A stretch of 64,000 bases of DNA, from positions 96,001-160,000 of the forward strand of contig JAEOUA010000006.1 of the NCBI GenBank assembly GCA_016839555.1, read 5' to 3'. The notes beneath the pieces were generated by a model. That model did not search any database. It was not told the origin of the DNA and saw only the letters and a list, made by a program, of their open reading frames with translations. Positions 1-64,000 of this stretch are shown here, piece by piece; position 1 is the first letter of the stretch; each line of letters begins with the position of its first letter. Source of the stretch: Promethearchaeota archaeon. GTDB lineage: Archaea > Asgardarchaeota > Lokiarchaeia > Sigyniarchaeales > SOKP01. A program made the position numbers and the translations under genes.

Positions 1-23
1 CATATTAAATTTTAAGCTAAATT

Positions 24-569
24 ATGGATCCATTCTCTTACTTTAAAGAATTTATAAATGAAAAAATAAAAAGATTACTACAGAAAAAAGAACTTTGTAA
101 GATACTTTTATTTGGAGCATATTATCCTCCATCAGAAAAAGAATTTCTAATAAAAATTCGAGATGATATTAGAAATGAAGGATATATTAATACTTTTTTA
201 GTAGAAGACTTTCCAAAATATCCTAATTTAAATATTAGAGAAAAGAGTTTTGCGTGTTTAGAATTTTCTGATATTAATGTATTTGTTATTACGTTTAGTG
301 GAAAACAAGCGGGATCTTCAGCGGAGCTAGAACATATTATAAAAAATGCATCCTCTCTATCATTTAAGACTATCGTAACATATGAATATAAACTTGAAAT
401 AGATGATAAAATAAATTCATTATCTCCATTGCAAGAAGATGGATTAAAATTCTCTAACATAAAACTAATTCCTTTCTTGAAAGAGGAATATAGTGATTTT
501 TTTGAATTATTAAGAGCCCAAATATGGAATAAACATTATCATTATGTTATACATGAAAATAGATATTAA
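24..569 (+). CDS. Hypothetical protein, possible nucleoside-deoxyribosyltransferase/TIR-like flavodoxin fold
   Basis: 181 aa; pattern ILLFG...FLVEDF...SDINVFVI...GSSAELEH resembles NDT-like/DUF4062 proteins. Confidence 0.4.
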   Translation: MDPFSYFKEFINEKIKRLLQKKELCKILLFGAYYPPSEKEFLIKIRDDIRNEGYINTFLVEDFPKYPNLNIREKSFACLEFSDINVFVITFSGKQAGSSAELEHIIKNASSLSFKTIVTYEYKLEIDDKINSLSPLQEDGLKFSNIKLIPFLKEEYSDFFELLRAQIWNKHYHYVIHENRY

Positions 570-888
570 ATTTTTCTAATAATAAGATTCCTTATTGAAT
601 AAGATATGTAGGTATAAATATAACTTTTCAGGAAGTAGTAAAATTTTATTTTTTCCTTTTTAAACCCTTGCATATCTCAATAAATTCATCAAATAAATCC
701 AATTGCCATTGATTTCCCGATAGGAAAAGCGTTTACATGAAACAGGTTTTATTTCATTAATGGAACTTTCATTATCAATAAAAATATAATTATAGTAAAA
801 AAAACAGATCAAGGCAATAGATTTTAAAAAAAAATTAAGGATTAAAAGAAAATTAAAAATAATTTTAATGAATAGGAATAAACTAATC

Positions 889-1296
889 CTATCTATTTTG
901 CTTTTTAATGGAAATAAAACATTCTACAAAAAGTATGGCGAATACGACATCGATTATTGCGGGAACAACTGCGGTAAAGCTTATGTCTCCTAAAAGAAAA
1001 TAAATGAATATCACTGGAAATATAAGAAATTTATCGATAATTCCAAATTTTAAAACTGCAATATTGTTCTTGACATCAAAACTGGCAAAGAAAAAGGCAA
1101 ATCCGATTACAAAAATCAGGAAGAAAAATCCATGCATCCACACCAGGCTTGGAGGCATTTCCGCGCCAAATGTAGAAAGAGCAAAAGGTCGGAAAAAAAT
1201 GGTAAGTAAGGTAAACACTACACCCATGCCCCAATTCCAAACGGCAGTAATTAAAAATAAAATTTTATAATATTTTTCTCTATTCATAATTATCAT
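889..1296 (-). CDS. Small integral membrane protein (about 4 TM helices)
   Basis: 135 aa with four hydrophobic segments. Confidence 0.7.
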   Translation of the reverse strand: MIIMNREKYYKILFLITAVWNWGMGVVFTLLTIFFRPFALSTFGAEMPPSLVWMHGFFFLIFVIGFAFFFASFDVKNNIAVLKFGIIDKFLIFPVIFIYFLLGDISFTAVVPAIIDVVFAILFVECFISIKKQNR

Positions 1297-1364
1297 ATAA
1301 ATGGAATTCGATTAAATTTGCGTAAAACATATAATTCGAAATCCAATATAAATCTTATTTTTAC

Positions 1365-1517
1365 CTATTTACCGTACTTTTTTTCCCATTCTGCCTGTTT
1401 TTTTGCTGGATCCTCTCTTATTTGGCATTTATGATGGATTTCATCCTGCTTGGCAAATGTTTGATCTAGTAATTTATCTAAATCTTCTTCAGAAAGATCT
1501 TTTTTCTTTTTCGCCAT
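1365..1517 (-). CDS. Small charged protein, 50 aa (not in ORF track)
   Basis: Manual translation MAKKKKDLSEEDLDKLLDQTFAKQDEIHHKCQIREDPAKKQAEWEKKYGK*; ATG at 1517 preceded by GTGA; same strand as both neighbours. Confidence 0.65.
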   Translation of the reverse strand: MAKKKKDLSEEDLDKLLDQTFAKQDEIHHKCQIREDPAKKQAEWEKKYGK

Positions 1518-1581
1518 AATCTTCACATAAGGATATAATAAAATAAAAAATAAAAAAGGAATAATAATAAAAAATAAGATT

Positions 1582-2613
1582 TTATTTGATATAGCTTGTA
1601 GCAGTTTTTAGGTGTTTTTCAGCACTTGTTATGATTTCATTTATCACATCTGAAACGGTTTCTATTTGATCAATAAGACCCATCGTTTGCCCTACAAGAA
1701 CTGCTCCATCCTCTATATTTCCTTCATAAGCAAGCTCATATTTTCTATTTATTACCGCTAATTCATTTATGTCAAGTTCTGCTTCCATTGCCTTTTTTTC
1801 TTCTTTACTTCCTACGAGTGCTTGACTTAGTGCATATTTATTGGTCCACAATCGTATAGGTCCAAAAACACCTGTCGTGAGTACGGTATCTCGAGCAGTC
1901 GCCGGTGGGATAATATTTTTATACGTGTCATGAAACTCACAATCCTTAGTCGCAATAAATCTGGTTCCCATGGCAATCGCATCGGCCCCCAATGTTAAGG
2001 CTGCCGCAAGTCCTTCTCCAGTAGCAAATCCTCCACAAGCTACCACAGGAATATCAGGATATTTTTCTTCTACTTGCTGAAGTAATACTAAGGTGCTAAC
2101 TTTCTCATATGATTGATGACCGCCTCCCTCAGATCCTGTAAGTACTAATCCATCTACTTTGGCATCTACACATTTGTCTGCAAGCCATAAAGCTGGTGCA
2201 ACATGAAAATGTTTAATATTTGACTGCTCCCTTAATTTCTGCCAGGAACCACTCGATGGAAGCATCTTTGCAGACCCTGCGCTTGTCAAAGCGTATAAAG
2301 CTTGTTCTCTTACTCTTTGGTTTTTTCGTATAAAATCAGGGATTTTACGGCATAATGTACGTGCGTCCATCTGCATTCTTGAAGTTCTAATATTGAACCC
2401 AAAGGGTTTATCGGTATGTTCCACCACCGCTTCCATGTTTTTCATCATTTCATCAATAGAAGATTTCCCATATAGGTTGGTATGAGAAAGAACTCCCATC
2501 CCTCCAGCTTCAGATACTGCTATAGTCAATTCAGTAGTGTAAAAAGGGCCCATAGGAGCGCTGATAATGGGATGTTTAATCCCAAATAACTTGGTAATTT
2601 TAGTTTCTATCAT
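1582..2613 (-). CDS. Nitronate monooxygenase / FabK-like FMN-dependent oxidoreductase
   Basis: HPIISAPMG, AVSEAGGMG, GSEGGGH, VACGG, AMGTRF motifs. Confidence 0.9.
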   Translation of the reverse strand: MIETKITKLFGIKHPIISAPMGPFYTTELTIAVSEAGGMGVLSHTNLYGKSSIDEMMKNMEAVVEHTDKPFGFNIRTSRMQMDARTLCRKIPDFIRKNQRVREQALYALTSAGSAKMLPSSGSWQKLREQSNIKHFHVAPALWLADKCVDAKVDGLVLTGSEGGGHQSYEKVSTLVLLQQVEEKYPDIPVVACGGFATGEGLAAALTLGADAIAMGTRFIATKDCEFHDTYKNIIPPATARDTVLTTGVFGPIRLWTNKYALSQALVGSKEEKKAMEAELDINELAVINRKYELAYEGNIEDGAVLVGQTMGLIDQIETVSDVINEIITSAEKHLKTATSYIK

Positions 2614-2909
2614 TTTTTAAACTGGTCTTTTTAAATTAAACTTTAAATATTTTATAATGATTTAATAAATGAAATTATTTTAAAATTATTTATTTTCCTA
2701 TTATGAAAATTAGGATTTTTCAAAATTCCAATTTTCAAATAGATATGTTAGTCGAAAAGCAAAATCCTTTTGATGGTAAACTAAATAATCGATATAAAGC
2801 TATTTATTAAAATTGATTTAAGGATCCTATTTATTGAAATATAAATATCCAGTTTATTAAGTAGGAAAATCGGAAATTATTAAATAAAAAGCAAGGTATA
2901 CTTATAATT

Positions 2910-4412
2910 ATGAATAGGAAACAAATACAAATTCAAGTAGTATTTATTGGAAAGCCTCAATGGGAAGCAGGCTGGCCTTATATTGGATATGATAATGAGG
3001 AATTAATTAATAACATTATGGAACATCTTACTATAACTTTTCCGGATATAATTTTTCACCAAAAAGATATTATCACTACTTATAATGCTCCATTAGTAAA
3101 TAATATAAAAAATAGCTTAGAGGATGCTGACGGGTTAATATTGTTTACTATCGGTCATTACGGTGATCCTGGAATAATTAACGCGGGAATAGAAATCATC
3201 GAATCAAAAGATATTCCTTGCTTATTAGCTAATCTTGTGTACGCAGGAGATCATACCTTTATTAAAATTTATACCTTAATTAAACACAAAAAAAATCAAG
3301 TATATCCCATTTCTTCACAACACTTTAAAGATTTTGATAAATATATTAAAATTTTATATAATATTTTGCGCTTGAAAGGAGAAAAGGTTTTTTTACTTGC
3401 TACAGAATCAAGAGAGATGGATTGGGATAAAATTTTAGAACTTTTTAAACCAGAACGAAAAAAGATTTTACAGACACACCCTGAATTTATAAATCAGATA
3501 GGAACTATGAGAAACGATGAATATGAATTTTTTACGGACTTAGAAGGAGCGGATCAAGCTCATCCATGGAGAGTAAATCCAGAAATTTATAAAAAACAAT
3601 TGTTAGAAACGTTTGGAGTTGAATTAGTACATGGAAATCCTGATGAGATCGCAAAACACTATGATGCGGTTGAAAAAGAAGAGGCGGAACAAATCGCCGA
3701 AAAATGGATTAATGAAGCCGGTGAAGTACTCCCTACTAAAGATACGATAATAAACTCAGCTAAAGTATATTTAGCATTAAAGGAATTATTAAAGGAACAA
3801 GATTATAAATATAGTGTATTTACGCCCGATTGTGGTACATTATTATTACTTGGAAAGTTTCCTGCATATCCGTGCATGGCATTTTTTGAATTAAGCAAAG
3901 AAAATATTTATGGCATTTGCGAGTCAGATACAAATTCAGCAATAAGCTTTTTATTAGGATTATATTTAACAGGCAGGCCTGGGTATGTTTCTAATCATAC
4001 GCTCGATTTAGTGAATGATCGTGTTACCTATATGCACTGTGTTGCTCCATGCAATTATTATGGAGAGGAAGGAAAGTTTCTGAACTATGATATCGTATAT
4101 CATGGAGAATCAAATTTCTTGGGTGCATCGCCCCGGGTCAAGTTCCCAAAAGGTGAGCTGGTTACAACCGTGAAAATAAGCGTTGCCCAGAGAAAAATTG
4201 CCTTACGTCAAGGTATAATCATTGAAAATGTACAAGAACCAGGAGGCTGCGTAGCAAAAGTATGGGTAAAAGATAATGTGAAAAAAATACTGGAGAACTA
4301 TGATTGGGAGACCTTTGGATGGCATCGTGTAACCTTTTTAGGTGATTGGAAGGAAAATTTTGAGGTTGCCGCCAAATTCTTGGGACTAGAATTCATTCAA
4401 GAAGATCAATAA
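2910..4412 (+). CDS. L-fucose/L-arabinose isomerase-like protein
   Basis: C-terminal PCMAF..GICESD..MHCVAP..GWHRV pattern of the FucI/AraA superfamily. Confidence 0.65.
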   Translation: MNRKQIQIQVVFIGKPQWEAGWPYIGYDNEELINNIMEHLTITFPDIIFHQKDIITTYNAPLVNNIKNSLEDADGLILFTIGHYGDPGIINAGIEIIESKDIPCLLANLVYAGDHTFIKIYTLIKHKKNQVYPISSQHFKDFDKYIKILYNILRLKGEKVFLLATESREMDWDKILELFKPERKKILQTHPEFINQIGTMRNDEYEFFTDLEGADQAHPWRVNPEIYKKQLLETFGVELVHGNPDEIAKHYDAVEKEEAEQIAEKWINEAGEVLPTKDTIINSAKVYLALKELLKEQDYKYSVFTPDCGTLLLLGKFPAYPCMAFFELSKENIYGICESDTNSAISFLLGLYLTGRPGYVSNHTLDLVNDRVTYMHCVAPCNYYGEEGKFLNYDIVYHGESNFLGASPRVKFPKGELVTTVKISVAQRKIALRQGIIIENVQEPGGCVAKVWVKDNVKKILENYDWETFGWHRVTFLGDWKENFEVAAKFLGLEFIQEDQ

Positions 4413-4520
4413 AAAAAGCTTTATTAATATGATGCTCATATAATAACTCTTAAATATGAAGAAAAGAAATATTAACATATTGTTATTTAATCTATTTAAA
4501 ACTAAAAATAAATATCATAT

Positions 4521-5921
4521 GTGAAAATCATGAAAGAACGTAAATTTTTAGTATTTCCTTTACCTAAGTTCGGGACCTCCGTTGTTATGGGAATCGCAGA
4601 CTTTGCCTTGGCAACATTATACATTGTAGGATATCAAATCACACCCTTCCTTGTAGGACTTGCATTAGCATTAGGGAAAATTACGATTGCTGCATCTCAA
4701 TTCTTTTTTGGGTGGGTTAGTGATCAAACCCATTCATCTAATTGGGGAAGAAGAAAGCCGTATTTCCTTATCTTAAGCCCCATTTTAGCGGTAGCTACCA
4801 TATTTTTATTAATCCCTAGTTTGATCATACCACTTGATAATCCATTTACCCTCTTTATTTGGTTATTAGTATGGTATCAAATATTCAATATTAGTTATGG
4901 TGTCACCACACCCTATGAATCTTGGATGGCGGAGCAATTTACCGTGAATGAGCGTCCTAAAGCTGCCCAGTATCTTAATATCTTAAGTATGGCGGGAACC
5001 GGAGTAATGGCTATATTTTCAATGCTTGTATTAACTCAGTTTACCGATAAAGTGAAATTAAACCCCGAAGTGATTCCGGGAGAATTTTTATATAGTGTAC
5101 TCGCTTTTAGTATCATTTTAATCGTATTATTTTACCTTGTGGTATTTTTAATGCCGACAGAACCTTATCAGGAGATTAAAACCACGATGGTGGAGCGATT
5201 AAAGATTGTTTTAAAGAACAGAAATTATCTACTAGTTAATGTGATGATAGGAATTGCCAGTTTGGCGTGGTCTATGATTGGCTCGTTAATTTTACTTTTT
5301 CTGGAAAAAGTTTTACAATTTGAATTGATATTTTATATCATCACTGCCGCGGCATATCTTTTGGGAATTCTTGTATTTTTGTATATTTGGAGAAAATTGA
5401 TCGTTAATAAAGGAAAGAAAACAACTCTGCTGTATGTGTTTTTATTAGCAATTATCACTCTTCCTTTTTCACTTTTAGGGGTTATTCGAGGAGGTTTTTC
5501 AATTATTTATGGAATCTTATTTATCCTCTCTATTGCAGCAGCGATGGGCGGCTGGTTTTTATTCCCAAGCATTTTATTGGCTGACCTTGCAGAAGATGAT
5601 CAGAAAAAAACGGGAGAATTAAAAGCGGGCATTTATAAGGGCTTCCCCAGCATAATATTAAATGCTTTTCAAGCAATGGGACTTCTTCTCATGGGATTTA
5701 TCTTAGAACTCCCTCAAATATCAGTAGGTCCGACAACCTATTCTTTTGGATGGAATGTATTTAGATTTGGGGATTTTGCTATTCGTTTTTTTACTATTTT
5801 TGTAGAAACTTCTAATATATCCCTGGGATACGTGCTCTGGGGTCCAATTTGCTCCATCATATTAATTGGTGCATATTTCTTTTCGAAAAAATTTATCATC
5901 GTTGATTTTGATTGGGAATAA
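4521..5921 (+). CDS. MFS transporter, GPH (glycoside-pentoside-hexuronide) family
   Basis: GWVSDQTHSSNWGRRKPY motif, ADLAEDD..TGELKAGIY, about 12 TM. Confidence 0.9.
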   Translation: MKIMKERKFLVFPLPKFGTSVVMGIADFALATLYIVGYQITPFLVGLALALGKITIAASQFFFGWVSDQTHSSNWGRRKPYFLILSPILAVATIFLLIPSLIIPLDNPFTLFIWLLVWYQIFNISYGVTTPYESWMAEQFTVNERPKAAQYLNILSMAGTGVMAIFSMLVLTQFTDKVKLNPEVIPGEFLYSVLAFSIILIVLFYLVVFLMPTEPYQEIKTTMVERLKIVLKNRNYLLVNVMIGIASLAWSMIGSLILLFLEKVLQFELIFYIITAAAYLLGILVFLYIWRKLIVNKGKKTTLLYVFLLAIITLPFSLLGVIRGGFSIIYGILFILSIAAAMGGWFLFPSILLADLAEDDQKKTGELKAGIYKGFPSIILNAFQAMGLLLMGFILELPQISVGPTTYSFGWNVFRFGDFAIRFFTIFVETSNISLGYVLWGPICSIILIGAYFFSKKFIIVDFDWE

Positions 5922-5967
5922 TTAAATAATAAACTTAAAATATTTTTTTTTCATTTATTCATTATTT

Positions 5968-7044
5968 ATGAACTCAAAAGAGCGTATTCTTGCAGTCTAT
6001 AATCGGGAAAAAAGAAACACTTTAGACCGAGTTCCCAGCCACGTACAATATGTAGCTCCTGAGTTTATATCAAAATATGCGGATTATTTTTCAAACACTT
6101 ATGATCAGAATTTATTCAATCAATATTTTGGCGCTCCCTTTGCTTTAGGATTTGATTCCATTTTTGCGCCTATTCCTTCGAGTATAAAATTTCGTAGTCT
6201 ACAAATTGAACTGAAAGGGGGAGAAACAATAAGAATTGGAGTGAATGGTCAATCAATTAGGGCAAAAACCACGTATTATGAAGGAGGTTACGTAAATTCT
6301 TTAGAGATTTTAAATCAAATGAAGGACAAGTTAAAATTTGTTGATAAAAAAAGGGAGATTCAATATGTATTAAATAATTATGAGAAAATTGAAAAACACA
6401 TTTATCCGATAGTAATGGTTGGTGGAATTTTCGATAGAACATGGCAAGCAATGGGAATGACGGAATTTAGTAAACATTTTCGGAAAAAAACCGAACTATA
6501 TAAGAAATTAATTAGCTTTTATGCGGAAATTATGAATAATGATATTAGGGGATTGATTGAAGCAACTGATTACTCAGAAAGAATCATCAATATTTTAGAT
6601 GATGTAGCCTATAGAGGGAGAACTATGATTTCACCAACTCAATGGGAGCAAGATTTTATGCCTTATTATAAGGATGTAACTGATATAATTAGCTCAGCAG
6701 GTATGATTCCACAAGTTCACACTGATGGAGATCCTACCGATTTAATCCCTTATTTTCAAAAGGCGGGATTTAGAGGCCTTCAAGGATGGGAAGGAGGCGC
6801 CGATCCTTTTTTTATTAATGAACATTTTCCTGAGTTTGTAGTGCTGGGATTTGGAGATGTTAGTCATATCCTTCCTTATGGAACAGAAGCTCAAATAAAG
6901 GCTCATGCTCAGCAGTTAATGGATGCTCTTAAAGAGAATAGGCATTTTATTATTGGTCCTAGTACCATTATATATGAAAAAATTCCTTTAAAGAATATCC
7001 AAATATTCATGAAAACAATAAAGAATTTTGGAAAATATTATTAA
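5968..7044 (+). CDS. Uroporphyrinogen decarboxylase / MtaA-CmuA methyltransferase family protein
   Basis: MNSKERIL..DRVP, DDVAY..TMISP, HTDG, GT..QI motifs. Confidence 0.85.
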   Translation: MNSKERILAVYNREKRNTLDRVPSHVQYVAPEFISKYADYFSNTYDQNLFNQYFGAPFALGFDSIFAPIPSSIKFRSLQIELKGGETIRIGVNGQSIRAKTTYYEGGYVNSLEILNQMKDKLKFVDKKREIQYVLNNYEKIEKHIYPIVMVGGIFDRTWQAMGMTEFSKHFRKKTELYKKLISFYAEIMNNDIRGLIEATDYSERIINILDDVAYRGRTMISPTQWEQDFMPYYKDVTDIISSAGMIPQVHTDGDPTDLIPYFQKAGFRGLQGWEGGADPFFINEHFPEFVVLGFGDVSHILPYGTEAQIKAHAQQLMDALKENRHFIIGPSTIIYEKIPLKNIQIFMKTIKNFGKYY

Positions 7045-7114
7045 TCTTAAAAATTCAATTAAAATATAAGTGTCTATAAAATAATTATTTAAATAGCTTG
7101 TTATTAAAAATTAT

Positions 7115-7480
7115 TTAATCTTTATTAACGCATTTTTCAATCGAAATTATTAAGTCTTTTATCGTAAATGGCTTAGCTAAAAAATCAGCTATCCCTAAGG
7201 TTAATGTTTCTTCTTTAATAGTTTGATCAGCACTGATAAAAATAATTTTAACATTTGGATCTAATTTTAGTATTTCGCTTGATGCTTCGAGACCATTTTT
7301 GAGCGGCATACGATGATCCATTAGAATAACATCTGGTTTTTTTGTAAAACTTTTAAACATATCTACTGCTTGCATCCCATTAGATGCAATCCCTACTAAT
7401 TCAAAACCATTTAATATGAGAACTTTTTTAAAAAAGAGGAGTATTGAGGGTTCATCATCAACAACAAATACTCTAACTAT
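7115..7480 (-). CDS. Single-domain response regulator (receiver), probable ATA start at 7480
   Basis: Frame is open upstream of the ORF-track start and gives IVRVFVVDDEP..., supplying the acidic DD pocket; ILMDHRMP, ISA and KPF motifs; GAGGTG RBS upstream of ATA. Confidence 0.85.
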   Translation of the reverse strand: MVRVFVVDDEPSILLFFKKVLILNGFELVGIASNGMQAVDMFKSFTKKPDVILMDHRMPLKNGLEASSEILKLDPNVKIIFISADQTIKEETLTLGIADFLAKPFTIKDLIISIEKCVNKD

Positions 7481-9550
7481 TTATGACACCTCTGGAATTA
7501 ATAATATGAATTTACTTCCCTTAGAAAAATCATCCTTTACTCTATTTTCCACCCAAATAAACCCATTATAAGACTCTATAATTTTTTTTGTTAAAGATAA
7601 TCCTAAACCGCGTCCGTAATAAGTTCTATTTTCTTCAGCAGCTCTTAAAAATATCATTTCTTTTTTTTCATCTAAAATCCCTATTCCATTATCTATAAAT
7701 TCAAATTTAATAAAGGATTTATTATTTCTTTCTTCTTTAGATATTCTTATTAAGATTTCAATTATTTTAGAATCATTATGTTTTATAGCATTTATTAATA
7801 GATTTTCGAAAACATCTTCAAGAAATTCATTTGCCTGAATATAAATCTGGTTTGAGATAGTTTCTATTTCTATTTCAAGAGGTTTAATATGAGGGCTCTT
7901 TTTAATCCTTTTAATTATTGTATTCAGAATATTATAGGCATTTATTTTTTCTAATTCAAATTTTTCTTTTTCGAGTAATGAAAATTTATGTATATTTAAA
8001 ACTAATCTTGATCCTCTTTCTATTTGAATTTCAATAGTATTTAAATCCTCCAAAATATTGATTTCTTTTTCTAAGTCTTTAATATTGATCTTAATTAATT
8101 CCAAACCCGTTAAGATGGATTGCAGTATATTATTAATATCATGGGCAAAAAGATCTTTATAGAATTCCACTCGATTATATGCTTTTTTATATTTAATTTT
8201 TGATTTTTTTAATTTTTTCTCTGCTTGCTTTCTCCTTTTTTCGGACCTTATTTTTTGGACTCCAAAAGCTAAATTTTCCGCCAACTTTTCTAACAATTTT
8301 GACTCCTCAGCATAAAACGCATTTTCGAGTTTAGAGTATATGTTCAATGCCCCTATTGCTTCGTTATCTATGATTAAAGGGAGTGCAATTGATGATTTAT
8401 AACCACGTTTAATAGCATCTTCTCTCCAAGGTTCAAAAGAAGGATCCTCTAAAATATTCCTACAAATTATAGGTTTGGCTGTACGGATGGCTTTGCCTGT
8501 AGGACCTTTACCCTTGTCTGTTTCAGCCCAAGAAATATTGATAGCCTCTAAATAACCATCTTCAAATCCAGCCTTGGCAATGGGTACTACTGATTTAGAA
8601 ATATCTTCTTTTTTTAATCCAATCCAAGCTAAACAATACCCTCCTATTTCAATTATAATATCGCATATCTTTTGAAATAAGGCTGATTCATTATTAAATT
8701 GAATTAATTGAGAATTACATTCACTAAGCATCTTATATGCCCTATTGAGTCTATTTAATTCCCTTTTAACTTTAATTTTTTCAGTAAAATCTTCAATAGA
8801 AGCAACCATTCCATTAAAATTCTTATTCTTATCAAAAAGAGGGGCACCATTTACATTAAGAAATACCTTTTCTTTATTTGGTAATTCAATTGAGTATTTT
8901 ATATTATAAACAGTTTTTTTAGTTCGTTTTACAATAGAGAAAGGTAAATTTTCATCTGGAACAGTATTTCCTTCATAATCGGTGGGTCTCCATTCTGGTG
9001 AATTATAAGTCATATTAACAATTTCTTCCATTTTTAATCCTAAAATATCTTCGGCTTTTTTATTTGCAAAAATAATGTTGCCCTTCTTATTATAAACCGT
9101 AATACCTATCGGACTCGTATCAACAATTTTTGATTTGAGTTCTCTTTCAATTTTCAAATCCTGTATAAGTTGCTCACGATCTGTTATATCATCTCCAATA
9201 CTTAATATTGCATTAATCTCATTATTTTGATCCGTTATTATAGAATTCTTCCATAATATTATTCTTTCTAACCCTCCTCTCAAAAGTATTGGATAACTAT
9301 AGGTTTTAATTACTTGGGATTCACCTTGAATTATTTTCTCAAAAACCTTAATTAATTCCTCTCTTTTTCGCTTTGGAACAAAAGTTTCAAACCAGTTCTT
9401 TCCAATTACTTCTTTTATTTTATATCCAATTAATTCACATCCAAAGCTATTTAAAAAAACGATCTTTTTGTTATTGTCTATGATTACAATAATAGATTCA
9501 GAATTATCGAAATAATCTTTAAGAAGAGATGGTTCAATGTTGTCAGACAT
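7481..9550 (-). CDS. PAS-PAS-GAF sensor histidine kinase
   Basis: Two PAS domains, GAF (GPTGKAIRT...SSIALPL), H-box FAHDINN, N-box NLLINAIKH, DNGIG, GLGL. Confidence 0.92.
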   Translation of the reverse strand: MSDNIEPSLLKDYFDNSESIIVIIDNNKKIVFLNSFGCELIGYKIKEVIGKNWFETFVPKRKREELIKVFEKIIQGESQVIKTYSYPILLRGGLERIILWKNSIITDQNNEINAILSIGDDITDREQLIQDLKIERELKSKIVDTSPIGITVYNKKGNIIFANKKAEDILGLKMEEIVNMTYNSPEWRPTDYEGNTVPDENLPFSIVKRTKKTVYNIKYSIELPNKEKVFLNVNGAPLFDKNKNFNGMVASIEDFTEKIKVKRELNRLNRAYKMLSECNSQLIQFNNESALFQKICDIIIEIGGYCLAWIGLKKEDISKSVVPIAKAGFEDGYLEAINISWAETDKGKGPTGKAIRTAKPIICRNILEDPSFEPWREDAIKRGYKSSIALPLIIDNEAIGALNIYSKLENAFYAEESKLLEKLAENLAFGVQKIRSEKRRKQAEKKLKKSKIKYKKAYNRVEFYKDLFAHDINNILQSILTGLELIKINIKDLEKEINILEDLNTIEIQIERGSRLVLNIHKFSLLEKEKFELEKINAYNILNTIIKRIKKSPHIKPLEIEIETISNQIYIQANEFLEDVFENLLINAIKHNDSKIIEILIRISKEERNNKSFIKFEFIDNGIGILDEKKEMIFLRAAEENRTYYGRGLGLSLTKKIIESYNGFIWVENRVKDDFSKGSKFILLIPEVS

Positions 9551-9749
9551 TTAAGATCAACTATTTATTTTTTAGAATGTCCTTTGAAATTTTTCAATAA
9601 AATCAATGAAGATTAAATTATTTAAATTTGTTGTATAAGAATTGAGAAAAATATTATAGAAAAATGAAATAATTAAGATTTCTAAAAATAATTATTAAAT
9701 TTAAGATTAATAATTTTATATAAATATATTAATTGCTCACTTATTCAAA

Positions 9750-11279
9750 ATGTTAGACATCAAAAAGCTTTATGGTAAAATTGAACAAATTGTTGGTGCA
9801 GATTATCTTACGGATAAAGATTTTATGAAAGCGGCTTATTCTAGAAATGTGGACCCTGCCTTCCCCGATAGATGGCCAGATCTAATCATTCGCCCAGGTT
9901 CATCAGAGGAAGTATCAGAGATCGTAAAAATTGCTAATAAATATAAAATTAAAATGGTTCCCAGAGGAGGGGGAGCAGATTTAGTTGGGGGAGCTACCAC
10001 GGATGAAGGATTATTAATAGATCTAACACGAATGAACAATATATTAGAAATCAATGAAGATGATTTCTATTGTGTTGTAGAATGTGGAGTTACATGGGGT
10101 GGATTAATTTCAGAATTGTATAAAAAGGATCTGACTACAGGAGTGCTTGGTCCCGGAAGTGGATATTCTGCCACCGTAGGAGGCGCCCTTTCTAATAGTA
10201 CAGCCGGATTTGGATCCACTAAATATGGTTTGGTTCCAGATAATTGTCTTGGGGTGGAAGTGGTATTACCCAACGAAAAAGGAGATATTATTAAAACGGG
10301 TGCGGCATCAAATAAATATGCGGAACCAATATGTAGATATGGGGAATCGCCCGACTTCACAGGGTTATTTATGGGAGATGCGGGCATTTTAGGAATAAAA
10401 ACTAAAGCATACCTAAGAATATTTCCCAATTCTCCTTATAAGGTTCAGAGAAATTATATGCTGAAAAAGGACGATTATGATATCGTATTTAAATTGATGC
10501 ATCAACTGCAGCGTGAGGTCAGAGAAGGTATACACGATTTATATGTTAATCCCAGAGTCGTGGTACAAGTTCTCGCTGGTCAAGCAAAGAGAAAGCCAGA
10601 TAAAAGGGTACGGATTCGGGCTCCAGTCTTTATGTTTATTTTAGAGGCGTTTGACAAGCGCATTTTGGATGTCTATATTGAACAAGTGGATGAAATTATG
10701 GAACCTTATAGTCGTCCCTTCGAATGGCATGAAATTGATTTAGATGAACCGCTGGAGGAAGATTGGAAATTAACGTTAAAATTTCCTTATTCTTATTTTA
10801 ATAAATTTATAGCACTCGCCCCTCCGAAGATTTCTTGTACCACCTGTCATAAGCTTCCCATATCAAAAATGCAAGAAAAAAAGAAGCTTAGTGAGGAGTT
10901 TGATCAACAACACCGTCAAGAGTTTCCCACAGATAGTTTTTCTTTATTTGCTCGTTCTATTCATTTATTACCAAATGGACATTGTGTATTTGCGGGAGGA
11001 TTTAATGCCGAAAATGTAGATGAGGAGCGTGAACAAGCGATGCAGATTTGGCATAAAAAAGTGCGCTCCCAGGTTCGATATGGAGGAGTTCATTATTGGT
11101 TGGGGGAGTCTATTTCACAATCAATAGTAGAAGCAGATGCCTATAGTCCGGAATTCATCACATTTTTTAAAAATATAAAAAAAACGGTTGATCCACATTT
11201 TCTGTTGAGCCCTAATAAATTTCATATGCATAGCTATGAAGATGATATTACACAATATATTGAAAGGGATGAAGAATAG
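9750..11279 (+). CDS. FAD-binding oxidoreductase (GlcD/D-lactate dehydrogenase-like)
   Basis: PRGGG, ATVGG, G.LGI.T, DP..LL.P motifs of the FAD_binding_4 family. Confidence 0.88.
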   Translation: MLDIKKLYGKIEQIVGADYLTDKDFMKAAYSRNVDPAFPDRWPDLIIRPGSSEEVSEIVKIANKYKIKMVPRGGGADLVGGATTDEGLLIDLTRMNNILEINEDDFYCVVECGVTWGGLISELYKKDLTTGVLGPGSGYSATVGGALSNSTAGFGSTKYGLVPDNCLGVEVVLPNEKGDIIKTGAASNKYAEPICRYGESPDFTGLFMGDAGILGIKTKAYLRIFPNSPYKVQRNYMLKKDDYDIVFKLMHQLQREVREGIHDLYVNPRVVVQVLAGQAKRKPDKRVRIRAPVFMFILEAFDKRILDVYIEQVDEIMEPYSRPFEWHEIDLDEPLEEDWKLTLKFPYSYFNKFIALAPPKISCTTCHKLPISKMQEKKKLSEEFDQQHRQEFPTDSFSLFARSIHLLPNGHCVFAGGFNAENVDEEREQAMQIWHKKVRSQVRYGGVHYWLGESISQSIVEADAYSPEFITFFKNIKKTVDPHFLLSPNKFHMHSYEDDITQYIERDEE

Positions 11280-11288
11280 GTGAAAAAT

Positions 11289-12491
11289 ATGACAGAAGCT
11301 AACACAAAAAAGGAATATAAATATTTAAGCGAATATGATAAAATGCTTATGATTTGTATAAGTTGTGGAGATTGTAGAGAAGCTACCGATATTACCTTAA
11401 ATCCTCCAAGAGTAGGTGTGTGCCCTGTTAAAGATCATACTTCTGGGTTTGAACCATATTTTGGAAGAGGGAAAATGCAAATTATCAGATCTGTATGGCA
11501 AGGTAAACTACAATTAAGTAAGGAGTTATCTGAGGTGTTTTTACAATGTCCTACCTGTAATGCATGCGCGGAAGCGTGTGTATATGATATGGATAATACC
11601 TCTATTTATGAAGCTCTACGAGCAGAATTGTGGGCTGAAGGTTATGCTTTGGAATCTCACGATGAGATGAATGAAGCGATGATTACATTGCTTAATCCTT
11701 ACCAAAGAGATAATAAACTTAAGAAAGATTGGATGGACATGATTGACTTTTCCATTAAAGATGCCAGTAGTCAGCCAGCAGAGGTACTTTTCTATGTGGG
11801 ATGTACTGCAGCCCTTACTCCAGAAATCCGTAATGTTGCAGTTCATACTGCCCAAATCTTAAAAAAATTGGATATTGATTTTTCCGTTTTTGGTGAAAAT
11901 GAAGTGTGCTGTGGGAGTGTAGCAATGAGAACGGGAAATCGCGAGGCATTTAATATAGTAGCGAAAAAAAATTATGAACTTTTCAAACAGAGCGGAGTAA
12001 AAACTATCATTACCAGTTGCGCGGGATGTTATCGAACTCTCAAACTTGATTATCAAGAGATACTTAAAGATTTGAATATAGAGATATTACATACAATCGA
12101 ATTTCTATATCGTATTATCAAGGAAAAACATATAAAATTAAAAAATCTTGGACTCAAGACAACTTATCACGACCCATGCCATACTGGAAGACACGTAGGA
12201 ATTTATGAAGAGCCTAGATTTCTATTACAACAAATGGCAAATTTGACCGAAATGGATACAATTAAGGAAAATGCAAAATGTTGCGGAGCGGGAGGAGGCG
12301 TTAAAAAAGCATTTCCCGAATTGGCATTAGAAATAGCAAAAAGTAGAGTGAAAGAGGCAGAAGAAACAGGAGCAGACTATTTAGTAAGTATCTGTCCATT
12401 TTGTTATAGAAACCTAAATGATGCTATAACGGCATTAAGTTCTAAATTAAAAATGATAGATCTTACCGAATTATTAGATCAAGCATTATAA
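11289..12491 (+). CDS. Fe-S oxidoreductase with 4Fe-4S dicluster and CCG domains (GlpC/HdrD-like)
   Basis: CISCGDC, CPTCNAC..C, CCG x2, YHDPCH, CPFC; ATG at 11289 follows AGGTGA RBS. Confidence 0.9.
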   Translation: MTEANTKKEYKYLSEYDKMLMICISCGDCREATDITLNPPRVGVCPVKDHTSGFEPYFGRGKMQIIRSVWQGKLQLSKELSEVFLQCPTCNACAEACVYDMDNTSIYEALRAELWAEGYALESHDEMNEAMITLLNPYQRDNKLKKDWMDMIDFSIKDASSQPAEVLFYVGCTAALTPEIRNVAVHTAQILKKLDIDFSVFGENEVCCGSVAMRTGNREAFNIVAKKNYELFKQSGVKTIITSCAGCYRTLKLDYQEILKDLNIEILHTIEFLYRIIKEKHIKLKNLGLKTTYHDPCHTGRHVGIYEEPRFLLQQMANLTEMDTIKENAKCCGAGGGVKKAFPELALEIAKSRVKEAEETGADYLVSICPFCYRNLNDAITALSSKLKMIDLTELLDQAL

Positions 12492-12566
12492 AATGTGGTA
12501 TTTAATCCAATAAAAAATTAAAATTATTTAACTTCAAACATTAAATTATAAATAAAGAATTTGTAG

Positions 12567-13376
12567 GTGAAGAATATTTCTTTTAAAAGAGACCGTGAAG
12601 AGATTGCACTAAAGAAAAAAAAATTAAGAACAACAGAATTTCATGATGCTGAAATGCTGACAGTTCTGTGGGAAACTAAAACCGAGATTGTTAAGAGAGT
12701 TTTACCTCCCCCACTTAACCCCCTTAAAAGACCCATCGCTCTTGCATTTATAGCTCATTATCCTAATACTAATCAAGGATTACCGTATAATGAAGGAGCA
12801 CTTATGATAAGATGTGAATATAATGGCGAATTTGGGAATTATTATCTAGCAATGCCCGTTACAGATGATAGAGCTTTATTAGGAGGGAGAGAAATCTTTG
12901 GATTTCCCAAAAAAATGGCAAAGGTGCATTTAGAACGTAACAATGATGAAGTTTATGGATATGCTGAACGATTAGGGGTAAAAAATATTGAAATTAGGGC
13001 ACATTTAGGGGTACCATTCAATGAGCCAGAAACTCCCCAATTAATTAAAGTCCTTGGATTACTTCCTGGTAGAAATAAAAATACCATAAATTATAATTTT
13101 AAATATTTTCCCGCACCCAATAAAGAAGGATTTGATTATAATCCGTGGTTAGTGAAACAAGAAACAGCCGTCCGTCCTAAATCAATGGAAACAGGAAGAG
13201 CGGAAATCACTTTAAGGTCAAGTGTTCACGATCCGTGGGGTGAAATTGAAATTGAAACTGTTTTTGGGGCATTATATCTTAAAACCGATAATACGATGTA
13301 TCCAGGTCAAAAAATCAGCGAAGTTGATACAGAGGAGTTTTTACCATATAGTTTTATAAACTGGGACTGGTATTAG
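12567..13376 (+). CDS. Acetoacetate decarboxylase family protein (true start possibly ATT at 12576)
   Basis: LPPPL, YNEGAL, GGREIFGFPKK Schiff-base lysine motif. Confidence 0.88.
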   Translation: MKNISFKRDREEIALKKKKLRTTEFHDAEMLTVLWETKTEIVKRVLPPPLNPLKRPIALAFIAHYPNTNQGLPYNEGALMIRCEYNGEFGNYYLAMPVTDDRALLGGREIFGFPKKMAKVHLERNNDEVYGYAERLGVKNIEIRAHLGVPFNEPETPQLIKVLGLLPGRNKNTINYNFKYFPAPNKEGFDYNPWLVKQETAVRPKSMETGRAEITLRSSVHDPWGEIEIETVFGALYLKTDNTMYPGQKISEVDTEEFLPYSFINWDWY

Positions 13377-13548
13377 TCTCACTTCCTCGTCTTGAAAATA
13401 AAGCAAACCATATTCTATTAGTGAAAGGGTTTGATTTTGAAGGAAAGGTGTATTAATAGTTTTATCATTGTGTATAAAATCCTTCTAAAAACTATTAAGA
13501 TTCAATAAAAATAGGAAAATAAAAATAAATAGAAAAAAAAACTTTTGA

Positions 13549-13833
13549 TTAACCTATAAGTTTTAGTGATGCTTTACGGATATCTCCAGCCATTACACGC
13601 TTTCTTTTATCAGCATTACAGATCTTAATTGCTTTTTTTGTTGTCGCAACCGCTGTTTTTTCTAAAAAGTTGATTAATTGATCAAGTGCCTCAGCAGCTA
13701 CTAGATCTGCCCCCACTTTCTTCATTAATCTTCTAATGGGTGCTTTTGCCATATAAGATTCTCCCTTTTTCTTAGCTGGTGCTTTCTTTTTAGCTGGTGC
13801 TGCCTTCTTTGCTGGAGCTTTTTTTTTAGCCAT
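13549..13833 (-). CDS. Archaeal histone with lysine/alanine/proline-rich N-terminal tail
   Basis: Histone fold AKAPIRRLMK..GA..V..EA...KRKRVMAGDI; tail MAKKKAPAKKAAPAKKKAPAKKK; GGAGG RBS. Confidence 0.93.
   Translation of the reverse strand: MAKKKAPAKKAAPAKKKAPAKKKGESYMAKAPIRRLMKKVGADLVAAEALDQLINFLEKTAVATTKKAIKICNADKRKRVMAGDIRKASLKLIG
13765..13830 (-). repeat. 18-bp-period coding repeat encoding the AKK(K/A)AP histone tail units
   Basis: gctaaaaaaaaagctcca gcaaagaaggcagcacca gctaaaaagaaagcacca gctaagaaaaag. Confidence 0.8.
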
Positions 13834-14267
13834 AATATTAATCCTCCATTATTTTTTTAATTTTCATTAAGAAAATATTACGTTATGGTTTGAATATAAC
13901 TAACACATTACTACTATTTAAACGTTCTGTTTTTCAATTAAAAAATTCAGCTATTATCTTCTAAGATTAAAAAATAGAAAATTTTCTCTTAAAACTATTT
14001 TGCCGATAAAAAAAATATATCTAATTTTTCTAAGCTATAATATAAACTAATCAAATATGTTTTCTAGGAAGGGTTTTGAACAAAATTCAAACTTACTCAG
14101 AGGATGGAGAAAATTTGCCCATTCATATAAATAACTCTATAAATAAGCCAGTTCAACAAAATAATTAGAAAATTAATCAATAAATTTGCTTTAAAAAATA
14201 ATAAATGAAGGAAATCAACCTTCCTTCTTGTAAATGGGTATTATTTTTCTATAAAAAAAAATATCAA

Positions 14268-14690
14268 TCATTTAATAACATCTGTTATAAAACAAGTTTC
14301 TACTATTTTGACCCCTTCAATTTGTGAGACTTTTTGCTCTATTAATGGATTAAATTGCTCTATGGCAGGTATTTCTACAATTATAAACAAACCACAATCA
14401 CCTGAAAGCCTCCAAATATCTGTAATCTCTTCTATATTCCTTAATTCCTTCATAATGCCTTTTATTTCCTTGTAATCGGGTTCTATTTTGATGGTGGCCC
14501 TTATTTTAGCCTTTTGGTCAATCTCATAATTAATGGTAAATTTTTTGATAATATTTTTTTTTAACAATCTCTTAACCCTTCGTCTCACAGTAGCTTCAGT
14601 ACGACCAACAATTTCTCCAATATCTCTAAAAGACTGTCTTCCATCCTTATTTAATTCCTCTAAGATCCGTTTATCGATGGCGTCTATCAT
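14268..14690 (-). CDS. Lrp/AsnC family transcriptional regulator
   Basis: DAIDKRILEELNKDGRQSFRDI..TVRRRVKRL HTH plus RAM domain. Confidence 0.93.
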   Translation of the reverse strand: MIDAIDKRILEELNKDGRQSFRDIGEIVGRTEATVRRRVKRLLKKNIIKKFTINYEIDQKAKIRATIKIEPDYKEIKGIMKELRNIEEITDIWRLSGDCGLFIIVEIPAIEQFNPLIEQKVSQIEGVKIVETCFITDVIK

Positions 14691-15094
14691 TTTAAGCTCC
14701 CTTTTTTCTAATTACCCGATCTATTTTGATCATTATATTTAATAAATAAGAAATATCATTAATTAATTTTTTCGGTTTTTTATAGATTTTAATAATTTAT
14801 GTATTAAAGTTACGACTTTTAATAGAAAAATCGAAATGAAATGTTAAGATTATATAATTTAAAATGGTTTTTAAATAAAAATAATAATTCATAGTATCAT
14901 AGTTCTTTCATGGAGTATAGTTATTAAATCAATTTGTCGGAAAAATTAAAGTGAAGTAGTTATTTTCAAAAAGAAATTACTATATTCTTTTATTTTTTAT
15001 CACTACAATTATGAATTGGATTAATGTAGATCACAAAAAAGATAATTTAATTATTTATATAGCAATTTTGTTTATGTCATTGATGATATATTTA

Positions 15095-15811
15095 CTAAAT
15101 TGTTTTGTTTTTCCACCAAAAAGGAGCTTCTACTAATTTTAAATGATCAAAATCAAATAATAGGATATCATTTCCCTGTAGGGTAAATACAAACCCGCTG
15201 AGATAAGACGGCCACTTATCTATGGGCAACCCAAACCAGCCTAATCTTAAAATTGATAAAATAAGGTCGTGGGTAACATGAATATCAATACATTTTTTCG
15301 ATCCTTTCTCTACTTCATTCCAAATAATATCTGCTGATTTTTTAGCATACTCTTGGATAGGTGGGATCATATCAGAAGGATATAAGCCGGCCACCCATCG
15401 ATGTACCAATTGTTCTAATGGATATTTAGTTGCTTCTCTATAAAAATCTTCTGGAGAAATATCAATATCATATAAAATATTTAAAGGTCCTATTATCTCT
15501 GCGGAGTTTGGACTATGATTATATCCGTTGAAGATGCTTACGGCTGTTTGCTTACATCTTTCTATTTTACTATAATATAATCGAATAGGTCGATCTTTAG
15601 GAAGATGCTCTCCAAAAAATTCTGCAAACTTATGTCCAATTGGAGTGAGCAAGTCTTTCGGATGATCCCGTATATTTTTTGAATCATATCGGTGTGAATG
15701 TCTAATGACCATAATCAATTTATTTTCTTTAGGAAGTTGATTGATTCCCTTTAATAATTGATAAGCTAGTTTAGTCCATTCACTTTGTTCCCAGATGTTT
15801 TTTTCCAACAT
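15095..15811 (-). CDS. Histidine phosphatase family protein
   Basis: IRHS, LT..G, S..ERC.QTA, VTHD motifs. Confidence 0.85.
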   Translation of the reverse strand: MLEKNIWEQSEWTKLAYQLLKGINQLPKENKLIMVIRHSHRYDSKNIRDHPKDLLTPIGHKFAEFFGEHLPKDRPIRLYYSKIERCKQTAVSIFNGYNHSPNSAEIIGPLNILYDIDISPEDFYREATKYPLEQLVHRWVAGLYPSDMIPPIQEYAKKSADIIWNEVEKGSKKCIDIHVTHDLILSILRLGWFGLPIDKWPSYLSGFVFTLQGNDILLFDFDHLKLVEAPFWWKNKTI

Positions 15812-16101
15812 AATTATATACTTTTTTTTCTAAATAAATTAAAAGGTTTCTTCTATTTTCATATTCCTATATCTTACTATTCAAAATTAAAATTCTTTAA
15901 AAAAGAACATCATTAGAAAATATATAGAATTATTTTTAGAAATATGATGATTAAGAATCTAAAATTTTTATTTAAAACGATGTAAATTTATATTTGTAAA
16001 TTATAATTATAGAACTGAAATGGGCAATAAAATATATCTGAGATAAAAATCTTTCCTTTTTTTCCGCATGAAGGACAAATAATTTGAACCTCCACCAACC
16101 G

Positions 16102-16872
16102 TTAAATTGCCAGCTCCTTATTTATTTTTTTTTTTATTAAAATCTTTTCTAACCAGCTGGGTAGAAAGAAACCAAAATAATATTCAATAGCCGCAATAAT
16201 AAGAACAATTCTCAAGATCGCTTGAAGAATTTTATTTCCAAAGCTAAAAACATCAATGGCGGCAGCAACCACAAAAGTGATAAATCCTATTAATAGAAAC
16301 CTCCCTTTCCAGCGAATGGTTAAATTATCTGAGTTTAATGATTCTTTACTGAATAATATAGCAAATACAAAAGCTGTTGCTATGAAAAATACTAAAGCTA
16401 TAATTGTAAATAAGCTTCTACTATAAGAAAATCCATCAAAAGGTATTCCCTTAGCAGCAATGAATTCATAATTAATAAAGAGTAACACTAATAAAACTAC
16501 TTCATATCCCCCGCAAATCACTCCAAAAAGTATTGTCAATTTCTTCTTTAAATGAGGAAAATTAAGCTCACCTATGGAATAGATCCAGCAAAATAAACCA
16601 ACAGCATTAAACGCAGTCATAAAAAAAACATACAATAAAGGATCTAATATATAATTAAACAGCAGAATTGTGATAAAACTTATTGCTAATGGCCACCAAG
16701 AGGAGCTTATAAAAATCCAAGTTAGACCAACCGTGATTAATTCTTTTCGTTTTAATTGAAAATATTTAAATAGAATTCGAAAGCCCACAATGAATGAAAT
16801 TATTATAAACACTAAGGTACAACTGGCTCTTATAATATCTAAACTTGTCAAATCATTAATAGTTTTATACAT
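16102..16872 (-). CDS. Seven-TM integral membrane protein of unknown function
   Basis: About 7 hydrophobic helices; no catalytic motif seen. Confidence 0.7.
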   Translation of the reverse strand: MYKTINDLTSLDIIRASCTLVFIIISFIVGFRILFKYFQLKRKELITVGLTWIFISSSWWPLAISFITILLFNYILDPLLYVFFMTAFNAVGLFCWIYSIGELNFPHLKKKLTILFGVICGGYEVVLLVLLFINYEFIAAKGIPFDGFSYSRSLFTIIALVFFIATAFVFAILFSKESLNSDNLTIRWKGRFLLIGFITFVVAAAIDVFSFGNKILQAILRIVLIIAAIEYYFGFFLPSWLEKILIKKKINKELAI

Positions 16873-17030
16873 AAATATCCCTTATAATATAATTATATAT
16901 AACATAGACCTAATCTATTTAAAGTTTTTCAAAACGTATTCCAGTTAGAGGACTAAGATTAATCTAACAGAAAATTAAATTTATATTTATGAAAATAACT
17001 TAGATTTAATTAGCGTAGGATTTATAGATC

Positions 17031-17975
17031 TTATTCTATTATATTTTTAATCTTTTCTGCTAAACTTGGTATATATTCATAGGCGCGATCTCTTATTTTT
17101 TCATTCAGGCATAATGTCATTAAATAGACGCTCCCATAATCCTCGATATTTATTCTTTTCATGAAAATGATGCCTCTTTTCCTTTTTTTGGCTTTTCCAT
17201 CCTTAATAAGCACATTCATAATACTATCTTCTGTTTTTACATCCCATCTATTTAATCGATCCATCACTTTAGACAAGTCTGGAACTATATCTGTGCAGAA
17301 ATTTAAATATTGTTCCTCAGTAGCTCTACTCGCTAGGAATAAGTAACTCTCACTTAACAATACGGCAGCACTACTCCACGTTTGTTTGGTATAGTCCTTG
17401 AGAATTTTTTCCAATAACTCTCCCTTGCCAGTCTTTCGAATAATTGAAAAGGAAAAAGCTTTAATAAGATTCGAACCATCATAGATAGAGCTAGGATAAA
17501 ATGTAATAGTGAAATCTAATGTTAAAGATTTTATTTTATCTTTAAGGTATTCTATATTGTTTAAGTATTTTTCAGAATCTTGGATCTCTGGATCATATTT
17601 ATGTAAAAAAATTACTAAATCTTTTAATTCAGGATTATATTCTCGGACCAATTTCGCTAAATTGGCTAAATAATTAATAGAAATCTCATATCTTTGTTCA
17701 TCTTGAATATCAATCACATAAAAAAATCCACTTAAATTGGAAAAATAAATCTCTTTATTTTCTAAATATTCACTTCTATATTGTTTTTGACCACCTAAGT
17801 CCCAAATTGAGAATTTAAGCCCAAGGATATCTACTGATTGAGTAATTATATTAGCAGATTTAGTCGGTCTTAATTTTCTAATAAGGTTAAATTTCCGATC
17901 TAAATAGAGTACTATCGAACTTTTTCCTGCATTATCTAAACCAAGAATAGATATCTTTTTTTGCTCCTCGCTCAT
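17031..17975 (-). CDS. Arf/Rag-like small GTPase with C-terminal roadblock/longin-like domain
   Basis: G1 GLDNAGKS, G2 PT, G3 WDLGGQ, G4 HKYD, G5 SSI; about 130 aa C-terminal alpha/beta domain. Confidence 0.88.
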   Translation of the reverse strand: MSEEQKKISILGLDNAGKSSIVLYLDRKFNLIRKLRPTKSANIITQSVDILGLKFSIWDLGGQKQYRSEYLENKEIYFSNLSGFFYVIDIQDEQRYEISINYLANLAKLVREYNPELKDLVIFLHKYDPEIQDSEKYLNNIEYLKDKIKSLTLDFTITFYPSSIYDGSNLIKAFSFSIIRKTGKGELLEKILKDYTKQTWSSAAVLLSESYLFLASRATEEQYLNFCTDIVPDLSKVMDRLNRWDVKTEDSIMNVLIKDGKAKKRKRGIIFMKRINIEDYGSVYLMTLCLNEKIRDRAYEYIPSLAEKIKNIIE

Positions 17976-18230
17976 TTTTATTCACTGCTTGTATATAATT
18001 TAAATAGTTAATAAAATAATGGCATTATCTATTATTAAATAATAAGAATTTACCAATTATTAGATAAATAAAACACTTAATAGTTCTTTTCATATTAACA
18101 AAAGCTACTATTAATAAGAATGTTATATATTATTTTTATTAATTCAGATCTCTTATTTATGGAATAAGTAAGATAAAAAATGCTTTTCTTTCTTTTCAAT
18201 AAGAGTTTCATTATTTCTATTATTTACAAT

Positions 18231-20456
18231 TTAGGATGTTGCTAATGGAAGTGAAAAATAGAATGTAGAACCTTTATTTCTTCCCTCAGATTCCATCCAA
18301 ATTTTCCCTCCGTGTAATTCAATAATATATTTTGAGATATATAAGCCTAACCCAGAACCTCCTGGAATAATGTCTAAATTTTTACCGAATCGCTCCACTT
18401 TCCCAAACTCCGAAAATAAAAATTCTTTTTCATGTGGTTCAAATCCAATTCCATTATCTTTTATAGAGATGATGACTTCTTTATCACTTTTTTGCGCTTT
18501 TAGTTCTATTAATCCATTCGGAGGAGTAAATTTTATGGCATTACTAATCACATTTCTTAATACTTGATTAATAGCATTCCAATCAAATTCAAGGATTAAA
18601 TCTTCCTCAATAGTTGTTTGGAGGATATGCTTTCGGAGCTTCAGCAAACCCTCTAGATCTTTGAATGAGGCATGAATTAAGATTGATAAATTGTGTAATT
18701 CTTTTTGTATTTCTAACTTTTTTGATTTTACTTTAGAAGCATTTAGAATCTTTTCTATCAGATCTTCAAGGTGATTTACCCCATTATTAATCATCTCAAC
18801 CATTTCTAATGCCTCTCTATTTAGATTTAAGCGCTCCAAGCTCTTTAATAGTTCTGTGTATCCTTTAATTACAGTCAAAGGAGTCTTTAACTCATGAGAA
18901 GTTCTACTTAATAATTCTGAACGGAGTTGATTTAATTTAACTAATTCCTGCTGTACTTTAATACTTTCAGTGATATCTATAAAGGTAATAAAATCAGCTA
19001 ATTTTCCATTATATATGAGCGGTTTAGAATAATTATCCACCCAAATGATTGATCCATCTTTATTTATCAATCTAAATTTATAGTTTGTTTTAATATCTGT
19101 GTCCCCTCTCTGCTTTTTCGATAGTTGTTCAAAAACCATCGAACGGTCCTCTTCATAGATAACACTTTGAAGTTCTTTAAATGTCCAATTTTTTATTTCC
19201 TCTTCGCTATATCCACTTATTTCGCAAATTGTATTATTAAGATATTTTATTTGATTATCTTGAATAATTAGAATACCCAAAATTGATTGTTCGGCCAGTC
19301 TTCTAAAAAGTTCTTCAGATTCTTTTAATTTCTGTTGAGCTAATTTTCGTTCAGTAATATCCTTTGCTACCCCCAGAATTCCCGTAACTTTTCCCTCATC
19401 ATCAATTATAGGAATCCTACTACAAAGTACCCATCTTTTTCCCAAGTTAGTCTCCCATTCTTCTTCAATATCTAATTTCGGTTGTTTATTGTTGATCACT
19501 TCTAAATCATATTCCCAATAGCGTTGAGCACGGTCGTTGGGATATATATCAAAAGCATTTTTATTTTCTAGCTCACTTTTTTTATATCCGGATATTTGGG
19601 CATAAAAATCGTTGACCTTTATAAAATTATTTTCCGTATCTTTATAATAAATGGGGTCCGGAATATTATTGAAAATAAGTTCTAATTCTTTGCTTAAACT
19701 TCTATATTTTTCTTCCGATTTTTGAATCCTTTCTTTAGCCCTTTCTTTTTCCGATATATCTCTTAATATTGACAATTTTAGAATGTTTCCATTAATATCT
19801 CGAAATGGTGTTGAGAGAATATCATAAATTTTTTGATTTTTAGCATTATAATACGTTCGTTTTACCGATTCACCACTCTTTACTTTTGCAAAGTAACAAT
19901 GAGGGCAAGGGGAGGTTCTATCTAAGAAATATTCATAACATTTCATATTCGCACATTTTCCAAAAGTTCTTTCAATTATCGGATTGCAATAAAAAAGATC
20001 ATAATTTTCTTCAACAATATAAGCCCCATCTTCTAAAGTATCTAATATTTTCTCTAGATTTTTTTTCTGTATTTCTCTTTGTGATTCAATATGTTTTACA
20101 TCAGTTCTATCTCGAGCAAAAACAATAATAGTCTCATTATTATATAAGACATAGGTCTGCTCAAAATATTTTAGTTCCCCTTGTACCTTTAATGTCACCT
20201 CTGCTTTTTGAATTGTTTTTGTGTTAAATACTCTTTTTATATTTCTCATAAATTTTTCTGCAAGATATTCAGGAAAAACTTCATCGACGGTTTTACCTAG
20301 AAATTCTTCTGGGGGGGCAGCAAGATATTTCTGATTACCGATAAAATCTAGAAATTTACCCTCCTTGGTAAGAAGGAAGATTAAATCTCCATAAATATCA
20401 AAAGATTTCTTTAGAATCTTTTTTAGTTTAAATTTATCAGAACGTCTTATCTTCAA
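18231..20456 (-). CDS. Multi-PAS sensor histidine kinase
   Basis: Four PAS-like repeats; SHELKTPL, NVISNAIKF, DNGIG, GSGLGL. Confidence 0.93.
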   Translation of the reverse strand: MKIRRSDKFKLKKILKKSFDIYGDLIFLLTKEGKFLDFIGNQKYLAAPPEEFLGKTVDEVFPEYLAEKFMRNIKRVFNTKTIQKAEVTLKVQGELKYFEQTYVLYNNETIIVFARDRTDVKHIESQREIQKKNLEKILDTLEDGAYIVEENYDLFYCNPIIERTFGKCANMKCYEYFLDRTSPCPHCYFAKVKSGESVKRTYYNAKNQKIYDILSTPFRDINGNILKLSILRDISEKERAKERIQKSEEKYRSLSKELELIFNNIPDPIYYKDTENNFIKVNDFYAQISGYKKSELENKNAFDIYPNDRAQRYWEYDLEVINNKQPKLDIEEEWETNLGKRWVLCSRIPIIDDEGKVTGILGVAKDITERKLAQQKLKESEELFRRLAEQSILGILIIQDNQIKYLNNTICEISGYSEEEIKNWTFKELQSVIYEEDRSMVFEQLSKKQRGDTDIKTNYKFRLINKDGSIIWVDNYSKPLIYNGKLADFITFIDITESIKVQQELVKLNQLRSELLSRTSHELKTPLTVIKGYTELLKSLERLNLNREALEMVEMINNGVNHLEDLIEKILNASKVKSKKLEIQKELHNLSILIHASFKDLEGLLKLRKHILQTTIEEDLILEFDWNAINQVLRNVISNAIKFTPPNGLIELKAQKSDKEVIISIKDNGIGFEPHEKEFLFSEFGKVERFGKNLDIIPGGSGLGLYISKYIIELHGGKIWMESEGRNKGSTFYFSLPLATS

Positions 20457-20933
20457 AAAGTTAGTACCTCAATATAATTAAATCGTAATAAAAAACTAAG
20501 AACGTGCTAAAATAAATATGAATTTATATTTATTTAAATTTATTTTAATATTTTAAAGAAAAACTATAATATATCTATAGACGATGTCTAACTAATAGAT
20601 TTTAAGAGAACTCATCATTATTTATCATTTTTAGGATATACACTTAGCTAATATATCATTTTATTTTTTTCTGGGAATATGTAGTGAAAATATTACATTT
20701 TTTTAACATCATTTTCATTTAGATGAATGATAGGTATAGATCTATAACGTATATTAACTTTTGGTTGAGAATTTGATTATAAATTTAATATAACTGGCTA
20801 ACCTATTTAAGGGCTTAAAAACGCACCACAATTAACTCTCAATATTTGAACTCCTTCAGAATCATAGGATAATTACTCATATAACCAAATATTTCATATA
20901 TACATTTTTATAGAAAGAAGGATAATATCCTAT

Positions 20934-21827
20934 ATGGCAAAAATTATTACCCATTCCGGAAGTGCCCATCTTGATGATTTTCTTTCCGCATGCTTAATTT
21001 TATCTAAATATGATGAAGTAAATGAAATTTATAGAAAAGCAGAAGTGTCTGAGGAAGAATTAAAGGATAAAACTATCTGGAAAGTTGATGTGGGAATGAT
21101 TCATGACCCAACCATTAAGGCATTTGACCATCATCAAGAAGGCATCGAAGATTGTGCATTCTCTTTGTTATTGAAATATTGGGATCTCTGGGAACAGGCG
21201 AAAGAAATTTATTCATGGATTCCAGCGATGGTTAAAATAGATACTTCCGGCTTAGATTCTGTATTAAACTACCATCGAATTTCGTATGATACCTATTTCC
21301 GTTTAATGAACTCGTTTGTCGAAGAGTCTATAATGAATTGGTTTCAAAAATGCGAGATAATAAGTAAAAAAAAAAATAAATTGCTCTTCTACACTATGAA
21401 AGGTATTGGAAAGCAATTTTTTGCGGGAATAAATAATTACCAACAATTATTAGAAGATTTTGAATCTAATCTTGATGTGAAAGTGGTAAGTTCCCAAGGT
21501 ATTGAAGAAGATATTCAAAAAGGGATCCCTATTTTCTTCTATTTAACAAAAAAACCTAATTATACCTCCAACCTAGATAGGGTATTTTATTTGTATAAAA
21601 ATAAGTATTTCCCCAATTATCATGGCACCTGGATTACCGCATTTACCTATGATCGTCCTGAAAAAACTATTTGCTTACGACGCCATGGAAATCCGAGTAA
21701 AGTAGATTTATCGAAATTAGAAAGCCTTGAAAACACGGAATTTGCTCATCCAAAAGGCTATGTAGCTGTGGTAAAGAAAATGTCGGAGGTTGAATTAACT
21801 AATTATATTCAACATTCTATCCTTTAA
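20934..21827 (+). CDS. MYG1-like DHH phosphoesterase/exonuclease
   Basis: ITHSGSAHLDD, VDVG..DP...FDHHQ, FAHPKGY motifs. Confidence 0.8.
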   Translation: MAKIITHSGSAHLDDFLSACLILSKYDEVNEIYRKAEVSEEELKDKTIWKVDVGMIHDPTIKAFDHHQEGIEDCAFSLLLKYWDLWEQAKEIYSWIPAMVKIDTSGLDSVLNYHRISYDTYFRLMNSFVEESIMNWFQKCEIISKKKNKLLFYTMKGIGKQFFAGINNYQQLLEDFESNLDVKVVSSQGIEEDIQKGIPIFFYLTKKPNYTSNLDRVFYLYKNKYFPNYHGTWITAFTYDRPEKTICLRRHGNPSKVDLSKLESLENTEFAHPKGYVAVVKKMSEVELTNYIQHSIL

Positions 21828-21841
21828 TGCAGCATTAAAGA

Positions 21842-22747
21842 TTATTTTAGCATATACCCATCATTCTTCTTTTCTATCTTTTTTTCCACTAGAAGCTTGT
21901 CAAAATGCTTTTGAATCATGGTTTTTTCGATTGCCAGCAAGAATGGTTTGAGAAAGTCATATCGCTTGTAGATTATATTTTTTTCTAACAAGTCTTCTGG
22001 TGTTCTGGGTTTGGTTTCGGATAATAAAGCCTTGATCATTTCTTCTCTTCTTATAAAAATCGATTTATATTTTTCTAATTCGTGCCTTATTAGCTTTTTT
22101 CCTTTATAAAGACCGCTATGGCCGGTCACAACAGTTTCCAAGTCTAGGTTTAGGACCTTATCAATGGATTCTATAAATTCTATAACATCCGAATCTGTAC
22201 CACCGTACCACGGACCAAACGTAGAGAGATCGATATCTCCTAGAAATGCGAACTTTAATTCAGGAATATGAAATATACAATGACCAATAGAATGCCCCGG
22301 AGCATATATTATTTTTACTTGGATATCATTTCCAATGGTTATCATGTCATTATGTTCAAATGTTCCCTCAATTTTGATTCCATAGGCATCAATTATATCT
22401 GATAAATATAACTTAAATTGCGGCTCAGCAGGGGTGTTTCGAATTTCGTATAAATCAAGCAACTTATCTATATCTTCGATTATGGGTTTGGATTCTGGAT
22501 GGCAATAAAAAGGGATATCCGAGAAAATATTGCACTCCCTTATATGGTCATCATGCCAATGGCTAAAAAGGAGCTTTTTTATCTCAAAGGTTTTTTTTAC
22601 TTTTTTAAGCCGTGTGGCGGAGACTCCAGTATCGATTAAATAATCACCCAGCACCATCGAATTCGAATAAGGAACTCTTCCTTTTCTCTGCCCTTGAATA
22701 AAGAAAATATTCGCATCTTTGAAGAGGGGTACAATGTAATCAATCAT
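21842..22747 (-). CDS. Metallo-beta-lactamase fold hydrolase
   Basis: SHWHDDH, PGHSIGH, GD, TGH motifs. Confidence 0.9.
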   Translation of the reverse strand: MIDYIVPLFKDANIFFIQGQRKGRVPYSNSMVLGDYLIDTGVSATRLKKVKKTFEIKKLLFSHWHDDHIRECNIFSDIPFYCHPESKPIIEDIDKLLDLYEIRNTPAEPQFKLYLSDIIDAYGIKIEGTFEHNDMITIGNDIQVKIIYAPGHSIGHCIFHIPELKFAFLGDIDLSTFGPWYGGTDSDVIEFIESIDKVLNLDLETVVTGHSGLYKGKKLIRHELEKYKSIFIRREEMIKALLSETKPRTPEDLLEKNIIYKRYDFLKPFLLAIEKTMIQKHFDKLLVEKKIEKKNDGYMLK

Positions 22748-22918
22748 TTGCAGTTTTCATACCTAAACCTTTTAACTATATTTTAAATAATAATGGATTT
22801 TATAAGAAATTAGTGCCAGTTAATTTAAAGTTGAAAGGTATAAGAAAAGATATTATTTAAATTTCAAATAGTGCTTTTGATTTCTGCATTTGCTGTCCCT
22901 AGTACCAAACATATAAAT

Positions 22919-24178
22919 TCACTTTTGAATTGTTTTTTCTTCTTTTTCTCTTGGAACGGGCAAATGCATTATATTTTTTATACGATGTCTTTTTCTTTTT
23001 AAATAATTGAACAAGATTTTTTTTATCATGGTTCTAATAATCTTTTTACCTCTTCTTTTGGTCTTGTGAAGAATTTTTTCCCCTATTGCCATTTCTACTA
23101 ATTCAAATAAGTGATAAATGGGCATCCATTTTCGCGAATAACTTTGTACAGTGCTAAAATACCAATTGCAGCCTCCACAGTAATTTATGATAAGATCAGC
23201 TTCAGTTTTTTTGAATTCTTTTATCCTCTTTTTTGCAGATTTAAAAGCATAAATTATGCTATAATTTGCCGCTGCCGCTCCAATACCACAACATAGGGCA
23301 TTTTCACGAGTATGTTCCGGCTCAATAATGTCAATTCCGATCTTTTTTAAAATCTCTCTTACTTTATTGAAAAAAATATCTCCACTTGCTTTTGGCCAAC
23401 AGTTATCATGGATTACAGCTTTTAAATCAAGCTTAGTAATCTTGTATTTGCCCGTATTTAATTCTTCCTCTAACCAATCAATAAACGAGATTACTTCAAA
23501 GTCAAACTTAATATCGTAAACTTTTTCATAGACTTCTTTAAGTAAATGATAGCCCGCAAGACAACCCATAATTAACTTCTTAAACCCAATTTTATTAAAC
23601 TGTTTTTGTAGATAATATCCTACTTGTTCAGCGGCATCTAAGCAACCCATTCGATAAAGAGGCTCTCCGCAACATAATTCTGGAGATCCAAATATTGGAA
23701 TTTCGTTAAACAACTTGGAATTAAGAAGATATGGTTGAAGAAGCAGGTTACAACCCGTGTAAAACATAATTAGATTGTTTTTAGGAGGATTTTTCCAATT
23801 GTTTTCCCATTTCTCAATAAAATTTTTCTCATCCTCAGGAAGTTTCTTTTTATATATCGTGTATAAGTTTGGAAAATGATAAGGTAGCACTAATTTAGAA
23901 CGAGCAGGAAGACCTTTATCAAGATATCTCTCGTTCCAACAATTTAGTATTAAGGTATGAGGATTGCAGTTATTTGGACAATAATGATTACATGCCATAC
24001 AGCTCGTACATTTTCTTAAAACGGTCTTGGATTTCCCTTGTTCTACGAGTGATTTAATTTCTTCTTTCGCTTCTTCAAGTGGTAATTCCAATACAGGACA
24101 TTTATGAAAACATATTCCACAATAATCACAATTATGTTCGTTAAAATTTTTAGAAAATTGGAATCTTTGTAGAGTCAT
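22919..24178 (-). CDS. Fe-S oxidoreductase with CCG domains
   Basis: CDYCGIC..CP, CTSCMAC..CP, CCG x2. Confidence 0.88.
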   Translation of the reverse strand: MTLQRFQFSKNFNEHNCDYCGICFHKCPVLELPLEEAKEEIKSLVEQGKSKTVLRKCTSCMACNHYCPNNCNPHTLILNCWNERYLDKGLPARSKLVLPYHFPNLYTIYKKKLPEDEKNFIEKWENNWKNPPKNNLIMFYTGCNLLLQPYLLNSKLFNEIPIFGSPELCCGEPLYRMGCLDAAEQVGYYLQKQFNKIGFKKLIMGCLAGYHLLKEVYEKVYDIKFDFEVISFIDWLEEELNTGKYKITKLDLKAVIHDNCWPKASGDIFFNKVREILKKIGIDIIEPEHTRENALCCGIGAAAANYSIIYAFKSAKKRIKEFKKTEADLIINYCGGCNWYFSTVQSYSRKWMPIYHLFELVEMAIGEKILHKTKRRGKKIIRTMIKKILFNYLKRKRHRIKNIMHLPVPREKEEKTIQK

Positions 24179-24293
24179 TATATTAATTATTTTTTTAGCA
24201 GTAATAAAATTTTAAAATGTTTTCCAAAGGGTAAGGAACCTCTGATATTTTAGAGAGCTTGAAGATATCTTTAAAATGAAATCAAATATCTTA

Positions 24294-24410
24294 TGATAAA
24301 ATCGGGAGATTGTTTCATACACTCTCGTGTGCCTTTCTTTTCAAGCAGTTTTTTCCCATTTAAGCGATATTATTGGCGGGATGAGTCCCAGCAAATTCCA
24401 CTTCAATTGA
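24294..24410 (-). pseudogene. Decayed internal copy of the neighbouring low-molecular-weight phosphatase gene
   Basis: Aligns by eye to about 25462-25580 (EVEFAGTHPANNIA/NGKKLLEKKGTRECMKQSPD vs EVESAGTHPATHIAHNGKELLEREGSREYVKPSPD) with a 1-nt deletion. Confidence 0.85.
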
Positions 24411-24470
24411 AGAAAGTGTTTATACAAAGATCTAAAAAATATAAGGTAATATATCTCATACTAAGCCCCC

Positions 24471-24812
24471 TTATATCTTTTTATTCTTCAATTTATTAAT
24501 CTTATCTTTAAATTCGGGTAAATCTTTTATTATTGTTTCCCAGGTTAGATCTAAATCAATTCCAAAATATTGATGAATTAAGATATCTCGCATCCCTGCT
24601 ATTTCTTTCCAAGGGATATTATTATTTTTCTTCTTAATTGATTCATTTAAGTTTTTGACAGCTTCACCAATGATTTCAATCCTTCTAATTATTGAATCTT
24701 GTAATTGTTTTGAATTCAAAAAATCATTTTTATTTTTGTCTTTAATATATTCTTCAATTAAATTTATTGATTCTAAAATATGTTCTATAAAGATTCTATT
24801 ATCTTTATTCAT
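24471..24812 (-). CDS. hepT: HEPN (DUF86) ribonuclease toxin
   Basis: IIGEAVK, IPWKEIAGMRDILIHQYFG (RxxxxH-Y). Confidence 0.92.
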   Translation of the reverse strand: MNKDNRIFIEHILESINLIEEYIKDKNKNDFLNSKQLQDSIIRRIEIIGEAVKNLNESIKKKNNNIPWKEIAGMRDILIHQYFGIDLDLTWETIIKDLPEFKDKINKLKNKKI

Positions 24813-25096
24813 AATATCTCAACTTGTTCATTTAAAATTTGTTCTTTCAATAATGGATTTATTGAATTATATGTAAGAAGATCAACCTCACATTGTAATA
24901 CTTCTTGAAGTTCTAATTTTAATCGAGATAAATCCAATAAACTTTTTTTACCTTCAAACTGTATTAATAAATCAATATCACTATCCTCGCTTCTTTTACC
25001 TCTAACAATAGAGCCAAAAAGAGAAGCATGGGTTACATCATGCTTTTTCAAAATATCAACAATTATAGCTTTAACATCATCTATTTGATTTGACAT
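24809..25096 (-). CDS. mntA: Minimal nucleotidyltransferase antitoxin
   Basis: LFGSIVRG..SDIDLL (GSx10DxD); overlaps hepT by 4 nt. Confidence 0.92.
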   Translation of the reverse strand: MSNQIDDVKAIIVDILKKHDVTHASLFGSIVRGKRSEDSDIDLLIQFEGKKSLLDLSRLKLELQEVLQCEVDLLTYNSINPLLKEQILNEQVEIL

Positions 25097-25261
25097 TATT
25101 TCATGAACTCTTCTTCTATTTTTTTATCATTAGTTTATATGATCCAATTTAAAAGTTTTCTAAAAATTTTTTCTCTTTCTTGGAGTTAAATATTTTCTTT
25201 TTTTAATGAATATCAATTAATCAGAAGTTTTTTAAAATTTTATAATTTTTCTCTATCTTTT

Positions 25262-25657
25262 CTATAATTTAGAAGATAATCCTTTAACATTTTCATTAAT
25301 TTGTCTAAATGCCTCCTCTGGCTCAATAGTGGGATTGATAGGGTCATCAATATCCCAATTGATTATTTTTTCTTCCGAGACCTTGAAATTCTCAAGGATA
25401 TAATTTTTATGCCATTGTTTGAATACCACAATCAGATTTGCCTCATCAATCGCTCTCTGGGTGATTTTATCGGGAGATGGTTTCACATACTCTCGTGAGC
25501 CTTCCCTTTCAAGAAGTTCTTTACCATTATGAGCAATATGGGTGGCGGGATGGGTTCCAGCAGATTCCACTTCAAAAGATGGATGAAATCGTCTAGTAAG
25601 CGCTTCCGCTATGGGACTTCGAAAACTGTTTCCAGTACATACGTACAGCACTCTCAT
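25262..25657 (-). CDS. Low-molecular-weight phosphatase / ArsC-like protein
   Basis: CTGNSFRS P-loop, SAGT, WDIDDP; lacks the extra redox Cys of thioredoxin-coupled ArsC. Confidence 0.88.
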   Translation of the reverse strand: MRVLYVCTGNSFRSPIAEALTRRFHPSFEVESAGTHPATHIAHNGKELLEREGSREYVKPSPDKITQRAIDEANLIVVFKQWHKNYILENFKVSEEKIINWDIDDPINPTIEPEEAFRQINENVKGLSSKL

Positions 25658-25785
25658 TTTATTTGATAATCTTTTTCGCTTTATTTTTTTTATGATTTAG
25701 GTTGAAAAATTTTAAAAATATTCAAGATCAACAAAAATATATAGCTAATAGTGAATATCAAACACTATTATTTCCAAAATTTATG

Positions 25786-26610
25786 CTAAATTCTTTTTAA
25801 GAAGAAATTTTTTAAATGCTTCGCAATAACTTGAGGAATTTCTTGATTAATATTATGATGTACCTCTGGAAAACTATAGAATTCACTATTCGGAATTAAT
25901 TGTGATAATCTTTTCCCATTATCGACTTTCATTAATTCATCTTTTTCTCCATGTAAAATTATAACTGGGATGGTTAATTTTTGTAAATTTTTTTCCAGAT
26001 TAAATGAACTAAAAATATTTTCGGGTAACACGAGAAGTGTATCATCTAAAATTAAGAAATTTTCTTTAATCTTTTTTTTAAAAATATCTGGATGGTTCTC
26101 TAACATTTTTTTTGTAAGTGTTAAGCTAACTTTCATTTTAGATCCTTTTTTTGATAATGGAATTTTTCCTGTCATTTGATTTGTTGATTTGGGAAGATTA
26201 AAACTTGAAGTGGTCGCTCCTAATCCTATAGCATTTAGTGTATATTCATGCTTTATCGCATACATCTGAGCAATCAAACCCCCCATACTTACGCCATATA
26301 TAAAGAATTTCTCTGGTTTTGGATTATTTACAATATTTAACCCTAATAATAATTCATGACAATCTTCAACAAATTGTGGAAGTGAATATATTTTTGCTGT
26401 TTCTTCAAAGGTTTCTTTAATAGGTTTATCAGACTTACCATGCCCTCTATTATCCCAGCTCAAGCAAGTAAAATCATTCTTTAAGTAGGATATGAGATAG
26501 GCAAAACTTGCATGACTTGAGGTATATCCGTGATTTAAAACTAAGAAAGGGCCATTACCTTTAATTCTATACCATATTTTTGTTCCATCCCTTAACTTAA
26601 ATCTTGACAT
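25786..26610 (-). CDS. Alpha/beta hydrolase
   Basis: HG, DNRGHG.S, GVSMGG, GEKD, catalytic H near the C-terminus. Confidence 0.92.
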   Translation of the reverse strand: MSRFKLRDGTKIWYRIKGNGPFLVLNHGYTSSHASFAYLISYLKNDFTCLSWDNRGHGKSDKPIKETFEETAKIYSLPQFVEDCHELLLGLNIVNNPKPEKFFIYGVSMGGLIAQMYAIKHEYTLNAIGLGATTSSFNLPKSTNQMTGKIPLSKKGSKMKVSLTLTKKMLENHPDIFKKKIKENFLILDDTLLVLPENIFSSFNLEKNLQKLTIPVIILHGEKDELMKVDNGKRLSQLIPNSEFYSFPEVHHNINQEIPQVIAKHLKNFFLKRI

Positions 26611-26868
26611 TTTTTTCTCTCTTTATAATTAACAATAATATAAATTGTGGGGATTTAATTATATATGAAATTTTTCTACGTGATTATTAATATAATATAA
26701 AGGAGAATTTGAATTTATAAATGGTATTTATTTATAGAAAGAAATTTATGGAATCTTTGCAAAACTAGAAATACGATAAAAATATAAACGTTGACGACCA
26801 ACTCGAAATATTTTCTCAAGGGTTTTATATTTATTAAATATGAAAACAAAAAAAACAAATCTTGTGGA

Positions 26869-27567
26869 TTAGTAAAAATAAATTAGATTTAGATATAAAT
26901 TTCTTCTTGAAACATAAAAAGGAATATAAAATAGATATGCTCCAATTAGTGCCCCTGCTATGTTTAAAATAATGCCAAATATAGCTAAAATACCTCCAAT
27001 TTTTACAAGCTTATTATCTGATTCATTATATATTGCTTTCCTTCTTATTCTTCTTGCACCCTGTCCTAAAATAAAACCCGCAATCCCGAATAGGATCAAT
27101 ACTACTCCAGATACATGTGCCACAAGTCTTAATCCGTCTTCCAAAACCATTTCAGGTGCAGGATAAAACCATAAATCAATAGAAAAATAATTAAAATAAT
27201 ACAAAAGAGATATTATATCATATTTTAAATAAACAGATGAATTCATTATAAAAATAAGATATAGCCCAATAATAATAGAATGTAATGCCAATAAAAAAGA
27301 AACAATTGCGAGTATGAAACACCTTATTGAATATTTTCCAATTGTTCCTTTCTTTTTAATTGGAACTTGCTGATAAGGAGTTAACCCTCGAGTAGAATAA
27401 ATCGATCTAGAAGTATATTCTGGAGAGGAGGCAGTTGCTGATTTAGTAGGAGATACCTCCTTCTTAGGTTGAACTCTTTCAATATTTAATTTTAGGGCTG
27501 TTCCACAATGAATGCAGTAATTCTGAGCTGATGTTCTTAATTTTTCGCCACAATTAGGACAATACAA
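26869..27567 (-). CDS. Zinc-ribbon membrane protein
   Basis: CPNCG..YCIHCG followed by a linker and TM helices. Confidence 0.8.
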   Translation of the reverse strand: MYCPNCGEKLRTSAQNYCIHCGTALKLNIERVQPKKEVSPTKSATASSPEYTSRSIYSTRGLTPYQQVPIKKKGTIGKYSIRCFILAIVSFLLALHSIIIGLYLIFIMNSSVYLKYDIISLLYYFNYFSIDLWFYPAPEMVLEDGLRLVAHVSGVVLILFGIAGFILGQGARRIRRKAIYNESDNKLVKIGGILAIFGIILNIAGALIGAYLFYIPFYVSRRNLYLNLIYFY

Positions 27568-27893
27568 GGTCCTTACTCATAATAATTATTTTAATCTATA
27601 TAAAAACTATATCTAATTCTTTTAATTTAATAAATTATTATAGACACATACCAAATGGAAAGTCGTATATAAAAATTTTATATAGTCCAGTTTTTTTTTT
27701 GAGTTCTTAATTCTAAATTAAAAAATATATCATTTTAAAGAGGAATGAAAGGAGCCCAAGAAATAAAAATACAAGTGATTTAGAAATCCAAACATTCCAA
27801 GAGTAAATAATTTTAAAGAAAGAAGTCTTTTCTATAAAATTAAAGAAAAATTAAAATTAAAAAAAAAGTAAATTTTCTTTTACTAGAATTTTT

Positions 27894-29573
27894 TTAAGCT
27901 GCATCCCATTTACCTTCAGCACGAGCTTTTCCTATATCCTCCTCGATTCTTTGCGTTAGAGTCACATAATCGGTTTTTGCCACGCGATTGAGTGGAAACT
28001 CATCGATAAAGACCACCAACGAGGGTCGCTTATAGGAGGCCATCCCTTTGCAATGTTCCAATACTTCCTCCTCTGTAAGCGTCTTACCTTCCTTCACCTT
28101 GATGTAAGCTATGATGCCTTCCGTGAATACTTCATGTTTCGCTCCTACAACCCCCACCGATTCGACTTCCGGAAGTTCTGCGATATAAGCCTCCACTTCT
28201 GGGGGAAATACTTGATAGCCTTTTGGTTTTATAAGGAATTTCCTCCTTCCTTCCAGATGTAAGCCATCATCACCAATATATCCCATATCACCCGTATATA
28301 AGTAACCATCATTTGTGAGCGTTTTATTGGTAGCTTCTTCATTGCTAAAATAGCCCACAAATGTCTGCAGTCCTTTATAGCAAATTTCCCCAATCTCTCC
28401 TTTAGGTAATTCTTCACCCGCCGTTCCATCAGCATTCATAGGATTCCGAATTGACATTGGATAAATGGGAAAATCATGCCCTAATGCCGTCATAAAATCC
28501 TCCCAATTCTCTTTCACTTGAATATAGGAACAAAATCCAGATGTTTCTGTTAAGCCTAATCCGCCCCCTATCGTCGGCGCCATTTTTCTCAATTTCTCTA
28601 AGAAGGGGCGATCCACCGATTGTCCCGCACAAATTACAAATCTGAGGGAACTTAAATCATAATCGGAATAGTTTGGGAGTCGCCATTGCATCGCAAACAA
28701 GGCAGGAATCTGCCCCAACACCGTAGCCTTGTATTTTTGAATCGCATCCAAAGTTTTTTCCGCATCAAATATATGTAAAACGATGTCCGTTCCGTTCCCA
28801 AATAAGGTCGTCATAAATTGTTCTGTGGTGCCACCTACATGTGAAGGGGGCAAGTTTACAATCATTTTATCTGATGATTCTAACCCGAAGGCTTGTGCTA
28901 AGCACATGTTTTGACAGGTGATGCCTTCATTTTTTAACATGGCAGGCTTCGGAAATCCCGTACTCCCGGTTGTAAACACAATCATCACCGGGTCTTTCTC
29001 TCCCACCTTCGCACATTCTTCCCGGAAGTTTTTCATTGATGCGGGGTTTTGTATGGCTTCCTTATATTCTTGTTCCGCCTCTTGAGAAATCTCGTATGCT
29101 GGTGTAATACCTTTCCGATATCTGTCGTCTGGGGTGCTGAATTGGACTACATACTCTAACCACGGATTATTTTTCATCACTGCAGCTCCAATCATTCCGA
29201 AATTCGCAACCGCGGTTTTTCCAAGATGGCAATACATTTTAGCTTTCTCTTTGACGATTTCCAAACAGCGCATAATTTCGGGCGGCTTTAATCTCAAGTC
29301 TAACGGCGTCCACATCACTCCCAGCTTCGCACAAGCATAGCCCAGAATGATATGGGTATCTAAATAGGGAAGCGAGGTGACAACGATATCACCTTTCCTA
29401 AATCCCATATTGTATAACTTAAACGCCATCACATCAATGTGCGTTTGAAATTCTTTATATGTATATTTTTTTCCCGTATCATAAATAATAAATGCTTCTT
29501 TATCCGACGTTTGCTCAGCCCATTTATCTATAACGCCGCATATAGTATGCGGATATTGCTCAAACTCTTCCAA
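27894..29573 (-). CDS. Acyl-CoA synthetase (AMP-forming, ANL superfamily)
   Basis: FTTGSTGFPK, GLTET, TGD.G, GR.K, P.EVE motifs; possible ATT start at 29579. Confidence 0.93.
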   Translation of the reverse strand: MEEFEQYPHTICGVIDKWAEQTSDKEAFIIYDTGKKYTYKEFQTHIDVMAFKLYNMGFRKGDIVVTSLPYLDTHIILGYACAKLGVMWTPLDLRLKPPEIMRCLEIVKEKAKMYCHLGKTAVANFGMIGAAVMKNNPWLEYVVQFSTPDDRYRKGITPAYEISQEAEQEYKEAIQNPASMKNFREECAKVGEKDPVMIVFTTGSTGFPKPAMLKNEGITCQNMCLAQAFGLESSDKMIVNLPPSHVGGTTEQFMTTLFGNGTDIVLHIFDAEKTLDAIQKYKATVLGQIPALFAMQWRLPNYSDYDLSSLRFVICAGQSVDRPFLEKLRKMAPTIGGGLGLTETSGFCSYIQVKENWEDFMTALGHDFPIYPMSIRNPMNADGTAGEELPKGEIGEICYKGLQTFVGYFSNEEATNKTLTNDGYLYTGDMGYIGDDGLHLEGRRKFLIKPKGYQVFPPEVEAYIAELPEVESVGVVGAKHEVFTEGIIAYIKVKEGKTLTEEEVLEHCKGMASYKRPSLVVFIDEFPLNRVAKTDYVTLTQRIEEDIGKARAEGKWDAA

Positions 29574-29804
29574 CGAAATTTTCTCTTCTCACCTTTCATA
29601 TGGTTTTGAATACCACAGAATAATAAGGTTGGTGGGTAAAAAAATATTTGGTTTGATTTGGTAAATATGATGTGCGTTTCCATATAGTATTAAAACATTT
29701 TTATAGAAGATTCTCTAATATTGATCTATGTGTAGAAATATTGATATTAGCAAGATTAGCTTATTTGTTAGAAAGTTCTTAGAATCGTCGAGGGGGATTT
29801 AACA

Positions 29805-31157
29805 ATGGCAGACACAGTTTTTGAAGAAGCACGAGAAACAAAAGTGTTCGATAGCGTTGATGTGCTGGTCTGTGGAGGCGGGTCATCTGGTATTTTCGCG
29901 GCGCTTGCTTCGGCACATCACGGTGCTGATACTTTTTTAATTGAGAAAGAGGGCTTTCTCGGAGGTACTGCGACCAACTATCTGGTGAATCCTATTCCCG
30001 AGATGATGGGAAAAGGCGGATTCATTCAGAACTTTATGGACCGAATGGCCGAGATGGGAGGGTATATCAAACATGAGCCCTCAGAGGTCAAATACGACTT
30101 TTCCCTTGCCAACACCTATGATGTGGAGATCTTCAAGTTTGTTGCGTTGGAAATGATAGATGAAGCTGGGGTGAAACTGCTGCTGCACACGCCCGCTGTA
30201 AAACCGGTGGTGGAAAATGATATCATACGGGGAGTTATAGTTGAAAATAAATCGGGGCGACAGGCAATCCTTGCGAAGCGTGTGATCGATTGTACAGGTG
30301 ACGGGGACGTTGCCGCTCGAGCGGGTGTTCCCTATGAGAAAGGGCGAGAGAAAGACGATCTTATGCCCTCCGTTTCATTGCTTTTTCATCTTCATAATGA
30401 TAAGGACTTGGAAGATCTGCCCGCAACGCCATTCGGTGGTATCTTTCTAATTAGTCCGCTCTTGAAAAAAACAGCAAGGAAAGAGAAGATCAAATACAAA
30501 ACGCCATATGATGTGGCGTTTATGGTGCCTATGCCGGTAAGTCCCGGGAAACTTTTGGTAAACCTCGCCCATGTAAAGAATATCGATGGGACAAAATCCG
30601 AAGATCTCACTCGCGCCCATATCATCTCGCGAAGGCAGATTATGGAAGCGACAGATTTGTTGCGGCATCATCCATATTTCAGTTCGGCGTATGTTGCGAG
30701 CACAGGAACGAGCATTTATGTTCGAGAAACGAGGCGAATTATAGGAGAATATATTATTACTGAGGAGGATGCTGTAAAAGGAGCTCACTTTGATGACGCA
30801 ATTACTTCATGCCGATACATGATAGATGTTCACCCCATTGATTCAAGCGAAACCGGGAGATACGAAAAGCATCCGCCCTTTGACATTCCCTATCGGAGCC
30901 TTATTCCGCTTAAGATTAATAATTTGCTGATCGCGGGGCGATGCGTTTCATCCGACCGCGTTGCGCAATCTGCCCTTCGGATTGGTGGTACTTGCATGAG
31001 CACCGGGGAAGCGGCAGGGACGGCAGCTGCACTCTCAATACAGAAAGGAGTTAAACCACGTGAAATGGATGGCACACTTGTTCAGAAGGCGTTAGAAACA
31101 CACGGAGTTAATATCAGACCAGAAAAAGGCACTGTCCCAGAAGAATGTATGTTTTAA
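29805..31157 (+). CDS. FAD-dependent oxidoreductase (FAD_oxidored-type)
   Basis: DVLVCGGGSSG, IDCTGDGD, RETRRI.G, IPYRSLIP, AGRCVS. Confidence 0.9.
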   Translation: MADTVFEEARETKVFDSVDVLVCGGGSSGIFAALASAHHGADTFLIEKEGFLGGTATNYLVNPIPEMMGKGGFIQNFMDRMAEMGGYIKHEPSEVKYDFSLANTYDVEIFKFVALEMIDEAGVKLLLHTPAVKPVVENDIIRGVIVENKSGRQAILAKRVIDCTGDGDVAARAGVPYEKGREKDDLMPSVSLLFHLHNDKDLEDLPATPFGGIFLISPLLKKTARKEKIKYKTPYDVAFMVPMPVSPGKLLVNLAHVKNIDGTKSEDLTRAHIISRRQIMEATDLLRHHPYFSSAYVASTGTSIYVRETRRIIGEYIITEEDAVKGAHFDDAITSCRYMIDVHPIDSSETGRYEKHPPFDIPYRSLIPLKINNLLIAGRCVSSDRVAQSALRIGGTCMSTGEAAGTAAALSIQKGVKPREMDGTLVQKALETHGVNIRPEKGTVPEECMF

Positions 31158-31168
31158 TATAAAGTATA
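30873..31168 (+). repeat. Direct repeat copy 1 (3' end of the FAD oxidoreductase gene)
   Basis: About 295 bp, highly similar to 32641-32936 (offset 1768). Confidence 0.95.
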
Positions 31169-31263
31169 TTTCTTTCTTTTTTAACAGTGTATTACTTTAT
31201 ATTATCTAGAATTTACCTTTAATTTAATAAATCAATGCGTTTTGTAACTAATTATATAATGAT

Positions 31264-31545
31264 TTAATCAAAAGAAAATTTTTCTTCACTTAAGACTTTA
31301 CTAAATTTACAAATATTAACATCTAAAATCTTACAAACCTTTCCAATTGTATTGAGGATTGTTCCAGTTTCATATGTTACTACTTTCAAATCGCGAGCTT
31401 TTGCTAAGGCAACTACATAATGATCAGAAAATCTTTTGTACTACTACCTTTTCCCCATTTTGAAAAAGCTTTATTATTAACTAATTTCCTAACATAAGTT
31501 TGTTCTTTCTGGTTTGGCTCAATAAAATGAGTAGTAAAAGATCTA
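31264..31545 (-). pseudogene. DUF4411-like PIN domain remnant, frameshifted
   Basis: Manual translation ...FIEPNQKEQTYVRKLVNN../SDHYVVALAKARDLKVVTYE..IGKVCKILDV..F*; 5' end missing. Confidence 0.7.
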
Positions 31546-31600
31546 AAAAATTTACATAGCTTATGTCTTTGTCTTTCTATTTTGATTTTAAAAACAGTAT

Positions 31601-32047
31601 TTATTTAAATTTATCAGGAATTTTTGGTAAACATATTATTTTTGGTAAATTTTCAAAATGGCGGTCAAATTTATAGATTTCTTTAATATTTTTTTCTTTC
31701 ATTAAAAGATAAGCAGAAATATCATTTGAATCCATATTATAATCTAAGATTTTATTTACTGACATGATATATAATGGTATTGAAATCTCCATGATTTCTA
31801 CAGACTTATTTGAGATTAATCCAATAATAAATTTTTGTAAATCTTCCCAAGACATTACATTTTTCAAGAGATTAACAACTTCAGATAATTGAATAATAGA
31901 GATGCAAAAGGAATTATTTTCATTATCAATTTTTTTTACTATCTCTTTTGCTTGACTTTTATACCACTTTAGTTTTTCTGATAAAGGCTTTCCTTTTTTC
32001 GGTTTAAAATAAGCATAGATAAAAATATTTGCATCTAAATATATCAT
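31601..32047 (-). CDS. vapC: PIN-domain toxin
   Basis: IYLDANIFIY, E, ND..AY, FDRHF acidic residues. Confidence 0.9.
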   Translation of the reverse strand: MIYLDANIFIYAYFKPKKGKPLSEKLKWYKSQAKEIVKKIDNENNSFCISIIQLSEVVNLLKNVMSWEDLQKFIIGLISNKSVEIMEISIPLYIMSVNKILDYNMDSNDISAYLLMKEKNIKEIYKFDRHFENLPKIICLPKIPDKFK

Positions 32048-32053
32048 TTTAAC

Positions 32054-32305
32054 TTAATCCAGTTTATTCTTTGATAAATGTTTTTCAAATTCAGACCAAT
32101 TTTCTAATTTATTAATTAAGTTTTCATCAAATTCTAATTTATCAAAAAATTGAGTTAAATCTATTTTTCTCTTTGGAATAATTCTTAAAATTCCCCCCTC
32201 TTCTATAATAATTACTTCATTCCCATCCTTAAGCTCTTTTTCTCTCCAATTGAGTGGCAACTCAATCTTCCCTTGAGAATCTACTTTTTTTATTTCTGTA
32301 TTCAT
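32054..32305 (-). CDS. vapB: AbrB/MazE-type antitoxin
   Basis: KVDSQGKIELP..WRE swapped-hairpin motif directly upstream of vapC; ATG at 32305. Confidence 0.85.
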   Translation of the reverse strand: MNTEIKKVDSQGKIELPLNWREKELKDGNEVIIIEEGGILRIIPKRKIDLTQFFDKLEFDENLINKLENWSEFEKHLSKNKLD

Positions 32306-32413
32306 TCCTTTTATCACTAAGTTCAATTAATAATTATTTTATCCCATAATATTATTAAAACGCCAAAATTTAAATCTTTTGGATGTTTATTTCTCTTTTC
32401 TCTTTTCATTTAT

Positions 32414-32479
32414 GAATTCTTCCATCGATTCCGGATCTGGCATGGCCTCTTTATATTCTTTCTCCGCTCCCTCAGATAT
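32414..32479 (-). pseudogene. 66-bp shard of a paralogous acyl-CoA synthetase
   Basis: ISEGAEKEYKEAMPDPESMEEF vs ISQEAEQEYKEAIQNPASMKNF at 29025-29090 (13/22 identical). Confidence 0.7.
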
Positions 32480-32630
32480 TTTTAATTGAAGATGCTTTAT
32501 TGAATATAAATTTATCTAACAGAGAAATGATTGATGTATTTTCATCCATAAAATAAGCAATTAAAATACCAGAATCCAGTACTACTTCATTGGATTCATT
32601 AAAAAGTTGATTTAGTGATATTTCATTCAT
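32472..32630 (-). pseudogene. Truncated PIN (VapC-like) N-terminus
   Basis: MNEISLNQLFNESNEVVLDSGILIAYFMDE..., stops after 52 aa. Confidence 0.65.
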
Positions 32631-32640
32631 TGCGACTTTT

Positions 32641-32936
32641 CCACCCCTTGATATTCCCTATCGGAGCCTCATTCCTCTCAAGATTGATAATTTGCTGATC
32701 GCGAGACGATGCGTTTCATCCGACCGCGTTGCGCAATCTGCCCTTCGGATTGGTGGTACCAGCATGAGCACCGGGGAGGCGGCAGGTACAGCAGCTGCAC
32801 TCTCAATACAGAAAGAAGTTAAACCGCGTCAGATGGATGGCAAACTTGTCAAGCAGGCGTTAGAAACACACGGAGTTAATATCAGACCAGAAAAAAGCAG
32901 CATCCCAGAAGAATGTATGTTTTAATTTAAAGTGTA
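32641..32936 (+). pseudogene. Direct repeat copy 2: orphan 3' end of the FAD oxidoreductase gene
   Basis: Near-identical to 30873-31168; AGRC changed to ARRC; no 5' part. Confidence 0.93.
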
Positions 32937-33002
32937 TATAACAAATTTTTAAGATCTTTTATGTTAGCTTCTAACAAGTTTTGTCAATTTTACTTTGAAT
33001 AA

Positions 33003-33680
33003 TTACATTTTTTTCTTCAATAAAATCTTCATCCAGCCTTCAAAAAATTCCATTTTAAAATTATTTTTAAATCTTGTATGTTCAAGAATGCTTTTTATTC
33101 TTGTTTGATAAGTTTTCCATTTAAAACCATGGAATTTTGTGATTTGGCTAAAAACCTTATAACGAAAGAATCCATATTGCTGCCTCAATTTCACAGTAAG
33201 ATTATCGGGGGCAGAATAACATCCATCATATATCCAAGCTTCACTATTTTTCTTTAACACACGATAACATTCATTAAATACCTTTATTGGGTGCTTCCAA
33301 TGATGGAGGGATCCAGTACTGGTAATGAAATCAATAGAATTATTAGAAAAAGGTAGATTTATAGCATTTGCTATCCGAAAAGAAACATTATTATAATCTC
33401 TCCCATATCCGGAGGCAATCTTAACCATTCTAGGACTTAAATCGATTCCAATCACAGTTATTTGTGGTGCCCGTTTAGCTATTTCTATTGATAAAAACCC
33501 CGTACCGCAACCAAGATCTACCACGATACCTCTATTTATTTTTTTTACAATAGATTTAGCAATACTTAGTTCTGGTTTGATTAAGATTCTCCTTACAATT
33601 GCGTTATAGACAATTGCTCCTGGACCTGGAATCTTTTCTATTTTAACTTGTAGGTCTTTTATAAAATTACTAATCATCAT
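33003..33680 (-). CDS. Class I SAM-dependent methyltransferase
   Basis: VDLGCGTG, GIDLS, LPF..NSID, SLHHW, RVLK. Confidence 0.92.
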   Translation of the reverse strand: MMISNFIKDLQVKIEKIPGPGAIVYNAIVRRILIKPELSIAKSIVKKINRGIVVDLGCGTGFLSIEIAKRAPQITVIGIDLSPRMVKIASGYGRDYNNVSFRIANAINLPFSNNSIDFITSTGSLHHWKHPIKVFNECYRVLKKNSEAWIYDGCYSAPDNLTVKLRQQYGFFRYKVFSQITKFHGFKWKTYQTRIKSILEHTRFKNNFKMEFFEGWMKILLKKKM

Positions 33681-33824
33681 AATAAAGCTATTTATAATTA
33701 GTAAGAATTTTCACTTATATATTCTTATCGGCATTATATCGACAAGTTTTAAAAATAAGAGAACCCTTTAAAAACTATAAATAAACTCAATAAAATTTTA
33801 GAAGAATTTTAATATATTTTAATC

Positions 33825-35258
33825 ATGAAGATTTTTTTAATTATTTTCGATACACTACGAAAAGATCATACTGGCAAAACTTATGGAAATGAATGGATAA
33901 GCACACCTAACTTTGATAAATTTGCTCAAGATTGCATAGTTTTTGATAAGGCTTATCCTGAATCCTTAGCAACAATTCCCGTTAGGAGAACGATACATAC
34001 CGGGGCTCGAACTTTTCCATTTACTCAAAAAACCCCTGATCTGCGAACAGATGATGTGGTAATTTTAGCAGGATGGGAACCTATCCCCCCAAATCAAAAG
34101 CATTTATCAGAATATATGAATTCCCATGGATATCTCACAGCATTCATCACCTCAACTTATCATCAATTTAAACCAAATATGAATTTTCATCTTGGATACG
34201 ATCAATGGAATTGGATTCGTGGACATGAAGATGATCATTACAGAACTCGTTTAAGAGAGGATAAAGGCAGTCTTTCTAAAATAGTAAATAGACATATAGC
34301 GAAGAAAAATTTAGTGGCTAAAGCTTATCAGAAACGAATCTTGAAATCCTATTTTCCGAATATTCAAGAGCGCTCAAAAGAAGACGATTTCTTTCCGGCT
34401 AAAACGTTTAATAAAGCATTTGAATTTATTAAAGATTCTAAATCAGATAAGAAAGTGTTCTGTTTTATTGATGAATTCGATCCGCATGAGCCCTGGGATC
34501 CCCCTCAACACTTTCTAGATTTATACCTTGATAAAAATTATTCGGGTAAAAAAATAATCACACCAGCATATAGCTTAACTAAAAATTATCTTTCAGATGA
34601 TGAGTTAAAATGCATGAGAGCTTGTTATGCCGGAGAAGTATCGATGTGTGATTATTGGTTTGGAAACTTTATAGAGGAATTGAAACAGATGGAGATCTAC
34701 GATGATTCTTTAATAATTTTAACCAGTGATCATGGCCATAGCATTGGAGAACATGATGCGATTGGAAAATTACCAATGTTTATGCATCCCGAATTGGTGG
34801 ATATCCCTCTCATGATTAAACCGCCCGGAGGAATACACGGACCAAAACGAATTTCGAAAACGTATGTGTATCACCATGATATTACGGCAACCATTTTAGG
34901 GCTGGTTGCTAAAAATTTGCCTGAGCAACTCGAAGGAATCGACTTATCAGTGTTTTTTAATAATTCAGACCAACTTCTACAGAATAGAGATTATATAACA
35001 TGTGGATTTGATATGTTTACTCTTTATAAAGATGATAATTTTGCGTTAATTACTTCCAATGATAAGGAGGTACAGAAATTATATGACTTAAATACGGATC
35101 CCTCGTGGAATGAAAATATTGCTTCGGATCATCCCGAAATTTGTGAAGATTTATTTAATAAAATTGTAAAAGATGCTAACGGAAAGCTTCATTTAGGAGA
35201 TTCAAAATCTATAGAATTATATAAATCTTGGTATGTTTCGGATACAAAGAAAAAATAA
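33825..35258 (+). CDS. Sulfatase-like hydrolase (alkaline phosphatase superfamily), Thr at the nucleophile position
   Basis: DTLRKDH, TPNFD, TIPVRRTIHTG, DPHEPW, TSDHG. Confidence 0.88.
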   Translation: MKIFLIIFDTLRKDHTGKTYGNEWISTPNFDKFAQDCIVFDKAYPESLATIPVRRTIHTGARTFPFTQKTPDLRTDDVVILAGWEPIPPNQKHLSEYMNSHGYLTAFITSTYHQFKPNMNFHLGYDQWNWIRGHEDDHYRTRLREDKGSLSKIVNRHIAKKNLVAKAYQKRILKSYFPNIQERSKEDDFFPAKTFNKAFEFIKDSKSDKKVFCFIDEFDPHEPWDPPQHFLDLYLDKNYSGKKIITPAYSLTKNYLSDDELKCMRACYAGEVSMCDYWFGNFIEELKQMEIYDDSLIILTSDHGHSIGEHDAIGKLPMFMHPELVDIPLMIKPPGGIHGPKRISKTYVYHHDITATILGLVAKNLPEQLEGIDLSVFFNNSDQLLQNRDYITCGFDMFTLYKDDNFALITSNDKEVQKLYDLNTDPSWNENIASDHPEICEDLFNKIVKDANGKLHLGDSKSIELYKSWYVSDTKKK

Positions 35259-35403
35259 ATCTGGTTAATGAAATTAGAGAATTAGAAAATTAAATTCATA
35301 AAATAGATTCATAAAAAGATTTTTATAATATAAGGTTGATTTATTTTTATTGGTTGAAATTTTAACTTTAAGAATATAAAAATTTAAAAAATAGGTATCT
35401 AAA

Positions 35404-36828
35404 ATGAATGAACATTTAGAAGAAGAATCGTCTAAATATATCAGCTTAACACGTAAAGAAATGTTAAATTATGCAGTCGGATATATCCCAAATACTTTCA
35501 TGGCTGGAGTATTTACATTATTATACGTCAATTTTTTCTGGAATTATCTCGAATTAAATCAAACTTATTTTATAATTGGACAAGTAATTTATGCCACAAT
35601 TAATGCACTGAACGATCCAGTAACAGGTCATATCAGTGATAAAACGGATGTAGATAGATGGGGAAGCCGTCGATTAATTTATATTAAATATTTTGGGCCA
35701 CTATGGGCTGTTTTTTATTTTTTAATGTGGATTCCATGGAGTTATAACAGCCAAATCATTATTTTTATCCATTTTGTGCTAAGTATTTGCATTTTTGATA
35801 CGTTTCTTTCTCTCGTGATCGGTTTATATATGTCTTTAATGTCTGAAATTACTGATAGTGTCAAATTCCGCTATAAACTATATTTCTATGCGAACATCTT
35901 TAGTTTTATTGGGTTAATTCCTGCTATTTTTGCTCAATCCTTTTTCGAGGCAAGTATACAAATATTTCAAATATTTAATGGAATCTTCGCATTGTTATGC
36001 ATAATTTTATATATCTATGCCGTCCGACACATAAAAGAACGACCGGAATTAAGAAAAGAAGAGGATTACTCCTTTTTTCAAGCAATCAAAGCGGTGATAC
36101 AATCAAGAGCCTTTTTGACCAGAACTGCATATATATTTTTCAATAATATCGGAAGAGCAATGGTATATTCTTTTGTATTTGCCTTTTTGTACATCTTAGG
36201 GTCGGGCCCGCTCAATCAGATACTATTTATAGCAATGGTGTATCTGTTAGGGTTTGCCTCACAATATATTTATATGATCGTTGAAAAAAACTGGGGAATT
36301 AGAAAAACTATTCTTATCCTAAAACTTACCTATGTTATACTTAGTCTTATTAGCTTCTTTGTGGTAGTTGTATTCGATGCGCCGATATTTGTGTGGATTT
36401 GCGTCGCGATAATTTCAATGTTTTCAGGATTTAATGTATTTGATTTCGTGCTGTTAACCTTTGCGATTGATGAAGATGAATTAAAATATGGAAGCAGGCG
36501 CGAAAGCATTTTCCAAGGCACGAGCTCTCTCTTGTTCAAGCCGGCAGACAGTCTTGGTCCAATTATTGCTACGCAAATACTCCTTGCGTTTAGTTTTATA
36601 CAAGGCGAGCCTGTGCAAACCCCATCGGCACTCTTAGGGATTAAAGTTCTCTTGTTTGTCGCCCCCGCAATATTCCAAGCAATTAGCTTGATTTTCATCT
36701 ATCTATTTCCTTATTATGGCGAAAAACTAGAGAAACTCAATGAAGATATCAAGATATTACACGCGCAAAAGAAACAAAAGTATACCGAAATCGAAAAAAG
36801 TAGGATGGCTAAAGAGCCACGTGTTTAA
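35404..36828 (+). CDS. MFS transporter, GPH family
   Basis: NALNDPVTGHISDKT..WGSRR, IDEDELKYGSRRE. Confidence 0.9.
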   Translation: MNEHLEEESSKYISLTRKEMLNYAVGYIPNTFMAGVFTLLYVNFFWNYLELNQTYFIIGQVIYATINALNDPVTGHISDKTDVDRWGSRRLIYIKYFGPLWAVFYFLMWIPWSYNSQIIIFIHFVLSICIFDTFLSLVIGLYMSLMSEITDSVKFRYKLYFYANIFSFIGLIPAIFAQSFFEASIQIFQIFNGIFALLCIILYIYAVRHIKERPELRKEEDYSFFQAIKAVIQSRAFLTRTAYIFFNNIGRAMVYSFVFAFLYILGSGPLNQILFIAMVYLLGFASQYIYMIVEKNWGIRKTILILKLTYVILSLISFFVVVVFDAPIFVWICVAIISMFSGFNVFDFVLLTFAIDEDELKYGSRRESIFQGTSSLLFKPADSLGPIIATQILLAFSFIQGEPVQTPSALLGIKVLLFVAPAIFQAISLIFIYLFPYYGEKLEKLNEDIKILHAQKKQKYTEIEKSRMAKEPRV

Positions 36829-37259
36829 GTTATGCATTTATTTATCAAAGGCGTACTTCTCTTCTGAAGAATAAACATTAAGGTATTAACCACCCTACAA
36901 CATTTTTTCTTTTTGGTTTTTGGGATTAAGTTGTAATTTAGTAGCCTCCTAAACTATGCATCCCGCATTGGTTATAACTTATTTTAATAGATCTAGATTA
37001 AATTAAAGATTCATAAATTATCTTTCAATAAAAAACCCATTATCTTTTAAGGGTTGGAGATGGTTTTCGAGGAACTCCAGGAGCGCCTTCAATCTATTTC
37101 AACTTAGATTCAATGTCTCCAAATTTGAAAGATTTCCTAAAGATTCAAAAAAAGATATAATAAAATTTAAAAGAATAAAAAAAATTTAATAATTGACATA
37201 AAATCAAATCAAAATTAAAAATTTAATATAAAACTCAAATATTAAAAAAGGGTAATTAA

Positions 37260-38177
37260 ATGGATATACTTTCTATAGTGTCTTTTATTATAATTCTCGG
37301 TTTATTAGCATTGCTTTTCATAGTTATTTATCTTCTAAAAAAAGAAGGAGCTAAGTCTGAAGATATATCTAAGAAAATAAAAGAAGATCTAAGCTATTCA
37401 GAAAGAAGAATCTCAGATCAATTTAATAGAGTTACTAAATCAATTTCCGAAATAAAAGGAACTGCTGATTATTTTGGTGAAATAAGTACTGAATTAAAAG
37501 ATCTCTTATCCGGAGAAAGAAAAAGAGGGAAACTAGGAGAAATCTTAATTGAAAACATATTAAATGATGTATTACCATCATCATGCTGGGAAAAACAATA
37601 TACTCTTGGATCTCATGGAATAGTAGATATTGCGATATTAACAAAAAATTTTATAATACCAATCGATTGCAAATTCCCGTTAAATAATTATAAAAATATG
37701 GTGAAAGAAAACGACCCTGAGAAAAAGGAATCTTTTTTAAAAAAATTCATTAAAGATGTGAAAAAACGGATAGATGAAACTTCAAAATACGTCGCACCCG
37801 ATATGGAAACAACAGATTATTCTTTAATGTATGTCCCAGCTATAAGTATTTTTTTAACAATAATTGAAGAAGAAGAAATAATTGATTATTCAATCAATAA
37901 AAGGGTTTTATTATGCTCTCCTCTGACTCTTTATTATCTACTCCATGCCATTAACGAAACAATTAAGCGGGAACAGTTTCCAGAACAAATTGAAAGACTT
38001 TATCAGGATTTTTTAAAATTTCGAGAAGATATTAATAATTTTATAGATGAATTTAATATTTTAGGTGGACATTTAGAACGGGCTTCTAATAAATATCATG
38101 AAACAGAAAAAAGAATTAAAATGATCGAAGCAGAGTCTAAAGCTCTCGTCTTGGAAGATGATTTCTTTATGGATTAA
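37260..38177 (+). CDS. rmuC: DNA recombination protein RmuC family
   Basis: N-terminal TM and coiled coil, RGKLGE..LE, VD..IPIDCKFPL, TTDYSLMYVP, SPLTL. Confidence 0.88.
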   Translation: MDILSIVSFIIILGLLALLFIVIYLLKKEGAKSEDISKKIKEDLSYSERRISDQFNRVTKSISEIKGTADYFGEISTELKDLLSGERKRGKLGEILIENILNDVLPSSCWEKQYTLGSHGIVDIAILTKNFIIPIDCKFPLNNYKNMVKENDPEKKESFLKKFIKDVKKRIDETSKYVAPDMETTDYSLMYVPAISIFLTIIEEEEIIDYSINKRVLLCSPLTLYYLLHAINETIKREQFPEQIERLYQDFLKFREDINNFIDEFNILGGHLERASNKYHETEKRIKMIEAESKALVLEDDFFMD

Positions 38178-38525
38178 CGTTAAAAATATTAAACTAAATA
38201 TATTTCTTGATGAATTATTAAAAAAATCTCAAACGAGCTATTATTATAGTGTTTTATGATTTTTTTTATGATTAGAACAATAAGGAAAAAAAATTATATA
38301 TATCTTAAGTAGTAAGAAATATATGTAGAGAATTTTAATAAGAGTGAAATAAAACGAAGGAACAAAAGATTGGAAAACTAGAGAGAATTAGAAAAATAAA
38401 CCAACTCGGTGCTGGACCTCAGCTATGGTTCTTCCTTGATCGTAAAATCATTAATAATGTCGATACGTATGATAAAACAATTAAATTTAAAAGTGATAAG
38501 ATTAATGGAGTGTTTTCAAATAAAG

Positions 38526-38699
38526 CTATTGGAAAAAAATTTCTGAAATTTTATTCATATAAAGCGAGAGCGTTTCTACCACTTCTGTCTTATAAAGTCC
38601 TTCAATCTGCGAAATTTCTTCAATATCTAAGCCGCTGAGAATTAACCGCTTATAGTTATCCACTTTATACTTTTTGCCATCGTAAATGACATAATCCAT
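38526..38699 (-). pseudogene. N-terminal fragment of a leucine-rich-repeat protein
   Basis: MDYVIYDGKKYKVDNYKRLILSGLDIEEISQIEGLYKTEVVETLSLYMNKISEI, then an abrupt end; LxLxxNxIxEI LRR pattern. Confidence 0.7.
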
Positions 38700-38921
38700 A
38701 CCTGGAATTTCTCCTATTATTTGTTTCGTTCAGATAAAATATAGTTTGAACTTTTATTTAAAAATTTTCTATAGATTTAGTAGAATGAGTATTTTTTAGT
38801 TTTGTTTAAATATTTTTTTTTGCGAATTAAATTAGCATTAATTTTTCTTTAAATATATTCATTTTCAAAGATCTTTTAAAAAAGAAATATCTATTTTCAA
38901 AAGCTTAGAGAGCAACAATTC

Positions 38922-39914
38922 ATGGAAGATAGTACTAAATATAATACTTTAGATATGCATGGTTATTTTAAAATAATAAAAGTTAGAAAGGTTAAAGTTA
39001 AAGATGATTTAGATCTGGTGCCTTTTATTGATGTTCTAAAAGATAAATTTCAGACACATAATCAAAATTCAAAAAGCAAGATTAAATTTAAATTAGTTGA
39101 AAATGTTCAATATCCTCTAGAAATTACAAAAAATAATGGATACTCGCCTTTTGCAGAAAATATAATTATAGTTAAATATACTCTTGAAATAATTCCAGAA
39201 GATACATATTATGAGAAAATAAATGGAGAATATGTCAAAATAACTGAAATCATAAAAGATTATATATTTATTATCTATCCAGAATTAATAGCTTTTAAAG
39301 GTAATAAACAACATTTCAGTAAAGTATGGAAGGATTTCAATGTACTTTTAAAGGATAAAGTTATAGTTATAAAAGATTATAGCTTCAATGTCGAATTTTT
39401 CATGTATTTATTGGAAAAAGCGATGTTCAATAAACCTCTGATCAGAGATGACTTTAAAATAATTTTTATAGAAGATTTGCTATTCGATGGAAGAGAAAAT
39501 TCTGTTCGTGAAATCCTAGAAGCAAAACATTTAATATATATTATTTTCTCCAGATATGTTATTATGAAATTACTTGAAAATAACAAACCAATTGAATGCA
39601 TATTTTATTTTATTTTATCTGACTGGAAATATTCTATTAAAATCGATAGAATAGGGAAAATCGAATTTTTTCAAAATAAAACAGATTTTAGAAATGCTTC
39701 TCATAATCTTAGAACTTTCTTAGGCTGTTATTTTATTGAACATTTAATTAGTCTTTACGATTTTTGGATTAATTTGAACAGTATGGATAAGTATATCTCT
39801 ATAAATTTCATCACAAATCTTATAAGACATTTAAAGATAGAAGAAGGTATAGATTTTTCTATAGAGGCTTTGGATATGATAAATTATTATATAAATAAAA
39901 GAAAGGAGGAATAA
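38922..39914 (+). CDS. Hypothetical protein (330 aa)
   Basis: Long ORF; its end contains the AAGGAGG RBS of the next gene. Confidence 0.7.
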   Translation: MEDSTKYNTLDMHGYFKIIKVRKVKVKDDLDLVPFIDVLKDKFQTHNQNSKSKIKFKLVENVQYPLEITKNNGYSPFAENIIIVKYTLEIIPEDTYYEKINGEYVKITEIIKDYIFIIYPELIAFKGNKQHFSKVWKDFNVLLKDKVIVIKDYSFNVEFFMYLLEKAMFNKPLIRDDFKIIFIEDLLFDGRENSVREILEAKHLIYIIFSRYVIMKLLENNKPIECIFYFILSDWKYSIKIDRIGKIEFFQNKTDFRNASHNLRTFLGCYFIEHLISLYDFWINLNSMDKYISINFITNLIRHLKIEEGIDFSIEALDMINYYINKRKEE

Positions 39915-39917
39915 TTT

Positions 39918-40259
39918 ATGAATAATCATGGTGAAAGGACACTCCATTTGTTTCCTCATAAAAGGATCAGAGAGCACATGAAAGAATTCGGTGTTAATGG
40001 GTTCGATGGGGGGGTTATTGATTATATCGAAGCAATACTATTTGTTATATTAAAGGATATCACAGAATATTCACTTATTTTTAGAGATTATGATGCTAGA
40101 GTAAGGACTTCCTTACGTGATATTTTTATGTGTTTACTAATTAATCATAAGGAATTATTACAAAAAACAAATGAGTTTATAGAAGACACTGATTTAATTG
40201 ATCCTGAAGTGAAACAAAAAATTTTGGAGAAGATTGATGAAAATATAAGATTATTTTAG
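39918..40259 (+). CDS. Histone-fold protein with H2A/NF-YC-like features
   Basis: FPHKRIREHMK, long central helix YIEAILFVILKDITEYS, RVRTSLRDI loop, extra helix INHKELLQ; strong RBS. Confidence 0.7.
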   Translation: MNNHGERTLHLFPHKRIREHMKEFGVNGFDGGVIDYIEAILFVILKDITEYSLIFRDYDARVRTSLRDIFMCLLINHKELLQKTNEFIEDTDLIDPEVKQKILEKIDENIRLF

Positions 40260-40334
40260 AATTTTAGAATCTCTTAATAATTATTTTTAATCTTTTTTAT
40301 GCTTTAAATGATTCTAAGAAGAAAATTGGAGATT

Positions 40335-42116
40335 TCAATCTTTAATTATTTGTCTCGCATTTTTCTTCCATTTATTAATGCTGGCAACACCTACTCTATA
40401 TATCTCCTTCGCTTTTAATTTTGCATTACAATTCAGCAAATCTTTTATTGTGTGAATACCCACCTCATTTAATTTTTCTTTATTTTTTGAACCAATTCCA
40501 GGCACATCTTCCAAATTATACTTATCTCCTTTAACTAAAAAGAGTTTGCCTTCTTCTTTTTCCTTTGTCTCTGGTTTCTCAGCTTCTACAGATGGTTCAG
40601 GCTTAATTTCAATTTCTGTGGGTTCCACTACTGCCTCCTCTACCTCTACGCGCTCATGTTCAATTATTTGCTCGAGATTGGAGGATTTAAAAGCATTAAA
40701 TTCGATATTGTTATCATCTAATACTTTTCTTGCATCATCTGTGATATTGTTCGGTGGAGTTATAAAGAACGCATAATCGCCCTTATCAGGATTATATTCC
40801 CGACCTTTCATTCGTAATAACCAATCAGCAAATTTCTCAACTTTCCTTTTAATACTTGAGCGTTGAATCATAGAGGCTTCTCCAAAGGCTTTTTTAACAT
40901 AATTAGAACGATGAGTGGGTGCCGTCGCATAAATATCTAGATTATAACCTCCAATTTTCTTTATATCGGGTTCCAAGTGGATAAACCCTTTGGATTTTAA
41001 TTTATCTTCCATAAATTCTCTCGCATCGCTTTCATAGATTTTTCGTATTTCATATTCTGTATGATATGTATAATCCATTGAATCAATAACATTTGCTATA
41101 CATTTCAATAACTCCCTCGGTAGATAATAATATAAGGACTCCTTAACCTTCCTGAAAAATATTTTTCTTTCTTTTCTTTTAAATCCTATTTTATCTGCAA
41201 CTTGAGTTATTATTGCTTCCTTTTCCTTGGGTGTCAGATTTCCCAATATTATTTCTTTATTTTCAATGATACTTTTGAAATTTTTACTCTGCTCTTTTAA
41301 ATTTGTCCATTCTTCTTTCTTGGGATTTTGTAAACATGAAAGAACCAGATATAATCTCTCATTCGAGAACTTTTCCATGAGATGACGGATAAAACTTTCT
41401 AAAATAAGCTTTAAAAGCACATTGGATTTGTCTATTTCATTTAAAAACTGAAGCTCATCAAACCCAATAGTAACTAAATAATTTTGGTCTAAAGCTAATT
41501 CTATAAATCCAAAAAATAAATCTCGTATCGTTTTTGAATTTATAATCCCCCCATAAAAATAATTTAACGCAATTTCTCGCTCCCCAGGATCTTTTAGAAT
41601 TAATTTAAGGAGGTGGTCAATTAATTGTTTATTTCGAAATTTTTGATTAAGTTCAAGCCTTCTTCTATGACTACTAATATTTTCGATTAATTCTGTTAAA
41701 ATATTATTTTCCTCGTCAATCAGTTGACTGATTAATTCTTGGACGAAAATATCCCAAAATTGGTCTTTATCCTCTGTGATTTCTTTAAAATCAAAAAATA
41801 AATATAGATTTCTTTCTGGAGCTATTTGATTTAATCGCTCTTGTACCTTAAACTTTAAGAGAGTTGTTTTCCCAGCTCCATTAGGTCCTATTACCGGGCG
41901 AATGGTTGTAATTTTAAGATTTTGAACGTTTAATAAATCTTGGCGAAAAATTTCGATGATTTGCTTCCCAATAAAGTTGGAACTTGCCTTGACTCCTTCA
42001 GACTCTTTTGAACTGAGTGGATGTTTCACTTCCCGCTCTATATATATCCAGTTTTGGGGGAATCCTTGCTCTAACCTCAGAATTCTCCTTCTCAATTTGT
42101 CTCTTGCAGATGAAAT
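40335..42116 (-). CDS. P-loop ATPase fused to a restriction-endonuclease-like domain and a C-terminal HhH (DUF4332/RadA-N-like) domain
   Basis: Walker A GPNGAGKT, Walker B IGFDE, LDIYA..FGEA, LEDVPGIG..KL..GI.TI.DL; probable ATT start at 42116 after GGAGCTGA. Confidence 0.75.
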   Translation of the reverse strand: MSSARDKLRRRILRLEQGFPQNWIYIEREVKHPLSSKESEGVKASSNFIGKQIIEIFRQDLLNVQNLKITTIRPVIGPNGAGKTTLLKFKVQERLNQIAPERNLYLFFDFKEITEDKDQFWDIFVQELISQLIDEENNILTELIENISSHRRRLELNQKFRNKQLIDHLLKLILKDPGEREIALNYFYGGIINSKTIRDLFFGFIELALDQNYLVTIGFDELQFLNEIDKSNVLLKLILESFIRHLMEKFSNERLYLVLSCLQNPKKEEWTNLKEQSKNFKSIIENKEIILGNLTPKEKEAIITQVADKIGFKRKERKIFFRKVKESLYYYLPRELLKCIANVIDSMDYTYHTEYEIRKIYESDAREFMEDKLKSKGFIHLEPDIKKIGGYNLDIYATAPTHRSNYVKKAFGEASMIQRSSIKRKVEKFADWLLRMKGREYNPDKGDYAFFITPPNNITDDARKVLDDNNIEFNAFKSSNLEQIIEHERVEVEEAVVEPTEIEIKPEPSVEAEKPETKEKEEGKLFLVKGDKYNLEDVPGIGSKNKEKLNEVGIHTIKDLLNCNAKLKAKEIYRVGVASINKWKKNARQIIKD

Positions 42117-42490
42117 GCTACATCAGCTCCTATTTTTGGGGTATGCTGGGGAAAAATCTCACTAATAGTCGGTCTTAATTTTTAATTCTCCTTTATATAT
42201 TATATATATCAACTAAATTTGTTTATAAACTTAAGTTTAAAATATTTTTTCTAAAGCTCTAATTATACCTTAAATTAAAATTTCATTTTATTAAATAACT
42301 TAAAATAATACTATGAAGAATATTCAATTGATAACAATTTTGGAATTTGGATAATATTAGATTTATTACCTTGATTTTGTTAAATTAATGATATTTAAAT
42401 ATCTTAATAATTTATAGTATTAACATAAATCTCAAAAATTTAGAATTTAAAAATAATTAGAAATTTTTTATAGCAGGATAGTGATTTAAT

Positions 42491-43255
42491 ATTAATTCTG
42501 ATCGAGACATTGTATTATTTTATTATTATTCCTCTCCAAGTTTTCCACAAGATTGTTTTTTAAATTTATCTAGGGATATTGCATATAGAAATATGTTTTT
42601 AACTAGATGTAATGATGGAAAAATACATTTCGAATTTCCAATATTTGAAGATCATTCCTATAATTCGATTTGCAATATACGTGGAGTGAGAAATCTTATA
42701 AAAAGAAAAATAAATAATAAGTACATACTCTTTAGAACAAGAGATCAAGATATTAATAAAAATTATATTATAGGATATTATAAAGTTGGTAAAATATATT
42801 TTCAAGAAACAAGAATGTTCAATAATAACGGTTTTGTGTGTGGATTTGAATCTTCTGAAACAAAACTCCTTAAAAAAGGTCAAATTATATATAATGACCC
42901 TACTTTTAGACGAGGACATAATGTATCATGGCATAAGAAAGAAATAAATAAAAAATTAAACAATTTTTTAGATATGATAATAAATATTAAAGACGATTAT
43001 AGTTCAATCTATAAGAATGATACAAATCGGATGATTGAAATATTTAAAGATAGAGAGAAAATTAATGAATGGAAAAATAAATGCCAAAATTGTAAAAAAA
43101 AGGAAGAATGTTTTTTCTTTAAATATAATGAAAAATATGATAAGAAACATGAAACTCAAAAAGATCTTTTTAAGTTAATATTTAATGTTTATGATTCTAA
43201 TATATATTCAAAAAATATTCTAGATAAAATTCAAAAAAAATATATATCGTGTTAA
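42491..43255 (+). CDS. Hypothetical protein, possible Nmad/PUA-like modified-base-associated domain
   Basis: P.FE..SY..C.IR...KYILFRT...YIIGYYKV pattern; C-terminal CQNCKKKEEC; frame open from 42485 with ATT at 42491. Confidence 0.5.
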   Translation: MNSDRDIVLFYYYSSPSFPQDCFLNLSRDIAYRNMFLTRCNDGKIHFEFPIFEDHSYNSICNIRGVRNLIKRKINNKYILFRTRDQDINKNYIIGYYKVGKIYFQETRMFNNNGFVCGFESSETKLLKKGQIIYNDPTFRRGHNVSWHKKEINKKLNNFLDMIINIKDDYSSIYKNDTNRMIEIFKDREKINEWKNKCQNCKKKEECFFFKYNEKYDKKHETQKDLFKLIFNVYDSNIYSKNILDKIQKKYISC

Positions 43256-43260
43256 AAATT

Positions 43261-43446
43261 ATGGGTTTAAAATGTCAGAAATGTGGTAATATATTAAGTG
43301 GATCTGATGGGCTTCACTTATTATCTAAATGTCCTAATTGCGGAAATAATGATATCAGTCTATTTATACGTGTAGATGATCAAGATATTGATCCAAAAAA
43401 ATATAAAAGAGATAAAGAGTGGTTAGAATCTCGATTAATAGATTAA
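43261..43446 (+). CDS. Small zinc-ribbon protein
   Basis: CQKCG...CPNCG; overlaps the radical SAM gene. Confidence 0.75.
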   Translation: MGLKCQKCGNILSGSDGLHLLSKCPNCGNNDISLFIRVDDQDIDPKKYKRDKEWLESRLID

Positions 43447-44528
43447 CTAATAATATAAAAGAATTAAGTATAGAGCTGACTCATAAGTGCGCATTAAATT
43501 GTGTTTATTGCAGTAGCGAGTCAAATTTAGAGAAGTCTACATTTCTTAATTTGAATAGAATAAAGAAAATTATTGAGGAAGTAATAGAAAAATTCAATCT
43601 AAAAATTATATCTCTCTCCGGAGGTGAAACATTTCTCTATCCCCACTTTAAAGAATTAATTAATTTTTTAAATGAGAAGGATTTAGAGGTTATAATTTAT
43701 ACATCCGGTATAATTCTCGATAATTCCTTGAATCGGAGAAGTTTATCAGAGGAAATTTTAAAAGTTCTCTCACCTTATAAAAAAAATACTAAAATCGTTT
43801 TAAATATTCAAGGACATAGCAAAGAATTAATAGAAAAAATAAATAAAGTACAAAATTCTTTTAATTTAATTCAGAATTCAATATTGAAATTAATAGATAA
43901 TAATTTTATTTTAGAAGCAAATATAGTGCCTTTTAAATATAATTATAAATATATTAAAGAAATCACAAATTTTTGTCTTCAAAAAGGTTTTAAAAAGATT
44001 AATTTTTTACGATTCGTCCCTCAAGGAAGAGGAAATAAAGAATATTTGTATAATAGTAAAAAAGAATTCAAAAAAGTAATTCAAGAACTAGTATCTCTAC
44101 TTAAAATTAAAAATATGAAAAATAAAATAAGAATTGGGCATCCAATGAATTTTTTATTCCTATTAAGTGAATCTAATTTATATGATATTGAAGAAAATCA
44201 TTATTGTAGAGGAGGTTTTGATGCTCCTTTAATTTTACCTAATGGAGACGTAAGTATGTGTCCAGCATGGAAAAACCTTAAACAATTTAGTGCTGGAAAC
44301 ATATACGATAAAAATTTCGAAGATATTTGGTTTTCTAAAAATTTTGAAATATTTCGTAATTTTATCAAACAAGGATATAAAAATCTCAAGGAACCTTGCC
44401 AAAATTGCAACTATTTAAATGAATGTAGAGGCAAGTGCGTTGCCCAAAGAATTTTAAGCAAAAATAGTGAATCGTGTGATTTAAAAAAAATAATTTTAAT
44501 TGCTCCTGATCCCCAATGCTTCAAATAA
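43419..44528 (+). CDS. Radical SAM enzyme with SPASM domain
   Basis: CALNCVYC, SGGE, then C.GG..PNGDV..CP..GNI..IW, CQNC.YLNECRGKC. Confidence 0.93.
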   Translation: MVRISINRLTNNIKELSIELTHKCALNCVYCSSESNLEKSTFLNLNRIKKIIEEVIEKFNLKIISLSGGETFLYPHFKELINFLNEKDLEVIIYTSGIILDNSLNRRSLSEEILKVLSPYKKNTKIVLNIQGHSKELIEKINKVQNSFNLIQNSILKLIDNNFILEANIVPFKYNYKYIKEITNFCLQKGFKKINFLRFVPQGRGNKEYLYNSKKEFKKVIQELVSLLKIKNMKNKIRIGHPMNFLFLLSESNLYDIEENHYCRGGFDAPLILPNGDVSMCPAWKNLKQFSAGNIYDKNFEDIWFSKNFEIFRNFIKQGYKNLKEPCQNCNYLNECRGKCVAQRILSKNSESCDLKKIILIAPDPQCFK

Positions 44529-44546
44529 TGTTTTAGGTATAATTTA

Positions 44547-45626
44547 ATGAATCTAAAAAAAATATTAAATAAATACTTTGAAAAAAGCCAATTGGCTTTC
44601 ATGAAAACAATACCATTTAAAAGACTTATTTTTGATAAAAGAGCAGAATATATGTGTAAATATGGTTGCAAAAATTATAATAGAAAATATTCTTGTCCTC
44701 CTTACACTAAATCTTTATTTAATTTAATAAATAAAAATAAATTCAAATGGGTTATATTATTTGCAACTTCATATAAAAATCTTAAAAATTATTCCCTGTT
44801 TAAAATAAGATTTGAAAACATTCAGAAGGAATATGAAATACAGCGAATTTCTCACCAATTAAGTAATCTCATAAATTTTAATGGAAAAAAGAATAAAGTT
44901 TTTTCTGGGGGATCTTGTAAAAGATGCAGACCATGTGGATGTATTGAAGACAAATTATGTAAAAAACCTCATTTAAAGCAAATTAGTATGGAATCTATTC
45001 AAATTGATTGTATAAAGACAATGACTAATGTTGGTTTCGATTTTCAATTAACTAATAATAATACCATAAATAGATGTGGTTGTATCTTTACAAATGATGA
45101 TTCTTTATCCAATATTGAGTTTAAGAAGAAAGATTCTCACCAAAAATTCGAACAATTTCCAAAAAGTAAGATACTTAAAAGTATTGAAAAATATAAAGAA
45201 AAAAATCCAAAACTTTATTCAAAAATTAATTTCTTTAATATTGATGAAATAAATAGAAAAGAAATACCAATTTGTAATGAGGAATGCAGGCATTATAATA
45301 GAAATTTTTCTTGTCCTCCTTATTCTGAATATATAAATTTAAATTTATGGACTTATGCTCTTGTTTGGAAATGGAAGAAGAATAAATATAAAAAATATAG
45401 ATATAATATTGCTTTAAAAAAAATTCATAAATTGGTATATTCAATGGGTTATTATTTCGCGCTTAGTATAAGAGATTGTTATTGTGATGAATGTGAAAGA
45501 TGTACATATAATTCAGGAAATAAATCATTTTGTGAAAATAGAAAAATTCTTTCACCCTCTATGCAATCATTGGGAATTGATCCAGAATTTTTTGGTAAAG
45601 GAAAATATGGTATTGAAATTTTTTAG
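44547..45626 (+). CDS. Tandem DUF2284-like cysteine-rich metal-binding protein
   Basis: Two repeats of C..YNR..SCPPY ... C..C..C ... C ... SM.S..ID. Confidence 0.8.
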   Translation: MNLKKILNKYFEKSQLAFMKTIPFKRLIFDKRAEYMCKYGCKNYNRKYSCPPYTKSLFNLINKNKFKWVILFATSYKNLKNYSLFKIRFENIQKEYEIQRISHQLSNLINFNGKKNKVFSGGSCKRCRPCGCIEDKLCKKPHLKQISMESIQIDCIKTMTNVGFDFQLTNNNTINRCGCIFTNDDSLSNIEFKKKDSHQKFEQFPKSKILKSIEKYKEKNPKLYSKINFFNIDEINRKEIPICNEECRHYNRNFSCPPYSEYINLNLWTYALVWKWKKNKYKKYRYNIALKKIHKLVYSMGYYFALSIRDCYCDECERCTYNSGNKSFCENRKILSPSMQSLGIDPEFFGKGKYGIEIF

Positions 45627-45637
45627 AAAATAGATCA

Positions 45638-47296
45638 ATGAATTCAATAGTTTTAAAAAATCAGGATATATTAATTAAAAAATTAGGGAAGATCTTTAAA
45701 TTAAAAAAGATTTCGAAATTTCTTTATAAAAAAAAAATTGGTATATTTATTCTTCTACTTCATATAAAAGCAAAAGATTGGCCATGGAAAAATCAAACTT
45801 TAAATAATGATCCAGTTAAAGAAATTCCATTATTATGGGGAATTGTTTATGCTCCAACAATAAAAAATATTGAAATTGTTTATAGTATACATCCAATTAA
45901 ATGTTTTCCAACTAATTATGAAAATAGAAATCAAAACTCAAAAAAAAATTCAATTGTTATTGAAAAAAATGATTTAGGTACATTGGGAGGATGTGCACGA
46001 TATTATATAGAACAAAGTGATCGTAAATATGATATATTTGAAAAAAATCCATTATATTGTTCAATTTTTGGATTACCAGATGACTGTTTTTCATTAGATT
46101 TTGAACAGAAAATGTTAGAAAAATTAAAAAATCTTAAAGAAATCACTTTTTGGTGCTATGATAAAAATGAATATATCTCTAAAAAAATTGAACCTCTTCT
46201 TAAATTAAATTATATGAAACAAAAATTCTTACCATCGGTTTATTTTCCTTTTGTTGATTCTCCTAGTAAATTTCTAAGAGGATTATTTAAAGCTAAAGAT
46301 TTGAGTTTTTTAAATAGTGAACCATGGTTCAATCAAGGATATGAACTGATAAAAAAAATGGACACAACTAAGGAGAATTCATATAGATATGAAGAAGAGG
46401 CAATATATTTTATAAAGAAAAAATTAGTATTTGAAGCGATCAGAGAACTATTGCTATTATATAATAAAAGTTCTTTTAAATCTTTTAAAATAGAGAAAAC
46501 TCCAAAATTAATCAATAATAAAAAGGAAAAATTTGAAAAAAATCTTTTTTATTTAAAAAATAAAGTAATCAGGGATAGAAAGAATAATATAGATAATTTT
46601 ATAAAATATAATAAGAATAATTTTGATTTTGAAAAATTTAAAAGATCACGATTTTTAGTTATAGATGTTGAGTATATCCATGTAGAATATCCAAAAAAGA
46701 ATTCAAATAGAACTTTTAATTTTCCGTCAATAATAACGAACATAATATGGCAAGGTGTTCGTAATGGAATAGATATAATTATAAATGTGTTAAAGTTGCC
46801 TTGTCATTTCTGTATAGAAAAAGATTGCGATGCTTTTCAAAAAAAAATTATTAAATTTGATTGTCTAGCTTATGCAGATAATTTATATGAAAAGCAAATA
46901 AAATTTCTGAATAATATGTTAATTCGATATGAAGGTTTTAAAATGTATTCATATGGAAAGAGTGACTTTTTTCAAATTGAACAATTAACAAATTTTTTTA
47001 CAAATTCTTGTGAAAGTCCAGAATTTCAAAGAAAAAACCGAAAGAGAGATAAACGTCTAATAGAGATTTTTGAAGATTTAGCAATAAAAGGTAAGAGTTT
47101 AAATGATGTTGAAAATGATGAAATCAAAAAAAGATTCCCAACTTGGAGGAGAAAAAAGAGTAAGATAAATGTTAATTCTAGGTTTATGACTAGATTTAAT
47201 TCAAGAAACTGGGATCTTCGATATAAAGAGGCTTTGGAAGCTTGTTTAGATGACACAATCTCTGCTTTCTTATTTTTAATAACCCAGCAGTTTTAA
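45638..47296 (+). CDS. Unknown N-terminal domain fused to a DEDD-type 3'-5' exonuclease-like domain
   Basis: ExoI FLVIDVE, ExoII SYGKSD, ExoIII-like ACLDDT near the C-terminus. Confidence 0.6.
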   Translation: MNSIVLKNQDILIKKLGKIFKLKKISKFLYKKKIGIFILLLHIKAKDWPWKNQTLNNDPVKEIPLLWGIVYAPTIKNIEIVYSIHPIKCFPTNYENRNQNSKKNSIVIEKNDLGTLGGCARYYIEQSDRKYDIFEKNPLYCSIFGLPDDCFSLDFEQKMLEKLKNLKEITFWCYDKNEYISKKIEPLLKLNYMKQKFLPSVYFPFVDSPSKFLRGLFKAKDLSFLNSEPWFNQGYELIKKMDTTKENSYRYEEEAIYFIKKKLVFEAIRELLLLYNKSSFKSFKIEKTPKLINNKKEKFEKNLFYLKNKVIRDRKNNIDNFIKYNKNNFDFEKFKRSRFLVIDVEYIHVEYPKKNSNRTFNFPSIITNIIWQGVRNGIDIIINVLKLPCHFCIEKDCDAFQKKIIKFDCLAYADNLYEKQIKFLNNMLIRYEGFKMYSYGKSDFFQIEQLTNFFTNSCESPEFQRKNRKRDKRLIEIFEDLAIKGKSLNDVENDEIKKRFPTWRRKKSKINVNSRFMTRFNSRNWDLRYKEALEACLDDTISAFLFLITQQF

Positions 47297-47462
47297 AAAA
47301 ATTGTTAAATCTATTGATAATTTCAAAACATTGAACCCAAATTTAATGTGATTTTAATTATTTTTTCAAATAATTCCCTCACTTAACAATTAATGCTGAT
47401 TTCATGTGTGATAGAAACTTAAAGATTTAATTTTTATTGATAATATTCCGTGCTATGCTCTT

Positions 47463-47708
47463 ATGTACTCTCTTGCTTCTTTATTTTTTAATAAAGTTGA
47501 AACTAAATATCATCGTGAAGATAAAATTCCTAATTATAAAGAAGAATTAAGTGAAGGTTGTCCAGGAGCTAATTTTTTTAACAAATTTATACCAGATCAA
47601 GTGGGATTTAGACGAATAGGAACAAAAGAAGAAAATCCAAATGATTCTAAAAATGTTAGAGAGAAATTTAAGGCTATTTTTGATGATTTTAAAACTACTA
47701 TAAGGTAG
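47463..47708 (+). CDS. Short hypothetical ORF or gene remnant
   Basis: 81 aa; upstream frames look disrupted. Confidence 0.35.
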   Translation: MYSLASLFFNKVETKYHREDKIPNYKEELSEGCPGANFFNKFIPDQVGFRRIGTKEENPNDSKNVREKFKAIFDDFKTTIR

Positions 47709-47891
47709 ATCTGCTTTTATATTCAATTTCCTACCAAAAAGTTTTATTAAATACTAAAGATAATTTTTTCTGTTTATTATAAAAATTTTTAAGTATTAAT
47801 TTATATTTAATAGTTGTATTTACTAAATAAGTATAGTTTTCTAAAGACATTTATTAAAAATTCATTTTAAACTGTTTAAGATAAAAAAACT

Positions 47892-48752
47892 ATGGCTAGG
47901 ACAATTCAATATAATTTGAATGATGATTTCAGAAATTGTTTCAAATATTTATATGAAAAATTTGAAAAAAGAGCAAAAAATAAAAATATAAATATTAAAA
48001 ATACAAAATTCACTTATGAAGAATTGAGGGAATTAATTGACGAGTATTATTCAATGGTTAAAGATATTGAAAAAGAATCAAAAAAAGGAATTTTAAAACA
48101 ATTATCAACTCTGCTTGAAGTCAAAAAAATTAATAAGAATGGAGAATCTGTTTCGTATTATTACCTTAAACCTATAACAAATCTTTTTAGACTCTCTAAT
48201 AAAAAAATTGATAATGAGATTTTATATATAGGGCTATTATATTATAGTGAAGGGTTTAGTAATGCTATTAAAATTATATATAATTTACTTGGTCCAACTA
48301 GAAAATTAACTACAAACAAGATTAGATTTATAGGAAAAATTAAAGAAGTAATTACTAGGATCGAGAATTCTAAAAAAAAACCATTAAGCGCCACTAGCAT
48401 TAATAATATTGCAGAAAGAACAATTTCAAATTTAATTTATGTGGGATTAATCATTGATAACAAATTAGATAGAAGTTTAGAAGAGAATCAAATTAGAATC
48501 AAGAATTATTACCCCGATTTTAGAATACTATTAATTTTATATCTAAACGAATTAGAAGAAAAAAATCAAAATGCCCCTCCCTTAAATAACATAATTAATG
48601 AATACAATTTTGTTAAATTTTTTTTTCTTAATAAACAAAAACTAAAAAGAAGTTTAGAACCAGGATTTGAAAAAAATTTATTTTTTTATCAGCAGCAAAT
48701 TGGTTATGCCCTTAAAGTAAATTATGATCAATGGGAAATAAGTTTTAAATAG
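47892..48752 (+). CDS. brxA: BREX BrxA-like DNA-binding protein
   Basis: LSATSINNIAERTISNLIYVGLI and FFFLNKQKL..L..G..FFYQ resemble BrxA/DUF1819 motifs; first gene of the BREX operon. Confidence 0.6.
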   Translation: MARTIQYNLNDDFRNCFKYLYEKFEKRAKNKNINIKNTKFTYEELRELIDEYYSMVKDIEKESKKGILKQLSTLLEVKKINKNGESVSYYYLKPITNLFRLSNKKIDNEILYIGLLYYSEGFSNAIKIIYNLLGPTRKLTTNKIRFIGKIKEVITRIENSKKKPLSATSINNIAERTISNLIYVGLIIDNKLDRSLEENQIRIKNYYPDFRILLILYLNELEEKNQNAPPLNNIINEYNFVKFFFLNKQKLKRSLEPGFEKNLFFYQQQIGYALKVNYDQWEISFK

Positions 48753-48755
48753 ATC

Positions 48756-49427
48756 ATGACAATAACATTATTTGAAGAACAAAAGAAAGCTTTAAGAAAA
48801 ATAGAAAGTGCAATTGAATCTCCAAATCGTCGTACTTTAATTTTTATTTTCGGTGAAAAAGGAGTAGGAAAGACTAAAATAGCTAAAAAATTAAAAGAAA
48901 TTTATGTTGAAAATTTAAAAATTATTTCTATTAAAAATATCTTTTTAGATCAATATAGCAAATATAGTGAAGAAAAAATTCAAGAAAGATTCCTTTTAAA
49001 TAATTCTCCTGAGGAATTTTTAAATAAAATAATTTCAAGAGTTAAAAATAAGAAAATTTTGATAATAGATGGACTAGAATATTTATTGTCTAATTATTAT
49101 AAAGAACTAAATTTAAATATTGAATACGAGTTTGGAAAATATTCAAATTTTAATTATAATAATTCTCTGATATGGATACTTAATAAAAATCAATTTATGA
49201 AATATAGAGATTTTTGGGATAAAAATAATTCAATACTAAATAAGAGTATAATGATTAACGTTGAACTTCCTAGCAGAGGATCATTATATAGTTTTTTTAA
49301 TAAATTTAGAATATCTGAAAATGAAAATTTAACAAATGAAGAAATCAACCAATGTCTTCAAAATAATTATTTTAATACTTTAATAAAAATAAAAATTAAG
49401 AGTTTAGATATTAATGATGAAAATTAA
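48756..49427 (+). CDS. brxF: BrxF-like small P-loop protein
   Basis: IESAI..RTLIFIFGEKGVGKT, ILIIDGLEYL; 223 aa, directly upstream of brxC. Confidence 0.65.
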   Translation: MTITLFEEQKKALRKIESAIESPNRRTLIFIFGEKGVGKTKIAKKLKEIYVENLKIISIKNIFLDQYSKYSEEKIQERFLLNNSPEEFLNKIISRVKNKKILIIDGLEYLLSNYYKELNLNIEYEFGKYSNFNYNNSLIWILNKNQFMKYRDFWDKNNSILNKSIMINVELPSRGSLYSFFNKFRISENENLTNEEINQCLQNNYFNTLIKIKIKSLDINDEN

Positions 49428-52400
49428 AGATTTAATTGGAGAAATTAGAAAATTTAGCAAAGATGTTATAGACGTGAATGATTTTTATAGAATTAAAAAA
49501 TGGAACCAAGATCAATTAATAGAATATGTAGAAAATTATGACTTAAATAGAGAGGTCATAGATATATTCATAGAGTTTTTGGATTCGATTAATAAAAGGA
49601 TAAGTGATCCTACAAGAAAAGGATGCATTGATTTACAAGGCAATTTTGGTACTGGCAAATCACATATTTTTCTATTTTTTTCCTTATTATTAAGTGATAA
49701 CTATAATAATCAAATTAGGGATTTTGTTGATAAAAAAATAGAAGAAATAAAAAATAAAACCTTTAGAGAGAAATTGGAAAGATTTAAAGAACTAGAAAAT
49801 CAACCCATAGATGATTCCGATTTAACTGGAACATTATTTATTCCTATAAGGTTAACAGAATTTCGAGGAATGGAATTTGAAAAAATTATCGAATTAGCAG
49901 TAACAAAGTATATTTTAAAGACACCTGATACATTGATTTCTGAAATAAAAATTATTAAACATTTTTTTGAAACAAAGCAGAAAGATGTTTGTAATGAGTA
50001 TTTGGATCCAGAAGAATATGATAAATTCAAGCAAATTTATAATAAAATTGAAGAAGGCGAGGAAGTTAATTATAATATAATAATAAATTCAGCGCGCAAA
50101 ATAAATCAAGCTTTAGAAGATGCCATTAAAAGAACAACTGCTAAATCTGAAGATCCATTAGAAGATATATGTAAACATAAAAAATTAGGTAGAAAATATA
50201 AAAATATAATCTTTCTATTTGATGAATTAACTCAATGGTGGACAGATTCTACGGAAAATCTTTTAAAAATTTTACAAGGAGTTCTTGGAAAAATAAATCA
50301 ATGGCCTGTTAATGAGTTATATGATGATAAAAATGATCTAATTGAAAATAATAATATAATGGCTATTTTTGCTCATCAAAAAGAAATTTTTATTGGATCA
50401 ATAGGAAATACAGTTGAGAATAGATTTGAAAGAACTCTAACAATTAAGGGTGATTATATAGATAGTATTATATCTAAACGATTTTTCTATAAAGATCAAA
50501 TTAAAAAACAAGAAATTAAGAGAGTTGCAGAAAAACTATACGAAGATTTAAAACTTTTAGAAATTCCGGATGATATAATAAGAAAGATTTATTTAACAAA
50601 TCTATCTCCTAAAATTACAAAAATTAAAAATATTCAAGAAAAATTTGTTGCCAATATACAATCTTTCTATCCTTTTCATCCATATCTTTTTTCAACAATT
50701 ATGAAGCAAGTAATCAATAAATATTCAACTGAGGATAGAGGATTTTTAAACTTTGTCAATGATTGCTTCACAAAATACTCGACCCTATTAGAAAAAGAGG
50801 AAGATAATTTAATAAATATCGATAATTTTTTTGACATTTTTAATGAAATGAGACAATTATTCGTCAATAATGAAGATTTGGAAAATATCTATCATAGATT
50901 AGAAAAAGCAAGGAAAAAAAATAATCCGGAGGATATTTTTTCTGAAAAAGCTATTAAGACTTTAATTTTAAAATACCTAGGTGCCGTTGATCCTACGATA
51001 TCGGAAAAAGATTTAAGAGCAATATATATTATGAATGAGAAGCAATATAAAAAAATATTAGATTTTGTAGAATTTTGCATAATAGATGAAAATTTAAAGG
51101 ATATTAATTTTAATGACAATTATATTGAACTAACATTAAGTAGAACTGAACCAATTGATATATATATACAAAAAATAAAGAAACAAATTAATGAGGAACA
51201 TTGTTATAAATTTTTAAAAAAAAAACATGAAAATCTTAAACAAATAATAGATTTTTTACCTGAACAATCTAAAAATATAAGGCAAAAGAAATTAATTTTC
51301 TTTGAATATAATGATGAAATCGATACTTTAATTAAAATTATTCAAGATAAAAAAAATACAATAAATCCATTAACTGGAGAGTCTAATCAATATAAATTAA
51401 ATGTTTTAGATTTAATTTATTATTTTTTGCCTCCGAAACAAAAATTTCTTTCGGATCAATTCGATCCAAAAATAGAGATCATTAATAAAATTAAAAATGA
51501 AAACATAGCATTTATCATTTGTAAACCAATGAAGGAAATGATAAAATTTTCTAAATATAATGTAATTAGACAGAACATTAGCTTGAATATACTTAAGTGG
51601 ATATTTGATAATATTAATGAAATTAAAGAAAGAAATCCAGAAAATTTATATAAAGAATATTTTCAAGAGGAAAAAATTCCTGTGCCTAATTATTCTGAAA
51701 TCTCTGATGTAATTATTAATTTGTCAAATAAAAATCCCTCTATTATTGATAATCTTCAAATGCAGAATGATAATAAATTAAATGAATTAACGGAGTTAGA
51801 TAATTATGATCTAGAAGAATGGTATGATAATCACAAATGCTTTTATAAATTTGATGAAATTAAAGAGATTGTTTATAATGATTCAAATATAAAAATTATT
51901 GAAAATGAATTAGAATCATTTAAATACCCTAAATCTATAAAATTAAGTAAGCCAATAGCAGGTACAGAATCTGATAAGATATGGGATGCTTTGTTTAAAG
52001 AAAGAGAAGAGGTTGTTAAAACTGATTCAGCAAAATATAAACATTTAAAAATTGGTGTAGAAGATTTAAAATTATTAAAACTTAATAGAACGCATTTTTC
52101 CCTTCAAGAAGTATCAAAAATACACCCATCATATAAAAAATTCGAAAATTTTATTGATGAATTAGATAATAAAAAGGAAATTTTAGAATTTTGTTTTAAA
52201 TTTAGAATAAATGAATATGGAATGTCGATTTATCAAAGTATTTTAGGATTATTCTATTTCCATCAAAAAGGAAAAATCAAATTCTATGATAAAAATAATA
52301 ATGCTTTAAATACCCGTAGCAAATCTGGAAATAAACCCATATTTGGTTCTACAAATTATTTCTTAAGAAAATTAGTAGACCAAAATGGAAAATTTGGAAA

Positions 52401-52878
52401 AGTTGAAATAATCTCTCCAGAAAACTGGGAATTCATAATTAATAAATTAATTTCTTTTAGAGATACAAATATTGTAAAATTTGATGAAAATTATAATGAT
52501 GGATCTAAAATAGATTTAATCACTCTTAAAGAGAGTCAATCATTAGATAGAGAAAGAAAACTTTTTGAAATAATTCAAAATCATATTTCATTAGAAAATA
52601 TTGAAAGTTTAATAAATCAAATTACTGTATTTTTAGCGAAACTTGATTTAGAAAATAATGAAAGTGTTAAAAAAAAATTAAAATTGTTTCAACTTATGAA
52701 TATGTTTAATCAAATTAAAGAATTAAATGAAATTGAACATCTTTATGATTTTTTATCGAATAATGATAAAAAATTTAGTAAAGTTCTTGAAAAATATAAA
52801 ATCCTTAGAGACTTTTCTAAAGATAAATTAAATAAAATAGAAAATATAATAAATTTATGCCGAAATCTAAAAATATAG
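49414..52878 (+). CDS. brxC: BrxC/PglY-like large ATPase, N-terminal part
   Basis: GNFGTGKSH Walker A, FLFDEL Walker B, RF, YPFHP, R sensor motifs. Confidence 0.85.
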   Translation: MMKIKDLIGEIRKFSKDVIDVNDFYRIKKWNQDQLIEYVENYDLNREVIDIFIEFLDSINKRISDPTRKGCIDLQGNFGTGKSHIFLFFSLLLSDNYNNQIRDFVDKKIEEIKNKTFREKLERFKELENQPIDDSDLTGTLFIPIRLTEFRGMEFEKIIELAVTKYILKTPDTLISEIKIIKHFFETKQKDVCNEYLDPEEYDKFKQIYNKIEEGEEVNYNIIINSARKINQALEDAIKRTTAKSEDPLEDICKHKKLGRKYKNIIFLFDELTQWWTDSTENLLKILQGVLGKINQWPVNELYDDKNDLIENNNIMAIFAHQKEIFIGSIGNTVENRFERTLTIKGDYIDSIISKRFFYKDQIKKQEIKRVAEKLYEDLKLLEIPDDIIRKIYLTNLSPKITKIKNIQEKFVANIQSFYPFHPYLFSTIMKQVINKYSTEDRGFLNFVNDCFTKYSTLLEKEEDNLINIDNFFDIFNEMRQLFVNNEDLENIYHRLEKARKKNNPEDIFSEKAIKTLILKYLGAVDPTISEKDLRAIYIMNEKQYKKILDFVEFCIIDENLKDINFNDNYIELTLSRTEPIDIYIQKIKKQINEEHCYKFLKKKHENLKQIIDFLPEQSKNIRQKKLIFFEYNDEIDTLIKIIQDKKNTINPLTGESNQYKLNVLDLIYYFLPPKQKFLSDQFDPKIEIINKIKNENIAFIICKPMKEMIKFSKYNVIRQNISLNILKWIFDNINEIKERNPENLYKEYFQEEKIPVPNYSEISDVIINLSNKNPSIIDNLQMQNDNKLNELTELDNYDLEEWYDNHKCFYKFDEIKEIVYNDSNIKIIENELESFKYPKSIKLSKPIAGTESDKIWDALFKEREEVVKTDSAKYKHLKIGVEDLKLLKLNRTHFSLQEVSKIHPSYKKFENFIDELDNKKEILEFCFKFRINEYGMSIYQSILGLFYFHQKGKIKFYDKNNNALNTRSKSGNKPIFGSTNYFLRKLVDQNGKFGKVEIISPENWEFIINKLISFRDTNIVKFDENYNDGSKIDLITLKESQSLDRERKLFEIIQNHISLENIESLINQITVFLAKLDLENNESVKKKLKLFQLMNMFNQIKELNEIEHLYDFLSNNDKKFSKVLEKYKILRDFSKDKLNKIENIINLCRNLKI

Positions 52879-52885
52879 TGATTTT

Positions 52886-53692
52886 ATGAATCGAGAACAT
52901 TTATTAATATTAAAAGAAAATATATTATCTTTTTTAGAGAATGAAAATTTAGATTATTTCTGGGATGAGGAAAAGTATAATAAGATTTTAGAGGATTTTA
53001 ATCTGTTACAAAAAAATTTTATAAATTTATATACAGAAATACATAAAAAACGAAATAAAAAGTTAGAAGATCTTAGGGATAAACTAAAATCTAATATTAC
53101 TTGGAATTTTCTACGTGAATTAATTGAAAAAGATACTGAACTTAAAAAATATTTTAATAAAAAATATTCTATTGATAAAATATCCTCCCAATTAAAAAAT
53201 ATTTGCAGCAAAGAAGCGAATGAGTTAAATACTATTGATCTTAGGAATTATGGATTTTGTCAAGATTGTAAAAAGAGTATAGAAGAACTCAAAAACATTA
53301 TTAATTTCGATGAAGAAAAAATAAAGGAAGAATTTGAAAATAAAATAATAAAAATTATGGAATCTGAAAAAGATCAAGCAGTCTTTGGGAAAAAATTACT
53401 CGAAAAATACAACGATATAGAAGAGGTTACCAATAAAGTAAAAAAATTAAGTGATTTTTATGATAAGTTGAAAAAAGAAGAAAAAACGGATTTTCTTGAA
53501 ATATTAAAAAAATTATTGGGGGAAATGAAAATAAAAGTTATAAATATAGAAACAATAATAAATTCATTAAAAGATCGGAAAATTCAATTTCACAGTGTTG
53601 TAGAATTTTTAGATTCTTTTGAGGATGAATTTAATAAATATAAGAAAGAAAATTCAGACAAAAATATTGAATGGATTTTAAAAATAGAATAG
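52886..53692 (+). CDS. Probable C-terminal part of BrxC (coiled coil with a Cys cluster), in the +1 frame
   Basis: Y..IH, C..(x)..FCQDC pattern typical of BrxC C-termini; removing one A from the A5 run at 52869-52873 fuses it to brxC. Confidence 0.65.
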   Translation: MNREHLLILKENILSFLENENLDYFWDEEKYNKILEDFNLLQKNFINLYTEIHKKRNKKLEDLRDKLKSNITWNFLRELIEKDTELKKYFNKKYSIDKISSQLKNICSKEANELNTIDLRNYGFCQDCKKSIEELKNIINFDEEKIKEEFENKIIKIMESEKDQAVFGKKLLEKYNDIEEVTNKVKKLSDFYDKLKKEEKTDFLEILKKLLGEMKIKVINIETIINSLKDRKIQFHSVVEFLDSFEDEFNKYKKENSDKNIEWILKIE

Positions 53693-53699
53693 CAAAAAA

Positions 53700-56600
53700 A
53701 TGAATAATGAAGAAGAGTTTATTAGTTCAAGAATTATTAAGTCCTTAATTAATATTCGAAATAATAATATTTCGAATTATAAATCGTTTTATTTTTTAAT
53801 TGAAGATAAAAATGGATTTTTAGAAGAGATTGAGATTCCGAAAAAACTTAATTATTTTAATCGAGATTTTTCTATTTATAAGATAAATTATAAAAATAGA
53901 TTGGAAATAGATAAAAATAATTTATTTGAAGATATTATTAAAAATGGTTTTTGCATTATTTTATTTAAATATGGAAGAGAGAATCTAAAAAACAAATTTG
54001 AAGATTTAAATATTGATATATTAGATTTTTCAATTTTAAAATCGATTCTAGATCTATTAGATATAGAAGTGGATAAAAAATTAGAAAGTGAAATTAATAA
54101 ATATAGTCAAGATTTTGGTAAAAAAGAGTTTTTTAAGAATTATTATGAATCAATTCAATATTTTCTGAATAATTCACAAAAATTTGATATAATTGCAAAT
54201 AATAAGATAGACGATTTTTTTACTGCATTGATATTATTTTTTGGAAATAGATTTTTTTTTAGCAATTATTACAAAAAATTAATTGGAAAATTTAGATCCG
54301 ATTCAAATCGTAGAGTATTGTTCGAGACAGGAAAAGCTTATGAATTAATCGAACTAATTTTCAATTTGAAGGAAGATTATGATTCTCAACTTATTTCAAA
54401 TTGTTTTAAATTTATTAAAGAAACTAAAAATAAAGAATTCCAAGAAGTATTAAATATTGTTATACTTATTGTAAAAGATAAAAAAAATCATCAAAATTTT
54501 TTAAAACATATTTTTTTGATAAATTTATTTCAATTAAAATGTGGAAGAGGAACTTTTTCATTAAATCAGTCAGATTTAGATTTATTTAATAGAAAGTCAG
54601 ATTATACTTTGAATGAGATATTTGATACTATTAATCAATTTTGCACATTCAGTGATAATTATTTAGAATTATTATATAAACCAGAATTCAAAGATTTTTT
54701 AAAAAAAAAATACATAAAAGATTTTGAAAAAAGTTATGAAAAAAAAGACCCTAACTTTAAAAAAAAATTTCTTGATTCCATAACAAAAGAAAATCTATTT
54801 ATACCTCAAAATGAAATATTCCTTTTTGAAAAATCCTACAATAGATGGATTGATGTTTTATTTAATGTACTTTTTGATGATTTGATTAATGAAATTTATA
54901 AAAAAATTAAAATTAATGATTTCAATTTTGGAAATATTAGTAAAACTATAAAAGATTATCAACAAAATTTATCTTTGATGGAAAATTTCTATTATTATGA
55001 AAATCGCGATAAAACGATTATTAATAACTTACTTGATATAATGTTTTATTCGATATATATTTTTGAATCATTAAATAAAAATAAAAATAATACTCTAGAA
55101 TTTTGGATAAAAAGCAAAATTATAAACAATATTTTTAATATTGAACGTAAATATCGCGAAATTAGAAAAATCTTTGTTATGTTGGATAAAAAACATCCTT
55201 TTTATGATGTTTTAAATAGAAAATTTCATAAAAAAATACCAACATTAGATTTCATTGAATTTGTTATAAATTTTACACTAGATAAATTCTTCTCAGTAAT
55301 AAAAAAAAATTATTCTAGAGAATTATTAAATGAGCATAATAAAATAAATTTTACAAAGGATGTTTTCAGATCCTTAAATACGGATGATAAAAAGAAAAAT
55401 TTTATAGTAATTATAATTGATTGTTTGAGAATTGATTTTTGGGATTTAATTTGGAAAGATTTATTATATAAATTTAATCTAAAAAGTATTAAGAAAGAAA
55501 AAATATACTCCTTACTTCCATCGATTTCTAAAATAAGTAGAGAATCTATTTATTGTAATAACTTTGTTTCAAAAATTCTAACAGAAAATCAGATTATAGA
55601 GTGCTTAGAGCAATTTTTCAATGAAGATCAAATAAATATTATTAAATATTCAGGAGATAAAGAAATAATTGTTGGAGATTTGCAAGAAAAATTGAAAATA
55701 AATAAAAAATTAAATTTAGTTATTTCTACATTTCCAGATATTCGGATCCATAAAATTGAGAAAGTAAAAGAATTATATAATGAGAATAATTATAATCAAA
55801 TTAAAGATGAAATAAAAGATCATATTGAATCCATCTTTAGATCTATTTTTAATGAAATAAAAGAATTAGGTCCAAAAAAAGATGATTATGAAATATTTGT
55901 TACTTCCGACCATGGATTTATTGATTATTATAAAAAGTTAGATATTAATAATTTAAGATATCAAAATTTATCTGATGAAAATTTAAGAAAGAGATATATT
56001 AAAGTTAATGAAAAAATACATTTGAATAATGAAAAAATTAAAAATAATATTTATTATTTAGAAATCTTTAATGATAAGAAAGATAGTTATTATCTAACTC
56101 ATGGACGATATTATTTTTCAAAAGGCAAATCAAAATCCAAAACTATGCTAGGTCACGGAGGTATAAGTTTCTACGAAAATATCGTCCCATTTTACTCTTT
56201 TAAACCAATAAAAACAACCAGATCAAAATATAAACCAAACTTGATCTGGGATTCAAAAGATCTATATTTATCTTCTGAAAATCAATTATTATTTTCACTA
56301 ATAAATGAGGATCAAAATTATTCACTAAATATCAAATCTGTAAAAATATATAACAGTAATAATATATTAATTTTTAATAAAGAATTTTCAGAGGAAGAAG
56401 GTATATTACCATCTTTAGATACTTCTCAAAAATATAAATTTCATTATATGAGTAATAATGAAAGATTTGAATTAAAGTTTGAAATTCTTTATAGTTTTGT
56501 AAATTTTGAGGGTAATGAAACTGATACTGAACTTGAAGCGGGGTCCAAAAAATTTGATCAAATAATAGTAAAAAATCCAGAAGTTCAATTAGAACAAAAC

Positions 56601-56963
56601 TTAGATAATGATATAATAAAAGGAAAAACTTACAATTTTACAATTAGAATTAGAAATCCTAATCCATTCAAAATAAGTAATATAGATATATATTTAGAAG
56701 GATCTAATAATTCAAAGTTTAGAGTATATAAAAATGGAGAAGAAATTGAAAGAGTTAAATTCTCTATTTTAAATGCTAATGAAGAGAAATTTAAAAATAT
56801 CACAATAATTTTTTCTGAAAAATCAAAATTTAATTTTGAGCTAAAAGGAAATTTTAGCTTGCCAAATTTACAACGCAACAGATTTAAAGGAAGGAATTTA
56901 TTATCAATAGATGTTTTTGCTTCTGAAGATGACTTAAATCGTCAAAGAAGCTTCCACATATAA
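53700..56963 (+). CDS. pglZ: PglZ alkaline-phosphatase-superfamily protein with C-terminal beta-sandwich domains
   Basis: IIIDCLRID, LLPSISKISR, VTSDHGF, HGGISFYENIVP. Confidence 0.9.
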   Translation: MNNEEEFISSRIIKSLINIRNNNISNYKSFYFLIEDKNGFLEEIEIPKKLNYFNRDFSIYKINYKNRLEIDKNNLFEDIIKNGFCIILFKYGRENLKNKFEDLNIDILDFSILKSILDLLDIEVDKKLESEINKYSQDFGKKEFFKNYYESIQYFLNNSQKFDIIANNKIDDFFTALILFFGNRFFFSNYYKKLIGKFRSDSNRRVLFETGKAYELIELIFNLKEDYDSQLISNCFKFIKETKNKEFQEVLNIVILIVKDKKNHQNFLKHIFLINLFQLKCGRGTFSLNQSDLDLFNRKSDYTLNEIFDTINQFCTFSDNYLELLYKPEFKDFLKKKYIKDFEKSYEKKDPNFKKKFLDSITKENLFIPQNEIFLFEKSYNRWIDVLFNVLFDDLINEIYKKIKINDFNFGNISKTIKDYQQNLSLMENFYYYENRDKTIINNLLDIMFYSIYIFESLNKNKNNTLEFWIKSKIINNIFNIERKYREIRKIFVMLDKKHPFYDVLNRKFHKKIPTLDFIEFVINFTLDKFFSVIKKNYSRELLNEHNKINFTKDVFRSLNTDDKKKNFIVIIIDCLRIDFWDLIWKDLLYKFNLKSIKKEKIYSLLPSISKISRESIYCNNFVSKILTENQIIECLEQFFNEDQINIIKYSGDKEIIVGDLQEKLKINKKLNLVISTFPDIRIHKIEKVKELYNENNYNQIKDEIKDHIESIFRSIFNEIKELGPKKDDYEIFVTSDHGFIDYYKKLDINNLRYQNLSDENLRKRYIKVNEKIHLNNEKIKNNIYYLEIFNDKKDSYYLTHGRYYFSKGKSKSKTMLGHGGISFYENIVPFYSFKPIKTTRSKYKPNLIWDSKDLYLSSENQLLFSLINEDQNYSLNIKSVKIYNSNNILIFNKEFSEEEGILPSLDTSQKYKFHYMSNNERFELKFEILYSFVNFEGNETDTELEAGSKKFDQIIVKNPEVQLEQNLDNDIIKGKTYNFTIRIRNPNPFKISNIDIYLEGSNNSKFRVYKNGEEIERVKFSILNANEEKFKNITIIFSEKSKFNFELKGNFSLPNLQRNRFKGRNLLSIDVFASEDDLNRQRSFHI

Positions 56964-56978
56964 TTATTATTTTAAAAG

Positions 56979-58409
56979 ATGACTATGTCAGAATATGAAA
57001 ATAAATTAAAAAAAAATTATTCAAGTATAATAGTAAAAAAGAATTTAGCAAGTTCATTTCCCTCCGTACCTAGATTTGTTTCTGAATATTTAATAATGGG
57101 AATTATGAATGAGAATGGTAAAATAAGCTCGAAAGAACTAAAAAAAATATCAACATTTATAACAAAATATCGTCCTGATCCTAAAGATTATGAAGTATGG
57201 AAAAATGAGTTTTATAATTCTAATGAAAATAAATTATTAGATAATTATAGAGTGCAAATTGATTTATCTACTTCTCCTCCCACAAGAAAGTGTATTGTAC
57301 CTTTTCTAAGAAAAGAATCCCCAATTCAAATTAAAGATGAAATTGTTGATAACTATGAAAATATGCTACGAGAAGGAGTATGGGGGCTTGGAATAATTAA
57401 AAAAACCACTGAGAGAAAATCCTATTTTAAAACTGATTTAATATTAAATAATTTTGAACCCTTTGAATTAACACACTTTTCTTTTAATCAATATGTTCAA
57501 GGTTATGAGAAATTTTCTTTATCAGAATGGTTAAATCTCTTAATAAATACCATAGGACTTAATCCTGAATTCTATCCAGATTTTAATCAGAAATTATTAT
57601 TATTAAGCCGTTTGATACCTATTGTAGAACCAAATACAAATTTAATCGAATTAGGTCCTAAAGAAACAGGAAAATCGTATTTAATGGAAAATATATCACC
57701 TAATGTATATAATGTACAACCTTCAGATGTAACATTAGCAACTTTATTTTATAATATTCGGATCAAGCAAGTTGGTCTACTAGGAATTAAGGATGTTATT
57801 GTATTTGATGAGGTTATAGACGTTCCACTTAGATATGATTCTAAAGAGATTCCTGCTAAACTTAGAGGTTTTCTTTCAGATGGAAAATTTAAAAAAGGAA
57901 ATAAAGAAATTTATAGTAGATGTTCAATATTTTTAATGGGAAATATACTTTGCGACGAAAATTTAAAGCCATTAGATAATAAATATTTTTTATCTTTACC
58001 TGAGGATTGGCAAGATTCTGCAATGCTAGATAGATTTAGTGGATTTATTCATGGATGGGAACTTAAAAAATTAACAAATGCTGCATTTTCTAATAATTAT
58101 GGCTTTGCAGGAGACTATTTTCATAGGGTACTTTCAAAATTAAGAGAATTACCATTTAAAGTAAAAATTGAAAATAGAATTAAACTTAAGAATGGAAGCA
58201 AAGAAGCTTCACCTAGAAATAGAAGGGCAGTTTTTTCTATTACCAGTGGATTATTAAAATTAATAGCACCTAACGAAAAATATTCAATAGAAGAATTAAA
58301 AATAGCATTAGATTTTGCAATTAAGCTAAGAACACAAGTTTATCGTCAATTAAAATATATAGATGAAGAATATCGTAAAGATATTAATTTAAATTATAAA
58401 ATAGATTAA
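56979..58409 (+). CDS. brxL: BrxL AAA+ protein lacking the Lon protease domain
   Basis: PRFVSEYL, LIPIVE.N.NLIELGPKETGKS, VFDEV, DSAMLDRF..FI.GW; ends at 476 aa. Confidence 0.9.
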   Translation: MTMSEYENKLKKNYSSIIVKKNLASSFPSVPRFVSEYLIMGIMNENGKISSKELKKISTFITKYRPDPKDYEVWKNEFYNSNENKLLDNYRVQIDLSTSPPTRKCIVPFLRKESPIQIKDEIVDNYENMLREGVWGLGIIKKTTERKSYFKTDLILNNFEPFELTHFSFNQYVQGYEKFSLSEWLNLLINTIGLNPEFYPDFNQKLLLLSRLIPIVEPNTNLIELGPKETGKSYLMENISPNVYNVQPSDVTLATLFYNIRIKQVGLLGIKDVIVFDEVIDVPLRYDSKEIPAKLRGFLSDGKFKKGNKEIYSRCSIFLMGNILCDENLKPLDNKYFLSLPEDWQDSAMLDRFSGFIHGWELKKLTNAAFSNNYGFAGDYFHRVLSKLRELPFKVKIENRIKLKNGSKEASPRNRRAVFSITSGLLKLIAPNEKYSIEELKIALDFAIKLRTQVYRQLKYIDEEYRKDINLNYKID

Positions 58410-58423
58410 ATTAGAATTTTTAT

Positions 58424-59008
58424 ATGTTAGATAGGCCTCTATTTGTAGTGGATATGACTTTATATGAATTTTTATATATTTTAAATTTAATAAATGAAGT
58501 TATAAATGAATTTCCAAAAGAAGAAAGACAAAATCAATTAAAGAAAAAAATTTTTGATATGTTCGGAAAGATTCCAATTGATAAAGATAAGAGACCCAGA
58601 AGATTAACTACATCTAAAGATAAGATGGCGGGAAATTTTATGATTACAATAAATCAATTAAAATTACTTGATGATATTAAAAAATTTGAAAATTTGTTTG
58701 ATTTATATAAAACAAATAACAAAAAATTTATTAAAAAATTAAAGGAAATATTATTAATAGAAGGGAATTGGATTGATTATATAAACGCGTTAAAATTAAT
58801 TAATAAAAGAGGAATTTTTGATAACAAAAAGGAGTTTATAGATTTAGTGGCAAAAGAATTACATATAAAATATCCTGATATATCAGCTAAAGCACATAAA
58901 AAACAATTTATGTATATTAAAAGATGGTTAGAAGATAATAAACTTAAATTAATAGGTGAGTTTTCTGAAGACGGAATAAAAATTTATGAAAAAAATTTAG
59001 AATACTAA
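58424..59008 (+). CDS. Hypothetical protein, possible winged-helix DNA-binding protein
   Basis: 194 aa, mostly helical; last gene of the BREX operon. Confidence 0.6.
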   Translation: MLDRPLFVVDMTLYEFLYILNLINEVINEFPKEERQNQLKKKIFDMFGKIPIDKDKRPRRLTTSKDKMAGNFMITINQLKLLDDIKKFENLFDLYKTNNKKFIKKLKEILLIEGNWIDYINALKLINKRGIFDNKKEFIDLVAKELHIKYPDISAKAHKKQFMYIKRWLEDNKLKLIGEFSEDGIKIYEKNLEY

Positions 59009-59030
59009 TTTTATAAATTTTTATTTAATC

Positions 59031-64000: not shown

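What the first reader, a model, noticed from the sequence alone, without database searches (positions are those of the whole stretch)
42491..47296. Metal-rich five-gene operon upstream of BREX
Seen: five closely spaced or overlapping genes encode an Nmad/PUA-like protein, a Zn ribbon, a radical SAM-SPASM enzyme, a double DUF2284 and a DEDD fusion. Four of them are Cys-rich. The rSAM is not QueE-like or viperin-like because it has a full SPASM domain. Inference: this is either a nucleobase hypermodification and reader module serving the adjacent TGT/BREX, or a stand-alone defence unit in which the SPASM enzyme modifies the small Zn-ribbon protein.
Basis: inference. Interest (0 to 1): 0.7.

Follow-up and report, generated by a model that had tools for sequence, protein, structure and literature searches.

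The report
Archaeal radical-SAM, base-reader, exonuclease cassette
These five genes form a rare, mobile and undescribed gene cassette of Asgard and other archaea. It combines a radical-chemistry enzyme pair with a modified-base reader and a DNA-trimming nuclease, works independently of the neighbouring BREX system, and is most likely a new nucleic-acid-directed antiviral module.

Summary
Five tightly packed + strand genes encode:
- A, a PUA-like (YTH/EVE/ASCH fold) protein with a Cys cluster
- B, a 61-aa Zn ribbon
- C, a radical SAM/SPASM enzyme
- D, a tandem DUF2284 protein
- E, a 552-aa protein ending in a DEDD 3'-5' exonuclease

The same five genes recur together, almost always in the order A-B-C-D-E, in every fetched contig that is long enough. 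More than 20 distinct loci carry them: Asgard lineages, a Thermoplasmata MAG, and Methanosarcinaceae by a source name.

The set is very patchy, with strong hits in 3 of 400 Asgard species genomes. Its GC is below that of its flanks. It usually sits among restriction, TIR, HEPN, Schlafen-helicase and transposase genes. No other locus carries BREX or TGT genes, so it is a stand-alone cassette and not a BREX accessory.

The closest outside relatives of the radical SAM enzyme sit in operons with thymidylate-kinase-like, APH-kinase, Nmad2, Nmad3, Nmad1-like and 5-hmdU-DNA-kinase genes. That points to a nucleotide or nucleobase substrate rather than the Zn-ribbon peptide. A and E have no Pfam family. 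An exhaustive profile search of 1.84 billion representative proteins found only E's own family.

The mechanism is inferred, not shown. Another first-stage note in this scan flagged the same operon in a different genome.

The parts
42481..42493 (+). Irregular 5' end of gene A. GTG (42481-83) is one base out of frame, an in-frame TGA lies at 42482-84, and ATT lies at 42491.
   Evidence: Sequence read. Homologues start M-x-N-I-N-x-D-R-D-I-V-L-F. The window gives this reading only if one T of the run at 42485-87 is dropped. This is either an assembly indel or a real frameshift; reads were not available to decide.
42491..43255 (+). Gene A, about 254-257 aa. It has a PUA-like beta-barrel (residues 1-176, YTH/EVE/ASCH-type fold) with the invariant motif HFEFPxFEDHSYN, followed by a helical C-terminal domain with invariant CxxCx5C (C198, C201, C207). 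C22 and C61 are also invariant.
   Evidence: 73 homologues cover 97-100% of the 254-aa reading. Alignment. AF2 pLDDT 88.5. VIA-align gives YTH Z 7.4/7.0/6.9, ASCH 5.9, McrB-N 5.3 and THYN1 4.6. Foldseek top rows are THYN1 and YTHDF. No Pfam, NCBIfam, PADLOC or PHROG hit.
43261..43446 (+). Gene B, 61 aa. It is a four-Cys Zn ribbon with invariant H19, an acidic stretch (RVDDxDID) and a C-terminal KEWLES helix motif.
   Evidence: Alignment of 29 homologues: C5, C8, H19, C24, C27, F35 and L55 are invariant, while the Trp position varies (W/Y/F/L/E). Zn-ribbon Pfam and NCBIfam hits are all below their cut-offs.
43419..44528 (+). Gene C, 369 aa. It is a radical SAM enzyme with a full SPASM domain. 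The family signatures FLRFVPQGRG, CPAWK and PDPxC are present.
   Evidence: Pfam Radical_SAM 7.7e-21 and SPASM 3.9e-12. All NCBIfam equivalogs score far below their cut-offs: MftC 91 vs 265, PqqE 78.6 vs 381. Invariant Cys. Tree.
44547..45626 (+). Gene D, 359 aa. It is two DUF2284 repeats, each with the invariant pattern Cx3Cx8CPP plus CxxCxxCx7-9C. D is probably a multi-[4Fe-4S] partner of C.
   Evidence: Pfam DUF2284 5.5e-36 in 2 stretches. The two matches score 90.8 and 41.6 bits. Alignment. No relative by sequence in the PDB.
45638..47296 (+). Gene E, 552 aa. The N-terminal domain (about 1-290) has an unassigned fold with conserved Cys (C89, C119, C141, C150) and the motif FGLPDDC. A long helix follows. 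The C-terminal DEDD 3'-5' exonuclease domain (336-552) has a Cys4 insert (C389, C392, C397, C409).
   Evidence: AF2 pLDDT 83. VIA-align gives PolB exonuclease domains Z 12.7-10.3, MrfB 11.3 and DnaQ 8.8. Foldseek finds HSV polymerase exonuclease, DnaQ, RNase T and CRN-4. D343, E345, D443, E448 and D539 are invariant. Only 37 representatives were found in 1.84 billion proteins, all of the same family.

Best explanation
The five genes form one self-contained, horizontally mobile cassette built from two modules.

Module 1 is C plus D. C is a radical SAM/SPASM enzyme and D is a dedicated multi-Fe-S DUF2284 protein. I infer that this pair carries out SAM-dependent radical chemistry on a nucleotide, or on a base within DNA or RNA. 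D would serve as electron conduit or substrate platform.

Module 2 is A, B and E, and handles the polynucleotide. A is a PUA-like reader that would bind, and probably flip out, the altered or hypermodified base. B is a small Zn-ribbon subunit. E is a DEDD 3'-5' exonuclease that would degrade or trim the marked strand.

The cassette most likely acts in virus or mobile-element conflict, as a restriction-like 'recognise or convert a base, then degrade' system. It works independently of the neighbouring BREX-like and TGT-like genes.

What is shown: gene linkage, domain and fold assignments, catalytic residues, patchy mobile distribution, defence-island context, and the nucleotide-enzyme partners of the sister radical SAM enzymes.

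What is inferred: the substrate, the direction of information flow between the two modules, and the antiviral role.
For: Linkage. A-B-C-D-E occurs complete and in order in every contig long enough: L005, L006, L007, L010, L012, L022, L029, L030, L035, L040, L050, L051, L054, L055, L057 and L060.

Two modules. Rearranged loci keep A-B-E together with C on the other strand (L059, L031), or keep B-E and C-D as separate blocks (L003).

Interchangeable partners. In the C tree, the rearranged cassettes fall in a sister clade (support 0.90). The radical SAM enzymes closest to them sit in two kinds of operon: thymidylate-kinase-like / radical SAM / DUF2284 / APH kinase, and Nmad3 / radical SAM fused to an Nmad1-like domain / TylF methyltransferase / HMUDK. 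A more distant relative lies in TIR-Nmad2-HMUDK-radical SAM on a Parabacteroides plasmid. The same radical SAM lineage therefore swaps A-B-E for nucleotide-directed enzymes.

Active parts. C has the complete CX3CX2C motif and the SPASM Cys set. E keeps all four DEDD acidic residues and has a PolB-type exonuclease fold (Z 12.7). The fold matches of A are all modified-base or RNA-binding PUA-like domains.

Conflict-system features. Strong hits occur in only 3 of 400 Asgard species genomes. E has no homologue in 60 relatives. The cassette occurs across phyla: Promethearchaeota, Borrarchaeota and Thermoplasmata MAGs, and Methanosarcinaceae and Helarchaeota by source names. Cassette GC is below flank GC in 12 of 12 loci. 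Decayed or IS-disrupted copies exist (L027, L061). Flanks carry type I HsdR, HNH/type IV REase, BglII, GIY-YIG, Mrr, PDDEXK_7/DUF2357, TIR, HEPN_Swt1, HmaC/DUF499, MazG-like plus Schlafen helicase, NERD, integrase and IS605.

Cellular, not viral. No copy was found in IMG/VR for A or E, none in GenBank phages for C, and none in PHROGs for A, D or E.
Against:
- Guilt by association with defence islands is imperfect. In L007 the cassette lies between sulfur-relay/ThiI and hemerythrin/MscS genes. In L002 an E homologue stands alone among translation genes.
- The PUA-like assignment of A rests on modest Z scores (7.4 or less), and a binding pocket was not examined.
- The folds of D and of the N-terminal half of E are unassigned.
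- Kinase partners in one sister cassette point to free nucleotides, whereas A and E point to polynucleotides. The substrate class (free versus polymer) is therefore unresolved.
- SPASM enzymes often act on peptides, and a small conserved protein (B) is present.
- Gene A may be frameshifted at its start in this genome, so this particular copy might be impaired.
Confidence: 0.5

Rival explanations
1. Nucleotide-analogue immunity on the logic of viperin or oxetanocin. C and D would convert a free (d)NTP or NMP into a polymerase-poisoning analogue. E, with a proofreading-type exonuclease, and A would protect the host's own 3' ends by recognising and removing the incorporated analogue. Alternatively, they would supply mononucleotides.
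For: Sister radical SAM enzymes are operonic with thymidylate-kinase-like and APH kinases and with an Nmad1/MazG-like fusion, all of which act on free nucleotides. MazG-like genes flank the cassette in L003 and L050. The best PADLOC hit of C is pVip, at 4e-12 over the radical SAM core only. The closest folds to E are polymerase proofreading domains.
Against: The cassette itself contains no kinase or phosphohydrolase. C has a SPASM domain where viperin has its nucleotide-binding C-terminal extension. The self-protection role of A and E is pure inference.
Confidence: 0.17
2. Peptide or protein maturation. C, a SPASM enzyme with D as reductant, would post-translationally modify the Zn-ribbon protein B or another cassette protein. 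The modified protein would then act as cofactor, regulator or effector.
For: The best NCBIfam matches of C are the peptide maturases MftC and PqqE and the WgkB type. B is small, always present, and translationally coupled to C in the canonical order.
Against: All those matches score far below their family cut-offs. No RRE/PqqD-like domain was detected in A, B, D or E. B is conserved over its full length with a folded Zn ribbon, and its one aromatic candidate site varies (W/Y/F/L/E). In L003, L031 and L059, B stays next to E and apart from C. Sister radical SAM enzymes have no B.
Confidence: 0.12
3. DNA or RNA repair, or housekeeping modification. Here the radical SAM enzyme would reverse or install a base lesion or modification (as SPL, or tRNA-modifying radical SAM enzymes, do). 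A would recognise the lesion and E would process the ends, with no role in conflict.
For: A base-recognition fold, a radical enzyme and a 3'-5' exonuclease together form a plausible repair set. L007 and L002 have housekeeping flanks.
Against: The cassette is present in under 1% of Asgard species genomes and absent from close relatives. Its GC is lower than that of its flanks. It is disrupted by IS insertion and decay. Its neighbourhoods are mostly defence or mobile.
Confidence: 0.1
4. Accessory of the adjacent BREX-like and TGT-like (DpdA-type) genes. The cassette would make or read the DNA mark that those systems use.
For: In this window the cassette ends 596 bp upstream of the PglZ/BrxL cluster and about 12 kb from a TGT-like gene.
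Against: No homologue of the window's PglZ, BrxL, BrxC-like, TGT-like or neighbouring genes occurs in any of 73 related loci. The cassette occurs with many unrelated neighbours.
Confidence: 0.03

Closest known systems
Nucleotide-modification cassettes with Nmad/HMUDK genes (thymidine hypermodification pathways, PMC8989533; the DefensePredictor system with 5-hmdU kinase and NMAD domains, PMC13092281)
   Same: The sister and cousin clades of radical SAM enzyme C sit in Nmad3 / radical SAM-Nmad1-like / TylF / HMUDK operons and in TIR-Nmad2-HMUDK-radical SAM operons. HMUDK_hel and Nmad3 genes also lie next to the cassette in L059 and L012.
   Different: The cassette itself has no HMUDK, Nmad, kinase or aGPT-Pplase gene. 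A is not detectably an Nmad protein. The radical SAM isomerase of phage M6 (gp53) is SPL-like according to PMC8989533, whereas C carries a SPASM domain.
Modification-dependent (type IV) restriction enzymes with PUA-like readers (EVE, YTH, ASCH, SRA, McrB-N; PMC7641849, PMC6765204)
   Same: A has the PUA-like barrel of these readers and is genetically coupled to a nuclease (E).
   Different: The nuclease is a DEDD 3'-5' exonuclease on a separate polypeptide, not an HNH, PD-(D/E)XK or GTPase-coupled endonuclease. A carries an extra Cys-cluster helical domain. A radical SAM/Fe-S pair is an obligatory part of the set.
Prokaryotic viperins (pVips) and other radical SAM defence systems (for example Ophion, bioRxiv 10.1101/2025.09.30.679545)
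   Same: A radical SAM enzyme sits in defence islands, and relatives are linked to nucleotide kinases. The pVip models are the only PADLOC hit of C.
   Different: The hit covers only the radical SAM core. C has a full SPASM domain with two auxiliary cluster motifs. The partner proteins differ: DUF2284, a PUA-like reader and a DEDD exonuclease, rather than kinases or PHP/PRTase.
SPASM peptide and cofactor maturases (MftC, PqqE, NirJ/AhbD, anSME)
   Same: The domain architecture is the same, radical SAM plus SPASM. These are the best-scoring NCBIfam and PDB relatives (PqqE 6c8v at 4e-07).
   Different: Scores are a quarter to a third of the family cut-offs. No RRE partner is present. The genomic partners are nucleic-acid proteins.
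Proofreading-type DEDD exonucleases (archaeal PolB exonuclease domain, DnaQ, MrfB, Cap18)
   Same: The fold and the four acidic residues of residues 336-552 of E match.
   Different: E has no polymerase domains. It has a Cys4 insert and a 290-residue N-terminal domain of unassigned fold. No canonical H or Y lies 4-5 residues before the last Asp.

Membership tests
Radical SAM superfamily | CX3CX2C motif binding the SAM cluster; Pfam PF04055 above its cut-off | tested here: met
   PF04055 scores 75.4 bits against a cut-off of 29.5. C24, C28 and C31 are invariant in 21 sequences.
SPASM subgroup of radical SAM enzymes | C-terminal seven-Cys motif for two auxiliary [4Fe-4S] clusters; PF13186/TIGR04085 | tested here: met
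   PF13186 scores 46.7 bits against 21.5 and TIGR04085 scores 50.9 against 27. C263, C281, C327, C330, C336, C340 and C367 are invariant.
Viperin / pVip | Viperin-specific C-terminal nucleotide-binding extension instead of auxiliary clusters; full-length match to pVip models | tested here: not met
   The pVip models match only residues 18-230, the core. Residues 263-367 are a SPASM domain. Viperin 6b4c matches at E 8.9e-4 over residues 19-127 only.
PqqE / MftC peptide-cofactor maturases | Score above the equivalog cut-off; partner RRE chaperone (PqqD/MftB) and short precursor peptide in the operon | tested here: not met
   MftC scores 91 against 265 and PqqE 78.6 against 381. No PqqD-type hit was found in A, B, D or E. 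B is a folded Zn ribbon conserved over its full length.
DUF2284 (PF10050) | Pfam match above the cut-off; Cys-rich metal-binding motifs | tested here: met
   124.2 bits against a cut-off of 25, in two stretches. The two repeats score 90.8 and 41.6 bits. There are 14 invariant Cys.
DEDD 3'-5' exonuclease superfamily | RNase H-like exonuclease fold with the four acidic residues of motifs ExoI (DxE), ExoII (D) and ExoIII (D) | tested here: met
   PolB exonuclease domain 5mdn_B: Z 12.7, rmsd 2.7, 157 residues aligned. D343, E345, D443 and D539 are invariant.
DEDDh or DEDDy subtype | His or Tyr 4-5 residues before the ExoIII Asp | tested here: inconclusive
   Positions -4 and -5 from D539 are Ala and Glu. 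A conserved Tyr lies at -10. Its position in the model's active site was not examined.
PUA-like modified-base readers (YTH/EVE/ASCH/SRA) | PUA-like beta-barrel fold | tested here: met
   All top VIA-align and Foldseek rows belong to this group: YTH Z 7.4, rmsd 3.4, 124 aligned; ASCH 5.9; McrB-N 5.3; THYN1 4.6. The Z values are modest.
PUA-like modified-base readers (YTH/EVE/ASCH/SRA) | Aromatic or hydrophobic cage that accommodates a flipped modified base | not testable with these tools
Many invariant aromatics exist (Y12, F47, F49, F52, Y57, F110, F115, W147), but their geometry was not examined.
Nmad (nucleotide modification associated) domains | Match to Pfam Nmad1-5 models or a profile match to members | tested here: inconclusive
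   A has no Pfam hit at E <= 0.01. hhalign of the A profile against one Nmad2 and two Nmad3 proteins gives probability 0.1-1.4%. The templates were single sequences, and no fold comparison was made.
BREX system component | Conserved co-occurrence with PglZ/BrxC/BrxL-type genes | tested here: not met
   No homologue of the window's BREX-like or TGT-like proteins occurs in 73 related loci (526 kb).

The most novel reading that the evidence does not exclude
This would be the first restriction-like immune system in which a radical SAM/SPASM enzyme acts directly on bases in polynucleotides. It would either strip or convert viral DNA hypermodifications, or write a radical-derived mark. A dedicated PUA-like reader and a proofreading-type exonuclease would then turn that chemical event into degradation of the invader. 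The cassette would have arisen in, and spread among, Asgard and other anaerobic archaea.
Probability: 0.25. Interest if true: 0.85.

Novelty: new variant of a known kind. Interest (0 to 1): 0.62.

Why it matters
Radical SAM enzymes known in immunity (viperins, and recently Ophion) act on free nucleotides or remain poorly understood. Only two radical SAM enzymes are reported to act on DNA: SPL and phage M6 gp53 (PMC8989533).

This cassette hard-wires a SPASM radical enzyme and a large Fe-S partner to a modified-base reader and an exonuclease. That makes it a concrete, testable entry point into radical chemistry on nucleic acids in host-virus conflict.

It also defines two orphan protein families (A and E). 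It gives DUF2284 a recurring functional partner. And it adds an apparently archaeal-specific candidate to the Asgard defence repertoire.

Tried and rejected
Complex prediction. Complex prediction was run with A, E and B, with B as the partner (after five failed attempts to reach the machine). The verdict was 'no answer': the score was 0.45, and a control with E replaced scored 0.51. This is neither support for nor evidence against binding.

Fold limits.

N-terminal half of E. It was not covered by the fold-search rows. Language-model features gave only sub-0.9 leads to Arena_ncap_C and Rv2179c-like exonucleases. hhalign of the N half against the C half of E was not significant (probability 0.7%). 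The idea of a duplicated, inactivated DEDD domain therefore remains a guess based on the order of secondary-structure elements.

Searches that found nothing:
- Sequence and profile searches of A, D and E against PDB sequences.
- PADLOC, NCBIfam and PHROGs for A, D and E.
- Literature searches: no description of the cassette, and DUF2284 appears only in lists.

Other checks. The 317-aa neighbour of the lone E homologue in L002 is not A-like. The 81-aa ORF at 47463-47708 and the small ORFs that follow E elsewhere are not conserved. The second DUF2284 gene of this genome lies next to an EamA transporter and a Ras-like GTPase and gave no functional clue.

Full report
**What is there**

Between a 390-bp AT-rich spacer and the BREX-like cluster, the + strand carries five tightly packed genes.

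| Gene | Coordinates | Size |
|---|---|---|
| A | 42491-43255 | about 254 aa |
| B | 43261-43446 | 61 aa |
| C | 43419-44528 | 369 aa |
| D | 44547-45626 | 359 aa |
| E | 45638-47296 | 552 aa |

B and C overlap by 28 nt. The C-D gap is 18 nt and the D-E gap is 11 nt.

- **C.** Pfam confirms a radical SAM core (7.7e-21) followed by a SPASM domain (3.9e-12).
- **D.** Pfam finds two DUF2284 repeats (5.5e-36, two stretches).
- **B.** B gives only sub-threshold Zn-ribbon hits, but its four Cys are invariant in 29 homologues.
- **A and E.** Neither has a Pfam, NCBIfam, PADLOC or PHROG match.

**Gene A**

The first ATG (42593) would give 220 aa. However, 73 homologues align over 97-100% of the longer 254-aa reading. 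The extra 34 residues contain invariant positions Y12, C22, R33 and N34.

No canonical start codon precedes this conserved region in frame. The codon at 42491 is ATT, and an in-frame TGA lies at 42482-84. A GTG at 42481-83 is one base out of frame. Dropping one T of the run at 42485-87 gives M-I-N-I-N-S-D-R-D-I-V-L-F, which matches the homologues' N-termini. This is either an assembly indel or a genuine frameshift.

An AF2 model built from 38 sequences has pLDDT 88.5. Residues 1-176 match only PUA-like modified-base or RNA-binding domains:

- YTH: 6fpx, Z 7.4, rmsd 3.4, 124 residues aligned
- ASCH: Z 5.9
- PH1033: Z 5.8
- McrB-N: Z 5.3
- THYN1/EVE: Z 4.6
- SRA

The Z values are modest but the list is coherent. 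The C-terminal part is helical and carries an invariant CxxCx5C motif. The motif HFEFPxFEDHSYN is also invariant.

The label 'Nmad' is not supported. There is no Pfam hit, and hhalign against Nmad2 and Nmad3 proteins gives probability 1.4% or less.

**Gene E**

The AF2 model has pLDDT 83. Residues 336-552 form a DEDD 3'-5' exonuclease domain. The closest matches are the proofreading domains of family B polymerases (Pyrobaculum PolB, Z 12.7, rmsd 2.7), followed by MrfB, DnaQ, RNase T, ERI2 and Cap18.

D343 and E345 (motif RFLVxDVEY), D443 (YGKSD) and D539 are invariant. The exonuclease is therefore probably active. A Cys4 insert (C389, C392, C397, C409) and a Cys-rich N-terminal domain of about 290 residues have no assigned fold.

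An exhaustive profile search of 1.84 billion representative proteins found 37 hits, all from the same family.

**Genes C and D**

C has CX3CX2C (C24, C28, C31) and the full SPASM Cys set, all invariant. It also has distinctive motifs shared with its wider clade: FLRFVPQGRG, CPAWK and PDPxC. All curated NCBIfam equivalogs (MftC, NirJ2, PqqE, AhbD and others) score far below their cut-offs. The PADLOC pVip hit covers the radical SAM core only.

Each DUF2284 repeat of D has invariant Cx3Cx8CPP and ferredoxin-like CxxCxxCx7-9C(K/R)xP motifs. I infer that D binds several Fe-S clusters. No structure-by-sequence relative exists in the PDB.

**Linkage**

E has 19 homologues in the 5.8-billion-protein word-index search. 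Contig look-ups, a genome scan and a metagenome scan were mapped by tblastn.

Every contig long enough carries A-B-C-D-E in that order. This holds for 16 distinct loci. A further 20 or so shorter contigs end within the cassette in the expected order.

Exceptions are few and informative:

- **L059 and L031** have A-B-E. In L059, C lies on the opposite strand and no D was found.
- **L003** has B-E, A on the other strand, then C-D.
- **L027** is a decayed copy: C and E are frameshifted and D is absent.
- **L061** has C disrupted by an IS element with a 310-aa transposase-like ORF.
- **L002** has an E homologue alone.

The cassette therefore behaves as two modules, [A, B, E] and [C, D].

**Distribution and context**

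- The A profile gives strong matches in 3 of 400 Asgard species genomes. Two further matches are marginal.
- E has no match in 60 close relatives of this genome.
- Named records are Promethearchaeota, Borrarchaeota and Thermoplasmata MAGs. Source names add Helarchaeota, Methanosarcinaceae and Hodarchaeales.
- The cassette has lower GC than its flanks in 12 of 12 loci, and flank GC ranges from 25 to 56%.
- No copy was found in IMG/VR or in GenBank phages.

Flanks differ from locus to locus. They include type I HsdR, an HNH/type IV enzyme, BglII, GIY-YIG, Mrr, PDDEXK_7 with DUF2357, TIR proteins, HEPN_Swt1, AAA_15/21, HmaC/DUF499, MazG-like with Schlafen-type helicase, NERD, Nmad3, HMUDK_hel, an integrase and an IS605 OrfB. 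Housekeeping flanks also occur (L007).

None of the 73 loci (526 kb) has a homologue of the window's PglZ, BrxL, BrxC-like or TGT-like genes. The cassette is therefore not a BREX or TGT accessory.

**What the radical SAM lineage is otherwise used for**

A tree of 121 C-family sequences (FastTree) places the canonical cassettes in one clade (support 0.995 when a small basal group is included). A sister clade (support 0.90) contains the two rearranged cassettes (L003, L059) together with bacterial enzymes from two other operon types:

- **(i)** thymidylate-kinase-like (3.4e-20) / radical SAM-SPASM / single DUF2284 (27.7 bits) / APH-family kinase
- **(ii)** Nmad3 / radical SAM-SPASM fused to an all-alpha domain / TylF-type methyltransferase / HMUDK_hel, from gut metagenomes. 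In one member the fused domain weakly matches DUF1599/Nmad1, at E 0.005, below the cut-off.

A more distant relative (29% identity) lies in a TIR-Nmad2-HMUDK_hel-radical SAM-unknown operon on a Parabacteroides plasmid.

The same enzyme lineage, often with DUF2284, is thus combined either with nucleotide-directed enzymes or with the A-B-E module. This is the main reason to prefer a nucleotide or nucleobase substrate over a peptide.

Earlier AI notes of this scan had suggested that radical SAM/DUF2284 pairs recur with HD or dUTPase-like partners. I used that only as a lead and tested it through the calls above.

**The Zn-ribbon protein B**

B is conserved end to end: MGxKCxKC...LH...KCPxCGN...FxRVDDEDID...KEWLES. 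The only aromatic residue in the tail varies (W/Y/F/L/E). It has no hypervariable core, and no RRE partner was detected. In rearranged loci B stays with A or E.

The complex prediction gave no verdict and is not used as evidence.

**Most likely mechanism (inference)**

- C, reduced through D, performs radical chemistry on a base or nucleotide.
- A binds the altered or hypermodified base.
- E, possibly positioned by A and B, degrades the strand from its 3' end.

Whether C acts before A (marking or converting invader bases) or after A (acting on a base that A presents) is open. So is whether free nucleotides are the true substrate. The rival readings are nucleotide-analogue production with exonuclease self-protection, maturation of B, repair, and BREX accessory. 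They are listed with their odds in the Rival explanations section.

**Comparison with known systems**

The cassette shares its logic with three known groups: type IV restriction (a PUA-like reader plus a nuclease), viperin and Ophion-type radical SAM defence, and Nmad/HMUDK nucleotide-modification cassettes. It fails the membership tests for viperin, PqqE/MftC and BREX.

I found no description of it in the searched literature. Another first-stage note in this scan flagged the same five-gene operon in a different genome (e1-5565142).

**Verdict**

The link to BREX is rejected. The cassette is a stand-alone, mobile, probably defensive module acting on nucleic acids. Its composition is new, and its chemistry is unknown but testable.

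Noticed in passing
window 42481-42493: Gene A lacks an in-frame canonical start. GTG at 42481 is one base out of frame, and removing one T of the run at 42485-87 restores an N-terminus like that of the homologues. This is either an assembly indel or a real frameshift that may impair this copy.
   Followed up: partly
L069-L072 (gut metagenome contigs), e.g. L069:655-5528: A bacterial operon reads Nmad3 / radical SAM-SPASM fused to an all-alpha C-terminal domain (weak DUF1599/Nmad1 match) / TylF-type methyltransferase / HMUDK_hel. Its radical SAM part is 39% identical to C. It looks like an undescribed nucleotide- or DNA-modification cassette.
   Followed up: partly
L073:7387-10594 and L074: A four-gene bacterial cassette reads thymidylate-kinase-like / radical SAM-SPASM (39% identical to C) / single DUF2284 / APH-family kinase. 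The kinase and radical SAM genes overlap.
   Followed up: partly
L075 (Parabacteroides distasonis plasmid NZ_OY725812.1, 45648-50806): An operon reads hypothetical / TIR / Nmad2 / HMUDK_hel / radical SAM-SPASM / 521-aa unknown, next to an integrase. The radical SAM enzyme is a distant cousin of C (29% identity).
   Followed up: partly
L061:4587-5627: The radical SAM gene of this cassette copy is split by an insertion of about 1 kb. The insertion encodes a 310-aa transposase-like ORF on the opposite strand, so an IS element has inactivated the gene.
   Followed up: partly
L027:10001-13613: This is a decaying cassette copy. C and E each carry a frameshift, and D is missing.
   Followed up: no
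L010:8286-9821, L054:8351-9847, L029:6122-7576 (and a 475-aa gene between B and C on the contig of P0013): The three proteins of 484-511 aa in L010, L054 and L029 are homologous to one another, have no Pfam or PADLOC match, and lie directly beside the cassette in those three independent loci. They may be an optional sixth component. A gene of similar size (475 aa) is inserted inside a fourth cassette, but no DNA was available to test whether it belongs to the same family.
   Followed up: partly
window 40335-42095 (- strand): A 586-aa protein has an NPHP3_N/NACHT-type P-loop and a C-terminal helix-hairpin-helix. It is divergent from the cassette and has no PADLOC match. It may be a STAND-type defence NTPase.
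   Followed up: no
window 47892-59008: The BREX-like cluster (286 aa unknown, 223-aa AAA, 1154-aa weak BrxC/SspC, 268 aa unknown, PglZ, BrxL, 194 aa unknown) has no recognisable PglX methyltransferase inside the operon.
   Followed up: no
G000 contig C10:389253-389768 (L076): A second, single-domain DUF2284 gene of this genome lies between an EamA-type transporter gene and a Ras-family small GTPase gene.
   Followed up: partly
L002:3701-6362: An E homologue (515 aa, lacking the first ~40 residues) occurs without A-D. It is preceded by an unrelated 317-aa protein of unknown family and sits among SepRS, TYW1-like, ArgRS and eRF1 genes.
   Followed up: partly
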